A stretch of DNA of 64,000 bases from Nemertoderma westbladi (lineage: Eukaryota; Animalia; Xenacoelomorpha). Location of the stretch: contig JAUCBJ010001223.1 in NCBI GenBank assembly GCA_032718475.1, positions 1 through 64,000 on the forward strand. Reading direction: 5' to 3'. The notes under the pieces were generated by a model. It worked only from the letters and a program-made list of their open reading frames with translations, was not told where the DNA came from and did not search any database. A program made the translations under genes and the position numbers. Shown piece after piece: positions 1-64,000 of the stretch (position 1 is the stretch's first letter; every line of letters begins with the position of its first letter).

Positions 1-464
1 TGTTTTTTAATATTTGTATATGTCTCCAATAATGTTGTCAACAATTTTAATAAGTCAGTAAAGGCTTGTCATTTATAAATGTTTAGGTTAGAGAAATTAT
101 ATTAGATTAAATTTAGATTTTCGAGAAAATCAGTTAGAATGGATAATTTTTTGGTTGGTGATGGCAATTAAGGTTAAAAATAGAGAGCGAAACAGTTGGC
201 TTCAATTTTCAATTTGTTTTCGTTAAATTTAAATTATGATATACTGTACTGTAGTACCATTGTCACGGTACTATTAAGTTATTATCAGGTCGATTTGGGT
301 GAATTGTTGGTTTAAAATGTCAGGCAATCATATTTCTGAGACCAACTCTAGGACGCTAAGGAAATGTAATAATAAAATATATATAACATATATATTATAA
401 TATATATATAATATATTTGCTGTGGAAATTCCTTAGTTTTCTAAATATCTTCTAATATTTTCAG

Positions 465-653
465 ATGATGTTTGCCATACTACCTCCGGACCCCGGCCCT
501 ACAGGAACTGTGTATTTCCATTCATCTTCGACAGCTATATGTACAATGAATGTAAAGAGATCGCTCCTCATGTTAGTTGGTGCGCCACAGCAGTGGATGT
601 TGATGGCAACTACTTAGAGGGAAACAAAGGATTCTGCTCAGAAGGATGTCCAG
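465..653 (+). CDS. Host gene exon, fibronectin type II-like module
   Basis: Acceptor ttttcag| and donor |gtgaaa, 189 nt, phase 1-1. Translates DDVCHTTSGPRPYRNCVFPFIFDSYMYNECK...WCATAVDVDGNYLEGNKGFCSEGCP, matching the CxFPF...WC.T...G.C pattern of FN2-like domains. Confidence 0.85.
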
Positions 654-2229
654 GTGAAATTATAATTGTATTAATTTTAATTGAAATTTTAATAATAACG
701 AAACTCCTCTTTTTAGAGGTTAGGTAGTTGTTTTAGGAGAGAGGGACCCTCAAAAAGAATGTAATTATTCTTGTATTTCGGTAAACTTAAGTTGTGAAAG
801 TGCTTGGTTCGACCCCGGATGAGATCTTTTTATTGTTGCAGTTAGGTGTACTGTCAGAATCACTAGAGAGAGCCTAAACGCTCCCATGATTATTGGAGCA
901 GTCTGCTTCTAGTGTTGGTATTTTTGTAGTCACTAAAAAGACCAACGTTTTAACTGTTAACTTCGGCGGTCCTCAGAATTGTCTGATCGTAGGAGCATAA
1001 GTTCGAATAATGGCTTAATTGACCATATGGATATAATTGGGATCACGGATACGGAAGTTAGATGAATACCGTCTGGTATGTAAGGCAAAGGCATAAGCAG
1101 CTTTGAATAATCTCTCCAGGATGAAACGGAATAACAATGTTCGATTATTTAAGGCAGAGGCAGCAGTATAACTAATACTCCATGTGGGAGTCCGTGCATG
1201 GCTCTGGATGGCACATATCTAAGAATTACGCCGTGTTCATTGTGTCAACTAGAATGAACACATCTCCAATCACACTCTATACAACATTGGAAGTGTCTCA
1301 AAGTCTCCCCAATCTTGTCACTTTAACGGAGCCACCTCAGCTTTGCAGGACTTTGCTTTCACTGTGAGGGCGAACCAGTGCACAATATTGTGCTTTGGCA
1401 GCCTCATGGATAAATAGGCATGGTGGAAAAAAGGCCTTGACTTTCTTAAGAAAATATAACATATTTTAATAAATCAAAAATATTTTAGAAACCCTATTAA
1501 TTTTTGTTCTAATACTAATTTTAATAACTTTTTTTAATTATACTAATCTAATAATTTTTGTCCTAATCCTAATCTGTGCAATTCAGTACCTTATGGGTGT
1601 TTTATTAAGCTTCAGGTGGTGTTAAGTTTTACATATAATATTGAGATTCAAATGTTACAAATTAGTTTCTTCCTACGTTGACAAATAAATGTGAATCCGT
1701 AATACAGTATATTGTCAGAGATTAAAATAAATATTGTAGATAGATAAGGCATATTAGTGGGAAATCCGTATTGAGTACACATGGTATACTTGAGTTAAAA
1801 CGGATATGTATCCTTTTATATACTGTAAGCTAAAAAATTAACTTTATTTTTTTTGACAAACAATCAGTAATGGTTTCAAGACTGATCATATAAAGTTATA
1901 AAATGTTAATAATTTTTAAAATTGAATTAAATATTGACTGGAAAAACGACATTATGTAATGTGGGGAAGGTTAATAAGACGGATGAAGGAAGGTCGACAC
2001 ACACAAACCGAAAAATAAATAAAATCAATTTAGGTTGGTTTTGTGCTTCGGAAATTTTTGCTTTAATAAATTCCTTTAACTCTGTATATATTTTTATCCA
2101 TGCACTATCTATTTATTGGTAACCTTCCACCATATTTGTCAGCCCCACTCACCGTACATGATATTTCACTTAACTAATTTATACTATACATTATTTCTTT
2201 ATATTATTATGTTTTATGATTCCTTTCAG

Positions 2230-2355
2230 CAATTAATCAGTGCGCCCAAAATGTACATGAATGCGACATCCATGCAGACTGTATTGATACCGAACTCGGC
2301 TATGACTGCGAATGCACTACCACAGGGTATTCCGGAGATGGTTTCACATGCATAG
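2230..2355 (+). CDS. Host gene exon, calcium-binding EGF-like module
   Basis: Acceptor tcctttcag| and donor |gtaag, 126 nt, phase 1-1. Translates INQCAQNVHECDIHADCIDTELGYDCECTTTGYSGDGFTCI, a 6-Cys cbEGF pattern. This frame is not in the ORF track. Confidence 0.9.
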   Translation, partial: QLISAPKMYMNATSMQTVLIPNSAMTANALPQGIPEMVSHA

Positions 2356-2744
2356 GTAAGCAGCAATTACTCCAGTTATGGTTATTCAGATTGAGATTGA
2401 TGTACGTAATATTCGTACTAATGATTGCCTTGCCTGTAAGTGTAATAATTTAAAATGTATTCATTTAAGAACCGATTATGGTTACTCAATATCAGGAACT
2501 GCTTTAACGATTACGATGAAATTTACACAGAGGCTAGCTGACCAGTTTCTAAGGGCACTGGCACATATGCCTACTCCATAATCAGTCCATTTTGCACTCA
2601 CCCTACGAAAAATACAAGTTTTAGATATCGAGTACTGTTGTTGCCGTCAATTCTCAATCATGGGAATTACGCCGATGTAAGTTCGAGAGGGTTTACGATC
2701 CCCAAAAACTTTTCACCGGTATTTTTTGTTGGGGTAAATAGCAG

Positions 2745-4126
2745 CCCAGGTAGCACTGGACGTCCACGAAAGAAATGGAACGTTCATATTTGGAACTTTA
2801 TTCCTGCGAATCTGAACATCAATGAAATATCGTTCAAAATAGGTAAAATTTGCTGACGTTGTGAGTAATTTACCAAATTGTGACGTTCATATTAGGAAAT
2901 TTAACGTCCCAACTTTAACGAAATTGATAATGAAACCAATGAATGATTAATGAACCAAATCAAACGAATATTGAACGTTCAAATTACATTCAGTTTTGCG
3001 TTCAGTTTTTGTACCTAAATATGTACGTTGTTTGAACGTTTATGAACGTTCAAACATAATTTACTTTAATTTGTTATGTCAATGGCTCAATGTTCAAACT
3101 TGTTCGTGACGCAATATCTGATTATTTATAATTGTAAAATTATTTTTTGTGTTGCTTAGCCTACTCCTTGCATGGTTGGTGTGGTTCCGCTTATACCTGG
3201 ACTATAATGGTTACTTCCAAATACAAAACAATTACTTTAAGTAATCACAAAATTAATCACACAACAAAACACTGATAACCAATATAATGCTGACACATTT
3301 TTAAACATTTTAAACAACAAATAACTCAAAATTAAACAAAGATTCCTCTGACTTCAAAAGCTGAGACACTATGACACAAAAAAATGTAATAAAATTATTA
3401 CAATATATTAGGCCTATTGAACCAAGAAAATAACAAAGAAAGAAAACCGCAGAATTTTGTCTCTGTTGATACCAACTGACCATATAACATTAATTTGTGT
3501 TGATATGGGCGTTGGAATTTTCAAGCTTCTATTGTGCGTAATTTTTTTAATCGCAAATCTTTATTTTTGATTTTACAGATCATATTAAATAAACCTTTCT
3601 TAAGCTTCAATTGCTTTTTGTGTGTATTATTGCCTTGCTTGAATAGATATAAAATTTCAAATACCAATTATAAGGTCTTAAAATAATTAATTTTTATAGA
3701 TTCATCAATATGAATAATCTATTTTGGCTGGAAATAAGATACAATACATAAATCTGACTAATCGAATGCGAATTTGTGGATCATCACCATAAGATATCAA
3801 CGATACTCTCATATCACTGTCGATTAAATATTTTCATATATACTCTGATGCATTCTTCTCAAAATAATATGGACCTATAACACACCAGAAATGAACGTCT
3901 ATTGAACACAGATCAAAAGTCATTTTAACATAGATTGCCTGAGGTCTCTTTTACGTTCTATTACCGTTCATATTACGGTACTTCTGACGGCCAACTTTGA
4001 ACTATTGAACGTTCAGCATCAATAGCAGCATCCTATGGGAGAAATACTGTATAACGTCATATAAACATAAATTCAGAATGTCTGGACGAATAATGAACGT
4101 AAATTTACGTATTTGTGCTACATGGG
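2745..4126. mobile_element. Non-autonomous CACTA/EnSpm-like DNA transposon
   Basis: Termini CCCAGGTAGCAC ... GTGCTACATGGG (11/12 inverted match), 2-bp TSD AG on both sides, many subterminal GAACGTTC-like repeats, no ORF. Confidence 0.7.
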
Positions 4127-4177
4127 AGGTCGTTGGGTTAGACATAAATTTTTATTGAATTTTTATTTTTATTTATG

Positions 4178-4389
4178 AAAAATTAGCTTTGCTTTGTTGC
4201 TTGATTAAGACTAATTGAATTTACATTGATACAGTACTGTGGTAAGGCTGTCAGGTGTAGGCCTAGTATATGTATTTGGAGCAGTTGCCAATGCAGCAAT
4301 TTGCATTACAGCATTAGGAACCATACAGCCATAGTCCTAAATTCTACAATACTGGAATGCCTGAATACACCAGTGACCAGTACACTGGA
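4178..4389. repeat. Left arm of a long foldback palindrome interrupted by element A
   Basis: Reverse complement of ~22465-22603 and ~22710-22770, for example gcaatttgcattacagcattagg vs cctaatgctataatgcaaattgc. Confidence 0.8.
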
Positions 4390-5514
4390 TGTTCGCGCTT
4401 TTAGACCTTTAGCAGTTTAACGTGCCAATTTTAGTTGTCCTCTTGTTTATAAATCGACTTTAGCCTATATCAATTATTTAGTGTACTGAAATTACATCAG
4501 CCGAAGCCAGACTGTGCGCGATCATTCACCCACGGTTTTGGGAGACTGGATTCGGATTCCTTGAGAGTTATTGCAATGTAGACCTACTGTATTATTCGAT
4601 TGATCGTTACTATATAATCTCTGACAAATATATTTACTTTCGGGGAAATATTAGCAGTTCCTTTAGGACGTGGCGCTTTAAGTATAAAAACAGAGTTATG
4701 ACTTATACTAATCACAACTAGATGGCCACAGAGTTTCGTAAATAGCGCATTCTTTAGGAGATGCTTTATTATCTTTCACACTACTTCACACGACTTCACA
4801 CTACTTCACACTACTGCACACTAATCTGCCGACCGTCACTGAATTTGATCATATATAAGGAAGATCGCAACTGACACATGTAGGGATTATGAAATAGCAT
4901 TTAATTCACACAAAAACCACTATAATGTAAGTCGCAGTTGCTACCGGTAAACCTGTTCCTCTTACCTTCAGTAATCAAGAAGATTGGGGGTTTTATGATT
5001 ATTTATCGGTATTCTCCAAATATAACAGCAATATCCATTAATATAACAACAATTAATAACAGACCGTAAACAGAAGTAAAATAATGCGGTGAACAGTCAG
5101 TATGTGTTACTTATGAAAGTCCGGTGAGACGGGTATGATATGTAGGTGGTCAGATAATAGATTTACGTTCTTATAATCAAAGCCATCTGATGTTTAGGCC
5201 AAAGTCTGAAACTTCTACACAGAAGTACAGAAGATTCCGAGCCGGTTCTGGTGCTCAGAAAAATAGTAAACAAAGACCGTAATGCATTGCGCGGGTTTCC
5301 ATAGGCCTCTGTCAGACATAAGGGGGAAAATCACTCTGATTGGCTGACGAGGCAGAACAAAGAAAAGTTCCACGTCCACAAAGAATCAGCTGATAGATGT
5401 CGTCACACCAGCTCCAATTCCTTCCCGTCGCGTAGTTGGATAATTTTAGGGCTATTTTAGAGTATTCTGCGCATTGCGGAAAAATGACTTGTTATGTCCG
5501 CAAAAGCTTTTACA
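4390..5514 (-). repeat. 3' LTR of element A (1125 bp)
   Basis: TGTTCGCG...GCTTTTACA on the + strand. Differs from 21249-22353 by roughly 23 substitutions counted by eye (~98% identity) plus two extra 10-bp CTTCACACTA-type units. Confidence 0.95.
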
Positions 5515-5524
5515 CCGCTCCCAG
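5515..5524 (-). promoter_or_regulatory. Putative polypurine tract of element A
   Basis: Minus strand reads ...ctGGGAGCGG directly abutting the TGT of the 3' LTR. Confidence 0.55.
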
Positions 5525-5592
5525 AAAATGGGATTTAAGTCTATAAAATATAAAAATCACAGTTTCTAAAAATACAAAAATACTCTAAACTA

Positions 5593-5925
5593 TTAGTCCT
5601 TCTTACGTGAACGGCGTTTACAAAGTTTTTTGAGGCTAGTAAGAGTCCTTTTCTCTTTGGGGCGAGCCACTTTACTAGGAGGGCTATAACTCCTGGGTGA
5701 GGGGTGCAATACAATTGCATCAGAAGGTTTAGGGTTACAGTCGGTGTATCCGCCAGTCGAGGTACCCGGTTGATCGATATCAACCTCAGTGGAACGAGGT
5801 CGAACAACCTTTAGAGCGCGTTTCAGGACAGCAGCTCTTACTGGTCCCTGACGGGTCGTTTGCACGAGAGCGGTAGGTGGACCGTGAGTAGTGAGAAATT
5901 TCCTCGGTTTGATGGTTCTTTCCAA
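5593..5925 (-). CDS. Small basic ORF (110 aa) at the 3' end of element A, unknown function
   Basis: Lys/Arg-rich (KVARPKEKRTLTSLKKLCKRRSRKKD), TTG start, begins 10 nt after the preceding stop. No family recognised. Confidence 0.3.
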   Translation of the reverse strand: MERTIKPRKFLTTHGPPTALVQTTRQGPVRAAVLKRALKVVRPRSTEVDIDQPGTSTGGYTDCNPKPSDAIVLHPSPRSYSPPSKVARPKEKRTLTSLKKLCKRRSRKKD

Positions 5926-5934
5926 CTCGCGTTC

Positions 5935-8900
5935 TCAGGCTCTATATTCATAGGGTCGTCTATGAACTTCCTGTAGTTCTGGATGCGAGTTGATGAACAA
6001 GTCACCATATTCCGGATCTTGACGGATGAAGTTGATCAACTTATAGGAATTAAGGTCGTTAGGATTAATATTCCTAAGATACTTGCGAACAAATTTAGTC
6101 GAAATATTCTCGCCAACACACTTCATTAGCTCGTATCTAGGGGTGCGATATTTTTGCTCGACGGAAGCAAAGAGATACGGGTGAAATGCATAGACTCCTT
6201 CATAGGCACGTCCAGGGTAGTATCGATGAGGTGATTCGCAATGGAGATCCGCGTTAGCTTCCCAGGCGCGAATATAGCGAAGGGCAACCATTTCATCTAC
6301 GCTTTCTAGATCGCGGTTGAAAGGGCAATCGAAACTTGCGTGTCCTTTAAACTGGCAATGATGACATTGAGTCATAAATTGAGGGCAGACTGCGAAGATG
6401 TGTAAGTTATTGAGTCTACAATACGCACAATAGATCTCCATGGTAGGTTGATCTTTAAAGTAGGAGCAGGGTACGCTGGAGTCCAGTGAAGTGGTCTCGT
6501 GATGCGCATAATCGGCAACGTTTCCTAGAAACATAATTGGCATGCCGATAATCGTATGCGGTGAGACATTGTGGACCTTGATACCATTCCAGGACATAGT
6601 CGTTGTCACTGCTCCTGGGCGCTGTGGGTTGAATCTCCTCGGACTCTAAGCAAATTGGTTCATCCTCCAATTGCATAGCTGATGTAGGTCTAGCTGTCTC
6701 CTCAAGCGAACCCACTGTTTGAACTTCCACGATAGAATAACCTATGGGGATTCGGGGTCTTTGTATAACAGAGGAGTGTAAGTTCTGTATACAAACGTCC
6801 TTGAAAATGGCGAATCCAGCGCTGTCTAACTTCTCAGCAGCTGAGTCTCTTAGGCTGAGCTTGGTCAGAGCGCGGACGTTGAACTGACTATCAACGTTAC
6901 GGAACGGAGTCAGAAAGCGCCTAAAGCATTCGAATCGGATGAATTTATTGTGTTCATCTAGCTTGGCGAGCTTGGTTCCAAGTAACAAGGGACGGGCGTG
7001 TATAGTGCGACTGCATACATCGGCTAGCCAACCGTCAAGTGCGGCGTTCTCGAAGATAGTGTATATAGCTAATGAGGGACGAAGTGGAACACTCATGAAG
7101 CTATAAACAACGCCAGGTGCGGTTAATGGTCTGTCGAAGTATAATCGAGAATAATAATCTCCATATACTTGTTGATAGCTGACAGGGTTTCCGACTTTGA
7201 AATTCCATCCGTATTCTTGGAAGGCAAGATGTCTGATAGAGGTTCGTTGTACTTTATTGATGCCGCTGGATGTATTGGCATACATAGTTCGGAAGAAACC
7301 TCGGCCTTCTGCCCAGGGAGCAATCAGCTGAGTGTCTACGAAAGGGTATGGGATATTCTCCATGTTTCTGAAGTCATTTTGGAGATCTCCATAAACAGCT
7401 GAGCCGATTTTATGGATTCTTTCGTTAAACAGCATCTCGAGCACTGGATGGGGTAGCATCGATCCATCTATACCCATGGCCAGTTTGCGCTCGGTATCGG
7501 TAACATAATGCTGCATGAGTTCGAATTGTCCATGTCGGAGTTTCTTTTGGATCTCGGTGAGAGTCTCAAAAGAATAATCGATCACTCTCGAGTAAACACA
7601 TGTGTAGAACCAGCTAGTCCACGTATGTGTATCATTCGCGTAGTTCCCAGTTCTCCAACCGGAACGCTACCTTCGTTATCGTAAGTGACAACTCCATACA
7701 TTTCGATAACGTTAAGAGTTTCGTTCCACTCTTTGGTGGCGTTTTCTATGGTCATACCCACTGGATGCCATAAAGTGGCGCATTCGCTCGCGTTAGGTAG
7801 ATCGCTATACTTCAGATAATGTGTAGTATACGTCTCTACATCTCCATATCGCTGTATTCTCACTTCCTCGAATAATACGTCGAGATTCCAATGGACTAAT
7901 CGAGTTTTAATAAATCCATCAAGATTATACGGCATATATATATATGCATTATATCTTTTTCTATTCTTGAAACATTATACGGTTTTCTGAATGAGTTTAC
8001 TTTGACCAATTGATCTAGATGTTTCTGTAGTTGTTCGAGTTCAACAAGACCTAGGGGGTTTATCAGTGGTAGAAACCTTAAACGGTGTGTAGGATCTTCC
8101 GGTTTCACCATATAATATTGAGTTAGATTGACATAATAGGGGTGGTCTTTGATCCCATAAAATGAGTTCGGTAAAGGTCTAGCGTGTAGGTTGACCTCGT
8201 GTACCATACGATGGACAAGATCCGATCGATTGTCCGGAGGTTCAACGAGTATACCGTCGACACGAGCGGCCTCGATTGGCGGACGTTGTAACATAGGAGC
8301 ATCAGCGATAAGATCTCAAGTTGATATCAACCGGTTGGGGTTGTACCATGGCGAAGAGTTTGTCTCCGAAATGGGGAACCATTGAAGGATGAATAATGGT
8401 TTGGGAATAGAGATCGGTCATAAGGATTTGAGCTTCTGGCTGGGCTAAACTGCTTCTTCTCTCTCGTCCATTTCGATATGCTTCTCCTTGAGCTGATTTT
8501 CCTCCTCTTGTCGTTGGAAGCGTTCGTACAAAAACTCTTGCAGAGAGTAGGTTCGTCCAAGTTCGATGTCTTCCTCGAGATTCTGGATTTCCCGATCGAA
8601 CTGAGGTAAAGCTAATGGACTTGTACTTGTTGCTGCAATTTACATTTATCTAAACAATTGTAGGTTCCTTTTCCGATCTTTTGTCAAATAGCGTCTAGCG
8701 CGTTTCGTACAACGCTCTCCTCCACCTCGGTGACGGGTTGTATCGGGGTTAAACCGGGACGATTATACGGGTTGAACGGCGATATTAGGTGTCCGCATCC
8801 CAATCCGGCTAGGTAAGATGGGCGAATATCTAGGAAGCCCACAACCGGAGTGCCACCGACTAATTGTTCGGGTAACACTAAATCTTTGAACAATGAGTAC

Positions 8901-9805
8901 AGTTCAGGAGGATCCATCATACTATTAGGATCAAGAGTCTGAGGTCTCACGAGGGAATGAGGAGGTCTGACCGAGTATTCCGGAACTCTGATCATCGGTT
9001 TATTTAAGGATCGTTTGAGCCGAGCGAGCGTAGGTGATACGTCAAACAAGTTTTGCTCGAAACTCCCGTAAGTATAGCGAGTAAAACTGTGTTTAGCGCA
9101 ACGTCTCCGCAGATGTTTATGTCTTTCCGTTTGTTGGTTGGGTCTAGGGCATTCATCACGCACGTCTTGTAGGGGAAACGCAGGTGATCTTTCTCCAGTT
9201 TTACAATATTCCTCCATCTGTTCGAAGCTATCCGGTACAACAGGTAGTGGTCGATCGGCGGTAAGATACATCATAGTGAAATAGAGTCGTTTGAGTTCTA
9301 TCATAGGGTTATGATGTATACCTTGAGGATATCGAGTTTCTAGATTTTGTTGACTGGCTATATTGAGATATGTTTCTCTCAAGAATTCCAAATATTTGTT
9401 GAAGTCACTGCATTTATCCGGTTCTTCAACGTCTTCACTTTCGAGTGTTGTCTTCTTTTTCGTGTTCGATTTTCAGTTTATTGTTCCGACTCCGCTGGGT
9501 ATGATATTTAAATAGGACCATTTCCCTTTCTGTTTCTACATCGTCCGTATCGAGTAAATCGATTGGATGACCAGTAGTTAAGAAGTCCATATACGTACCA
9601 TTACGATGCGTATAGCGAGCAGTGAATTTTGTATAGTCCAATTCACGCGTGAGCTGTTCCTTTGACATTGGCGGTTCGATATAACGCCATCGTCCTACGT
9701 AGTGGGTTGACTAGCGTCGCCGCTTATTAAACTATCAACAAACGCTTGCAATGGTAGGGTATATCGCTCCCTGATACCAAAATCATCTTCTATCAACTCA
9801 GTCAT
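5935..9805 (-). pseudogene. Accessory coding region ('ORF3') of element A, frameshifted, C-terminal CCHC zinc knuckles
   Basis: ORFs 9435-9668, 8684-9391, 7896-8294, 7582-7935, 6455-7585 and 5935-6609 abut or overlap on the sense strand; most joins are explained by 1-2 nt slips. Motifs CRLCASRDH, CAYCRLNNLHIFAVC, CHHCQFKGHASFDC. Confidence 0.7.
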
Positions 9806-10624
9806 AGCTGCTATATGAGTTCTTCGATATTGTAATTAATTATAATTTAGGCTAGCGGTCGTCGCTGCCTCCCCCTCAATGCCCCCGGACAGCGCAAGAT
9901 CCTCAGCGCTGATGTACTGTCGTCGCTGTGCCTCTCGCCAACGTAGTAGCTACATAACGACAACAATAACCAGCGCGAGTCACTCCACTGTCCGTCCCAA
10001 GGGCTTAGAATTACTGGAGGTTCTTGCTACAGAGGCAGGGTAACTTTCACAACTGCGACTCGCTACTGTAAACACAGTTTAGTAGTAACATTCACCTATA
10101 AATGCACAAATTCCACACACCTGTCACAAATTGTACACATTCGGGCCATTTGTCTGTTAGTCAAGTGCCTTCCAGAATGCCACGTTATTATTATGTATCC
10201 CTGGATACTAGCAGGGTGCTATTTATTCTGTATGCTATTCAATGGGGCAAGCTTTCTATTGTTCTTTTAACTCGCTTCTAATTCTAGCGTGGTTGTTGCT
10301 ATGGTGACATTATGGAAAGCTAGCAGTAGAATTAGGATAATTCTCATGCATACAGATCTGGGATGCTATTTAATAGTAATTCTTTAATTGTCAATATTCC
10401 CCTTTATACATGATTTTATGAATTTTATCTGCTATTGACTATACATTGGAGATTCTCGCACACTAATATACTTAATAGGGTGAATCTCCGCTCCCATGAT
10501 CTATTAATTAATGGAATTTTGGGAATGTTATAAATTGTATAAAATGACAATTTATCAAATTCATGAGAGGATATGAATTTAAAATTTATTCCCGGGAATT
10601 TTATTATTTGATATTAAAATAGAC

Positions 10625-10975
10625 ACAATTTTATTCCAGAACATGTCTGGGGACTAGGATCCTTAATTCTAGGAAGTTTGTCCTTTTAAGAATATCGGTA
10701 AGTGCTACGATATCTTAATCGACTAGAATTTTAAAGGATCTAAATTTTAACAGATTTTGATTTATAGATTTTCTAGAGTTAACTTGTCAGCATTTACTCT
10801 ATTATAACATTTGTTTTAACAGATTTTATAAATATTTATTAAATATTTAATATTTAAGTAGGGCACCAATTTATTCCAGAACATGTCTGGGGACGTTAAC
10901 CACTGATTCTAGAATTTTGTCTTTCAAGTATATCGGTGGGTGCCGCGATATCTTAATCGACTAGAATTTCAGATG
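10625..10975. repeat. Imperfect direct repeat (~100 bp, 240 bp period) between pol and ORF3
   Basis: ttattccagaacatgtctggggac...gatatcttaatcgactagaattt at 10631 and 10871. Confidence 0.85.
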
Positions 10976-11527
10976 GTCAAAGGGTTTAACAGATTTATTT
11001 TGCGTTTTAACGCTACTGTTAAATGGACATCATTCTACTATATGTATTATTTAATATACGGTATGAGAGCAATATTGCAAGAAGCAATGTCAGTGAGAAG
11101 AGGCAAATCGTTTCCAAGGTCTACCCAGAGCTTGGTTTAGCCGAGACACGAGGATCTGAACTTTGCATTCCTAATACTCTACTTACCAATAATACTTGAG
11201 TATAGTAGGAGCGGTATTGTACTTTTAATAAGTACGGACATTTCATCTTACTGTAGTCACGTATTTATAATATGATACGGACAGTAAGGAAAGAGAAAAT
11301 GAATTATTTCTCGCCGTTAAACGAAATATATAATGCTAAGTAATTAAGTAATAAACACGAATATATATGGCACTAATCTACTGAATAATCGCTAAAATAA
11401 TATTCTACTAAATAAAATTAAAGAAAACGATTATAATAATAAAATTACACAATAATGCATACTATACATAAATATAAAAATAATAAAAATATAAAATAAT
11501 GTAGTCACACACCCACTCCAAACGCTG

Positions 11528-12907
11528 TTACGTTGGGGAGTCCCTAGATGTTTGTTGGATTATGGAGGTGGTCGTGGGAAGAGTATCTTGCCTTCCATAG
11601 TTTCCGGATAGCTCTCTGTCTCTTTCCAGTAAACATAAACGACCAACTGGGTGATTAAGTTGTTGTGTTTCGAATACAACTCCAGGTTTCTTAAAGTTAT
11701 GTCGCATGACGACGAGTTCTACCGATCGCACCAAACCATCATCGGATATATGAGTCTTGATGATACGACCTGTCTGCCACCTCTTACGTGGAAGATCTGA
11801 TTCCACAATAAGGACCATGTCTCCGGCGCTGACGTTTTCTTGCTGCGCAAACCACTTTGTTCGAAGTTGTAGCATAGGAAGATAATGTTTTTCGAAATGG
11901 TCAGCGAAACGACGGGACAACAACTGGATAAGTTGCCAAGTTTGTTGGCAGTATTCGTCTCCGTCCGTGATTTCCGATTGAGGGAGCATGGCTACAGGTT
12001 TCTTTAGTAGGTAATGCGTGGGTGTTAGCGCTTCTAGGGATTCGGGACTCGATGAGACTGGCATAAGCGGTCTCTCGTTAAGATAGGCGACGATTTCTTC
12101 CATTAACGTCCACAAAAGCTCGTCGGTGAGATACAAGCGGCACGGCACTATAAAGTGAAATGCTGTCTTCACGCTCCGTATTAATCGCTCCCAACTTCCT
12201 CCCCACCAAGGGGCGTCGGCGGCGTTGAAGGTCCAGCTAGATGCTGTTATCCTTAGCTGATCGTCCACTTGTCTTTGGTTCCAATCTTTCACGTAAGCTT
12301 TGATCTCATTATTGGCGCCAATGAAGTTCGTTCCTTTGTCGGATCTCATGGTGTTGCTAGTTCCAAAACGAGCGATCTGTCGGCGTAAACTCAGTATGAA
12401 GCTGTTGGTAGATAGATCATTCACCATATCTAGATGGATCGCTCTATAAGTCATACAGACAAAGATGACACACCATCGCTTGACTATAGTCCCCTCACGA
12501 TATACTTCAATAGGGCCAAATAAATCAACACCAGTATTAGTAAAGTGTGGTTCATAGAAGCTTACTCGTTCCCTAGGTAATTCTGCCTCTCGCTGTGTTA
12601 AAGGCCTACTGAATGCTTTCCTACAGGGGATACAGTTCTTAAGAACTTGGTTCAGAGCTCTACGGGGCTTATGGAAATAATAGCGAGTTCGAATTTCGCT
12701 AAGAACTCGTTTTCTACCAGCATGGTAAAGCCTACTGTGAACATCTACAATCATCTTGATTTGTATTTCAAGATTTCTAATGAGTATGGGAAATTTAGTG
12801 TCAAAGGACAATGGAGCATTAGTTAATCTCCCTCCGACACGTATTAACCCATCTATCATTGTGCTAGAGAAACGATCCCTTAAGCGCATCTGTGGATTTC
12901 TCAACAA
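11528..12907 (-). CDS. Bel/Pao integrase (HHCC zinc finger, DDE core, C-terminal domain)
   Basis: GLIRVGGRL, H..LYHAG...CIPCRK, TGVDLFGP, RSDKGTNFIGA, PWWGGSWERLIRSVK, LNERPL, ALTPTHYL, DDGLVRSV. Confidence 0.95.
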   Translation of the reverse strand: MLRNPQMRLRDRFSSTMIDGLIRVGGRLTNAPLSFDTKFPILIRNLEIQIKMIVDVHSRLYHAGRKRVLSEIRTRYYFHKPRRALNQVLKNCIPCRKAFSRPLTQREAELPRERVSFYEPHFTNTGVDLFGPIEVYREGTIVKRWCVIFVCMTYRAIHLDMVNDLSTNSFILSLRRQIARFGTSNTMRSDKGTNFIGANNEIKAYVKDWNQRQVDDQLRITASSWTFNAADAPWWGGSWERLIRSVKTAFHFIVPCRLYLTDELLWTLMEEIVAYLNERPLMPVSSSPESLEALTPTHYLLKKPVAMLPQSEITDGDEYCQQTWQLIQLLSRRFADHFEKHYLPMLQLRTKWFAQQENVSAGDMVLIVESDLPRKRWQTGRIIKTHISDDGLVRSVELVVMRHNFKKPGVVFETQQLNHPVGRLCLLERDRELSGNYGRQDTLPTTTSIIQQTSRDSPT

Positions 12908-12916
12908 CAGGAAATA

Positions 12917-14988
12917 CTAATCGGAATCTTCATAGCATTGCAGGAGTCTCAGTATCTGCTTATTGGTTTCTTCATGCTCTTGGTAACTGATCTTCTCAGT
13001 CAGAAACCTATCCGACACTTTGTAAGTGGGAAGATCTTTAATAGCATGGACCTTTTTGGATATTGTTGGAGCGGTATCACTAGCGATCTTCGTCCTGGAA
13101 TAGTGATGATGGAAACATCTTTTAAGATATACAACGGCCTTACAAAGCCGATTCCAGGAGCTATAATGATTTATTGCTCTCTGCAGGAGAGGTGAGAGTC
13201 CTTGCGAGACATCTGGTGTTCCAGATTTCCAGTCTCTTTCTCTGATTTCTATAACAGATTTGTTTGTGGTGGGGGAGTTTAGATCCACAGCGTCGTCTCC
13301 GGAGGTGTGTAGTACAGACAGATCTATCACGGGTTTAAATAACTTTGATTTACTCGTCCGGGTTTTAGGTTTGACTTTCTCCGCTCCCTTGGCTTGTCTA
13401 ATCTCAGCCGTGGTGAGATGAGGAGGCCATTCATCCTCTTCTTTACTTAGGAAGTCGAGTCCACCTAACCAGTATCTATCAGTTCTTGAGGAGTTGGTCC
13501 TCTGGAGGCGATGTCGGCTGGATTAATCTTCCCAGGGCAATGTCTCCATTGATCTACATTAGAACGACTGAGTATAATGGCTACTCTGTTGGTAACGAAG
13601 ACGCTAAACTGACAGACTTCATTTGTTATATACTCCAGAACGAGTAAAGCATCAGTCCAATAGACAGTTTTCTCCAGTGGATAGTTGATCTGTTCTGTTA
13701 CATTCCGTTACATTCCTGTAGCGTATAGAGCCACTTTTAACTCCGCTCGAGGAACTCGTAGTTTGTTGTTTATTAAGGCCTTAGAGGTGACCAAGGCAAC
13801 TTTAATTCCATCCGGAGTTTCAACCCTCAGGTAGGCTACTATACCTATTCCCATATCGCTGGCATCTCTAAACACATGGAGTTGATAGGAATACGTGGGG
13901 AGAACGTGACCAAAATATGAACGGGAAATCGTAAAGTTCTCGATGGATGGTAGAGAATCTTCCCATTTCATCCACTTCTTTAGTAGTTCTCGATTAAGTG
14001 GATCATCCCACGAGTGGTTTTCGAGCCACATTTGTTGCACTAAGCTCCGAGCAACCAATATAACTGGGCTAATAAATCCCAATGGATCGAAATAAGTGCT
14101 CAGGATACTTAGACAAATCCGTTTGGTTCTAACTGGATTATCTCGCTGTTTTAACTGGAAAAACAAGATATCTCTCTCCGTGTCCCATTTTAAACCTAGC
14201 GTCTTGGTTTCCGGAAGATCGTCCTTGATGAGGTCCAGATCTTTAACACCTCAGTCTTCTACCGGTATCGATTCCAGAAACTCGCGGGAGTTACTAGTGA
14301 ATTTGGTTAGCCGAAATCCACCGCGTTGCAAGCACTCTACCATTCCCTTGGCAACATCAATGGCTTCTTCCACCAATGGGAGGGACTTTAAATTGTCGTC
14401 CATGTATATATCCCGTTTGATGTTGTCAATAACAGCTTTAGAGAAGGCGTCTCGGTTGTCATCAGCAGTGGTACGCACTACCGAACAAGCGTTCGAGGGG
14501 CTTGAGATGATCCCGAAAGCTTGGATGGTCATCCAGTACTCCACCAGTTTTCGATTGAGGTCTCCTTCAGGCCACCACAGATATCGTAGGCTGTCTCGAT
14601 CCCTATCCAGCGCCTTGACTTGTAAGAACATGCCTTCTATGTCCGAAGTGAATGCGATAGATTATTGCCTCAGTCTTAATGATATTTCCAACAAGGATTG
14701 GAGTAAGTTGGGTCCCGGCAACAGTTCTGAGTTCAGGGATTGACCCATGTAAAGGATGGAGCCGTCAAACACTACCCGGACTTCGTTGGGTTTACCAGGC
14801 TTGGGAACGTAATGATGTGTTAGATAATACGTTCTCTCCGTTACGGGTGTTTCTTCCGGAACTCGCTCCGCGTATCCTTTATCAATAAATGTCTTCAACT
14901 GGGTTTTATACATTTCCCTGGCTTGAACGTTGGCCGTAAGACGCCGATGTAGTTGCGCGATTCTCTTTTCTGCTAAAGGTCGGTTATT
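12917..14988 (-). pseudogene. Bel/Pao reverse transcriptase and RNase H, broken by frameshifts and stops
   Basis: YYLTHH, KPNEVRVVFDGS, SLNSELLPGPNLL, LRYLWW, YMDD, GGFRLTKF, FDPLGFISP, LHVFRDAS, RVPRAEL, YSSWNRL. Confidence 0.92.
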
Positions 14989-15508
14989 TATAAAGTTGGG
15001 TTCTCATAGCGACCTTCGTCCTTCAGATAACGAGTTGTTGTTTCCTGAATCTGCTTGGCTCTCTCTTCCTCGACTGACAAGGCTTTGTCGTAGGAATTAG
15101 GCTTTACGGCTTCTTGAGTAAAGAATTGTACGGCGTATTCATCATGGATTTTGTTATTGTATCGATCTATCACATCTATTTCGTCGTTATATGTGAATTG
15201 TCCACCATGTTGATTGATAAGATGGCACAAGTTTACTTGGTTTAACCAGGTTTGCTTTTCGGTGAGGAGGTCGATTGTATTTTCCTCATCGTATAATTGA
15301 TTGATGTTGTCGTTGTCTGAGGAGTATGGAATTTCCTCAGTGGTGGTGTCTCCCTCACTGATTTCTTCTTCCCATTCACTCACCTGATGTATTCTGTCAT
15401 TAGGGAGTCTTTCCATTAGGGTTCTACGGGAAGGTCCAGTGAAGTACCAACCTACTCTCGTTCTTACCGCGTACGTTTGCAATGGTTGCGGTCGAGCAGG
15501 CCGTTTTT

Positions 15509-15922
15509 CTAACGTCTCAAGCGCCTCGTGCCATTTTGGCCGATTAATATCTGCACCCCTGGGAAATCGGTGTTAAATCTAGGTATATCATGTTGCTGGA
15601 TAAAATGGTCTTCATCCCAGTTGTAAGGTTCCACTTGGCTAGTAGCAAAGTTCTTTATAGCCACCATTTTTACCGACCTTACACTATATTCTCCTAGTTC
15701 ATCCTGGGGAGTGGACAATGCACCCACGTAGTAATCTGTGGCTACTGTGGATTTCCAAACCTGCATAATTCCTGAAAGGTTCAACTTAGTTCGGAACTTA
15801 GGTTGTCCAGCAAAGATGTCTTCGGCTAGTTCTTTGTCAATGAATGTACCTGTGCTGACGGAGTCAAGGAGGGCATTTACTATGAGGCTCTTCCCTAGCC
15901 CATGTACTCTCAGTTGCACCAC
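15509..15922 (-). pseudogene. Bel/Pao aspartic protease region
   Basis: VNALLDSVSTGTFI catalytic motif and VQILIG motif. Confidence 0.85.
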
Positions 15923-18900
15923 AGGGAATTCTCGGATCCCGACGGAGGAAGTTGGCGCTTTCCAAGATGGTTGTCGGTCCGAGGATCTTCATAGTCGGTT
16001 TCAGTCTCATACGTAAGTGCTCGATACACAGCGGTGTTTATCATAAAACAGGATTCATTTTCATCGGAGAATTCGTCCGTGTAGAATCCTTCCATCTCAG
16101 AACTGTGGTCAGTGTCGTTCATATCACTGAATTGGACATGTAGCTCGGGCTCACTTACCTGACTCGTGCGGGTTCTATCAAATTCGGTGTGCAGCAAAAT
16201 ATGATGTTTCGCGCCGCACTTAGCACACCTCGCATCTGAGTAACAGGTCCGCCGTTGGTGTCCTCGTCTGAGGCAATTATAACACAACCGCTTCTCCCAC
16301 ATGACATAACGTCTATCCTTAAGGGATTTCTTCAAGAATTCATCACACCCACTCAAACGAGGCCCGTCGCACAATGCACATTTCGGTTTGATTTTACTTA
16401 CTTTAACCTGTGTTGTGTTGTGCACACTTGTTCTTTCCTCGGGCTTTCTTCCATGAATTCTCTTAGGAGACGTAGGAGGAGTAGTTGTTACCTGTTCTCT
16501 CCTGTCACTGGTTCGAGACTTAGATTTACTTACGTCTTTCCTCAGTTTGTTGACATAATAAGATATTTCGGTGTCCTTACCGCTATTTTCCTCATATGAG
16601 GTTTGACTTTTGCCATCGTCTGTATAACACACTGGTGTTAACTTTCTCCTAGAAACGGATTTTTCACTCACCTTACTTTCCGGTGTCTTCTCTCTGGACT
16701 GTTTGAGGAGCTGTAATCTTACCTCTCCATTTAAGAATGACATGAGATCAGCCATGGTAGGATCTCTTTGTTGCTGGTCCATCATATAGAGAACCCTTTT
16801 GTCCCAATGAGTACCTACTCCACCCTTTGGCAAAGTAGATGCTACGGCTCCAACAACCATAGAACTCTGGTATTCCTGAGACTTACCTAACCAATCTAGC
16901 TGTCTACAGATCTCCTGAATCTCATCGGAAAACTCTATAATCCCGCTGCTAAGAAACCTTCGGGGCGCTACTAATTTCGCATATAAATACCTAGCTATGT
17001 TAGTCCTATTACCATACCTGGCCATACGAAGCCGACACCGAAGCCCATACGGGCTTCGGTTCTAGCCATTTGACGTGTAAAACTTTCTTGAGCCATCGTA
17101 TTATTTAATATCGAGTTATCAGAATATAAATTTCTCGGATTATGATCAGATCGGTATGGGATATCATTATCAACGGGTTTATAATTACCCTTAATAGGGT
17201 TTACTATAGGAGTTTCTACTTCACTAGCAGTATAGATGCATGTAGGCTCCACACCTTGCGCATGAAATACTTCAGACCTAACAGGTTGACACATTGTTAC
17301 AGGGGGTGGTGGTATACCCATTTGTATATTTACTAATTTATCGCGCTCTAAAGCGATACTTTGTTGCACTTCTTGCAACTCTAACCTACTCTCTCTCACT
17401 GTTCCCTTTAACTGCTGAACAGTCCCTTCCAATTCGCGGACCTGCTGTGAAGACCTTCGTTTATGGTCTTCCAGCTGCCCGAGCAGGCGAGTCATCCCCC
17501 GCCGTCCCTCGTCTACCCACTCAACTGCTGAAGCGGGAGCCGCCAACATAGTAGCGGGATGACGCGTAGGGACGACGGGAGACAAGTCATTTATGTCTTG
17601 CTCAGCGTCCAGGACTGGATGTTGTTCCAGGGCTTGTCTACTGGACACAGGTAGTTTAGTACTGTGCAAAGGGAATTTAGAGTTAGGTTCTGGTAGTACA
17701 GGAGTTTCTATCCCAGGAGTGGCTTCAATGACAGGCCTAATTATTTCGGGCTCGTCTACTATAGTAGGGAGTCTGTCTACTCTAATAATTTGGTCTGTAG
17801 GCTCAGGATTACTTAAGTCTACATTAGCTAGTTGCCTTCTCACCGCAGGAGGTAAATTAGGTAACTTCTGACGGTGTGGTGTTCTTCTACGTCCGCTTGA
17901 ACGAGATTTACTACCTCTTCCCTCGGGATCCGTTGTATCACCTTCATCAGAGGAGGTAAATCCCTGTCTTCTGGGAGTAGATCGACTCAGTAGTTTTATC
18001 TGAGTAGCTGCTCTGTGTTTATTTAAGTAATCTTGCTTCACCTGCAGATTCTCCAATTCTAGTTGGGTTGTCGCTTCAGATGCGCGTCGTTCTGCTTCAG
18101 CCACTGCCGCTGCTGCTGTTGCCTTTCTTTCGGCTTCCGCTGCTGACGCTGCTTCCTTTCTTTCAGATTCTGCCGCTTTTCTTTCGGCTTCCGCCGCTAC
18201 CGCTGCCGCTGCTGCTGCTGCTTCCTTTCTTTCAGATTCTGCCGCTTTTCTTTCGGCTTCCGCCGCTGCCGCTGCTTCCTTTCTTTCAGATTCTGCCGCT
18301 GCTGCCAACTTTCGGTCTTCTATTCGCCTTTTCTTTATTTGTTCTTCTTGGTCCATTGCGATGCTTTCATCCAATTTAGCCTGTTCTGCAGCTAATATTT
18401 CCGCATCTAACGAGTCCAACACAAATTTGGCTCCCTCACTATTAGGGTGAAGTCCAGCTAGCCGTCTCCTTAGCTCTTTATCACCTATGAATCGTTGATA
18501 GTCCGACCGATAGATGTCAATAGCATCCTTCTTCCGAGGTTTTTCGGATGTAGCTTCGCCTTCCACCTGAGAAAAGGTAGTGTCTGTTGATTCTCCGTGG
18601 GTCATGCACTCAGTTAGCTGAACTTTCCATTGTGTCGTTCCCTGGACTTTAAGACTCACACGTTGGAACCAAGTCTTTACGGCCACTTGCAACGACGTGT
18701 CTTGGCTTCTCTTTGAGGCTTCCTCAAAGGCTGAAAGGATTAGTCTGATCCGTAAAATTCGTTCTCGCACTTGATAAAGCAGCTCTCCCTGCTCTTGAGG
18801 TCCTTGACGTTGTTGAAATAGGTGTTCTTCTAATCGCTCCAAAGAGCTGCAGAATCCCTGAACATATCCGGCTGCTGACCTCTTCCATACAGCTGGATCG

Positions 18901-19481
18901 CGAGTGTCCCTTACTATTCCCATCCTGTATAAGTCCTCCCAGGCAGCTTCCAATAAGTTAAACGGGAGTCCGGGTCCGGGGAAGTTCCATTGCGTCTCGA
19001 CAATAGACCTCAGTTCCTCCATTGTGTATCCCGCATAATTGTCCCTGGTCGCTCACTTATTTCTCGCCCAATCGATTTGATGTTCCTCCACCGCGATCAA
19101 TACTCTTGTGAGTACGGCTCCAGGAAGAATTAGAAGTGGATCTGGATAAACCGCTTCTGCCATCCTTGCTCCGATCTCGGGCGTCAACTCTTCAGTGTCT
19201 GAACTACTAGAGTTATCGTGCCGTTGAGAAATAAGCTCTCGGTTCGGGTGCTGCTGCTGTTTAACAGCTGGCTCTTAGTCCCGCTTAACTTGAGCCCTAG
19301 TGCCTATAATAGACCTATGGTGCTTTACTAGCCTAGGGTCTGATACCACTACTGTAGGGATGACCTTTCTTACAGTAGGAGGGGACTTGGACTTCGTTCT
19401 CATATGTTCTATACTCTTATCTGAGTCACAGACTGTTCTTTCTAGGAGACTATCTGACAGTGTTTGCTTTGTGTCAGCCAT
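15910..19481 (-). pseudogene. Bel/Pao gag of element A (frameshifted)
   Basis: ORFs 19275-19481, 16995-19022 and 15910-17025. Triple Bel/Pao knuckle CALC...C, CYNCLRRGHQRRTC, CAKCGAKHHILLH; coiled-coil Ala/Glu repeat. Confidence 0.88.
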
Positions 19482-21237
19482 GATTGATTTTACAGTTGAA
19501 TGCCTACTACTATAATGACAGTTAAAGTAAGTTTAGGAATTCAGTATTAACTGTAAGCCTAGTAATTAATTACCGATACCGTTACTCAGTGTAACGTGAT
19601 ATATATATTATTAAAATACCGGTATACACTTATAGTATATATAAGTATTATTTACAGACTAGGTTCAGTCACAGAGTACCGGTATATAATTTCAGCCTAA
19701 ATTTATATAAATAAATATGATAAGCCTACCGTAAATACCGGTAATGTCAATTATTTAACAATAACTGAATTTCTGAATTTTAGGGTTACTTCCCTTTACT
19801 TTATTACTGATATTAAGCAGTATTTCAACTGATATTAAGACCTATTGGATGTATAACAGGCCTACTATTTTATAAATCTGTTGAGTTGATTTATAAATAT
19901 ATATATATATACCCGTACAATGGGTTTTCACAATATTTGAAATAAATGTTATTATTTCTGGATAAGGAGTCACTACACAGAAGCTGAATGCTTTCAGTGG
20001 AGTGCTACTTGTTGGACACTAATACAGATAATTCTACTTTACTAAGTTACTTATCACTACAAATTACTTACAATTACAGTTTGAGATTACAATCTCTAAA
20101 TAAACAATAACAAGTTACACGTACAATTTGTTAGGGTAATTTTACAAGAAATCTACAAACCAGCCTAACAAGGAGTTATAATTTCTGGTTCTTACAAACT
20201 GACAGGAAACTACGGTATTTGAAAACAATAAAGCAGTAGTAAGTAAGTTGTGTTGTCCAGATAAGGAAATACCACTGTCTGACGACTTATAGTCTTAGCT
20301 CTATAAGTACTACGTTATGTACCCGGAGTGTCCTTACCTAGAGGTTAATTACCGAAGCCAACCAGAGCTAACGTGCCTATTAACCACGTTACAACACAAA
20401 TATACTGCCTATACACTAAATTACTTTCGGAAAGCACTGTACTCTAAACCCTAAATTAGGTACAAGTACTTATACAACAAATAACCAGCAGTTAAATATA
20501 CTTGAACAGCCAAAAGAACCACGGTATCTGCTGGAGTGACCGGAGCACAAAATCACCAGTCTTTACCTACGCCAAGCAGCCCGGGGTTAATTTAACTATA
20601 ACGGTATGTATAACAAGCACAATTACTGTAGGAATAAATTTGGGGAATTGGAGGTTGCGAATACTCGCATAGACTCTGGATAATAAATATTACGCTACCC
20701 GTGCAGACTATTCAAATAAAACACAGACCAAATGCTGGCAGACTACTGTCAAGCCTAAATAAACTACAGTATATGCAGACTCCGAAATGGTTAGTTAGTA
20801 GGCATTCTAACCGAGTAGTACGACTTATTCTTTCGGGGGGGGGGGGGATTTAACTTACAACACTGGATGCCCCCACCTTCCTAACTAGAACTTTATAGGA
20901 CAGACACTCTACACATACTGCAATTGCCTCAGACCTAACAAGAGCTAGACAATAATCCGGCCTACAAATTATTTATACAATCTGAGCAGGCTTATACGCC
21001 TTCTGCTCAATATTACACTTACAGATAAATATAACTGACAGAAATAAGTAAAATCTCAATAAAAACCAGGGCTGCAGTCCCCGATTAAATATTAAGACCT
21101 ACCAGTATATAATTATCACAATCGAAATAATACTGGGTACCTGTAAGTACCGGTTCGGGTGTTTGGGCAGTTAGGCCTACAGCTTACCGTCCGACCGACA
21201 TTCGACTTTATTGCCGACGGCGCAATAAAGAAACTTA

Positions 21238-21248
21238 AAATCTATTAT
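21238..21248 (-). promoter_or_regulatory. Non-tRNA primer-binding site of element A (ATAATAGATTT), complementary to its own LTR
   Basis: Abuts the 5' LTR with no spacer and no TGG; pairs with minus-strand AAATCTATTAT at 22003-21993. Confidence 0.65.
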
Positions 21249-22353
21249 TGTTCGCGCTTTTAGACCTTTAGCAGTTTAACCTGCCAATTTTAGTTGTCCT
21301 CTTGTTTATAAATCGACTTTAGCCTATATCAATTATTTAGTGTACTGAAGTTACATCAGCCGAAGCCAGTCTGTGCGCGATCATTCACTCACGGTTTTGG
21401 GAGACTGGATTCGGATTCCTTGAGAGTTATTGCAATGTAGACCTACTGTATTATTCGATTGATCGTTACTATATAATCTCTGACAAACATATTTACTTTC
21501 GGGGAAATATTAGCAGTTCCTTTAGGACATGGCGCTTTAAGTATAAAAACTGAGATATGACTTATACTAATCACAACTAGATGGCCACAGAGTTTCGTAA
21601 ATAGCGCATTCTTTAGGAGATGCTTTATTATCTTTCACACTACTTCACACTACTGCACACTAATCTGCCGACCGTCACTGAATTTGATCATATATAAGGA
21701 AGATCGCAACTGACACATGTAGGGATTATGAAATAGCTTTTAATTCATACAAAAACCACTATAATGTAAGTCGCAGTTGCTACCGGTAAACCTGTTACTC
21801 TTACCTTCAGTAATCAAGAAGATTGGTGGTTTTATGATTATTTATTGGTATTCTCCAAATATAACAGCAATATCCATTAATATAACAAAAATTAATAACA
21901 GACCGTAAACAGAAGTAAAATAATGCGGTGAACAGTCAGTATGTGTTACTTATGAAAGTCCAGTGAGACGGGTATGATATGTAGGTGGTCGGATAATAGA
22001 TTTACGTTCTTATAATCAAAGCCACCTGATGTTTAGGCCAAAGTCTGAAACTTCTACACAGAAGTACAGAAGATTCCGAGCCGGTTCTGGTGCTCAGAAA
22101 AATAGTAAACAAAGACCGTAATGCATTGCGCGGGTTTCCATAGGCCTCTGTCAGACATAAGGGGGAAAATTGCTCTGATTGGCTGACGAGGCAGAACAAA
22201 GAAAACTTCCACGTCCATAAAGAATCAGCTGATAGATGTCTTCACACCAGCTCCAATTCCTTCCCGTCGCGTAGTTGGATAATTTTAGGGCTATTTTAGA
22301 GTATTCTGCGCATTGCAGAAAAATGACTTGTTATGTCCGCAAAAGCTTTTACA
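21249..22353 (-). repeat. 5' LTR of element A (1105 bp)
   Basis: Direct repeat of 4390-5514, followed by TSD CTGGA. Confidence 0.95.
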
Positions 22354-22850
22354 CTGGAAGGTAGGTTGTAGTTGGATTGGAAAATCCTGTTTGTACGGTA
22401 CACATGGTAGGCCTACCGTAGCGGAAGATCCATCAGGAATATTCCGATCCAACTACAACCTACGTTCCAGTGTACTGGTCACTGGTGTATTCAGGTATTC
22501 CAGTATTGTAGAATTTAGGCCTACGGCTGTATGGTACCTAATGCTATAATGCAAATTGCTGCATTGGCTTTAACTGCTCCAAATACTAGGCCTACACCTG
22601 ACATAAATTAAATAAAAGATTTATTAAAGTCTCAAACACAGTTGCGAAATTAATTACCTCGTTCAGTTACATCATTTGAACATAAATTTAGGAAAAAGGA
22701 CTGCAGTAACAGTACTGTATCAATATAAATTCAATTAGACTTAATTAAGCAACATAGCAAAGCTAATTTTTCCTAAATTTATGTTCAAATGATGTAACTG
22801 AACGAGATAATTTATTTCGCAACTGTGTTTGAGGCTTAAATAAATCTTTT
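22354..22850. repeat. Centre and right arm of the foldback palindrome, plus a nested second inverted repeat
   Basis: gtaggttgtagttggattggaa vs ttccgatccaactacaacctac flank a short loop; ~22614-22696 is inverted against ~22768-22850. Confidence 0.8.
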
Positions 22851-25589
22851 GGGGTATTTGTGCCTCTTCCTGCTTGTGTTTGACTGTGTGCCTATGTTAG
22901 TACCATCCATAATTATTTAATCAGGCCACTGGATTTACTTTTTAGATAGTATTTCAACCCCCCAAACTATGTGTCATCCAGTCTGCCCAGTCCGCGTTAG
23001 TCAGAAGTCCATCAGAAGTCTGTCGGGTCAGCGAGGGAATGCAGCAGTTATGCTGCATACCACCCAGTTGGGTCGGCTTTTGTTGGGTGTCTGTCCATCG
23101 GGTCAATGAGGGAATGCAGTAGTTGGGCTGCAGACCACTCCGTCGAGTCAGTGGTAAGTCGACACTCTGCATATCAGCTTGCCCATCGCTATCCCTTTTG
23201 GGTTTGGTCCTAAGGCAAGTTCAGCGGCTTAGCTCGGGGTCTGTCCATCCCTTATGGCACCTTTTGTCAAACATACTCTGACGCCTTTTCAGGCTCGTAC
23301 ATACGCCACCAGTGCACTGTTTGGTTGGTCCTAAGTCCATCCTAGACCTTGTCCCTTACAGCTCCTTTTATAGCACGTACTCCGATGCCTTTTCAGGATC
23401 GTATTCACTCGTGTGTTCTGCAGTCCCTGTCCCTTTCCTCGGCTCGGGCAGTTGTCCCTTTGCACCAGGCTTGGCCTAGGCTAGGCAGTTAGGAAATCTA
23501 CCAAAAGGCAGTGTACTTGATTTCTTGGAACTTCAGGCCCCTTTTTAACCTGGGGGATCTGACAGTTTGTCGTTCTCCGACAAAACTGCCATAAAGGGAG
23601 TAATTTTAATTTTATTAATTTCTAGATTTTTGCCCATGGTGCCTGGGACTTTTTGGATTATTCATATTATAGACTATGAATTTAATATATGCCTGGCACC
23701 AAAAATGGAAATAATGCGAACACTCAAATGACCCTTCGCAGTGTAATTTTTTTTGGAGCTGAGGGGGGCATTTAACTAACTGAAATACACAGGTTAAAAG
23801 TCCCACTAATCAACAATAATCAGTCCATCCAAAAATTTCAACTTCGATCCTTTGACGGTTAACGAAGTTAATCCAGAGCTTCTGGTAATTCTGTCGGGAA
23901 TTGAAAATGTAAACTCACCGAACGGTTTTTCAAAGGTAACAAAAATGACACACTCGGCAAAAAATAAGCTTAAAAATAAAAGTGAAAAGGGAACTAAAGG
24001 TGGTAGTGGCCCTTTAGGTGCCTTCTTCCTCCTTTCCCAACCAACAACGAATGGAGTGACAATGAACAAGAAGTCTCCGAGCCACAAGGCGAAAACGATA
24101 ACGTTGAGGGAATGTCCACCCCCTTAGGGGATGACGAACACAACAAGGTCTTTGGAGATGATTTGATTTTTCCCCCCGACAGTGCTGGTGGGATGGGTGG
24201 TAAACCCTCAGTATACAAACCCCACCAATCTCGACAAACTACTATTGAGCGAAGAATCTCTAATTAGGAACTTGGGAAACCAAATGAACACCAGATGAAC
24301 ATGCTTTGAGGTGACATGAAACTTCAGGTTCCTGAAATTAAGGAACATATAGTGACCCTAAAAAGAAAATTTCGAAAAATCAAAAGCGTCACTCTCGTGG
24401 TTAGCTGAAAGACTCGAACTTCCTCTACCCATTGTAGCAGACTTTCACAAGAATTTCCGGAAAGATAAACGCCCCACTATTCATTCGTTTCATTCAGTTG
24501 GATGAGGTAATGGCATGGTCACAGGCACTTAGTAATAAGAAAACTTCCCTGATTATTACACTTTTGTTTTGCTAAAAAAAATCTGATGGCTCAATGCTCA
24601 CTCCACAGTCCACAGATGGATCCCAAGTTTCCAACAATCCCTGCCGCCATTAAGATACTGTCTAGAGCAAGTAATGAAGGAGTAGCATGGCTCAACATCC
24701 CAAAATCCAACGAGGCAGATCAAACGGTTCGACAAAAGGTTCCACAGATCCCGAGCTCAGCACCACAGGAAGGATACGCCATTCACAGAGAAAGCAAAGG
24801 GTTCGCAGGGAGTCGAGAAAGACAACGAGGTCAATAACTAGGTCAATAACGAGGTCCGTTCTCGTGACAGCCCAATGCCAATATCAGAGACAGCACGCAC
24901 CGGGCGGATGAGGGTTACAATCCTCCAATTGGGGATACAATCCTCAGGATGGAAATAGATACTAGGGAGGTGGTTATAGTAACGGCCATAAAGGACGCAT
25001 GAACGGAAGGGATGGTAGGTACTACAGTAGTTTATATTAAATTCGTTTAGGTGAACCCCTATATACTCATTTAGGAATATTCCCATTTATATTGGTCTAT
25101 ATTCCCGAATTTACAGATACTTTTGAAATAGGTTAATTGACTAATCTCATTGTCAGATTTAGCAGTCTAAGGTAGAATACATTAATCTGATGCAGAATCC
25201 AAGTACGAACTGGGTCTCTCTGCACTAGCAAATGGCAGGCCTCAGTTATTTTTGTTTTTTTTAGTTTTTGTATTTAGTCAGAGTTGTTGTTGTAGTTGTT
25301 TTTTTTTTTTTTGTTTCACATTACAAAAGAATAAGTGTGTGACTTATGTGTGGAAATAATCCTGCCAAAAGCATTATTTATTTTATCGGCAGAGAACTGA
25401 TTGAACTCCATTATGATTATAGTGAACAAATACAGCTCGATTTCTGCTTTTCCTCATTTTTTTATTGAAATTCCGTATTGTGTTAGTATTGAATTTAAAT
25501 ACTTTTTTTTGTTCCGCCTTAAAAATACCACTCCATCTCTCCACAATAATTGTGTAAGTGATTTATGAGTTACTCGAGTGCATCTCCTT

Positions 25590-27900
25590 TAGTTCGGAAA
25601 TGTTTCGACAAGTTGTCAGGTTGATGAAGAAATATCATAGAAACCTTGTCCAACGGGAAATAAAAAAAGCGAAATCTGAATATTTGTACAACAAAATAAG
25701 TGAGAATAAAGATAATCCAAAAAGTCTATGGTCTACCCTAAAATCTTTAGGTTATAAAAACCTTAAATCTAAATCGAATATTGTTCTGCAAGATAACGGT
25801 GAGCTGATTCATGATCATACTCTAGTTAGTAATTTATTTAATAATTATTTTACTAATGTTGCCTCTAATTTAGTTAAGAGGTTACCGTTATCAAGTAATA
25901 AATATTGTATAGGGTCCGAAACTCTAAATAATTTTTATTTAGAAAAGTTACAAAATTCAGAAAGTTATTTTTAAAACCCGTTTCTGAGGATTTCGTTTTT
26001 AAAAATCTACTTAGCCTATCAGCCTCAAAAAGTACCGGTCTAGATCTAATACCTGCCCGTTTTCTTAAGGATGGTGCTGAAGTACTTAAAGTGCCTATTA
26101 CTTTTATTATTAATTACTCTATCGTAGATAATGTAGAACCAGACGAACTGAAATTAGCTAAGGTTGTTCCTCTGTATAAAAAGAATAGTAAAGTAGAACC
26201 CTGTAATTACAGACCTGTTAGTATCTTAAGTATTGTATCTAAAATTCTAGAACGTTCTGTTTTTCTACAGCTGGAGGCACATCTTAGTAGGCTAAATCTG
26301 ATCTATGAACTTCAGTCCGGTTTTCGTAAATCATATTCTACAGACACCTGCCTTAATAACTTAACTGATACAATTAGATGTAATAACGCAAAGGGTTTAT
26401 ATACTGGTATGGTAATGTTGGACCTACAAAAGGCTTTCGATACTGTAGATCACGAAATTCTGCTTGGTAAGTTAGGCCTGATGGGTGTAGGTTCTATAGA
26501 CTGGTTCAAGTCCTACCTGTCAGACAGAGGTCAAAGTGTAGTCATTAGCAAATCGCTGTCTACTGTACAAGAGATTACCTGTGGTGTACCGCAAGGTAGT
26601 ATATTAGGTCCTCTGCTTTTTGTATGCTATGTAAATGATATGATAAGTAGTATAGATCCCGATTTTAAACTCATTTTATATGCCGACGACAGTGCTCTTA
26701 TTTTCTCTCATAAAGATCCTATCCATATTTCCCAAAAGTTAAGTGCAGTTCTAGAATCCTGTAATGAGTGGTTGGTTGATAATAAGCTATCCATTCACTA
26801 CGGTAAAACTGAAAGTATTTTGTTTGGTTCCAAAAGAAAGTTAAAGAAGGTAACTAAGTTTGAAGTCACTAGTAATGGACATAAGATTGAAAATAAAAAG
26901 GAAGTTAAATATTTAGGCGCCACATTGGATAACTGCTTATCAGGAGAAAGTACAGTGAAAAATATTTTCTCGAAAGTTAACAGTAGGCTTAGGTTTCTAT
27001 ACAGAAATAAAAATAGTTTAAACACCGACTCCCGCAAGTTACTTTGCTCTTCTTTAATACAGTGTCACATGGACTATGCGTGCTCTTCTTGGTATGAAGG
27101 CTTAACCAAACAGCTTAAATGTAAATTACAAGTAGCTCAGAATAAAGTAGTACGATTTATTAAAGACTACAAACCTAGGCACCACCTAACTCCAGATGAC
27201 TTTTCTGAATCTGGACTACTTAACTTAGATAGTAGAGTTAAGCAGCTACGCCTTAACCATGTGCATAAAGTGTATAATGGTAAATGTCCCAATTACCTAA
27301 AACAAAAATTCAACAGAGTACGCGATACACACTCTTACAGTACCAGAGCTAGTGCTTCAAACTTCTACCTCCCGAATTGTAAATCCTTTGAATCTGATAC
27401 TTTCTTTTTTAACGGCATAAAAAATTGGAACGCTCTGCCTAATGAAATTAATGTTATGAAATTAAAAACCTAAATAATCAACATTCTTTTAAATCTGCAG
27501 TTAAATCTCATCTCCGTGTGCAATGTAAAAATAGGTACAATAGTCCTACAGTAAGTTATTAGTTTATTAATTATTTACTATTTATACTGTACTTACGTTT
27601 TATAATAAATTGTTCTGTACATTACATCTTTACCGTTGAGTCGGGCATTGTCACGCTCTCGGTAAAGTTGTACATGTACATAGTGTAATTACGTTTTATA
27701 TTGGTTTTAGGTTAGCGTAGTGTAATATTGTATTTGTAACCAAGTAACATAAAGGACCCCCTTGGAAATAAGCTGCAAAGCTTTAGGGGTAATCCTATAT
27801 GTTATGTTGGACAATACCTTTACCTTTATACCGGTACATTGTTTGGTGTATTTGTTATTGTTTTTACATAATGTATAAATAAATCTATCTATCTATCTAT
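25590..27900 (+). mobile_element. 5'-truncated CR1/L2-group LINE (ORF2 RT and 3' UTR)
   Basis: ORFs 25558-25974 and 26091-27473 with [48 protein letters not shown]. Ends AATAAA followed by (TATC)n. Confidence 0.93.
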
Positions 27901-27944
27901 GATGATCCGATTAACTGAATGCCCTAATAATCTCCTGCAATCAG

Positions 27945-28080
27945 TTATAAATCCCTCAGCAAATAAATCATGTATAACTAACTACTTCGGCCTGCGGCCT
28001 CAGTAGTTATACGATTTATTTGCTTCAGGTTTTATAACCGTATATCACCTTCTGGGACAGGCGATAATCTCTGTATATAA
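27945..28080. repeat. Hairpin-containing DNA-element terminal fragment (Crypton-like, uncertain)
   Basis: gcaaataaatc..tataacta / tagttata..gatttatttgc arms around TCGGCCTGCGGCCTC. Family assignment is from memory of similar motifs only. Confidence 0.3.
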
Positions 28081-28823
28081 TGAATCAACAGTATATGAAT
28101 CAATATCCTTCGTGCACACCATACGCGTTCACAATATTTACCTAAAAGTGGAAGTAGGTGTGCACGGTTATTATGTAGCAAAGTACAACATTAACAAGCA
28201 GTTAAAAAGCTTTGAAACAATTCACTATGCTGTACTGTGTTATTTGCCTACTACTGTTTTAAGTTGTGTTCCGCTACAATTAACACTTAAATTCAGCAGC
28301 AAAAAATACTGTATATTCTAGAACGTTTTATTATTTTCTAAACAACTATAACTAAAATTAATTTTTTGGAAATAATACAACTTGGTATTTTTGTCGTGTT
28401 TAAATAAATTTTTAAAAAATGTAATCTTGGTGAGGCATTGATGGTACCTGAACATGAACACATTATTTTACGATGTATCATTTTGATACCAAATTTAGCC
28501 ATTTATGATATTTTCTTCCAGGTGAAGAGCTAATTTGCACAGATTATAAGTTGAACCAGTTATATAAGATTATAAGTATAAGTATTTTCTACCAGCATGC
28601 CGTCCAAGCCATTATCCAGGAACGCAAGCGTCGTGAGAGATTTATTGACATCCTGCACCCGGATGGGGATTTGCTTTGGTGAAGACTGCATATCTCCTAT
28701 GGACCAAGTTTATCACATTGGAAACATTCATAGTGTCCCTTCTTGGCTGGAACCTGGCTTTGGAACTATAAATTTCATCTTACCTTTTCTTCATCGCTGA
28801 ATTATAGGAGGGTTTCCCAGTTT

Positions 28824-29940
28824 TCATATTATGGGTGTCCCTTGCCTGATGCATTTCTCATCAAAATGGTAGCGTTGAGAAGTCGAAAGTACCAGGGATG
28901 TGTAGCAACATCTGGTGGTGATTGTCACTACATATTGCACAGCACGATTGTTTTTACATGCCCGCATGTAATGTCCAGTGCCTAGGCACTTGAAACATTC
29001 TTGGTGCTTCATTACAGTTTCGAAGCGGGGCACCAACTCCGCGTATTTGAACTTTTGGCAGAATTCGACTGAGTGATTGTCTCCACAGAATATGCAAGTA
29101 GGGACTCGTGGATTCCCTCTCATTTGGGCGCCCAATCGGCGAAGAAGGGTGCCCATTCTTCAGGCATCTCTGATTCATCCTCGTCCTCCTCATGATCTTC
29201 GGATCCGTAGATGGCCATGGTACTACTGGGCTCATGGAACCTGGGTTTGAGGGTGGGAATTCATGCAGTAGTCTGCCCCCCATCCAACTTTGCTAGACTT
29301 TGTTTAGAGAATATAGAGTCGTTCATGGCCTCGGAAACGTCGTCGAGGAATCTCAACATCTCGAGATAACTCAGATCGCTATCCAGATGACGTCTATGTA
29401 AATCAAAACATCTGTATGCCAATTTGGTCTGCAACCATGCGTTTTACTTGGTCCTCTTTCTTCAGAGGTTTTAGGCCGTAATATGCCTCCTTCATGGAGT
29501 CCGGACAATTGCGACCCGGACAATTGCGACCCGGACAATTGCGACCAGGACAATTGCGACCCGGTCAATTGCGACCCATGTTTTTAAATAAAAATTTTGG
29601 GTCGCAATTGTCCGGATCACAATTGTCCGGGTCGCAATTGTCAATGATATACAATGATACAATGATATTTATCAATGATATACATTACATTTTTTTATCT
29701 GGATCCGGACAATTGCGACCCGGACAATTGCGACCCGGACAATTGCGACCCGGACAATTGCGACCCGGACAATTGCAACCCGGACAATTGTCCAGGTCGC
29801 AATTGTCCTAACATCCTCCTTCATTGAGTTAGAGAACTCCAGGATGTTTTGAGAATCACCCAGCAAACCTGCATCATGGACCAGTCTTTCAAGAGTTTTA
29901 TTAACCTCCTCCTTTTTATTAATCTCTCTTATTAACGGAT
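28824..29940 (-). pseudogene. Old Bel/Pao gag fragment
   Basis: CIFCGDNHSVEFCQKF...CFKCLGTGHYMRAC knuckles. Interrupted by the MITE at 29496; right boundary approximate. Confidence 0.75.
29496..29816. mobile_element. MITE built from 15-bp GGACAATTGCGACCC repeats in both orientations (Mutator-like)
   Basis: GGA...TCC ends, TSD TCCTTCAT (29488-29495 and 29817-29824, extendable to 9-10 bp). Confidence 0.75.
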
Positions 29941-30221
29941 TAGCCTCCTTGGTTTATCACCGAGATATTGTGAGACATAAACGAGCTTTTATTTATTATT
30001 TTAATATTAGTTTAATACCTAATAATTTTTGTATTTTATTTAGGACTATTTTCTTAATTTTCGTGATACTTTTTTTGTAATTACTTATACAATCCATTGA
30101 TGCATTGAAACCGTCATGTTCTAGTGGCCTGGTGGGGGATTAATACTCGTTAACAATTTAAATCCGATAATTAATTTGAATATTCTTGTTGATTACCTAT
30201 TCTTTTTATTTTTTGCCACAG

Positions 30222-31054
30222 TGAATAGAGCAGATGGGGAATTTATCATACCTGTGTCAACCATTACCACCACAATATCCGGACACGAAGCAACCTGTGG
30301 CTATGACTTTGTGCCGATGGCATACCCTTATGATCATCAAACCATGCGTTCTATAATAGAAGCAGCTGACTATTGTAACCAAACCATAGTCGTGCATATG
30401 GAACTGATTTGGGCTTCAGATATGTGCTTGGTGGACCAGCAAGATATTCGATACACCTTCAATGATTGGTTTAACGGCTCTCCAAATTGTCACCAGGCGG
30501 CTAACTGCGATGAGACCATCTTTATTGATGACAAGAATTTATTGCCATTGAAGATGTTTCAAGTAGGAGATACTGGAGATGTCAGTGAAATGGTATATTT
30601 TAAAGATGTTGGTGACATCTACTGCAGATTCAGCAACTGGGAATCGATCCCTGCAGAAATCTCAAACGAAGTTGTTCAAGGGGAGGATGTTCCATGCAGT
30701 TATCCGATAAGTGTCACCTATCCATTCGACCTTCCCGCTATCAAATATATCATGTCCTTATCCAATCTCTGCATCCAAAATGCTGCTTTTACTTCTACCC
30801 AGGTACACACGCCATCGATATGTTATGCCACAGATTGGCTTGATGTCCTACTTGGTGTACCACTGGAATTCGCCTTCTCAGATGATGGTGGTGGTGGTGC
30901 TCGATGCAACCAGTCCCCGACTCCTTGCAAGCAGTATGCAATCAACATCAACAAGTCCCCGATAGTCGAGCTACGTATAGGAGATACAGGCGATGCTGGA
31001 GAAATCGTCCACAGTGAAGATGTTGGTCCCATATACTGCCTACCTCCATCGTAG
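30222..31054 (+). CDS. Host gene terminal exon with two tandem CASPR/neurexin-IV-like fibrinogen-related modules
   Basis: Acceptor ttttgccacag|, phase 1, open to TAG. Two copies of YP.D...I...C.Q...(L/S)P....GDTGD..E.V...DVG.IYC. Confidence 0.75.
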
Positions 31055-33699
31055 ATAGTGGACAAACTCTCATTCTCCTAGTATCGACTCGGGAAGTATA
31101 AATAATTCATTATAATGATATTATTATATTATTATAAATTATATTATTATTTAATCATATCTTCACGATAATTATCATTTGTTGTGCACATCTTAAAAAG
31201 TCGATATACATTTTTGCATCTGAATGGGATAGAGCAGTTCTATATCTAGTTCTAACTATTTCGATAGAAGCACAATTAAATAATCAAAAGGGGGATCCAA
31301 TGAATCATATACCTCATGAGTCTTTAATAAGCTGTTATCAACCATGGAATGCTATACTAGGCGGGTGCGTTTTTTACTTTTTTCGATTTCATTGTTCTAC
31401 CGGTGCACAAAAGTTGCCAAATGGTAAAAACATAAAGCAAAAAAAATTTCTTTAAGTTTCGTCTATGTCTTCACTGATCCCAAGATGGTTGAAATTTTGT
31501 GCCATCACGATGCACCATAATGCAATTTATAACAATATAACACATTGATGAAAGATCAATGACTCAAAAAAGAACTTCCTGCATGCATCAAATGTCATCA
31601 AATATGTCCAAACTTAGTTAGATACCAAAATTTTAATTTTTGGAACAAGGGAAGTAGTGCCACAGGCACATGACCAGAACCTACTCTTTGGCGCAAGTGA
31701 TGATTATTCTCAATTTTGGTGATGGACAACTTTTAGTTCTCCTACGGCATTATTATTCTCTCCGCTATGCTGCGAACAAATTCTTATTTTATTTTATTAA
31801 TTACAGTCATAAATACGAATTTGCATACTAATTACTAGATATTCCAGAATACGTACTTCTAATTTATTGCGTACTGGGTTATACTAGCAACAGCCTAAAT
31901 ACTGTATTATTTTGACCTAATTAGCAATTAATAAGCATAAACTAAGAAATGGAAATCAATCAAGGGAAAGTCGCCTATCTAAGCATTCACATTTCAGAAG
32001 CAGGCACTCTTTAGCAACACAACACAAATAGCGTAGCAATAAGTTAGTAGTACGGCAGATAGCGCGAACTACACCAATCAGCTAGTGCACTAAATACCCG
32101 TACGTTAGTACATCAGTATACCAGTATTAGTCATCCAATCAGTCAGTGTAAGAACCACAGGCCACCCAAAGCCACACATAGGACTCCTAACTAAACCCAA
32201 ATTCTGCCCCCCTAAAACTACAAAAGTAGAGCCGGAAATCTGGATCGTCAGCCCCCTAATACTGTAACAGCGGCTGGTCCCCGGTCCTCAACTGACTAGC
32301 CCCGACCTCAACGGTGGCCCCCCGCCAGCGTCGCCCTGCTTTGGATCCTCTGCACTCCCTTCCGTCGCTTCCCCCCGGTGCACCCGCCGCGCCTACCGGT
32401 ACCTTAGCCCTCCATTAGACTAAATAAGTACCATATCGGCGCATGCATTTGCAAACAGTCTGACAGTCTGTAGAAAACCCTGTAGGATTATCGCATCTCA
32501 ATCGCATAGAAATCAGTAATTAAGGGTGGAAATCATAGTTCGAAGATTGTAATCAGCAGTAATCATGTCAAATGTGCGTAATTTAAGAAAATACAGCAAA
32601 GAATATACATCAGAAATCACACAGAAGCAGAATAATGAATTACAAAGGGGAAATGCAGGGTAAATTGCAGGTACACAACACATACCGGAAACACAGCCAA
32701 TTTATAGGTGATTCATCAAGGATGATGCAATAATCCTCTCATTGGTTCCCCAATTAGCGCTCCCATTAGACCAACCTGAAATAGCTAGGCCAATAAGGAA
32801 GCCGGATTGTGAACCTAATGGCTCCCAGAATCACAAATTATTACCATATATGGTAATGGTTGCGTTACTTAATTTCACGATACTAAAAGCACAGTATATA
32901 CAATCTAATTTAGCGCCAATTTAAAGCAAATATTACGGAAATTAATGCAAATACATAACAGCAAGCTTGCATCAAGTTTTTTATAGGAAACTTGCTACCA
33001 TAAAAACTATTTATTTATATTTTATTACAAAATTACGTACGTAGGGCTACATACTATACAAAAATGGATAAGATTCACAAATATGGATATTTTATTTTCC
33101 TTATCTAACTATGATTGTATGTCATTACGGCTTATCTAAATATCTATAGTGTATAACAGGCTGATAATGGTACACAGCGCCATATATCATAACAGGGTTG
33201 ATGTTACCATGTTAGGGCCCATACACCTATCGGCCTATACACCTACCGTCCTTCCTCTCCGGTTGCTCGTAGCAATGCTTCTTCTATTCTCCTCACTTCT
33301 TCTCTCTTCAGTGTAGCGATCCCCTTCGTGAGATCTCTCTTCGACCTCCCAGATAAACTCCACTGTTCTTCTTCCGTCTTCCGACTGGGCTCGACGTCTT
33401 GTCGCTTGCCCACTCACGGCGCCAACCTCTCTCCCTCTAGCCGGTTGGATGCTCCTGGGGATACTCGTAATCCCCCTACTATTCTCTGTCATCAGGTGTC
33501 GCGGTTCACCTAACTCGCCCCGCGCATTATCCACCGACGCTTTTGGGACATTCGCTGCCTCCCCCCCCCCCTCTCGCCACTAATCTCTCGTGGTGGGGTG
33601 CCCGTAGCCCCCCCCCCCCCCCCCCCCATTCGCCACCTCTTACTTCGCTACCTCTTACTTCACTTCTATGCCCCTTTCTAGTCGACGCACTATCTCTAC

Positions 33700-33895
33700 C
33701 CCGGCTGGGTCTACTCACCCCCGCCTCCCCCTGTGCGACTGCGTGGCCTTGCAGGCTCCCTTCGGGTTGACTCACCCCCGCTACTCCCTGCGTAACTACG
33801 TGGCCTTGCAGGCTCCCGTCGGGTTGACTCACCCCCGCTACTCCCTGCGTAACTACGTGGCCTTGCAGGCTCCCATCGGGTTGACTCATCCCCAC
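33700..33895 (-). repeat. 60-bp coding minisatellite (3+ copies) in element B gag
   Basis: Repeated gactcacccccgctactccctgcgtaactacgtggccttgcaggctccc, giving a SQPDGSLQGHVVTQGVAGV-type repeat. Confidence 0.85.
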
Positions 33896-35562
33896 TACTT
33901 AAATTATTTTGTTCAGAATTAGGGATATTATTTGGAATATTTTGTACATTTAAATTATAATTATTTGGATTATTTTGCACACTCAAATCAGAATTATTAT
34001 TACCGGGTAAAATATTATTTCCTGCAACAAAGGTTTGAGTAGGGTTGTCTACTACGGTACTATTAATATAATATTAATTCCTTCTAACGTATTATTAGTC
34101 CCCCCCCCCCCCCCCCCCCCCCCCGTACGGTTACAACAGTCCTGGGTCTGTCGTCCAGTGCCTGTAAGTGGGGTATTAACAAACGTTTCCATTACTTCTG
34201 GCTCCTTATAAATACTACCCAAACCAGCCTCACTCTCCGATAATCCCAACTTTGCCAGTTCTAACTGGTGCTTTTACTTCTCCTGGTATTGCATAAGTCC
34301 CCTCAACCGGGTATGCATATCATTCCGCATACGCTTTCCCACTCTCTCTCTATCCTCTCTCAAACTTTGGTTTGCCAATTCCATCTCTCTCGCCTCCCGC
34401 TCTCTACCCTCGTTCTCTACTCTCGCCTCCTGCTCTCTACATTCGTTCGTTTCCCTCTCTACCCTCGCTACCTCTCTCGTTTCTCGCTCTTTGCGCTCAT
34501 TCTCTATTCTCGCCTCCCACTCCTCGCACTCATTTGTCTCTCTCTCTCTCTTCCCGCTCCCTACAGTTTCTCGCCACCCTCTCGGCCCTCTCTTTACACT
34601 CTCTTGATAACTCTCTCTCGTTCTCTAATAATGTGGTTCCCTCGTCTAGTTGCCTCTCTAACTCCTTCTGATCCAGCGCCACAAGGTCTAGTTGATACGC
34701 CAGATCTATCTCTAACACCCTTCTTGCTTTTGCGGAGGTTGTAGCAGACTTATCGGTCGCGACGGACTCCCGTCGCCTCTCTGTCCTACTAACTTTCCCC
34801 CGCTTTCTAGGGTTCTCGCTGACTGACGACACCGAATCCTCGGGGTTAACCTCGGGTTCACCATCATGCGGATCTGCCCATCCCACTAACTTAATTCCCC
34901 TAGCATCCACTAAGAAAGACCCTACGTACACTACGTCTGGCTCCACTACCCCGGACCGCCACAATATAAACAGTTCCGTGGCGACCCCCCTCGCTCTCTC
35001 ACTCGCCAGTTCTCCCTGTCCAAAATGGACTAAATAGCAAAAATGTTTATTCGACTCACCTAGCCTCTGGTATAGTTTAGGCTGGTCTACCTTTCTCCCC
35101 TCCTTGTCCTCCTTAAGTAATTTCTTGGTGGCGTTGTAGGCCCGTCGTAGCTGATCACTCGTCCCGACGTCCTCTTCGCCGACTCTGCCTTCTCTCCTCG
35201 TCCGGCGTCGTACCGGCAGCCCCACCGTCGCCGTTCCGGTGGGCTGTCCGTCGCCCTCGGCCTGTGGCTGGCCGGCGACTTTGGTACTCCAACCGCCGTC
35301 ATCGTCGCGCATCGACTCGTCTCCCTCTCTCCTCCGTAGTTGACGGCCGCCCTCCGCTTGGGCTGCCGGATCGTCCCTTGTCAGCGAATCCGGTGTGGCA
35401 GGCCAATACCGTCTCGTCGCGGCCTCACGGATCGTTTGGTTGGTGTCGTCCGGGGTCAGCGGTGGCGTCCTCTTTCCCTCTGGATCTCGGGGCTCCTGAT
35501 CGCTCATCCTGTTCTTTTTGGCAGTCACAGCTTGTTGTCAGTTGGTCAGTTTATGACTCAGC

Positions 35563-35572
35563 AGTTTATGAC
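35563..35572 (-). promoter_or_regulatory. Non-tRNA primer-binding site of element B (GTCATAAACT), complementary to its own LTR
   Basis: Abuts the LTR, no TGG; pairs with minus-strand AGTTTATGAC at 35815-35806. A second copy lies at 35548-35557. Confidence 0.6.
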
Positions 35573-36166
35573 TGTGACGGGATCTATAAGATCCCGACCG
35601 GGTTAGATTTGTACGCGTCACCGTTCTGCTGGGCAGTCGTGCTAGTTTGCTTTGGCCATAGGCCATTGGGGAAAACAATAAGGGTTTCTGTTGTTTCTCA
35701 ATATTGATAGATCAAACGATAATAGCACAATCGGTCAATTGGTAATAATACAGATGTAATAGCAGAAAATACACAGATTGATTGCTGATGTTAGTGGCGG
35801 TGACGGTCATAAACTATGACTGGTCTGCAACTGAGTAACTGAATGAACTGACCGGTAAATCAGTAATGCAGGATAATATATGATCAACACAGATGGATAT
35901 TGATTTCACATCTTACTGTACTTAGCCCTCTGTACCCAATGGATGCTTTCCTATCTCTATCACGTGCTTCCCTCCCCGCTATTGGCTAATATACTAATTG
36001 TCACTTTGGCACTCCCTGTGAGTGTTTCCCCGCGCTGCTATCCTCTACTAGATGTTCTCCCTCCCAGGTGGTTTGACCTCTCTCTGTGGCTTTGGGGCTT
36101 GTGTCGCCCCCCCCCCCCCCCCCCCAATGTTGGTTATGAGGCGAGATTAATATTGGTAATCTCACA
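35573..36166 (-). repeat. 5' LTR of element B (~594 bp)
   Basis: TGTGA...TCACA termini; starts TGTGACGGGATC like the 595-bp LTR at 56174 and shares the cccccaat.ttg.ttat segment. Right end inferred, since no paired LTR is available. Confidence 0.7.
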
Positions 36167-36169
36167 TCC

Positions 36170-37381
36170 CCAACTATATTAGTAAAATGCCACTGGTTCC
36201 ATTTTCTGCTGGGTAATGAAGTGGAATTGAATCCGCTTACACTCAGTCATGAATTGTGAAAACAGCAAAAAGCAACTCATTGATATATTATGCAACCACG
36301 CCTACGACCACAAGGATTCAAATCTGTGCTTAGTGGGTGAAAATAACTCGGAATTCAAACATGAGGAAGGAGATGTTATAATCATATGTTAAAGTGTATT
36401 AATGAATTTAATCATATCCAGATTACTGCGGATGATACAGATATGATATTTGTAATTTTATTGTTCTTTTTTTGGAATATGAAACCAGCTACAAAAATAA
36501 CTTTGAAACGATTCTCAGGAAAAGTTATTGACATAAACGCAACAGCTGCAACATTAAAGGATAAGTGTCACAGTCTGCTTGCTTTACATTGCTTGACAGG
36601 CTGTGATACTGTTTCATTTCCCTTCCGTAAAGGAAAGAAGACAGCTCTAAAGTTGCTCCCTTCCATGAATAGCACATTGACCGCGTTTACTGACCCCTTT
36701 GCAGAAGAATATGATTGGTTAAAAGCTGGCAATGTATTTCTCTTAAACTTATATCGATCGGTCTTTAGGCGAAGGGGCGCCCAAATCATTGAATGAGCTA
36801 AGATACAAAGTGTTTACTACAAACAAACATCCCCCAAAGGTAAGATAATTATTATGTTATGAATTTAATGGGTGATCAACCGTTATTAGTGTCCAACCAG
36901 CGCTGTATATATAATACTAGAACAGGAACTCGTATTGTGACTATATATGACTCGTATTGCGTATACTCGCACTACTGTACATCTAATTCCAGCAAGCTAA
37001 CCTAGTTTTGCGAAATATCATGCACAAAATAAAATTATAATTTCTCATTTATTTCAGATACGAAGTTTACCTCCAACTGATGTCTCAGCAGTCCAGCATA
37101 TAATAAGAGCGAGATTGCAGTTATTGTTCTGGAGAGCTGCTGGGGACATTACTCAGCCACCACTAGAACCAACAAACTTTGGTTGGATGTTGTCGGCCGA
37201 TAACAAACTTAAACCAGATCCAGGTGTACCAGCAATGGCTCCAGAGCCTATATTACAAATAGCATCCTGTAGCTGCAATTCTCAAAGACCTTGTTCTACT
37301 GCAAGATGTAGTTGCCAGGCTCTAAAGGTGCCTTGTAATTTGTATTGCAAGTGTGCGAACAATGAGTGTTATAATTTGTAA
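36170..37381 (+). mobile_element. AcademX-type DNA transposon remnant (XPG/FEN1-like nuclease + Cys-rich C-terminus) with an intron at 36840-37057
   Basis: HEEGD, ADDTD, LHCLTGCDTVS..GKKTA, spliced HPPK|IRSLPPT...HIIRARLQ..W, PTNFGW, CSC..CSTARCSC..C..YCKC; GT-AG intron. Confidence 0.75.
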
Positions 37382-38649
37382 ATTAATAATTATATTATCA
37401 AAAATAAATCGAATCTCAAAAATAAACTAATTACTTCCAGTAAATGCCATGTTATGTCCCCGAATTCAGGAAATATGCATCAACGGTCCAGTTATTAAAC
37501 TTAACATCACCCTACATATACATCAAAAATCCGTTTCGGTGAACACTGCACATCAGAAAATAAATCTGTGCAGAAGCTCACCAGGCAGCGCAACAATGTT
37601 CGACCAAAAAGTTGTAGTAGTAGTAGCAATGCCATTACATCCAAATATGTTGGCTACGAATTTACATTCAAACTCATACTTCCGTGGCTTATTGAGGATA
37701 CATGTAGAGTGTATTAGCGAGCTGATATGGCATCAGGTATTACAGAGAGGTATGTCGGTGCATTAATTAGCCTCAATGATGTACTCCAAAAATGTGCACT
37801 CCGCGCTATGTATGTAATATTTACAAAATTTGTAACCTATTATTGAAAATATAATGCTTATTCCTTATATTTCTATATTTTCAAGCTTAGTTTGTCGTTA
37901 TTTATATTGCACAGTGTCTCCATAGGTCAATTAAATACATCTTCGTGTTAATTTAACCTTGTTGCTATGCAAAACATCTGTCGTTAAGTTAAATATTGTT
38001 CTAGAAAAAAATGCTCAATGCTGACTATGTTAAATATGACATAATTTCAAATGTCTTATATAAGTGAATAATAAAATATAAATAAATAAAATTGCAGTCA
38101 TACCCAATTTGAACGGTTGTCACCACTGTCTACTTGACTACTACGAAGAATTTACTTTTAAATAATTTTGACGATAATATGAAATTCTATAGCATAATGA
38201 AATGTGATGACAGAACAATTAATGACCTTCTAGTAGAATTACTCAATACGGCATACGAACTTCTAAATTAATACGAAGTGTACGAACTCCTAAATAAATA
38301 CGAACTTCTAAATTAAAAGCATTTCGATCTCCCTGTAAGCCAAATTCGTAAATCCGTTTAGATCTGGCTCTCATTGTTTTGTGTATCTGTAGGTCTATTT
38401 AGTACCTATGATTTATTGGTTGGCCGTAAACTCTTAAACATTTATACTGTAGGTATAATTACTGTTCATCACGTATGTATGTATGTATTGCCATGACTCT
38501 TTTTGGGATAAAGGCTAGTCTGAATAAAAAATGTTTATAGAAAATTAAACAATTTATTACACATAACAACTTATTTCTGAATTTTTTTTTAAATGATAGC
38601 TAAACTTGGAAAATCACTAGCTAGCCTGATTATTTGTATTTTTTAATGT

Positions 38650-38959
<310 letters not shown>

Positions 38960-40289
38960 GGACCCGCAACAGTTTTAGACGTTATGTATCAGAAAACATT
39001 TACTTGTATTCGTTATAGAGAACATGGACTCGTATTCATTTATTTAGTTCATTTGATCTCCATTGTATTACATCAGTTATGTAGTAATATATAATACTTA
39101 TGTTTATGTTTGTAGATAAATAAATTAATTATTACACATATTAACTATTTTTTAATAATTTTTTTTCAAATGTTCTAGAACAAAAAATATTTGTTCTGGA
39201 ACATATTTTTTTTTACCTACAATAGCTAACATGAAATAGAATAGTTCTAAAAAACAGTAGCAAAAACTAGCAATAGTAAAAAAGATATGGTCATGGGTAC
39301 ACAACACATACTGTAGTACAGTAGTGCCGAAAAAATTACGACTAATGTGGAGAATAGCCACGATACGGAGGGTGCGATATCGCAAAATACGCATTTTTAA
39401 AACGCATATAAAAGAAATCTAAAGGCAAAATCGAAAATTCCGGCTTTATGGGGTCATCGACGGTGAGGCGCCAGGGCACTCAAATCGCGCCTGTCGCGAC
39501 GCGCCAGTTCACAATATTCTGCAAATCGCGCCGGAGCGGAGAGACCTGGCACTCCGCGCCAGGACTCTTACTTCGCGCCAGATATATTCACCTAACTGGT
39601 GTGTGTATTGCAGTCGGGTACCGTACCTAATGATGTAATAGGTAATTTACCGGTCTGCCGTTAGGTAGCCAGAGCCTGTTGGTCATATTTACAGACATGC
39701 TGACAAGCTGGCAGGAGCGGAAACCTTGTCCTAGGACTAAAATAACACTTTTCATAGGTAGATTATCATTAGCAGAGTGTTGTTTTGTCCGGGAAAAGTG
39801 TTCAACAACAATGTGAAACTGGACTACCATGTCGTGTAGTATGATTTAATTAAGTTACAAAAATGATTTTGTTTGCAAAATGATACTGTATAATACAGCA
39901 TGTCCTGGAATATTGTGTCGTAATTCAGTGACACGCCCCACCCCGCAAATCTTTTTACAAATCTTAATGAGATTGCATAAAATTTGCAAACAGAAATAGT
40001 TTAATCTCCCTCCTCCTTAGTGGGTGAGCCAGAATTTTTATTTTCGATTTCATTCTTTATATTAGCTACAAGCGTTTGAAAAAAGTGTCTCCGTCGATAT
40101 TGCACTAGCTACACCGCAGTCATTCTTCATCTATATACAGTAGTGACGTGGTACAAGAGGAAAGCTGGCCGTGCAAGGATTCCAAATATGTCAAAATATT
40201 TGAATTTGGTTGGCAAATACCTGAGATATGGGCATTCGAATGTTATATGTATTTGCTTTCTCTGCAGGCCATTTATTCTATTTAATAAG

Positions 40290-40965
40290 TACACCATGTC
40301 GATTCCAGAATGCACCTTCCTACAAGTAATGCAGTTACGCATTACTGAACTTAATGCCCTACTGGGTCTGATAATACAAACCTTGAACATAGATGAGACA
40401 GGTATAGTGGTGTCTTCTGGCGTGTTCTATAGTCATATATGTGCGTCCAGTCTCATCGCACGTTGTATTTCGTGGTGTTGTAGTACATTGATAGGGTACC
40501 TGAAGCCATTGGCAAACTCAATATTTTTGTGCTGACCCATAATCGGACTCCAACTCAATATTGGTGACGACCTAATTGGCTGACCATGTTTGAGTGATGT
40601 TAACTCACGTTAACTCACTTCATGAGTACTAGTTAAATAACTGGGAGCAAATCTTGGGATAGGAGTAGTGCCCAACCCCACCTTCGGGTGGCAGCTATTG
40701 AAAGAGGAGCCTTCGGGTTGCCTCCAGCTTCAGCCAACTGTTTGCTTGTTTTGAACTCATGTGTGAAATGTCGTAGTTAGTAATGTCGAATTATTTCGAT
40801 TTCACACCTGTCGATTTCAGTCATAGTGGTGAGTCGACGTGAAAAGTGATGCTTGCCATTGACATACTGTCGCAGACGTTTGTGCCATGCCAGTTTACGG
40901 CAAGCATCTGTCCAAGAATCCGTAAGGTTGACTATATGATCGACGTAAAGCATTAGTGACATCAT
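40290..40965 (-). pseudogene. Highly decayed Bel/Pao pol fragment (post-RNase H linker to integrase zinc finger)
   Basis: DSWTDACRKLAW, CEIEIIR, RSSPILSWSPI, RALSSVMRNCITCRK. Confidence 0.6.
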
Positions 40966-41006
40966 CAGGTAAGTTATATGTTTTTATTGGAAACTTGGAT
41001 GTATAA

Positions 41007-41744
41007 GGTGGGCCTGTGGCCAGCCCCCATTGTATTTTGGTCAAAAATATGTCGAATTTTTTTTTATTGTCTATTATAATGCACCATTGAATGGTGTTTC
41101 CAAATCTGAAAACCGCTATTTAATAGCTCTTTTAGTTTTTAAGTTATAACAATTTCCATTTAGGGATTCCTATTGAAATTACTATTACTATGTATAATGA
41201 AAGGTCGATTATCTCCAAATATTTTTTTTATGAAATTGTCAACTTCAAAACCCTACTACTTCTACAATTTTTGAGCAATTAGTCTGAAACTTTCTGTGGG
41301 TGTCTACATAGCCACCCTGCATAAAAGTATCAGACAACTTTTCGAAATTTTTTGTTAATAAAATTTAATACTATTTATAACAAACCTGAAAATTAGGCAT
41401 AAATTTGCAGCGCCACCTAGCGGTGCAGAATTATTTTCACAAAATTTCGCCTGATAGTTATGTTGCCCCATCTTTGATGTATCATATGAAAAAACTTTCA
41501 TGTGATTAGATTCAAAACTGAAAAAGCCTTAGGGTTTTAAGCGCAACCAAGTTTTTTTTGTTGTTAAATAGTATTAACTAATATTAAATAGCGAAAAATA
41601 AAAATTTTCTAATCTGTCATGTAGAATAGCATCTTAGGCACTTATATTCCAAATTATAGCCAAAACCAAACAATTTTGAAACGCTGAGAGTGATAAGTCG
41701 AAGAGTTGTCCGAAAATGGTGTACCCCCCCCCCCCCCCCCCCCC
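41007..41744. mobile_element. Probable non-autonomous DNA transposon (Kolobok-like, TTAA-type flanks)
   Basis: ataa|GGTGGG ... CCCCC|ttaa termini, AT-rich non-coding interior. Confidence 0.35.
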
Positions 41745-41904
41745 TTAAGTGTAGATTTGTCTGGATCTACAAGTACTTCCTTATCCTCCACCGTCTTACC
41801 TTGATCATCAGTACTCTGTGAGTTGACATGTAATATTGGCTTAAACTCTATGGGTTTGTCGGGTTTCGGTAGTCTTGTATGTCTCCCAATATCAGTTCCG
41901 AGTT

Positions 41905-43215
41905 TTACTGTGGGGCGAGCCACGAAGTTGGCGGAGCCTTAGCGAATTGACACTGTTAGGGGGTGGGTCAATTTATGCAAATAGTTGTCGTCGTCGTCGT
42001 TGTCGTCGTCGTCGTCGTTGTCGTCGTCGTCGTCGTCGTTACGATTTTGACATGCTAATAACTTTGTCGGATTTAAAGCTGCCAAGTTGAAAATTTGTAG
42101 GTATCAATATGAGCAAAAGTTGAGATTTTTGAGAGACTTTCAGACACCATCAGTGCAATGGTCTCCCGCTAGAGGGCCACATGTCTAAACATTAAATGCC
42201 CTCCCATTTCTTTGCTTTTAATCCGTTTAAGCTGAAACTTGGCAGATATGTATTAGACCATTAGCTGTGACTTTCAAAGGAGGCGAATCCATCTGCAGTT
42301 CTCCAGTCTGCCGCTAGAGGGCCAAAGGTCTGAAAGTGAAATCGTTGTCGTCGTTACGATTTTGACATGCTAATAACTTTGTCGGATTTAAAGCTGCCAA
42401 GTTGAAAATTTGTAGGTATCAATATGAGCAAAAGTTGAGATTTTGAGAGACTTTCAGACACCATCAGTGCAATGGTCTCCCGCTAGAGGGCCACATGTCT
42501 AAACATTAAATGCCCTCCCATTTCTTTGCTTTTAATCCGTTTAAGCTGAAACTTGGCAGATATGTATTAGACCATTAGCTGTGACTTTCAAAGGAGGCGA
42601 ATCCATCTGCAGTTCTCCAGTCTGCCGCTAGAGGGCCAAATGTCTGAAAGTGAAATCGTTGTCGTCGTTATGATATTGACATGCTTATAACTTTGTCGAA
42701 TTTAAAGCTGCCAAGTTGAAAATTTGTTTTGTTGAAAATCAGTTCAACAGTCACCCGCTATAGGACTACTTTATGCCTGAAAGTGAATAGATTCTCCCGT
42801 CTCATTGATTTTAATCAGTTTAAGCTGAATCTTGCCATATATTCTGGACCACATGCTGCGTCTTTGTGGGGGGGGGGGGGGGGGGGGGAGAGATTTAATC
42901 GGTCTGCCGCTATACGACGAAATTTCTGAAAGTGAGATCCGTCTCTCATTTCGTTATCCGTTATTCAAGATGAAACTTGGCCGATGTACGTATGTACTAT
43001 TCATCCATAGGCTGTGTCTTTGTGGGGCTGGAGACCCTAATCCATCTTCAGTTCTCACTATACCGCTAGAGTCAGAAATGTCTGAATAGAAATGAAAGAG
43101 GTAAAAAGTGATTAGGCGAAATCTGCTTAAAATTTGCTAATACAGTAATACTTTCGAATTAGTACTTAAATTAAATTTAAGTCACGTGCTGCGCGAAGGC
43201 CCCACTTCGTGTAGG
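41905..43215 (+). mobile_element. Helentron-associated (HINE/DINE-like) element with (GTC)n and ~315-bp internal tandem repeats
   Basis: gtggggc/cacgaagt at the left are mirrored by gccccac/acttcgtg at the right; (GTC)n at 41986-42040; units start at 42041, 42356 and 42670. Confidence 0.6.
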
Positions 43216-44927
43216 TTGTAAGGTAGGTATATCTCGTGAGTGAAAGGACAGTTAAAGCTCCAATGGATTAACTGCGGCATTACTGTGAGTATGTGAAGGT
43301 ATGTCCAGTGGGAAATCGGGTGGAATGTCCGATGAGATGAAATGTCCGGACTTTATACATATAGGAATTGTTAGATATGTTTACTTGCCGTTTCTCCAGT
43401 ATACTCTCGATTTAATAATGGTCTATCACAATAGCCACCGGATTCGCCGTAGCGGTCTATTATCTCCAGGAGGAAAGCCGAATCTACTTTATTTACAGTC
43501 ACCTAACTGCATCCACCATGTGGAGATAGAATCCCTGGCCTAGAGTATATTCACTACCAAACTGCCACACTGTATCCCTGAGATCGCTAACTTATGTGAC
43601 AGTTTCCTTGAAGATAATGAGCTGGTGACACCTCGATGTTGCCAATCATTAGGGGAATGTAAACAAACATTAATATTGCTAATATCTAATATAATGCACC
43701 ATTTATGATTCACTGTGATTGATTATGATTGATTTTATGATTTATGACTACTTATATACCATTTCTAATTCTTACTTTATTATAAGAATAACAGTTCTTC
43801 ATTACTATAAAACGATTATAGTTCTAATTTAATTCTTAATTCTCTATATTACTTCTAGTATATAACAATTACTATAATGTTTATAGTTTCATTCAATCAT
43901 AGGTGAATGTAGTCACTATCTCCAATGCGCTAATCATATTGCGTTTAAACTCAACGTAGGATCCAACAATCGGTAGACTTAAAATGAGGCCACAAGTAAG
44001 TGTTTGACTTGGTAGACCAATGTAATATTGGTTATCGTCCGTTCGGGGTGGAGGAATACAACTGAAGGATCCCGGTTAAATCCAAGTGTGGGAACAGCAT
44101 CGATACCAGTCACAAATATAAGAAGGTCTTTCAGTCTGACTACTCACCAGAATGCGGATCCTGTAACCCCGTCTGTAATAAAAATGCAATAATTTCAAAA
44201 TTAAAGCTATATAAAAATTTAATTAAATCAATTTAAACTGCAGGACGATTAAACAGATACGGGACGGTGTAAACGCTACGCCGATTGCCGACAGCTAACA
44301 CCAAGCAACATTTATAACTGTTGTTGGCTGTTAGTTGGCCACTGTAGGCTGTGGGCGTATAGTTCTCCTTTACACCAAAACAAATACAGGGCGACCTAGG
44401 CTTATTGCGTCAACAACTCCACACATAATTATTAAACAACAGTTAAACAAATTTCAAAGAAAATAAACAGATTAATTAATAATCAATACATTCATTAATA
44501 ATTAAGAAATATATGAATTAAGGAGAAAGAAACATATTAATTATTGAGCAAGTAATAGATTCATTGATTCATATAAAATTTAAAATATCTCCCGAATCCT
44601 GAAACAGATCCAGCCAAAATGGTGCAACATGTTTCTCCTTTCTCTTCCGAATACTATTGTTGTTCTCTGTCCATTGTATTATAAACAAATCTTGTACAGC
44701 TTCGGAGGTAAGTACACATACATTATGCACAGAATATTATTAATAGAGACTGTTGAGATATGTACCATCAGCAAAACAGCTAGGCCTAACTAACTCACTA
44801 ACTACTGCAGTACAGTCAGCTGACTTTTGACTTCTATGTTCCTGGTACCTGGTAACCTGGTACCCGGTTCTCCCAAATCCCACTTTGTCTCTGTTGACAC
44901 TCCTTTCTTTCAACCCTCAATCAGACC

Positions 44928-45660
44928 ATGGCGATGGGTCCGAAATCCAAAACCCCTGCACTAAGTTCTGCTGATGACGTATATTAACGCCATAAAATCT
45001 CTAAATGATCAAGTAGAAGCCCTCCACCAAGAGGTGAAACTCCTACGCAAAGAGCAAACTATAACCTCCTTGAACGCACCCACCAATACGCAATTTTCAC
45101 AACTCGAAAAATGTACAGAAGATTTCCAACTTCAGATGGAAACTCTCGCGTCGAATGTAGTCCTAAAAACCAAACACGCCACCCTGACCCAAAACGTTAA
45201 TAATCACGCGAAACATGCTATTCCACATCCTGAATACGATAACCTGGAGCAATATATACGACGCTACAACCTTCTCCTTCATGGCATCCCTGAAGACGAT
45301 CAGTCTGTCATAGACAAGGTTCTTAGCCATTAATGCAAAGGACACCAACATTGATGTAATGCATCGGCTAGGAAACAAAGGAAAGAACAAACCCCGCATA
45401 ACTATAATCCGATTTATTTCTCAACGTAAACGAATCAAGGTGCTAATCCACCCCACCGATCAAAAACCTAAACGTATTCATATCGGAACACCTAACAGCA
45501 TACCGTGCCTCGCTTCTCCGCGAGTTAGTATCCCACAAGAAAACCAAAGAGCTGCACTCAGCGTTTACCTACAACGGATCCGTTCTTGCCAAACGCACAC
45601 CAACTAGCCCGGCCATCAAAATATCCTGTTTAAATGATATTAATAATCTAATTAATAATC
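44928..45660 (+). pseudogene. LINE ORF1-like (coiled coil + L1-type RRM/CTD), frameshifted, no ORF2 following
   Basis: DNLEQYIRRYNLLLHGIPE, IDVMHRLG...KPR.TIIRF, ISEHLT. Confidence 0.75.
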
Positions 45661-46059
45661 TAAGTACATATAGTGACCAAGTACACAAGTGATAAAGTAC
45701 AAGTTTAGGTTTTTTTAAAGATTAATCTCATGTCCCTTGAAAGTCAAAAGTTTATACTTACAGTATAAGTCTTTTTTTTCCTTTTCCTAAAGAATTTTAA
45801 GATATAGTCCTAATATGCTTATATAAATAAAGTTTATATTACTTTACTTTACATTCCACTTTACATACTAGTACCTGGCTGGCATCCAATGCTAATATTT
45901 ATATATCTAAATTTGTTTTAGGCGCTGTGTTATTTGCTATTTATCACAGTTTTTCATCTTTATTCTTTCTCTCCTCTATATATATTTTTTCCCATTTCAC
46001 TTTTTTTGAGACGTTTTTTGAAAATTACATTTCATTAAATAGGATTTATAACATCTCTA

Positions 46060-46860
46060 TTTTTGATTTACACCGGTTTTTTGGTGTTAGCAATTGGGTG
46101 GAATTCATATAAATTAATTTAGAAATTTCAAACTTGTTTTTTTCGGCGGGTGCCAAATTTTGGTGCCAGCACCAAATTATGAAATATGTCAATTTTGTAA
46201 ATTTATAGTTTGAAACTTGTTTTTTACGCAATTGGAGTTTTTTGGGGTTCTGGTTTCGATGAAATATATACGAGTTCCACCAAGCGTATCAAACTTGTAT
46301 TTTTCGGTGTTGTGTGAAAATTTTAGTGCTAGCACGAAATTTTGAAAATCCATTCAATAGATAAAATTACTTGTGACAATTTATTTCTTGCGTTTGAGAG
46401 GTTTATGGCTGTTCTGAATTCAATGGAATATATAATTATCGAACAAGACATCTCAAACTTGTACTTTTCGGAAGTGGGTGCAAAATGTGGTGCTAGCACC
46501 AAATTTTGAAAACAATCAAATATATCAATTGATTGTGTCACCTTGTTTCTTGCGTTATACGGGTTTGTGAGGGTTCTGAATTCAATGGAATCAGTAAAAA
46601 TTTCATATGAGTTTTCAAACTTGTATTTTTCGCCGGTGGGTGAAAATTGTTGTGCCAGCACCAAATTTTTGAAAATAAGCAAATTGATCAGTAGAAAGTA
46701 TCATCTCGTTTCTTGCTTTATACGGGTTTATGGGGGTCCTCAATCCGATGGAAACAATATAAACAGCACTGGACATCGCAAACTTGTACTTTTTCGTGAT
46801 GGGTACGAAATTTGGTGCTAGCACCAAGATTTGCCAGATTACGCCGAAAAATACAAGTAG
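46060..46860. repeat. Diverged satellite, ~163-bp unit, ~5 copies
   Basis: aaacttgta.ttttcg...gtgctagcac recurs at ~46130, 46291, 46454, 46617 and 46780. Confidence 0.85.
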
Positions 46861-46929
46861 CAATGATCTGGCATATTAGAAATGTATTCCATTAGAATCA
46901 TTGTACAACATTTTATAGACCAGTACTAA

Positions 46930-47700
46930 TAGGGTTAACCCTTAACATTAACTAATCCAACTTCTTTTAGACCATCCTGGAATTTCATAAGAATCAACTA
47001 ATAATTAACTTACTGTTAAATGGCATGTTCAATGTTCTATCCATCACTATGAATTTAGCCAAATCTCCACAAGATCTATTTTGCGTTTGGTCACTGAAGC
47101 CATGGATAGTTATATTGAAACAACCACTCATAGATATCAGATCAGTAGCCTCGTCTATTGCAGTGTTGAATTATCCGGATGTTTCGGCAGAACTAATCTA
47201 AAGTAAAGTTAAGGTTAACAATATTTCGTATAGGCCTAACCCAAATATAATAATTATTTAATTAGTTTATTTAATTTCTATGTTATATTATTAAATAAAT
47301 AATTATCTATATCTTACTTTATTAACGTTGTCCCGTAATTCATAATCAGCTATATCAGTCACTGCCAGGGTTGCGGAAATAAATCCATCGGTTATACTAA
47401 TTATGTTATACAACAATGGGGATAGGAAACTAGGAGTCGAACCTCGGTGTATAATGAAGTAACCTATCATCTTTCCCACCAGGTAATACCTGATTAAGTT
47501 TAGACCTGAAAAATAAAATATAATTATTAAATTTAATAAAAATTGAATTATATTTGGTTCAGTTAAATTAAGAGGTTTAATTACATTTAATTAAACAGCA
47601 TAAGATTATTCGAAGAAACTTACTGTTGTAATCCAGTTCGATGTTCTTGGAATTTTCCTCGCTGCTGAATAATGCAGAATCCCTGATCGCTTGGAATGAA
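46930..47700 (-). pseudogene. Intron-containing G2E3-like HECT E3 ligase fragment
   Basis: Exons ~47700-47624, 47505-47318 and 47197-47014 with GT-AG ends splice to QAIRDSALF..EENSKNIELDYNSLNLIRYYLVGKMIGYFIIHRGSTPSFLSPLLY...DIADYELR...; FQDGLKEVGL follows. Stop and frameshift in the third exon. Confidence 0.7.
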
Positions 47701-47727
47701 TGTTAACTGCATGTATTACCGCATGTA

Positions 47728-50700
47728 TCACTGTAGTTGACCCTTAATTTTCCTAAGGCATGATATTCCGAGAGACATTTTTTGGATGATGCGATTAATA
47801 TGTGGTTTCCATTCGAGCTTGTTATCGATATTAACCCCTAGGTATTTGACTTCTTGTGATTGTTCAACGGAAATGTTAGCATTTATGTTTAACTTAATGG
47901 ATGATGTGCCAGGCGGTTTGTTTGTCGGTGAAGGTGATATCAGTAGGAATTCTGTTTTTTCTGGGTTTAGTTTTAGTTTATATGTTTCGAATATAGTTGA
48001 GATCAGGTTAACACTATTTGATAATATTTGACTTGCGTTTAATGGATCTTTGTCAGATATGTATAAGGAAGTATCGTCTGCGTACTGTATGATGTTAGTA
48101 TTATGATTGAACATGGTTGATGCGATTCTGTTGGTGTAGAGTGAGAATAGAAGTGGGCCAAGAAGCGTACCTTGAGGGACGCCTCTTTTCTCAACTAACC
48201 ATGGGGATAAAGTTTCTCCAATTTTAACTCTTTGCTTGCGGTTCGTCAAGTAATTTTCTATCAGGTGACAGGCAGTGTGATGAAAACCTAGAGAATCTAG
48301 TTCTGATATTAGTCGGGAGTGTTCGAGAGAGTTGAAGGCTTTGCTGAGGTCAAGGAAGGCAATTGCAACGTGATCGCCGTTGTCTAATTTTGACCGCCAT
48401 TCCTCGGTGGCAAAGGTTATGGCATCAACTGTGGAATATTTTTTCCTAAAGCCAAATTGAAACGGAGACATGACATTATTCTTTTTTATATAACTTTCTA
48501 TTTGGATAACCATTATTTTTTCTAAGATTTTCGCTAAGGGATGTGTGACAGATATTGGGCGATAATTATCAGGAATTGAGTCATTGCCTTTTTTGTAGAC
48601 AGGGGTGACATGGGACAATTTTAATACATTAGGTACTGTAGATTTCGTTAGGCAGTCATTAAAGATGTTTGTTAATGGGACAGAGATTTGAGGGGCAATT
48701 AATTTGTATATTTTAGTTGGAATTTCAGATGGGCCGGAGGGTTTGTTCATTTGCATTTGGGATATTATTTCAGAAACGTACAAGGCATTTACACATCTGA
48801 AGGAAAATTTTGGTGTAGGCGTTGTATTATTTAGGAATGTACTGACCGTGGGAGTGGGGGGGCTAATGGAATTGTGGTTAATGCCAACGAAGTTGCCAAT
48901 GTCAATATAAACCTCGTTAAATACTTTTGAGATTTCTAGTGGATTTGTAATTAATTTACTTTGATATTTAATTTGTGGGATGGGTTTTCGTGGCGAATTT
49001 CTATTCAGAATTTTATTGATAACTTTCCAACGGCTTTTGCTGTCAATTTGATGTAAGTATTTATTCTTCACATAATCATTTTTCAGTTTTTTATTAAGAT
49101 TATTAAATCGGTTTCTTGCCATTTTGAATTCTTCGAAATCCGACTGTGTTTTAGTTGAACGCCATAGTTTTAGTTTACTGTCCTTATTCTGTCTCAAGTT
49201 CACAAGCTCTGCATTGGACCATTTTACCTTGTTTCCCAGATATTGACATTGTGTTTTTGTATACTTGTATTTGATTGGTGCTTGTCTGTTTAGTAAAGTT
49301 TCAATATTGGATTCAAGGTATTGTAATTTCGAGTTAACATCTGTTTCGAAGTACAATGGGGACCAGTCAATTTTACCGATTTCACAAATAAAATGCGCAG
49401 AATTAAATGATGAAAAGTCACGATATTTTATTTTTTCTTTGTTGATATTTTGAGCCGGTGTAATTTTATGCTTTATAGTAGTTAATGTATACTCATGATC
49501 TGAGAAGTCGCAGAAAAATACCAGACTATTTATTATAGAGTCTGAGTTCAGATTTGTTAGGACAAGGTCAAGGAGCGTGCTTGATGATTTAGTATATCTT
49601 GTGGGTGTTGTTGTGTTCAAGGTTGAAAGATTATAAGTGGAAAGGACGTCGCTTAGTTGTTTGGTTTTGGAGCCATTGGAGTTTAAAATATTGATGTTAA
49701 GGTCACCCTGAATAACAATATTTAGGTTGGGTTCTAGTGCTATTGCATTTTCAAGCTCTTCCGCAAAGTCATCAATGAAATGCTTATTTGCCCGCGGTGG
49801 ATTGTATACAGTGCAGATAAGCAGCCCATCGACTTCTACCCAAAGGCTTTCTAGTTTGGTGTTACATTTAATGTCGTCTCGTAATTTTGAAGGATAGTTA
49901 TCTGGAATAAATATAAGTACTCCGCCCCCACGTTTTTTCTTTCTGTCACGCCGATAGATGTTTAAACCTGGGATAGTGATTGCCTTTGTGTCAATATTTC
50001 TATGTAGCCATGTCTCTGTCACTGACGCAATGGAATTCTTTGACCCCAGCAAAGTTTCTGATAATTCGTCAATATTTTTAAATAGGCTTCTAGAATTTAT
50101 ATGAATTAATTTTAGATCAGCCTGGTTATTTTTCATATGTTCCTTAATATCACCCTGTGAGTCCTTCAGTTTGCAGTTTAGATTATTAAATGAATAACTT
50201 GGTGGTTGTATTTTGTTTTTATTGCTGTTATTTTTTATGTGCCTGCCTTTGTTAGTATTCCGCCTAGGGCCAGGATTCGGGTGTATATTTCCAGATATAA
50301 GTAGTAGCATGTTTATAGTAAGTGCGATAATAAGTACGACGTCTAAGACACAGCTACGGTATATGTTGAATGAATGGGCGAGTGAATATAAAATGATTTT
50401 AATGGATCCCTTAACATGTTTCAGTTTCGTCATTATTGTTATACGCCTACTCGATGTGTCAGTAGTGGTTGATATTGTGTGATTCAATAGCGCATTGAGA
50501 ACGATACCGAGTAAGATATTATTACGAGGTATTTTAGATTTTGTAAACGGGATTGAAATAAATATTACACCAAAGCAAAAAAATGAGAAAAATTGATATA
50601 AGAATGCGAAATGTGAAACAGGTGCATGTGCTCGCACTGACAAGTACTCATGCTGGGTGCTTGCTATTATTATACCAAAAATACCAAAAATTACAATAGC

Positions 50701-51819
50701 AATTGAGACAACAACAAGCACTTGTTTTATATTTGTAAATATGGCACTAAACTTATTTTTCTTAATCCTGTATTTGCTTTGTTTCATAGTCAACGATCGC
50801 AGAGAAGTAAACTGGAACATTATGAAAATAGGAATAAATAATAAAAAAATGTGGTATAGTGCCATATAAACAATATTTGATACAATAACATAGATTGGAA
50901 TAAGACAAGTTTTAACAATTTTTAATATAAAAGCCTGGAAGAATGAATGATAAGTAATTGCTATAAAAATAAAGCTTATCCATATTCCTGGGTCACACCG
51001 GATTATGTGGTCCAGTAATATAGAATTTTCCATAAAATGCTGTAGCGGAAATTTTCTTAGATTCAGGCAATGAAATTCTAGACTATAATTATAATACAAT
51101 TGACTAGACATGTGTAACAGGGTAGCAATAACACCAATATGTGCTCCGGGCAATGAGTCAATATATTTAAAAATTGTATCTTGGCACAAAGAGCAGATAC
51201 TGGAATTGGTAATACCATAAAATATAACAATTGCTATACCTGAATACAAGAATACCGAAAAATGAGTTGCAAATGCAAGCTTGTAAGGTGATATGCCTAT
51301 CGCATTGGCCGATAGGCATATCATCACGTAAATGGAGAGTTTAATTACAAAATGTTTTATTGAATTTATATGAAACACGTAACACCCACTGGAGTACACC
51401 TTTAATCTGCACATTAATTGTCTTGCAGCATTTATTGGTAGTATATTTTTAGTTTTGGAAAGTATTGGTGCATTAAGCGTGGTAAGCACAATTGACAATG
51501 TCGTGAATAAGGTTGATGCTACTAATAATGCAGATTTAAAGTGCAAACCGTAATGTTGTGGGATTTGGTGCCAATTAACTATAATAACGTTTGAATTTGC
51601 AATAGTTTCATTTTTGATATTTCCATAGTGGTCCATGTGAGGCAGAGTTTGAAGTATTGGAATAAAATATATTATTGCAAAATTCAATAAGAAATGGATA
51701 AATACGAGCAAGTTTGTTGTTATTTCTTTGGTTTTTATAATCATGATGTAATAAAAAAAATAATAAAAAAAATACAGATAAAACAAAACCGAGGGGGAAG
51801 TCAATGTATTTAGAGACAT
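47728..51819 (-). CDS. CR1/L2-group LINE ORF2 (APE endonuclease + RT) with ~500 aa hydrophobic leader and 2A-like motif; 3'-truncated
   Basis: LLLISGNIHPNPGP, HINSRSL, VTETWL, RRDR...GGGV, VYNPP, GDLN, FSDH, NYRPIS, DLSKAF, GVPQGTLLGPLLF, YADDT, YLGV. Confidence 0.92.
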   Translation of the reverse strand: MSLNTLTSPSVLFYLYFFYYFFYYIMIIKTKEITTNLLVFIHFLLNFAIIYFIPILQTLPHMDHYGNIKNETIANSNVIIVNWHQIPQHYGLHFKSALLVASTLFTTLSIVLTTLNAPILSKTKNILPINAARQLMCRLKVYSSGCYVFHINSIKHFVIKLSIYVMICLSANAIGISPYKLAFATHFSVFLYSGIAIVIFYGITNSSICSLCQDTIFKYIDSLPGAHIGVIATLLHMSSQLYYNYSLEFHCLNLRKFPLQHFMENSILLDHIIRCDPGIWISFIFIAITYHSFFQAFILKIVKTCLIPIYVIVSNIVYMALYHIFLLFIPIFIMFQFTSLRSLTMKQSKYRIKKNKFSAIFTNIKQVLVVVSIAIVIFGIFGIIIASTQHEYLSVRAHAPVSHFAFLYQFFSFFCFGVIFISIPFTKSKIPRNNILLGIVLNALLNHTISTTTDTSSRRITIMTKLKHVKGSIKIILYSLAHSFNIYRSCVLDVVLIIALTINMLLLISGNIHPNPGPRRNTNKGRHIKNNSNKNKIQPPSYSFNNLNCKLKDSQGDIKEHMKNNQADLKLIHINSRSLFKNIDELSETLLGSKNSIASVTETWLHRNIDTKAITIPGLNIYRRDRKKKRGGGVLIFIPDNYPSKLRDDIKCNTKLESLWVEVDGLLICTVYNPPRANKHFIDDFAEELENAIALEPNLNIVIQGDLNINILNSNGSKTKQLSDVLSTYNLSTLNTTTPTRYTKSSSTLLDLVLTNLNSDSIINSLVFFCDFSDHEYTLTTIKHKITPAQNINKEKIKYRDFSSFNSAHFICEIGKIDWSPLYFETDVNSKLQYLESNIETLLNRQAPIKYKYTKTQCQYLGNKVKWSNAELVNLRQNKDSKLKLWRSTKTQSDFEEFKMARNRFNNLNKKLKNDYVKNKYLHQIDSKSRWKVINKILNRNSPRKPIPQIKYQSKLITNPLEISKVFNEVYIDIGNFVGINHNSISPPTPTVSTFLNNTTPTPKFSFRCVNALYVSEIISQMQMNKPSGPSEIPTKIYKLIAPQISVPLTNIFNDCLTKSTVPNVLKLSHVTPVYKKGNDSIPDNYRPISVTHPLAKILEKIMVIQIESYIKKNNVMSPFQFGFRKKYSTVDAITFATEEWRSKLDNGDHVAIAFLDLSKAFNSLEHSRLISELDSLGFHHTACHLIENYLTNRKQRVKIGETLSPWLVEKRGVPQGTLLGPLLFSLYTNRIASTMFNHNTNIIQYADDTSLYISDKDPLNASQILSNSVNLISTIFETYKLKLNPEKTEFLLISPSPTNKPPGTSSIKLNINANISVEQSQEVKYLGVNIDNKLEWKPHINRIIQKMSLGISCLRKIKGQLQ

Positions 51820-51832
51820 TGTATTTTATGGT

Positions 51833-52245
51833 TTATTGGCGGTGCATTATCCCAGCAATGGCATGGGAGACTGCGCTAGATATAGCGACAGAGATATTAG
51901 ACATCCACTCATCGGAGTGAGGTGGCGGGTATCGTGCTTTGGTAGTTTGGTAATTATGACCCCAATAATGGTTATGGTTATACTGTGGCCGTGTTGGTCT
52001 ACGAGGGCCCTGTTGGTATTGGTTGCTAGGGGATCCGACGTTCCTTCCCGACGGGCGGTGGCTGGATATTCGTTGCATCGGCTCTGCGATATGGAGCTGA
52101 TGGCGACGGGGTTGGCAGCAGTGGTCGACGTTTCACAACATCGACGAACTTCTCTCGGACGTTGCAGTGTATGGCGCGGGAAATACAGTTCATAACAATA
52201 GATAAACCCTGTCGTGATAGATGACTTAGGACTGGGCCTACTCAT
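51833..52245 (-). pseudogene. Probable 3' part of the LINE ORF1
   Basis: GC-richer coding-like stretch ending just before ORF2; one frame reads HLSRQGLSIV, similar to the last block of SGNH-esterase ORF1s. Confidence 0.35.
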
Positions 52246-52257
52246 TTTTAGATCATG

Positions 52258-52508
52258 TTGATTTCAAAATGTCAACCCGGGTTGATATTAATTTCAACCT
52301 GGGTTGATATCAATTTCAAACCGGGTTGATATCAATTTCAACACGGGTTGATATTAATTTCAACCCGGGTTGATATCAATTTCAACCCGGGATGATATTA
52401 TTTTCAACCCGGGTTGATATTAATTTCAACCCGTGTTGCTATTAATTTCAACCCGGGTTGATATTATTTTCAACCCGGGTTGCTATTATTTTTAACCTGG
52501 GTTGAAAT
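52258..52508. repeat. Palindromic minisatellite, 22-bp unit, ~11 copies
   Basis: TTTCAACCCGGGTTGATATTAA repeated; core TCAACCCGGGTTGA is a perfect palindrome. Confidence 0.92.
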
Positions 52509-52521
52509 ACAAGAAGAAAAT

Positions 52522-53129
52522 GTGGCGGCCACCCTAGAAACGGACCTTAGCGTAGGAATGTCAATTTTTGTTTTATTGCTTCATTCGATGCAGAATTTTC
52601 CGTAGAATTCGAAAATGAAAACGGCTAAGCGAGATCTTGTTTGGTTCGTGAGATATGGCCGTTTTTCTAAAACACTTTTCGAATAATTTTTGACATTTTT
52701 GTCAAAAAGTTGAAAATTTTAATTTGGCTCATTTTCGAAAATTCGAAAATGAAAACGGCTAAGCGAGATCTTGTTTGGTTCGTGAGATATGGCCGTTTTT
52801 CTAAAACACTTTTCGAATAATTTTTGACATTTTTGTCAAAAAGTTGAAAATTTTAATTTGGCTCATTTTGACTCAAATCGGCCGATTTTAGCTCAAATTG
52901 GCATATATTGCATATATTATTATATATAATTCAAATTCAAAATTGTAGTTCATGACAATTATTAATATTAGTTCTTAGTCATTAGGCCTAGTTATTTATT
53001 TCTTAATTTTAAAATTTTTAATTTATTTTTTAATTTAATTTATTAAATTTGAAATTTTTAAAATTTCTATCGCGTTTATCTCAGAACTATGTTCTCTACG
53101 TTAAGGTACGTTTCTAGGGTGGCCGCCAC
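52522..53129. mobile_element. Non-autonomous DNA transposon, Sola1-like
   Basis: TIR GTGGCGGCCACCCTAGAAACG at both ends, 4-bp TSD AAAT (AWWT type), internal ~134-bp tandem duplication. Confidence 0.75.
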
Positions 53130-53394
53130 AAATGTTGATCAAAATAAAAATTAAAAAAGTAGTGAATTATCTTGGCCGCTTTCAGCCACCATAGATACAA
53201 CTTATTGTTGTAATTTAAAACTTCATATTCCCATGTACCGCTTAGCCAATGGTTCAGTGTATTAGGATAACATACTATTATTACAAATTGCAATATTACA
53301 CCATGTAATTACATATGTATTACAATGTATAAAATAGCTGACTATTATTGTGCAGAAATATGAAGGTTTCCTTGAAATGTATTATTAATCTCCA

Positions 53395-53633
53395 CTAATT
53401 TACGTTGAACAAAATTTTCCTATTTTTGTAAATGTTCACAACCCTTTTAACAGTTTCTTTTGCGATGTCACTTTCAGTTGAAATGTTTCTGAATGTTTGA
53501 ATTCCCAAGAACACAGAGGCACCTAGTAACAAAGTCTCCTTCCATTGGTCAGTCTCATAGGTTGTCTCAGCTGTTAATATACCAGGTACTCCCAACAGTG
53601 TTCTGTAGTACATTAACCTCTCTAACCACAGTC
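53395..53633 (-). other. Possible isolated exon, product unknown
   Basis: Acceptor-like ccttTAG| followed by an open frame LWLERLMYYRTLLGVPG...; no family recognised. Confidence 0.2.
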
Positions 53634-54147
53634 CTAAAGGTATAATTATTGATTATGCTTTAGTGGCTTACAGTACAGTCAATCTGAAATTTAAAATTTG
53701 ATCAGCCATGCAGGTAAACATACATACACACATAATAAATAATTCCAAGATGGCGATTTTGAAATTTGTAAAGATGGCGAATTTGAAATTTTTAACTATA
53801 GTAGTGATGCTAATAATTAATAATGCTTTAGGTGGGGAACACCTCTTTTGTATGTATTTATTACACAATATTTATTTTACTCTTTACACACATAACAGAA
53901 AAAAACTGCCATCAAAGTTAACCGTAGGGGAATGAATACATTGAGATACAAAATATACTCAAAGTAAAAAAATGAAAAAAAGGAGGAAAATTCGATCAGA
54001 CATTTGAACCTTTCATTCTGGAATCCCTGCCTGAACCTTTCATTCTGGAATCCCTGCCTGTTCCCGCCTGGTGTGTCTGGTATCAGCATTGGTCAAGGTA
54101 ATCAATGGACGATTCTAATGTGGCTGTGCTGTGGTTTGGATCGATAG

Positions 54148-55390
54148 CTACTACTACTACTACTAGGATCGGCATGATGCATTGCAGCTGCATTTTTAAG
54201 AATGCTGTGCCGGGTTGTCAACAAAATTGCGCCGCCAGAACTCCATATCAACCATGACATTTGCTAGATCTTCCGCATCTTCAAGGCCAGTGTCCTTTAA
54301 GATGCGTCTCAAGAAAGTCATGGGCTGTCCACCATGCTTATTCTCTCCATGAGGCTGCCAAAGTACAAGATTATGCACTGGCTGGTCCTGCAAAGCAATG
54401 TCCTGCAAAGCGGAGGCGATTTTGTTCTAGTGTCAAGCTTGGGGGAACCAATGAGACACCTACAATGTTATATAGTGTCTGGTTGGAGATGTGTGCATTG
54501 TACTTGACACAATGAACCCGTCGTAGCATTCTTGTGAATGTGCCATCCAGAGATTTGGTGTCCTCATTAGTTAGAGCCCAGCATGGACTCCCATAGAGGA
54601 CTACGGGAACTACTGCTGCTCTAAATAATCGGACCTTAAGTTTCCGATTAATTCTCGGTGACTTCCAAATCCTGGAAAGCCTATTCAAGGCTGCCCATGC
54701 CTTTCCCTTACGTATTCGAAGGTCCTCACCTGACTTCCGGATCCATGATCCCAGGTAACAGAAGTCGTCCACATGCTCAAGCATACCATCCTTTGAGCTT
54801 ATGCTCATCCGATCAGAGACTTGCTGAGGACTTTCAAAGTTAACCGTCAAAATTTTGGTCTTTCTGGAGTTAATAAAAAGAACAACACTAGAAGCAGCAT
54901 GTTCTAATGAGCTAAGGAGCCGTTGGGCTCCCTCTAGTGATTCTGAGAGTACTCCTAAGTCATCAGCAAAGTCTAGATCAGATAGGTACTTGGCAGGATT
55001 TCCTCGACTTCTGGAGGCAGTAGGTGGAGTTATCATCACCCCATCATCATTATGATGATCTAAGGACATGCGTAGAACATATTCAACCACAATTATGAAC
55101 AAGAATGGTGCAAGTGTGTCTCCAATAACACTTCAAATGGTTCTGTGTCACCATCAACAGTAGACACAAATGTTGTCGAACCATCGTATACTGATCTGAT
55201 TGCTGCAATAATTTCATCAGTAATCCCATATAATGAAAGTATGCTGAACATACGTGAGCGAGAGACTGAATCAAAGGCCTTGAAGAAATCAACAAAGATA
55301 ACAGCCAGATGCCTGTCTTTCTTTTTTGATAACTCTTCAATTATCCTTCTAAGTGCCAAAATGGGCTCCATGGATCGATAGAGAGTGCCT
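54148..55390 (-). mobile_element. 5'-truncated RTE-clade LINE
   Basis: FVDFFKAFDS, LDFADD, FCYLGS, KLKVRLFRAAVVPVVLYG..W, RLRFAGHC; ends in a (TAG)n tail at ~54148-54165. Confidence 0.88.
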
Positions 55391-56173
55391 ACGAGATGAT
55401 TTGGACCCACATACACGAGTAAAAGGGCTGCCCTCTCCATCAGCAATGCAAAGCTCTTCTATCAATAACCCAATTCATGTACTTGCCTTACCGTAAATCT
55501 CTGAGGTGCTTCAAGAACGGTGTTGATGTAAGTGTCAATATCAAATTATCACTGGCATAAATGTTGCCTGGCATAAATATAAACCTCTCAAATCTGTTTC
55601 ATATAATTTTTCGCATCTGCTTCTCTTTGAAACGGTAGGGCGGTTTGGAGAACAATGACTGCGTTTGTTGGGGTGTGTGGGGATTAAAGACTGATATTGC
55701 TGTAGATTTCTTCTGGTAGCATTATTCCAAGCAAGCAGAATCTGAAAAACCCTGCAGGACTTGTTAATTTACTGCAGTGGATGAGTGTGGACGTACTTTT
55801 CCCAGCCTGGCAGTTCGATAGATATGTTATGGGCGACTTCCATTAGGGTGGTGGCAACAAAATCCCAAAGCTCATTATGATGTATCAATAGGTGAAATAT
55901 TAGAACATTTTAGTACGAAGAAATACAGTACCCATAAAAGGTGCTGTGGGAATGCGTCTCAAATTATAAAATATATATATTTCATGAGACGTATAAGGAA
56001 AATAAAGTATCTTTACAATTTTTCGACTCCCTTGCTGCGGTGGAGCCTTCTTTGTGCATTTTAACATAATCATCAACTAGATTGCTAATTACTGTTCAAC
56101 TATCTAGTTGATGATTCTACTATAATTTCTGTGAAATATTTCTAAGTGTAATTAATTGAAGAAGACCCTCAAG

Positions 56174-56768
56174 TGTGACGGGATCATCCGGAGATGAACC
56201 CGATTTATCCTGTTTTAGTTCACGCGTCCCCGCCGTGTGAAAGAGTGTAAGTTGAGGTTACTGTTGTTCGTTATATTGTGATCTTGAGACGTGATATAGA
56301 TATAGATATAGATTGATGTTATACACTGACGTTCACAGGTTGACGGGATGACGGTAACTAAAATCCCGGTACTTCCCTAATTGTAACTTACTGTACCACC
56401 AGTAACACTGAGATAACTGAGGTAATATGATTACTGCTTACTGGTTATATCGCACGGTGGCCTTATTGCTACTCAATCGGTGCCAGCCCCCCTCTGATTG
56501 GTTGCTACCCTTGTTGGCGCCCTTTGAGGTGTTCCCGTTCACCCCAGCTATTCTCTCCCTTGTCAGGATACTAACCCCTGACCCTTATTGTGTGCTTCTC
56601 CTTCCCATTCTGTTGGGGAGACACGAGTTGGTTTGGGACCTAATCTCGTGTCCCCCAATATTGCTTATTGGCTTAACTTTGTGGAGTATTGGCGGGATTG
56701 ATTCGCTAACACTCCCCCCCATGCCATCTTCCCGGTGAAGATAGCATCAAACCATAAAGTGCGTTACA
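56174..56768 (-). repeat. Putative 3' LTR of element C (595 bp)
   Basis: TGTGACG...CGTTACA inverted termini; related to the element B LTR. Partner LTR not in the window. Confidence 0.75.
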
Positions 56769-58189
56769 ATCCCGCTGGATCCCGATCTAGCATCGGGTGT
56801 GGGGTGGAAATCTTTTCTTTTGGAGTCGGCTTTCCAGGCCGCTCCCTCTGGGTATGATAACGCTACCCTTTTACGCCTGGCGTCCGCGCCGGGCCAATCG
56901 CGCTCTCCTCTCACACGATTTTTGTTTCCCCAACACTTTCGCCCTTAACTCTCACTCACTCTCGGACTTCTCTGTCCCTTACTCAGCCTCTTACTCTTTC
57001 CCCACTCCAGGATTGCATCCGCACCCTCTCCACACTATCTGACTCTCTTCTCAACCCCTCACTGACTACCTCATCTACTCTGACGAATGTCACCTCCCCT
57101 CCCGTGCCGTCGCACTCAAGAAGTGTGAAGTCGTCTCATGTCTCGTCCATAGTCCCATAGTCAAGTTAGCCCCCCCCATTCCCAGTAGCTAGTTGAGAAA
57201 GGTTGTAAGGTTGTACGACTATAGTACTTACTCCAAACGTATGTATTTGTTACTAATTACTACGTACGTACATACAAATTGCATTTATGTGATTATTTGC
57301 ATTAATTAAATTTGTACTTAATAGTTCGTACGTTCCGCGCGGCGCCTTCCAAGCGTACCACGTGCTAGTCCCAGTTCGTCTTTCGTCCCAAGCGATCTCC
57401 GCGGTCTATGGAGTCGCTGGTAGGCGAACTTCTCTACGTTACTCTCTCTATTTACATCGATCTCTCCGCCCCTCTCGGGCATTGTCTCCCCGAATGCTAT
57501 CCGTGGTGCCGTCCCCGGTTGCTCGCCCAACCTGATGGTGCTCCCCGCGAAATCCATCGCCGGCTCCTCGTGCACCCAGGTCCGCTTGCCGGATCTGTTC
57601 CAGAAGGCCCTCGCCCCACTGGCCGTCACCACCCTTCCGCCAACCCAGTCCTTTCCCTAGAGACTCCCCCGAACTCCCTTACGAAGCCCAATGAAGTTCA
57701 TCTAAGGGTGCTTGTTCCTTGAAGCCGTAACTCTGCGCCCTAGCTTCCTCCTCCCTCCTCTGCTTCTCTCCTCTCTCATCTAGTTTGCCTGTCATCTCGA
57801 ACTCTGCCCGATCGCTCACCCGTAGGTGGTGCCTTGCCAAGGCGCAAACGTGATGAGTGATGGGCTTAGATGGTTTAAGTCTGTTCGATGGCCTATCTCT
57901 TCCTGAATTTTCGAGTTATTGCCTATTCTTACTACTCTTACCATTTTGTTTACCGATTTGGTCCCCTTCTTAGCCCTATTCTTATCCTAATTTATTTTAA
58001 TTTCAATCCTACTACCTTACTGTTTCCTATTACTTATGGATTATTCTATTCCCTAATCCATATTCTGGTCTACTCTGTGGGCCCATGCAGTACAGCAGTA
58101 TGCCTCGTGTGGCCACACGATTTATCCAACTGTACTCATATGCCCCCCCCTAACTGCTAACTAGTATCTATATCTATATCCCTACTTCT

Positions 58190-58745
58190 AACTCTTAAGC
58201 TAATTAGCGGTACTACGTACCCTTAACTAATTAACCAACTAACTCTTACTCTCTAGTTAGTCAGCGGTACTATGTACCCTTAACCAACTAACTACTCCAG
58301 CTAACTAGCGGGCGGACCCTTAACTAATTAACTAACTATCCTAACTCTTACTTTCTAGTTAGTCAGCGGTACTATGTACCCTTAACCAACTAACTACTCC
58401 AGCTAACTAGCGGGCGGACCCTTAACTAATTAACTAACTACCCCTCACTCTCTAGCAAGTTAGCGGTACTACGTACCCTCAACTAACTAACTACTCCGGC
58501 TAACTAGCGGACGTACCCTTAACTAATTAACTAACTATCCTAACTCTTACTTTCTAGTTAGTCAGCGGTACTATGTACCCTTAACCAACTAACTACTCCA
58601 GCTAACTAGCGGGCGGACCCTTAACTAATTAACTAACTATCCTAACTCTTACTTTCTAGTTAGTCAGCCGTACTATGTACCCTTAACCAACTAACTACTC
58701 CAGCTAACTAGCGGGCGGACCCTTTAACTAATTAACTAACTGACT
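58190..58745. repeat. Higher-order tandem array (~102-bp dimer of ~40-60 nt subunits) just downstream of pol
   Basis: About 11 subunits ending agcgg[tactatgt|gcgg|acgt]accct, separated by (CTAA)-rich spacers. Confidence 0.92.
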
Positions 58746-58863
58746 CTTTTTTTATTATTTTTATTATTTGTGTGGGAAGGGCGTCTAGCCCTCAATCCCA
58801 CCCCCCTCAGTCCAAAATGGACGACGAAAAACTCACACAAACTCACTCCCACTGCTTTTAGGT

Positions 58864-61800
58864 TTAAGGTGCTCCCTCCAAAAGACAACATTTGCCTACA
58901 GCTCTTCTGTAGGTCTTCCTGTCTTTCGCACCTATCTTCCCACCTATCCGCACCTCTACCGATCGGACTCTTCCGTCCTTATCGGTGTATGTGCCTACTA
59001 CCCTCGCCAACCGCCACTGGTTGTTGATGATTGTATCATCCGTAACGATCACGAGATCTCCCTCTCTTAACTCCCTGTTAGGTTTCCTCCACTTGCTTCT
59101 TTTGTGGAGTGTGGGTAGGTATTCCTCTACCCACCTTCTCCAATACTCTGCGCTTATTGCTTTAGCGACTTTCCAGCTTTGCCGGGAGTGTATGTCGTCT
59201 GGGTCTACACCCCGCATGTCGATTGTCACTGGCCTTTCCATTAGAAAATGGCTTGGCGTAAGCACTTCTAGTGACTCTGGGTCATCATTCTCCGGATATA
59301 GCGGTCTGCTATTAATGATGCCCTCGCACTTTGCAAGTACCGTTCTCAAAATGTCCTCTGTGACCATATGGGTGTTCATCAACTTCGTCATGAGACGCTT
59401 CGAACTCCCCACCAGTCTCTCGACGCATCCTAGTGTATGTGGTGCATACGGCGTCCTTCTCTCCCATTTAACTTGGCGTCGCCTCATGGCTGCCTTGACC
59501 TCCTCCCCTTCCAAGATGTCCAAGGCCTCTGCCATCTCGTTCTCTGCGCCCACAAAGTTGGTTCCACTGTCGGAGTACATGACTTCGATCGTTCCCCCTT
59601 TGCGGTCTCTGAACCTCTCCAGCGCGTTTATGAACGCTGATGATGATGCGTCTTGGGCGAGTTCTATCCCTACCGCCCTTGTGTTATTACATACAAAGAT
59701 GATACCGTAGCGTTTCTCCGTGTGTCGCATCACCTTGATCTTCATCGGCCCGAACATGTCCACACCGCAATGCGTAAATGGCGGGTCGTGCTGTCTTACT
59801 CTACTCGCTGGTAGTGGCGCCATCTCCTGTATGGCTCTCTCCTTCTTCGCTCGCCTGCAAGTTTGGCACTGCCCCACTACCGCTTTCACTTTCTTCCGTA
59901 GTTGTTTGACCCAGTAGGTCCTTCTTATTTCTGCGAGGGTTCGGTTGGTGCCCCCGTGCAATATCGACTTGTGGGAGTCCCAGATTATCTGGTGGACTAT
60001 GGGCGATCCTGTTGGAATGATGATGGGTTTCGGTGGCACCACAATGCTATTGCTGTATCCCACCCTAGAGTTCATTACTAGGATACCCTCATCGTTCAGT
60101 TGTGGTGACAGCGTGATCAACTCGCTGTCTCGTCGAAGATGCTGTTTCTTACTGACGCGCTCCACTTCGTCGCCATAGTTCTTTCGTTGTTCGTAGCGGA
60201 TGACTGCTCTCGCCGCTCCTTCCAGATCTATGGTCGTCCTGATTTTCTTCCTATCGCCGACTCCCGCTAGGAAATTCCTGAAGGCTCTCCAGTACGCCAC
60301 TAGTTTCTTGGTCTTGTACCAACTAGAGCTGTAGCTGAGGAGTTTATCCGTTGGGTTATCGCACACTTCCACTGATTTGGGTCGCACGTCCCTTATCTCC
60401 CTCACTATCTGGGAGTATATCTCTTCTCCCTCTGAATCTCCCTCTTCTCCTTCCGATATTACTTCTCCTGAGCCCGGGTCCACCTTTCTCATCGGCGGCC
60501 AGGCCTCCTTGTCGCTCAGAAACTGTGGCCCATGTTGCCACAACACTTCCTTCTTCGAGAAAGTGTGGCGTGCCACGCCCCTCGATAATAAGTCCGCAGG
60601 GTTCTCGTCCGTAGGGCAGTAGTGCCACCTTTCTAGCTCTGTCTTTGCTCTTATTTCGTCCACTCTATTCGCGATGAATATAGGGTATCATGTTTTCTCG
60701 TTATGCAGCCAACCGAGCACTACCATGGAGTCCGTCCAGTAGTGTGTCTCCACTATGTTGGGAATAGCGTCCATTATGTAGGCTGTGGCTCTCACTCCTA
60801 ATCTCGCCGCTGTCAACTCTAGTTTGGGAACTGACGCTGAATCTGGTGGCGTTGACTTCGCCTTGCTGAAGGCAAGTCTGGGTTTGTGAGACCCTTCTCG
60901 TTGTACTAAGTAAAGTGCCGCTCCGTATGCCTCTAGCGATGCATCGGAGAACATATGCAGATCCAGGTTCGTCATGTCCCCGTCTGGGAAATACACTCTA
61001 GGCATGTTGTATGTTCCCATATCTTCAAGACCCTCCGTCCACTTGCACCATTGTTTCTTAATTTCCTCTGGCACCTCTTTGTCCCACTCGTCTTTTAGCT
61101 TGTATACTCTCTTGAGTATTTGTTTCCCCGTCACTAGTAGTGGGGATGCTAGGCCTAGGGGATCGTATATTCTTGCTATGTATGACACATAGCCTCTCTT
61201 TGTGTGGATGTTCGCGCCCTCCTGGCTTAGTTGGTACCTTAATTCGTCTGTCTCTTTGTTCCACACGATTCCCAGTGCCTTTTGTTGGGACTCCGTTCTC
61301 TTACTCGCCATGTCCTGCCCCTTTGCTGTCGTGGGATTATCCATGGTCGATTGTGGTTTCTCGTCCTCTATCGCTTTGATAAATTCCTGCGAACTGGACT
61401 GGAATTTGGTCAGGTTAAAGCCGGATCCTCTTAGGATGTCGCGAACCTCGCGCCCCGTATCCAGTATCTCTTTAACCGTATTCCCCGACTCCATTCCGTC
61501 GTCTACGTAGAAGCCGCGTCGAATCATGTCGACGGCCCTACCGCTGTATTTATCCTCTTTCCCTTTTACCGTGTCTCTTACCGCCATAGTCGTTGTGAAG
61601 GAAGACGACTTGGCGCCCATGTTCTGCACTACCATTTTGTACATTGGTATGGTTGACGGTTCTTCTTCCCCGTTGTACCATAAGAAACGTTGACTATCGC
61701 TGTCGTCTTTCGTAACACGGACTTGGTTGAACATGCCCTCTATATCACAAGTGAAGGCGTGTTTCCCGTTCCTGAATCTTAATAGGACCTCGATCCCTGA

Positions 61801-64000
61801 GTTGTAGATATTGGGACCTTCGAGTAGATAGTCGTTGAGGCACTTTCCATTTGTCTTTGCCGACGCATCTACTACCATTCTCAGTTTACCTTTCTTAGGA
61901 TCTAAAGCCACGTGGAGTGGTAGGTAATATGTCCTGTCCGTATTTGGTTCGTCAACCGGTAGCTCCACGGCCCATCCCTTCTCAATGTACTTCTTGATGG
62001 TTCTATGGATGTACTCGTTTTTCTCGGGGCTCCGCTTCAGTGTCTGTTTCAACTTGCGAAGCCTCGTAAGCACCATCCCTTTATTATCGGGCAACGGTAG
62101 CTTCGGTAGCTTCCATACCATTCCTATGGTATACCGTCCCTCTTTGCACATCATGGACTCGTCTACGCTCTGTTGAGCCTGTTTGTCCTCCACCGAGGTC
62201 CCTACCCCGGTCTCTTTTAATCCCTCAAAATCTTGTTTGAGCAGTCTTTTAAGCTGCTCCTCTGCTCTCTCATCACCTATTTCCTGCATAGTTCCTGCGA
62301 ACATGCATCCTGATGTCTCCGACATCCTAAATGGTATCTTACTCTTGATTGGGCCACTCAGTGTCCACCCGAATGGCGTCAATATCGCCACTGGGTCACT
62401 CTCCCTGTCTTCGCCGAAGACCGTTTGCATCCTCTCGTGGGCCGTCGGGCAGTCCATGCCTACTATGATGGATACTTTCCTGACGTCCACCTCCGGGATT
62501 GAGAAGTCAATATTATCCAGGAACTTATATTGCTCGACCTCGATGTTAGTTGGTCGCCTGGCATTGATATTGATTGACTCTATCACTTGGATGGGGTCGA
62601 TAGTTGCCCCGTAGTTACATCCCGGTGCGACTGCTGCAATCGCGCACCGTCCGGTTCTCATCTCCAGGACCTCGTCTTTGCTCGAGATGGTTGTTACTGC
62701 CATTCTACTTCTCCTCGTCCTCAATCCTATTTCTTCGGCCACCCAATCCTCAATTAAAGTGAAGGCAGCTCCGCTATCGACCAACATCAGAGTGGTTACT
62801 GATCGATTGCCTTCCCCAATCACTCGCACCGGTACTACCCCAAGTAGCACCGTTCCTCTCTTCTTCGCCCCTACTGTGCTCGTCGCCATTGTTTGGCCTT
62901 TATTTCGACGGTACTTGACCGGCGTCTCCTCGCATTGCCTTGCTCGATGTCCACCCATCACACATCGCGAGCAGATCTCATTTTTGTCCGCGTATACTAC
63001 CTGATCCTCTCTGGGTAATGCTTGCCAGTAGCTGCAGTTCATGGTTAGATGTTTTGCATTTGCATGTAGCTGGCATTTAGCCTCTGGGTCGTAGCCGTCC
63101 TTGTACAGTGCATCGCGTATCGCAACTGCATTTGTACTAAAGTCCCTACTGTTTTTATAGTTTGTGCTCGGCCTACTGGATGTATTGGGGTTATGTTTGT
63201 TCGTGTTGTTGGTTTTCCCCTGTCCGGCCTTACTCTCTGCTAACTGTGGACTCGCAGTCCCCTGCGTCGCTGCGTATGGCAGTGATTGTCTGAGCTTTGG
63301 TAATGAATTCGACGTATTGTGCTCCGGTTTCGGTCGATGGTAGTCCGTCTTCGGTCCCTTTCCCAGACTGTCTTCGCTATAGACTGGGTCGATTATTAGT
63401 TCTGCTTCGTAGCTTAGGAAGCTAGACATTTCCTCTAGACCCGGTTCCGCACCCTTTTTGTCTCTAGTGGAGAAAGCGACTCTTCTCCACTTGTTACGCA
63501 GCCATATCGGCAGTGCCTGCGCTATCGTGGTGATGTTGTTGGAGGCGTTGAGCTCGTATGGTGCGTCCAACGTCTTTAACACGATCAGCGCCTTTTCAAC
63601 TTTGTTAGCAAACGTCTTAATGCTAACGGGATTATCCTGTAGGCCACCCGTTGTTATGCCTCTCAGGGTTTGCCTGATGATCTTGGCTGGGTGCCCGTAT
63701 TCCCTGTCCAGTGCCCGCCATGCTGTCGTGAAGCCCCCTTCTATACCCTGGTATTGCCTCACGATGTCGTATGCTGGGCCTCCCGTGTATACTTGCAGAT
63801 ACTTTAGGCACTCCGCCTGCGTCAAATTTTTTGTTAGTATCTCGTTGCTATACATGCGCCGAAACTGAAGATATTCTTCCGGCCTACTCCCATCGAATTT
63901 GAATGGTTCCACGGGTGGTAACTCGATCCTTGTTTTTAACGCATCGATTAACGTGGCCATCCCCACTGCTTGCGCCTCTAATGGGTTCGATGGATGTTGC
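58864..64000 (-). pseudogene. Element C gag-pol, one frame with a single in-frame TGA at 60688-60690
   Basis: FDGSRPEEY, CSRCVMGGHRARQC, LVDSGAAFTLI, YYLPLH, FYVDD, LHMFSDAS, WTDS, NEKT*YPIFIANRV, ENPADLLSRG, GVDMFGP, YSDSGTNFVGA, NSRPL. Confidence 0.95.

Follow-up and report, generated by a model that had tools for sequence, protein, structure and literature searches.

The window analysed here is a stretch of 64,000 nucleotides of DNA from Nemertoderma westbladi. It contains a decayed BEL/Pao retrotransposon, element A, which lies on the minus strand (22353-4390) and has a total length of 18 kb. The two LTRs of the element align with 1082 identities, 23 mismatches and one 20-nt gap. Its parts are:

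21249..22353, minus strand: 5' LTR, TG...CA, 1105 nt (from the LTR-LTR alignment)
4390..5514, minus strand: 3' LTR, TG...CA, 1125 nt (from the LTR-LTR alignment)
22354..22358, minus strand: target-site duplication TCCAG (5 bp), upstream copy
4385..4389, minus strand: target-site duplication TCCAG (5 bp), downstream copy
15910..19052, minus strand: gag-like reading frames, fragmented, with weak DUF1759 and zinc-knuckle matches
11528..15988, minus strand: pol, fragmented, with protease region, RT, RNase H and integrase
5593..9710, minus strand: extra reading frames between the integrase and the 3' LTR, of no known family (Pfam)
5515..5522, minus strand: PPT-like purine-rich tract adjoining the 3' LTR

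Gag is followed by the order PR-RT-RH-IN with Pao-type domains: the RNase H is Pfam Peptidase_A17 (E 1e-32), the integrase has Integrase_H2C2 and DUF5641 (Pfam), and homologues carry the same domain set. By its LTR ends, target duplication and domain order, element A is a member of BEL/Pao. Judging from the fragmentation of both gag and pol, this copy is unable to move by itself; the pol frame 15003-13465 has four stops.

The leader between the PBS and the first gag-like frame (19480-21248, minus strand) is unusually long, approximately 1.8 kb, and AT-rich. The stretch that follows the integrase (9710-11528) is non-coding, has a lower GC content and contains a 155-nt internal repeat (10605-10757 and 10844-10996); it is possibly a nested insertion. 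Among the extra frames, 5938-6645 has a weak zinc-knuckle match, and 6458-7666 gave weak atlas matches to viral RdRP clusters (0.75-0.76), which are a lead only. For the latter frame no homologues were found among 1.84 billion representatives, and single-sequence folding gave no usable structure (pLDDT 32). The insertion site of element A is a small repeat, palindromic and MITE-like, the halves of which face each other at 4171-4389 and 22359-22850.

The window also contains a second BEL/Pao element, element B (56180-64000, minus strand). Its pol extends to 58864, and it further has a 102-nt tandem array and, near 56720, a PPT. CCAAT and TATA motifs occur in the 3' LTR of element B; neither its 5' end nor its PBS is within the window. 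LINE-type RT frames are found at 25932-27473 (plus strand), 47728-51825 (minus strand) and 54371-55132 (minus strand), one of them with an endonuclease domain, and tandem arrays at 29470-29826 (15 nt), 42027-42758, 46121-46837 and 52224-52553 (22 nt, palindromic).

The PBS of element A and its complement in the LTR

A previous reading, made from the sequence alone, placed a PBS directly at the 5' LTR, without spacer or TGG, and an exact 11-nt complement of it in both LTRs. These features were found again, and the coordinates given for element A, PBS and LTR complement all held on recheck:

21238..21248, minus strand: primer-binding site without TGG, adjoining the LTR (offset 0), ATAATAGATTT
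21993..22003, minus strand: contiguous 11-nt PBS complement in the 5' LTR, predicted end of a self-primer, with the predicted cut after 21993
5154..5164, minus strand: identical 11-mer in the 3' LTR

In each of the two LTRs the exact complement of ATAATAGATTT begins at position 351. The match comprises exactly 11 nt from offset 0 and does not extend in either direction or across the LTR end, and no further copies of the 11-mer were found within the window. When the LTR was shuffled with its dinucleotides preserved, a match at offset 0 was obtained in 38 of 20,000 shuffles and a match at offsets 0-3 in 115 of 20,000, and of the 7,110 window 11-mers as AT-rich as the PBS, eight had a complement in the LTR. 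With 11 bp at offset 0, element A falls within the working definition of a self-primer given in a plant survey, i.e. complementarity of at least 10 bp starting 0-5 nt after the LTR (PMC6317226). The 18-nt PBS for a tRNA 3' end, as in BEL/Pao, is absent from element A, and no TGG follows the LTR. No tRNA genes were found in the window, and there were no Rfam matches at 19400-22500 at E up to 1.

Complementarity in related elements

Relatives were collected in a scan of metagenome contigs with an integrase alignment (30 rows). Of the 499 loci confirmed, the 80 best were used, and in 52 of these the sequence upstream of the integrase match is 4 kb or longer. Fifteen relatives were scored, in which the end of the 5' LTR could be set and there was LTR sequence to search; loci in which the LTR end or the junction was unreadable on the contig were left unscored. 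The LTR ends were set by divergence of the terminal repeat in 11 of the 15, and by eye, after the pattern had been seen, in four (L030, L041, L070 and L071). Of the viral-contig scans, one gave no loci and another a single locus without a 5' end.

Most of the 15 scored relatives lack TGG. Under strict splice rules, a split complement of 10-15 nt was present in the own LTR of 10 of the 15, the number of independent families being slightly lower than that of rows, with L039, L030 and L044 as close kin. A contiguous 11-nt complement was found in two relatives (L053 and L068), and three (L005, L048 and L051) have a TGG-type PBS and no own-LTR complement. When only the 11 independently set LTR ends are considered, all eight non-TGG elements have a complement. 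In the controls with the PBS exchanged between elements, a split match of at least 10 nt occurred in 1/238 cases and a contiguous match of 11 nt in 0/238, and with windows from the element's own leader the corresponding values were 0/336 and 1/336. Under a relaxed rule that allows any GT...AG, the controls reach 10 nt in 10/238 and 8/272 cases. The letters of the PBS are family-specific, for example GTAAAAACTCT in L072, GTCAACAACG in L070 and GTTTGAAGCTTT in L055, and as each of these matches its own LTR, the match covaries between families, which the sequence-only reading had named as a check.

In a blind scan covering 48 loci, a split complement of 13 nt in L040 was gained, as was L044 (of the L039 family). 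Inspection by eye showed a split match in L036 (11 nt). The background of the blind scan was high due to unrelated 13-17-nt inverted repeats in L023, L072 and L073, and its contiguous matches in L006, L045 and L061 (11 nt) were hence accepted by eye only and stand outside the 15-locus count. The comparison supports PBS-LTR complementarity as a trait of a lineage, wider than the element A copy.

The predicted intron in the LTR

In the split sites the first half consists of 4-9 nt ending at a donor and the second half of 5-7 nt after a pyrimidine tract and YAG, located 71-426 nt downstream of the first in the 10 split relatives. The donor motif is GTAAG in nine of the ten and GTACG in L072, the latter motif having been added after the pattern was seen. 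These canonical signals indirectly support the GT...AG segment in the LTRs of the split relatives as a predicted intron, as do L068 and the pair L036 and L045. In L068 an acceptor AG stands directly before the second half in the 5' LTR and the 3' LTR has an uninterrupted site, in a contig that is possibly chimeric, the two LTRs being 88 % alike. L036 (split) and L045 (contiguous) are sisters (SH-aLRT 99) and have the second half in common.

The site of element A is contiguous, similarly to those of the L068 3' LTR, L053, L061, L045 and L006, and under strict splice rules no split complement was found in its own LTR. A donor-like motif lies nearby:

21799..21804, minus strand: donor-like GTAAGA downstream of the site, with no matching intron shown

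The TGG-type L051 (814-1212) has a donor and an acceptor in the LTR region and no match to its own PBS, and self-priming may therefore have arisen later than the LTR introns. In several families the predicted primer end is directly followed by hypervariable sequence or short tandem repeats (L077:2080-2135, L045:133-180 and window 21931-21992).

Transcript start, hairpin and predicted folding

Eight of the 15 relatives have a TATA motif upstream of the donor or site, at a distance of 36-171 nt, and in seven none was found. In 12 of the 15 a poly(A) signal is located 6-89 nt after the site. With TATA motifs at such distances, the primer site is likely to be usually internal to the transcript and the primer a longer capped fragment. 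In L080 (6625-6661) the TATA is only 36 nt before the donor, and if this promoter is in use, the first exon would be 5-7 nt. Upstream of the site in the element A LTR no TATAWA was found. The sequence-only reading had noted, as a caveat, a TATAAG close to the site; it is present and starts 11 nt before it. The motifs near the site and the PBS are:

22009..22014, minus strand: TATAAG, not a canonical TATAWA and too close to place the start at 22003
22178..22182, minus strand: CCAAT motif, a possible promoter element in the LTR's upstream part
21206..21230, minus strand: 9-bp hairpin with a 7-nt loop, after the PBS; its first arm has the PBS as an additional predicted pairing partner

The hairpin had also been part of the sequence-only reading. 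It is present, and such stems occur in 14 of 1,066 60-nt tiles of the window; the stability of the local fold is not out of the ordinary (z 0.09). As a part of a shared mechanism it was rejected, as no stem longer than 6 bp was found at the equivalent place in any of 20 relatives; on this comparison the hairpin is family-specific. Since its first arm is a predicted pairing partner of the PBS, the hairpin may be a switch that frees the PBS.

Folding was predicted for 11 relatives with three starts each. In 10 of them the duplex between site and PBS reached p of at least 0.7 with one or more of the starts, and in L070 and L045 it was predicted only if the RNA starts at the site. No duplex was weaker than that of element A (-8.0 kcal/mol, compared to -9.5 to -17.1 in the relatives), and the distance from the site to the PBS and LTR end is 744 nt, compared to 60-222 nt in the relatives. 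Its predicted p was at most 0.02 at 37 °C, i.e. it is not predicted to form unaided, and none of the candidate introns downstream of the site restored it in folding (0/3, then 0/39). For an RNA that starts at 22003, the cost of forcing the duplex was 2.9 kcal/mol (1.4 at 20 °C), compared to 15-19 kcal/mol for an RNA that starts at 22100. The folding is thus slightly more in favour of the 22003 start than of a start located 100 nt upstream.

Copies of the element A family

Many related copies of element A were found in Logan contigs (four runs from at most three samples). At least 10 of the 15 contig joints listed rejoin the element A LTR at 21991-21995, and the stretches before the rejoining differ (38-126 nt). 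The family contigs resemble element A upstream and through the site and diverge directly after it. Joints at 21991-21995 are what would be expected if the first cDNA ends there. Position 8 of the PBS is variant in 26-37 % of the family contig depth, which was not taken as copy number, and position 1 is variable too. The letters past position 11 vary equally or more, with 21236 variant in 23-40 % of the depth, variation at 21237 and indels at 21235. One subfamily has kept only the first four letters of the PBS, and the hairpin stem is kept in family contigs while its loop letters are changed. The family contigs are too short for a PBS variant to be paired with its own LTR.

Position of element A among related elements

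The position of element A was assessed with quick trees, which had no reference elements of Sinbad, Suzu, Pao, BEL, Tas, Dan or Flow. In the integrase tree (74 rows) a single clade of 51 rows (SH-aLRT 96) takes in each of the 18 self-complementary rows and none of the eight TGG-type rows. By their names, some of its members are proteins of a crab, a copepod, a barnacle, a hemichordate and two fishes, placed by integrase only. Element A itself is outside this clade, on a long branch beside element B, with a warning from the tool. In the RT-RNase H tree (31 rows) it is in an open fork with self-complementary families and the TGG-type L004, and when L051, L062, L058, L008 and L025 were left out it was on the self-complementary side with a support of 94. 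The identity of element A is 37-42 % to self-complementary rows and 31-34 % to TGG-type rows, except for L004 (39 %). A position next to the self-complementary families is likely and moderately supported, but not firm.

Element A and the lineage have a signature in common: a duplex of 10-15 nt at offset 0-4, with the end AC or AT, mostly followed by C or G. In element A the duplex is 11 nt at offset 0 and ends AT, as in L013 (AC in the rest), followed by C.

Discussion

It is highly probable that the family of element A primes itself in some form. We also consider it probable that a wide BEL/Pao lineage of aquatic animals has dropped tRNA priming, that the host spliceosome writes the primer, and that repeated loss of the intron has given ready-made primers such as that of element A, which would be a third independent self-priming route among LTR elements. 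For element A itself we lean towards self-priming via an internal, intron-less site, as a member of a lineage with a predicted splice-built primer.

In such a mechanism the start of the transcript would be within the 5' LTR, either at the site or upstream of it, and the LTR intron, where present, would be spliced so that the two complement halves are joined. The site would fold back onto the PBS and, by analogy with Tf1, the RT/RNase H of the element would cut just 3' of the duplex, leaving a 3' OH paired at the LTR edge, with the end AC, or AT in element A and L013. The RT could then copy U5 back to the cut, and the cDNA would be transferred to the 3' LTR, before the poly(A) site. Rather than an 11-mer, the primer would in most cases be a capped fragment with a length between tens of nt and about 150 nt, the last 10-15 nt of which are paired, and in split families only spliced 5' ends would be able to start reverse transcription. 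The intron would persist if the copy in the 3' LTR escapes splicing and would be lost otherwise, resulting in contiguous sites like that of element A.

The weak fold and the 744-nt span of the element A duplex are the main evidence against an internal site, and they keep alive the geometry of the sequence-only reading, a strict Tf1 arrangement in which the transcript starts at 22003, and its first 11 nt are the primer; the element A site would then never have depended on an intron. The Tf1 self-primer is about 11 nt, and the match in element A is exactly 11 nt at offset 0. The lower cost of forcing the duplex with the start at 22003 (2.9 compared to 15-19 kcal/mol for 22100), the duplexes of L070 and L045, predicted only with a start at the site, and the TATA of L080, 36 nt before the donor, also agree with it. 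However, there is no TATAWA upstream in element A, where the TATAAG at -11 would imply a start beyond the site, TATA motifs lie 49-171 nt upstream in seven relatives, and the split sites would require first exons of 4-9 nt. This geometry is in our opinion unlikely. The self-priming proposed in the sequence-only reading is itself supported, as PBS and own-LTR complement covary across families, but the start at 22003 is not established. The long span and the poor predicted fold-back in element A would also be understandable if the complement primed in trans or from the other end, either as a separate short LTR transcript (from a solo or 3' LTR, spliced in the relatives) or on a second packaged RNA, and this would also account for the persistence of the intron in progeny LTRs. 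We find this improbable, since cis fold-back is well predicted in the relatives, in which the span is only 60-222 nt, and since Tf1, Tf2 and Tj1 are described as cis-priming (PMC5341516, PMC4600332).

Priming of element A by a host RNA, e.g. a tRNA fragment, would make the LTR match a product of chance or a leftover. The complement of the element A PBS, when read further, may resemble a tRNA anticodon arm; the motif is AT-rich, and it is not certain that element A belongs in the self-complementary clade. Among copia lineages there are cases of priming by half-tRNAs, according to the plant survey (PMC6317226). Against this stand the low chance of the match (approximately 0.002-0.006), the strong variation within the family of the letters just past the 11-mer, and the many different PBSs of the relatives, each of which matches its own LTR, and we give this explanation little credence. 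Self-priming via an internal site remains the reading that we prefer for element A.

If the proposed mechanism is true, a large part of BEL/Pao primes itself and splicing gates replication in most families, which would be a link between RNA processing and the initiation of reverse transcription for which we found no earlier description. It would also provide a simple rule for annotating the PBS in BEL/Pao, i.e. to look across the LTR intron; to our knowledge, there are many BEL/Pao PBSs that no tool can assign. The exact positions of splicing and cutting can be predicted from the mechanism, which is also relevant to the question of an ancestral or a repeated origin of self-priming, and self-primed elements would presumably escape control by PBS-targeting tRNA fragments.

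In the ICTV profile, BEL/Pao elements (Belpaoviridae) are primed by host tRNA, with an 18-nt PBS for tRNA-Arg or tRNA-Gly (PMC8742986), in agreement with the general description from which the sequence-only reading had set out. Element A is similar to the profile in its TG...CA LTRs within the 0.2-1.2 kb range, the order gag-PR-RT-RH-IN, Peptidase_A17, DUF5641 and the PPT. It differs in its length of 18 kb, compared to genomes of 4.2-10 kb, in the 1.8-kb leader and approximately 4 kb of extra frames, and in the lack of a TGG-type PBS (PMC8742986). No description of self-priming or of a splice-built primer in BEL/Pao was found in the literature searched, with subscription journals, Repbase reports, GyDB and supplements outside its scope. 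The main texts of PMC3118150 and PMC554778 do not mention primer binding, PBS, tRNA or priming, and BEL/Pao is not modelled in the accessible part of PMC3601003.

With Tf1, Tf2, Tj1 and the Tf1/Sushi group, element A shares an LTR-adjoining PBS that is complementary to its own LTR, with no tRNA; in these elements the RT is described as cutting the primer free (PMC5341516, PMC4600332). In the Tf1-type elements the primer, as described there, is the 5' segment of the mRNA, whereas in the lineage of element A the site is likely internal and mostly split by a predicted intron. The site-to-PBS distance of 744 nt in element A is also unlike that of Tf1-type elements. Tf1/Sushi belongs to Ty3/gypsy (Metaviridae), whereas element A is BEL/Pao by its domains and did not qualify as a chromovirus. 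The plant survey, in its accessible part, names self-priming for Tf1/Sushi, Tcn1 and TAR only (PMC6317226). For the TAR lineage (Houba as well as Osr-1, both Ty1/copia) and the plant Tcn1 chromoviruses, self-priming was predicted there from PBS-LTR complementarity of at least 10 bp. The matches in TAR and Tcn1 are contiguous, no intron-split primer is reported for them in that part of the survey, and they belong to other superfamilies and hosts (PMC6317226); they provide a precedent for separate origins of self-priming outside Tf1/Sushi.
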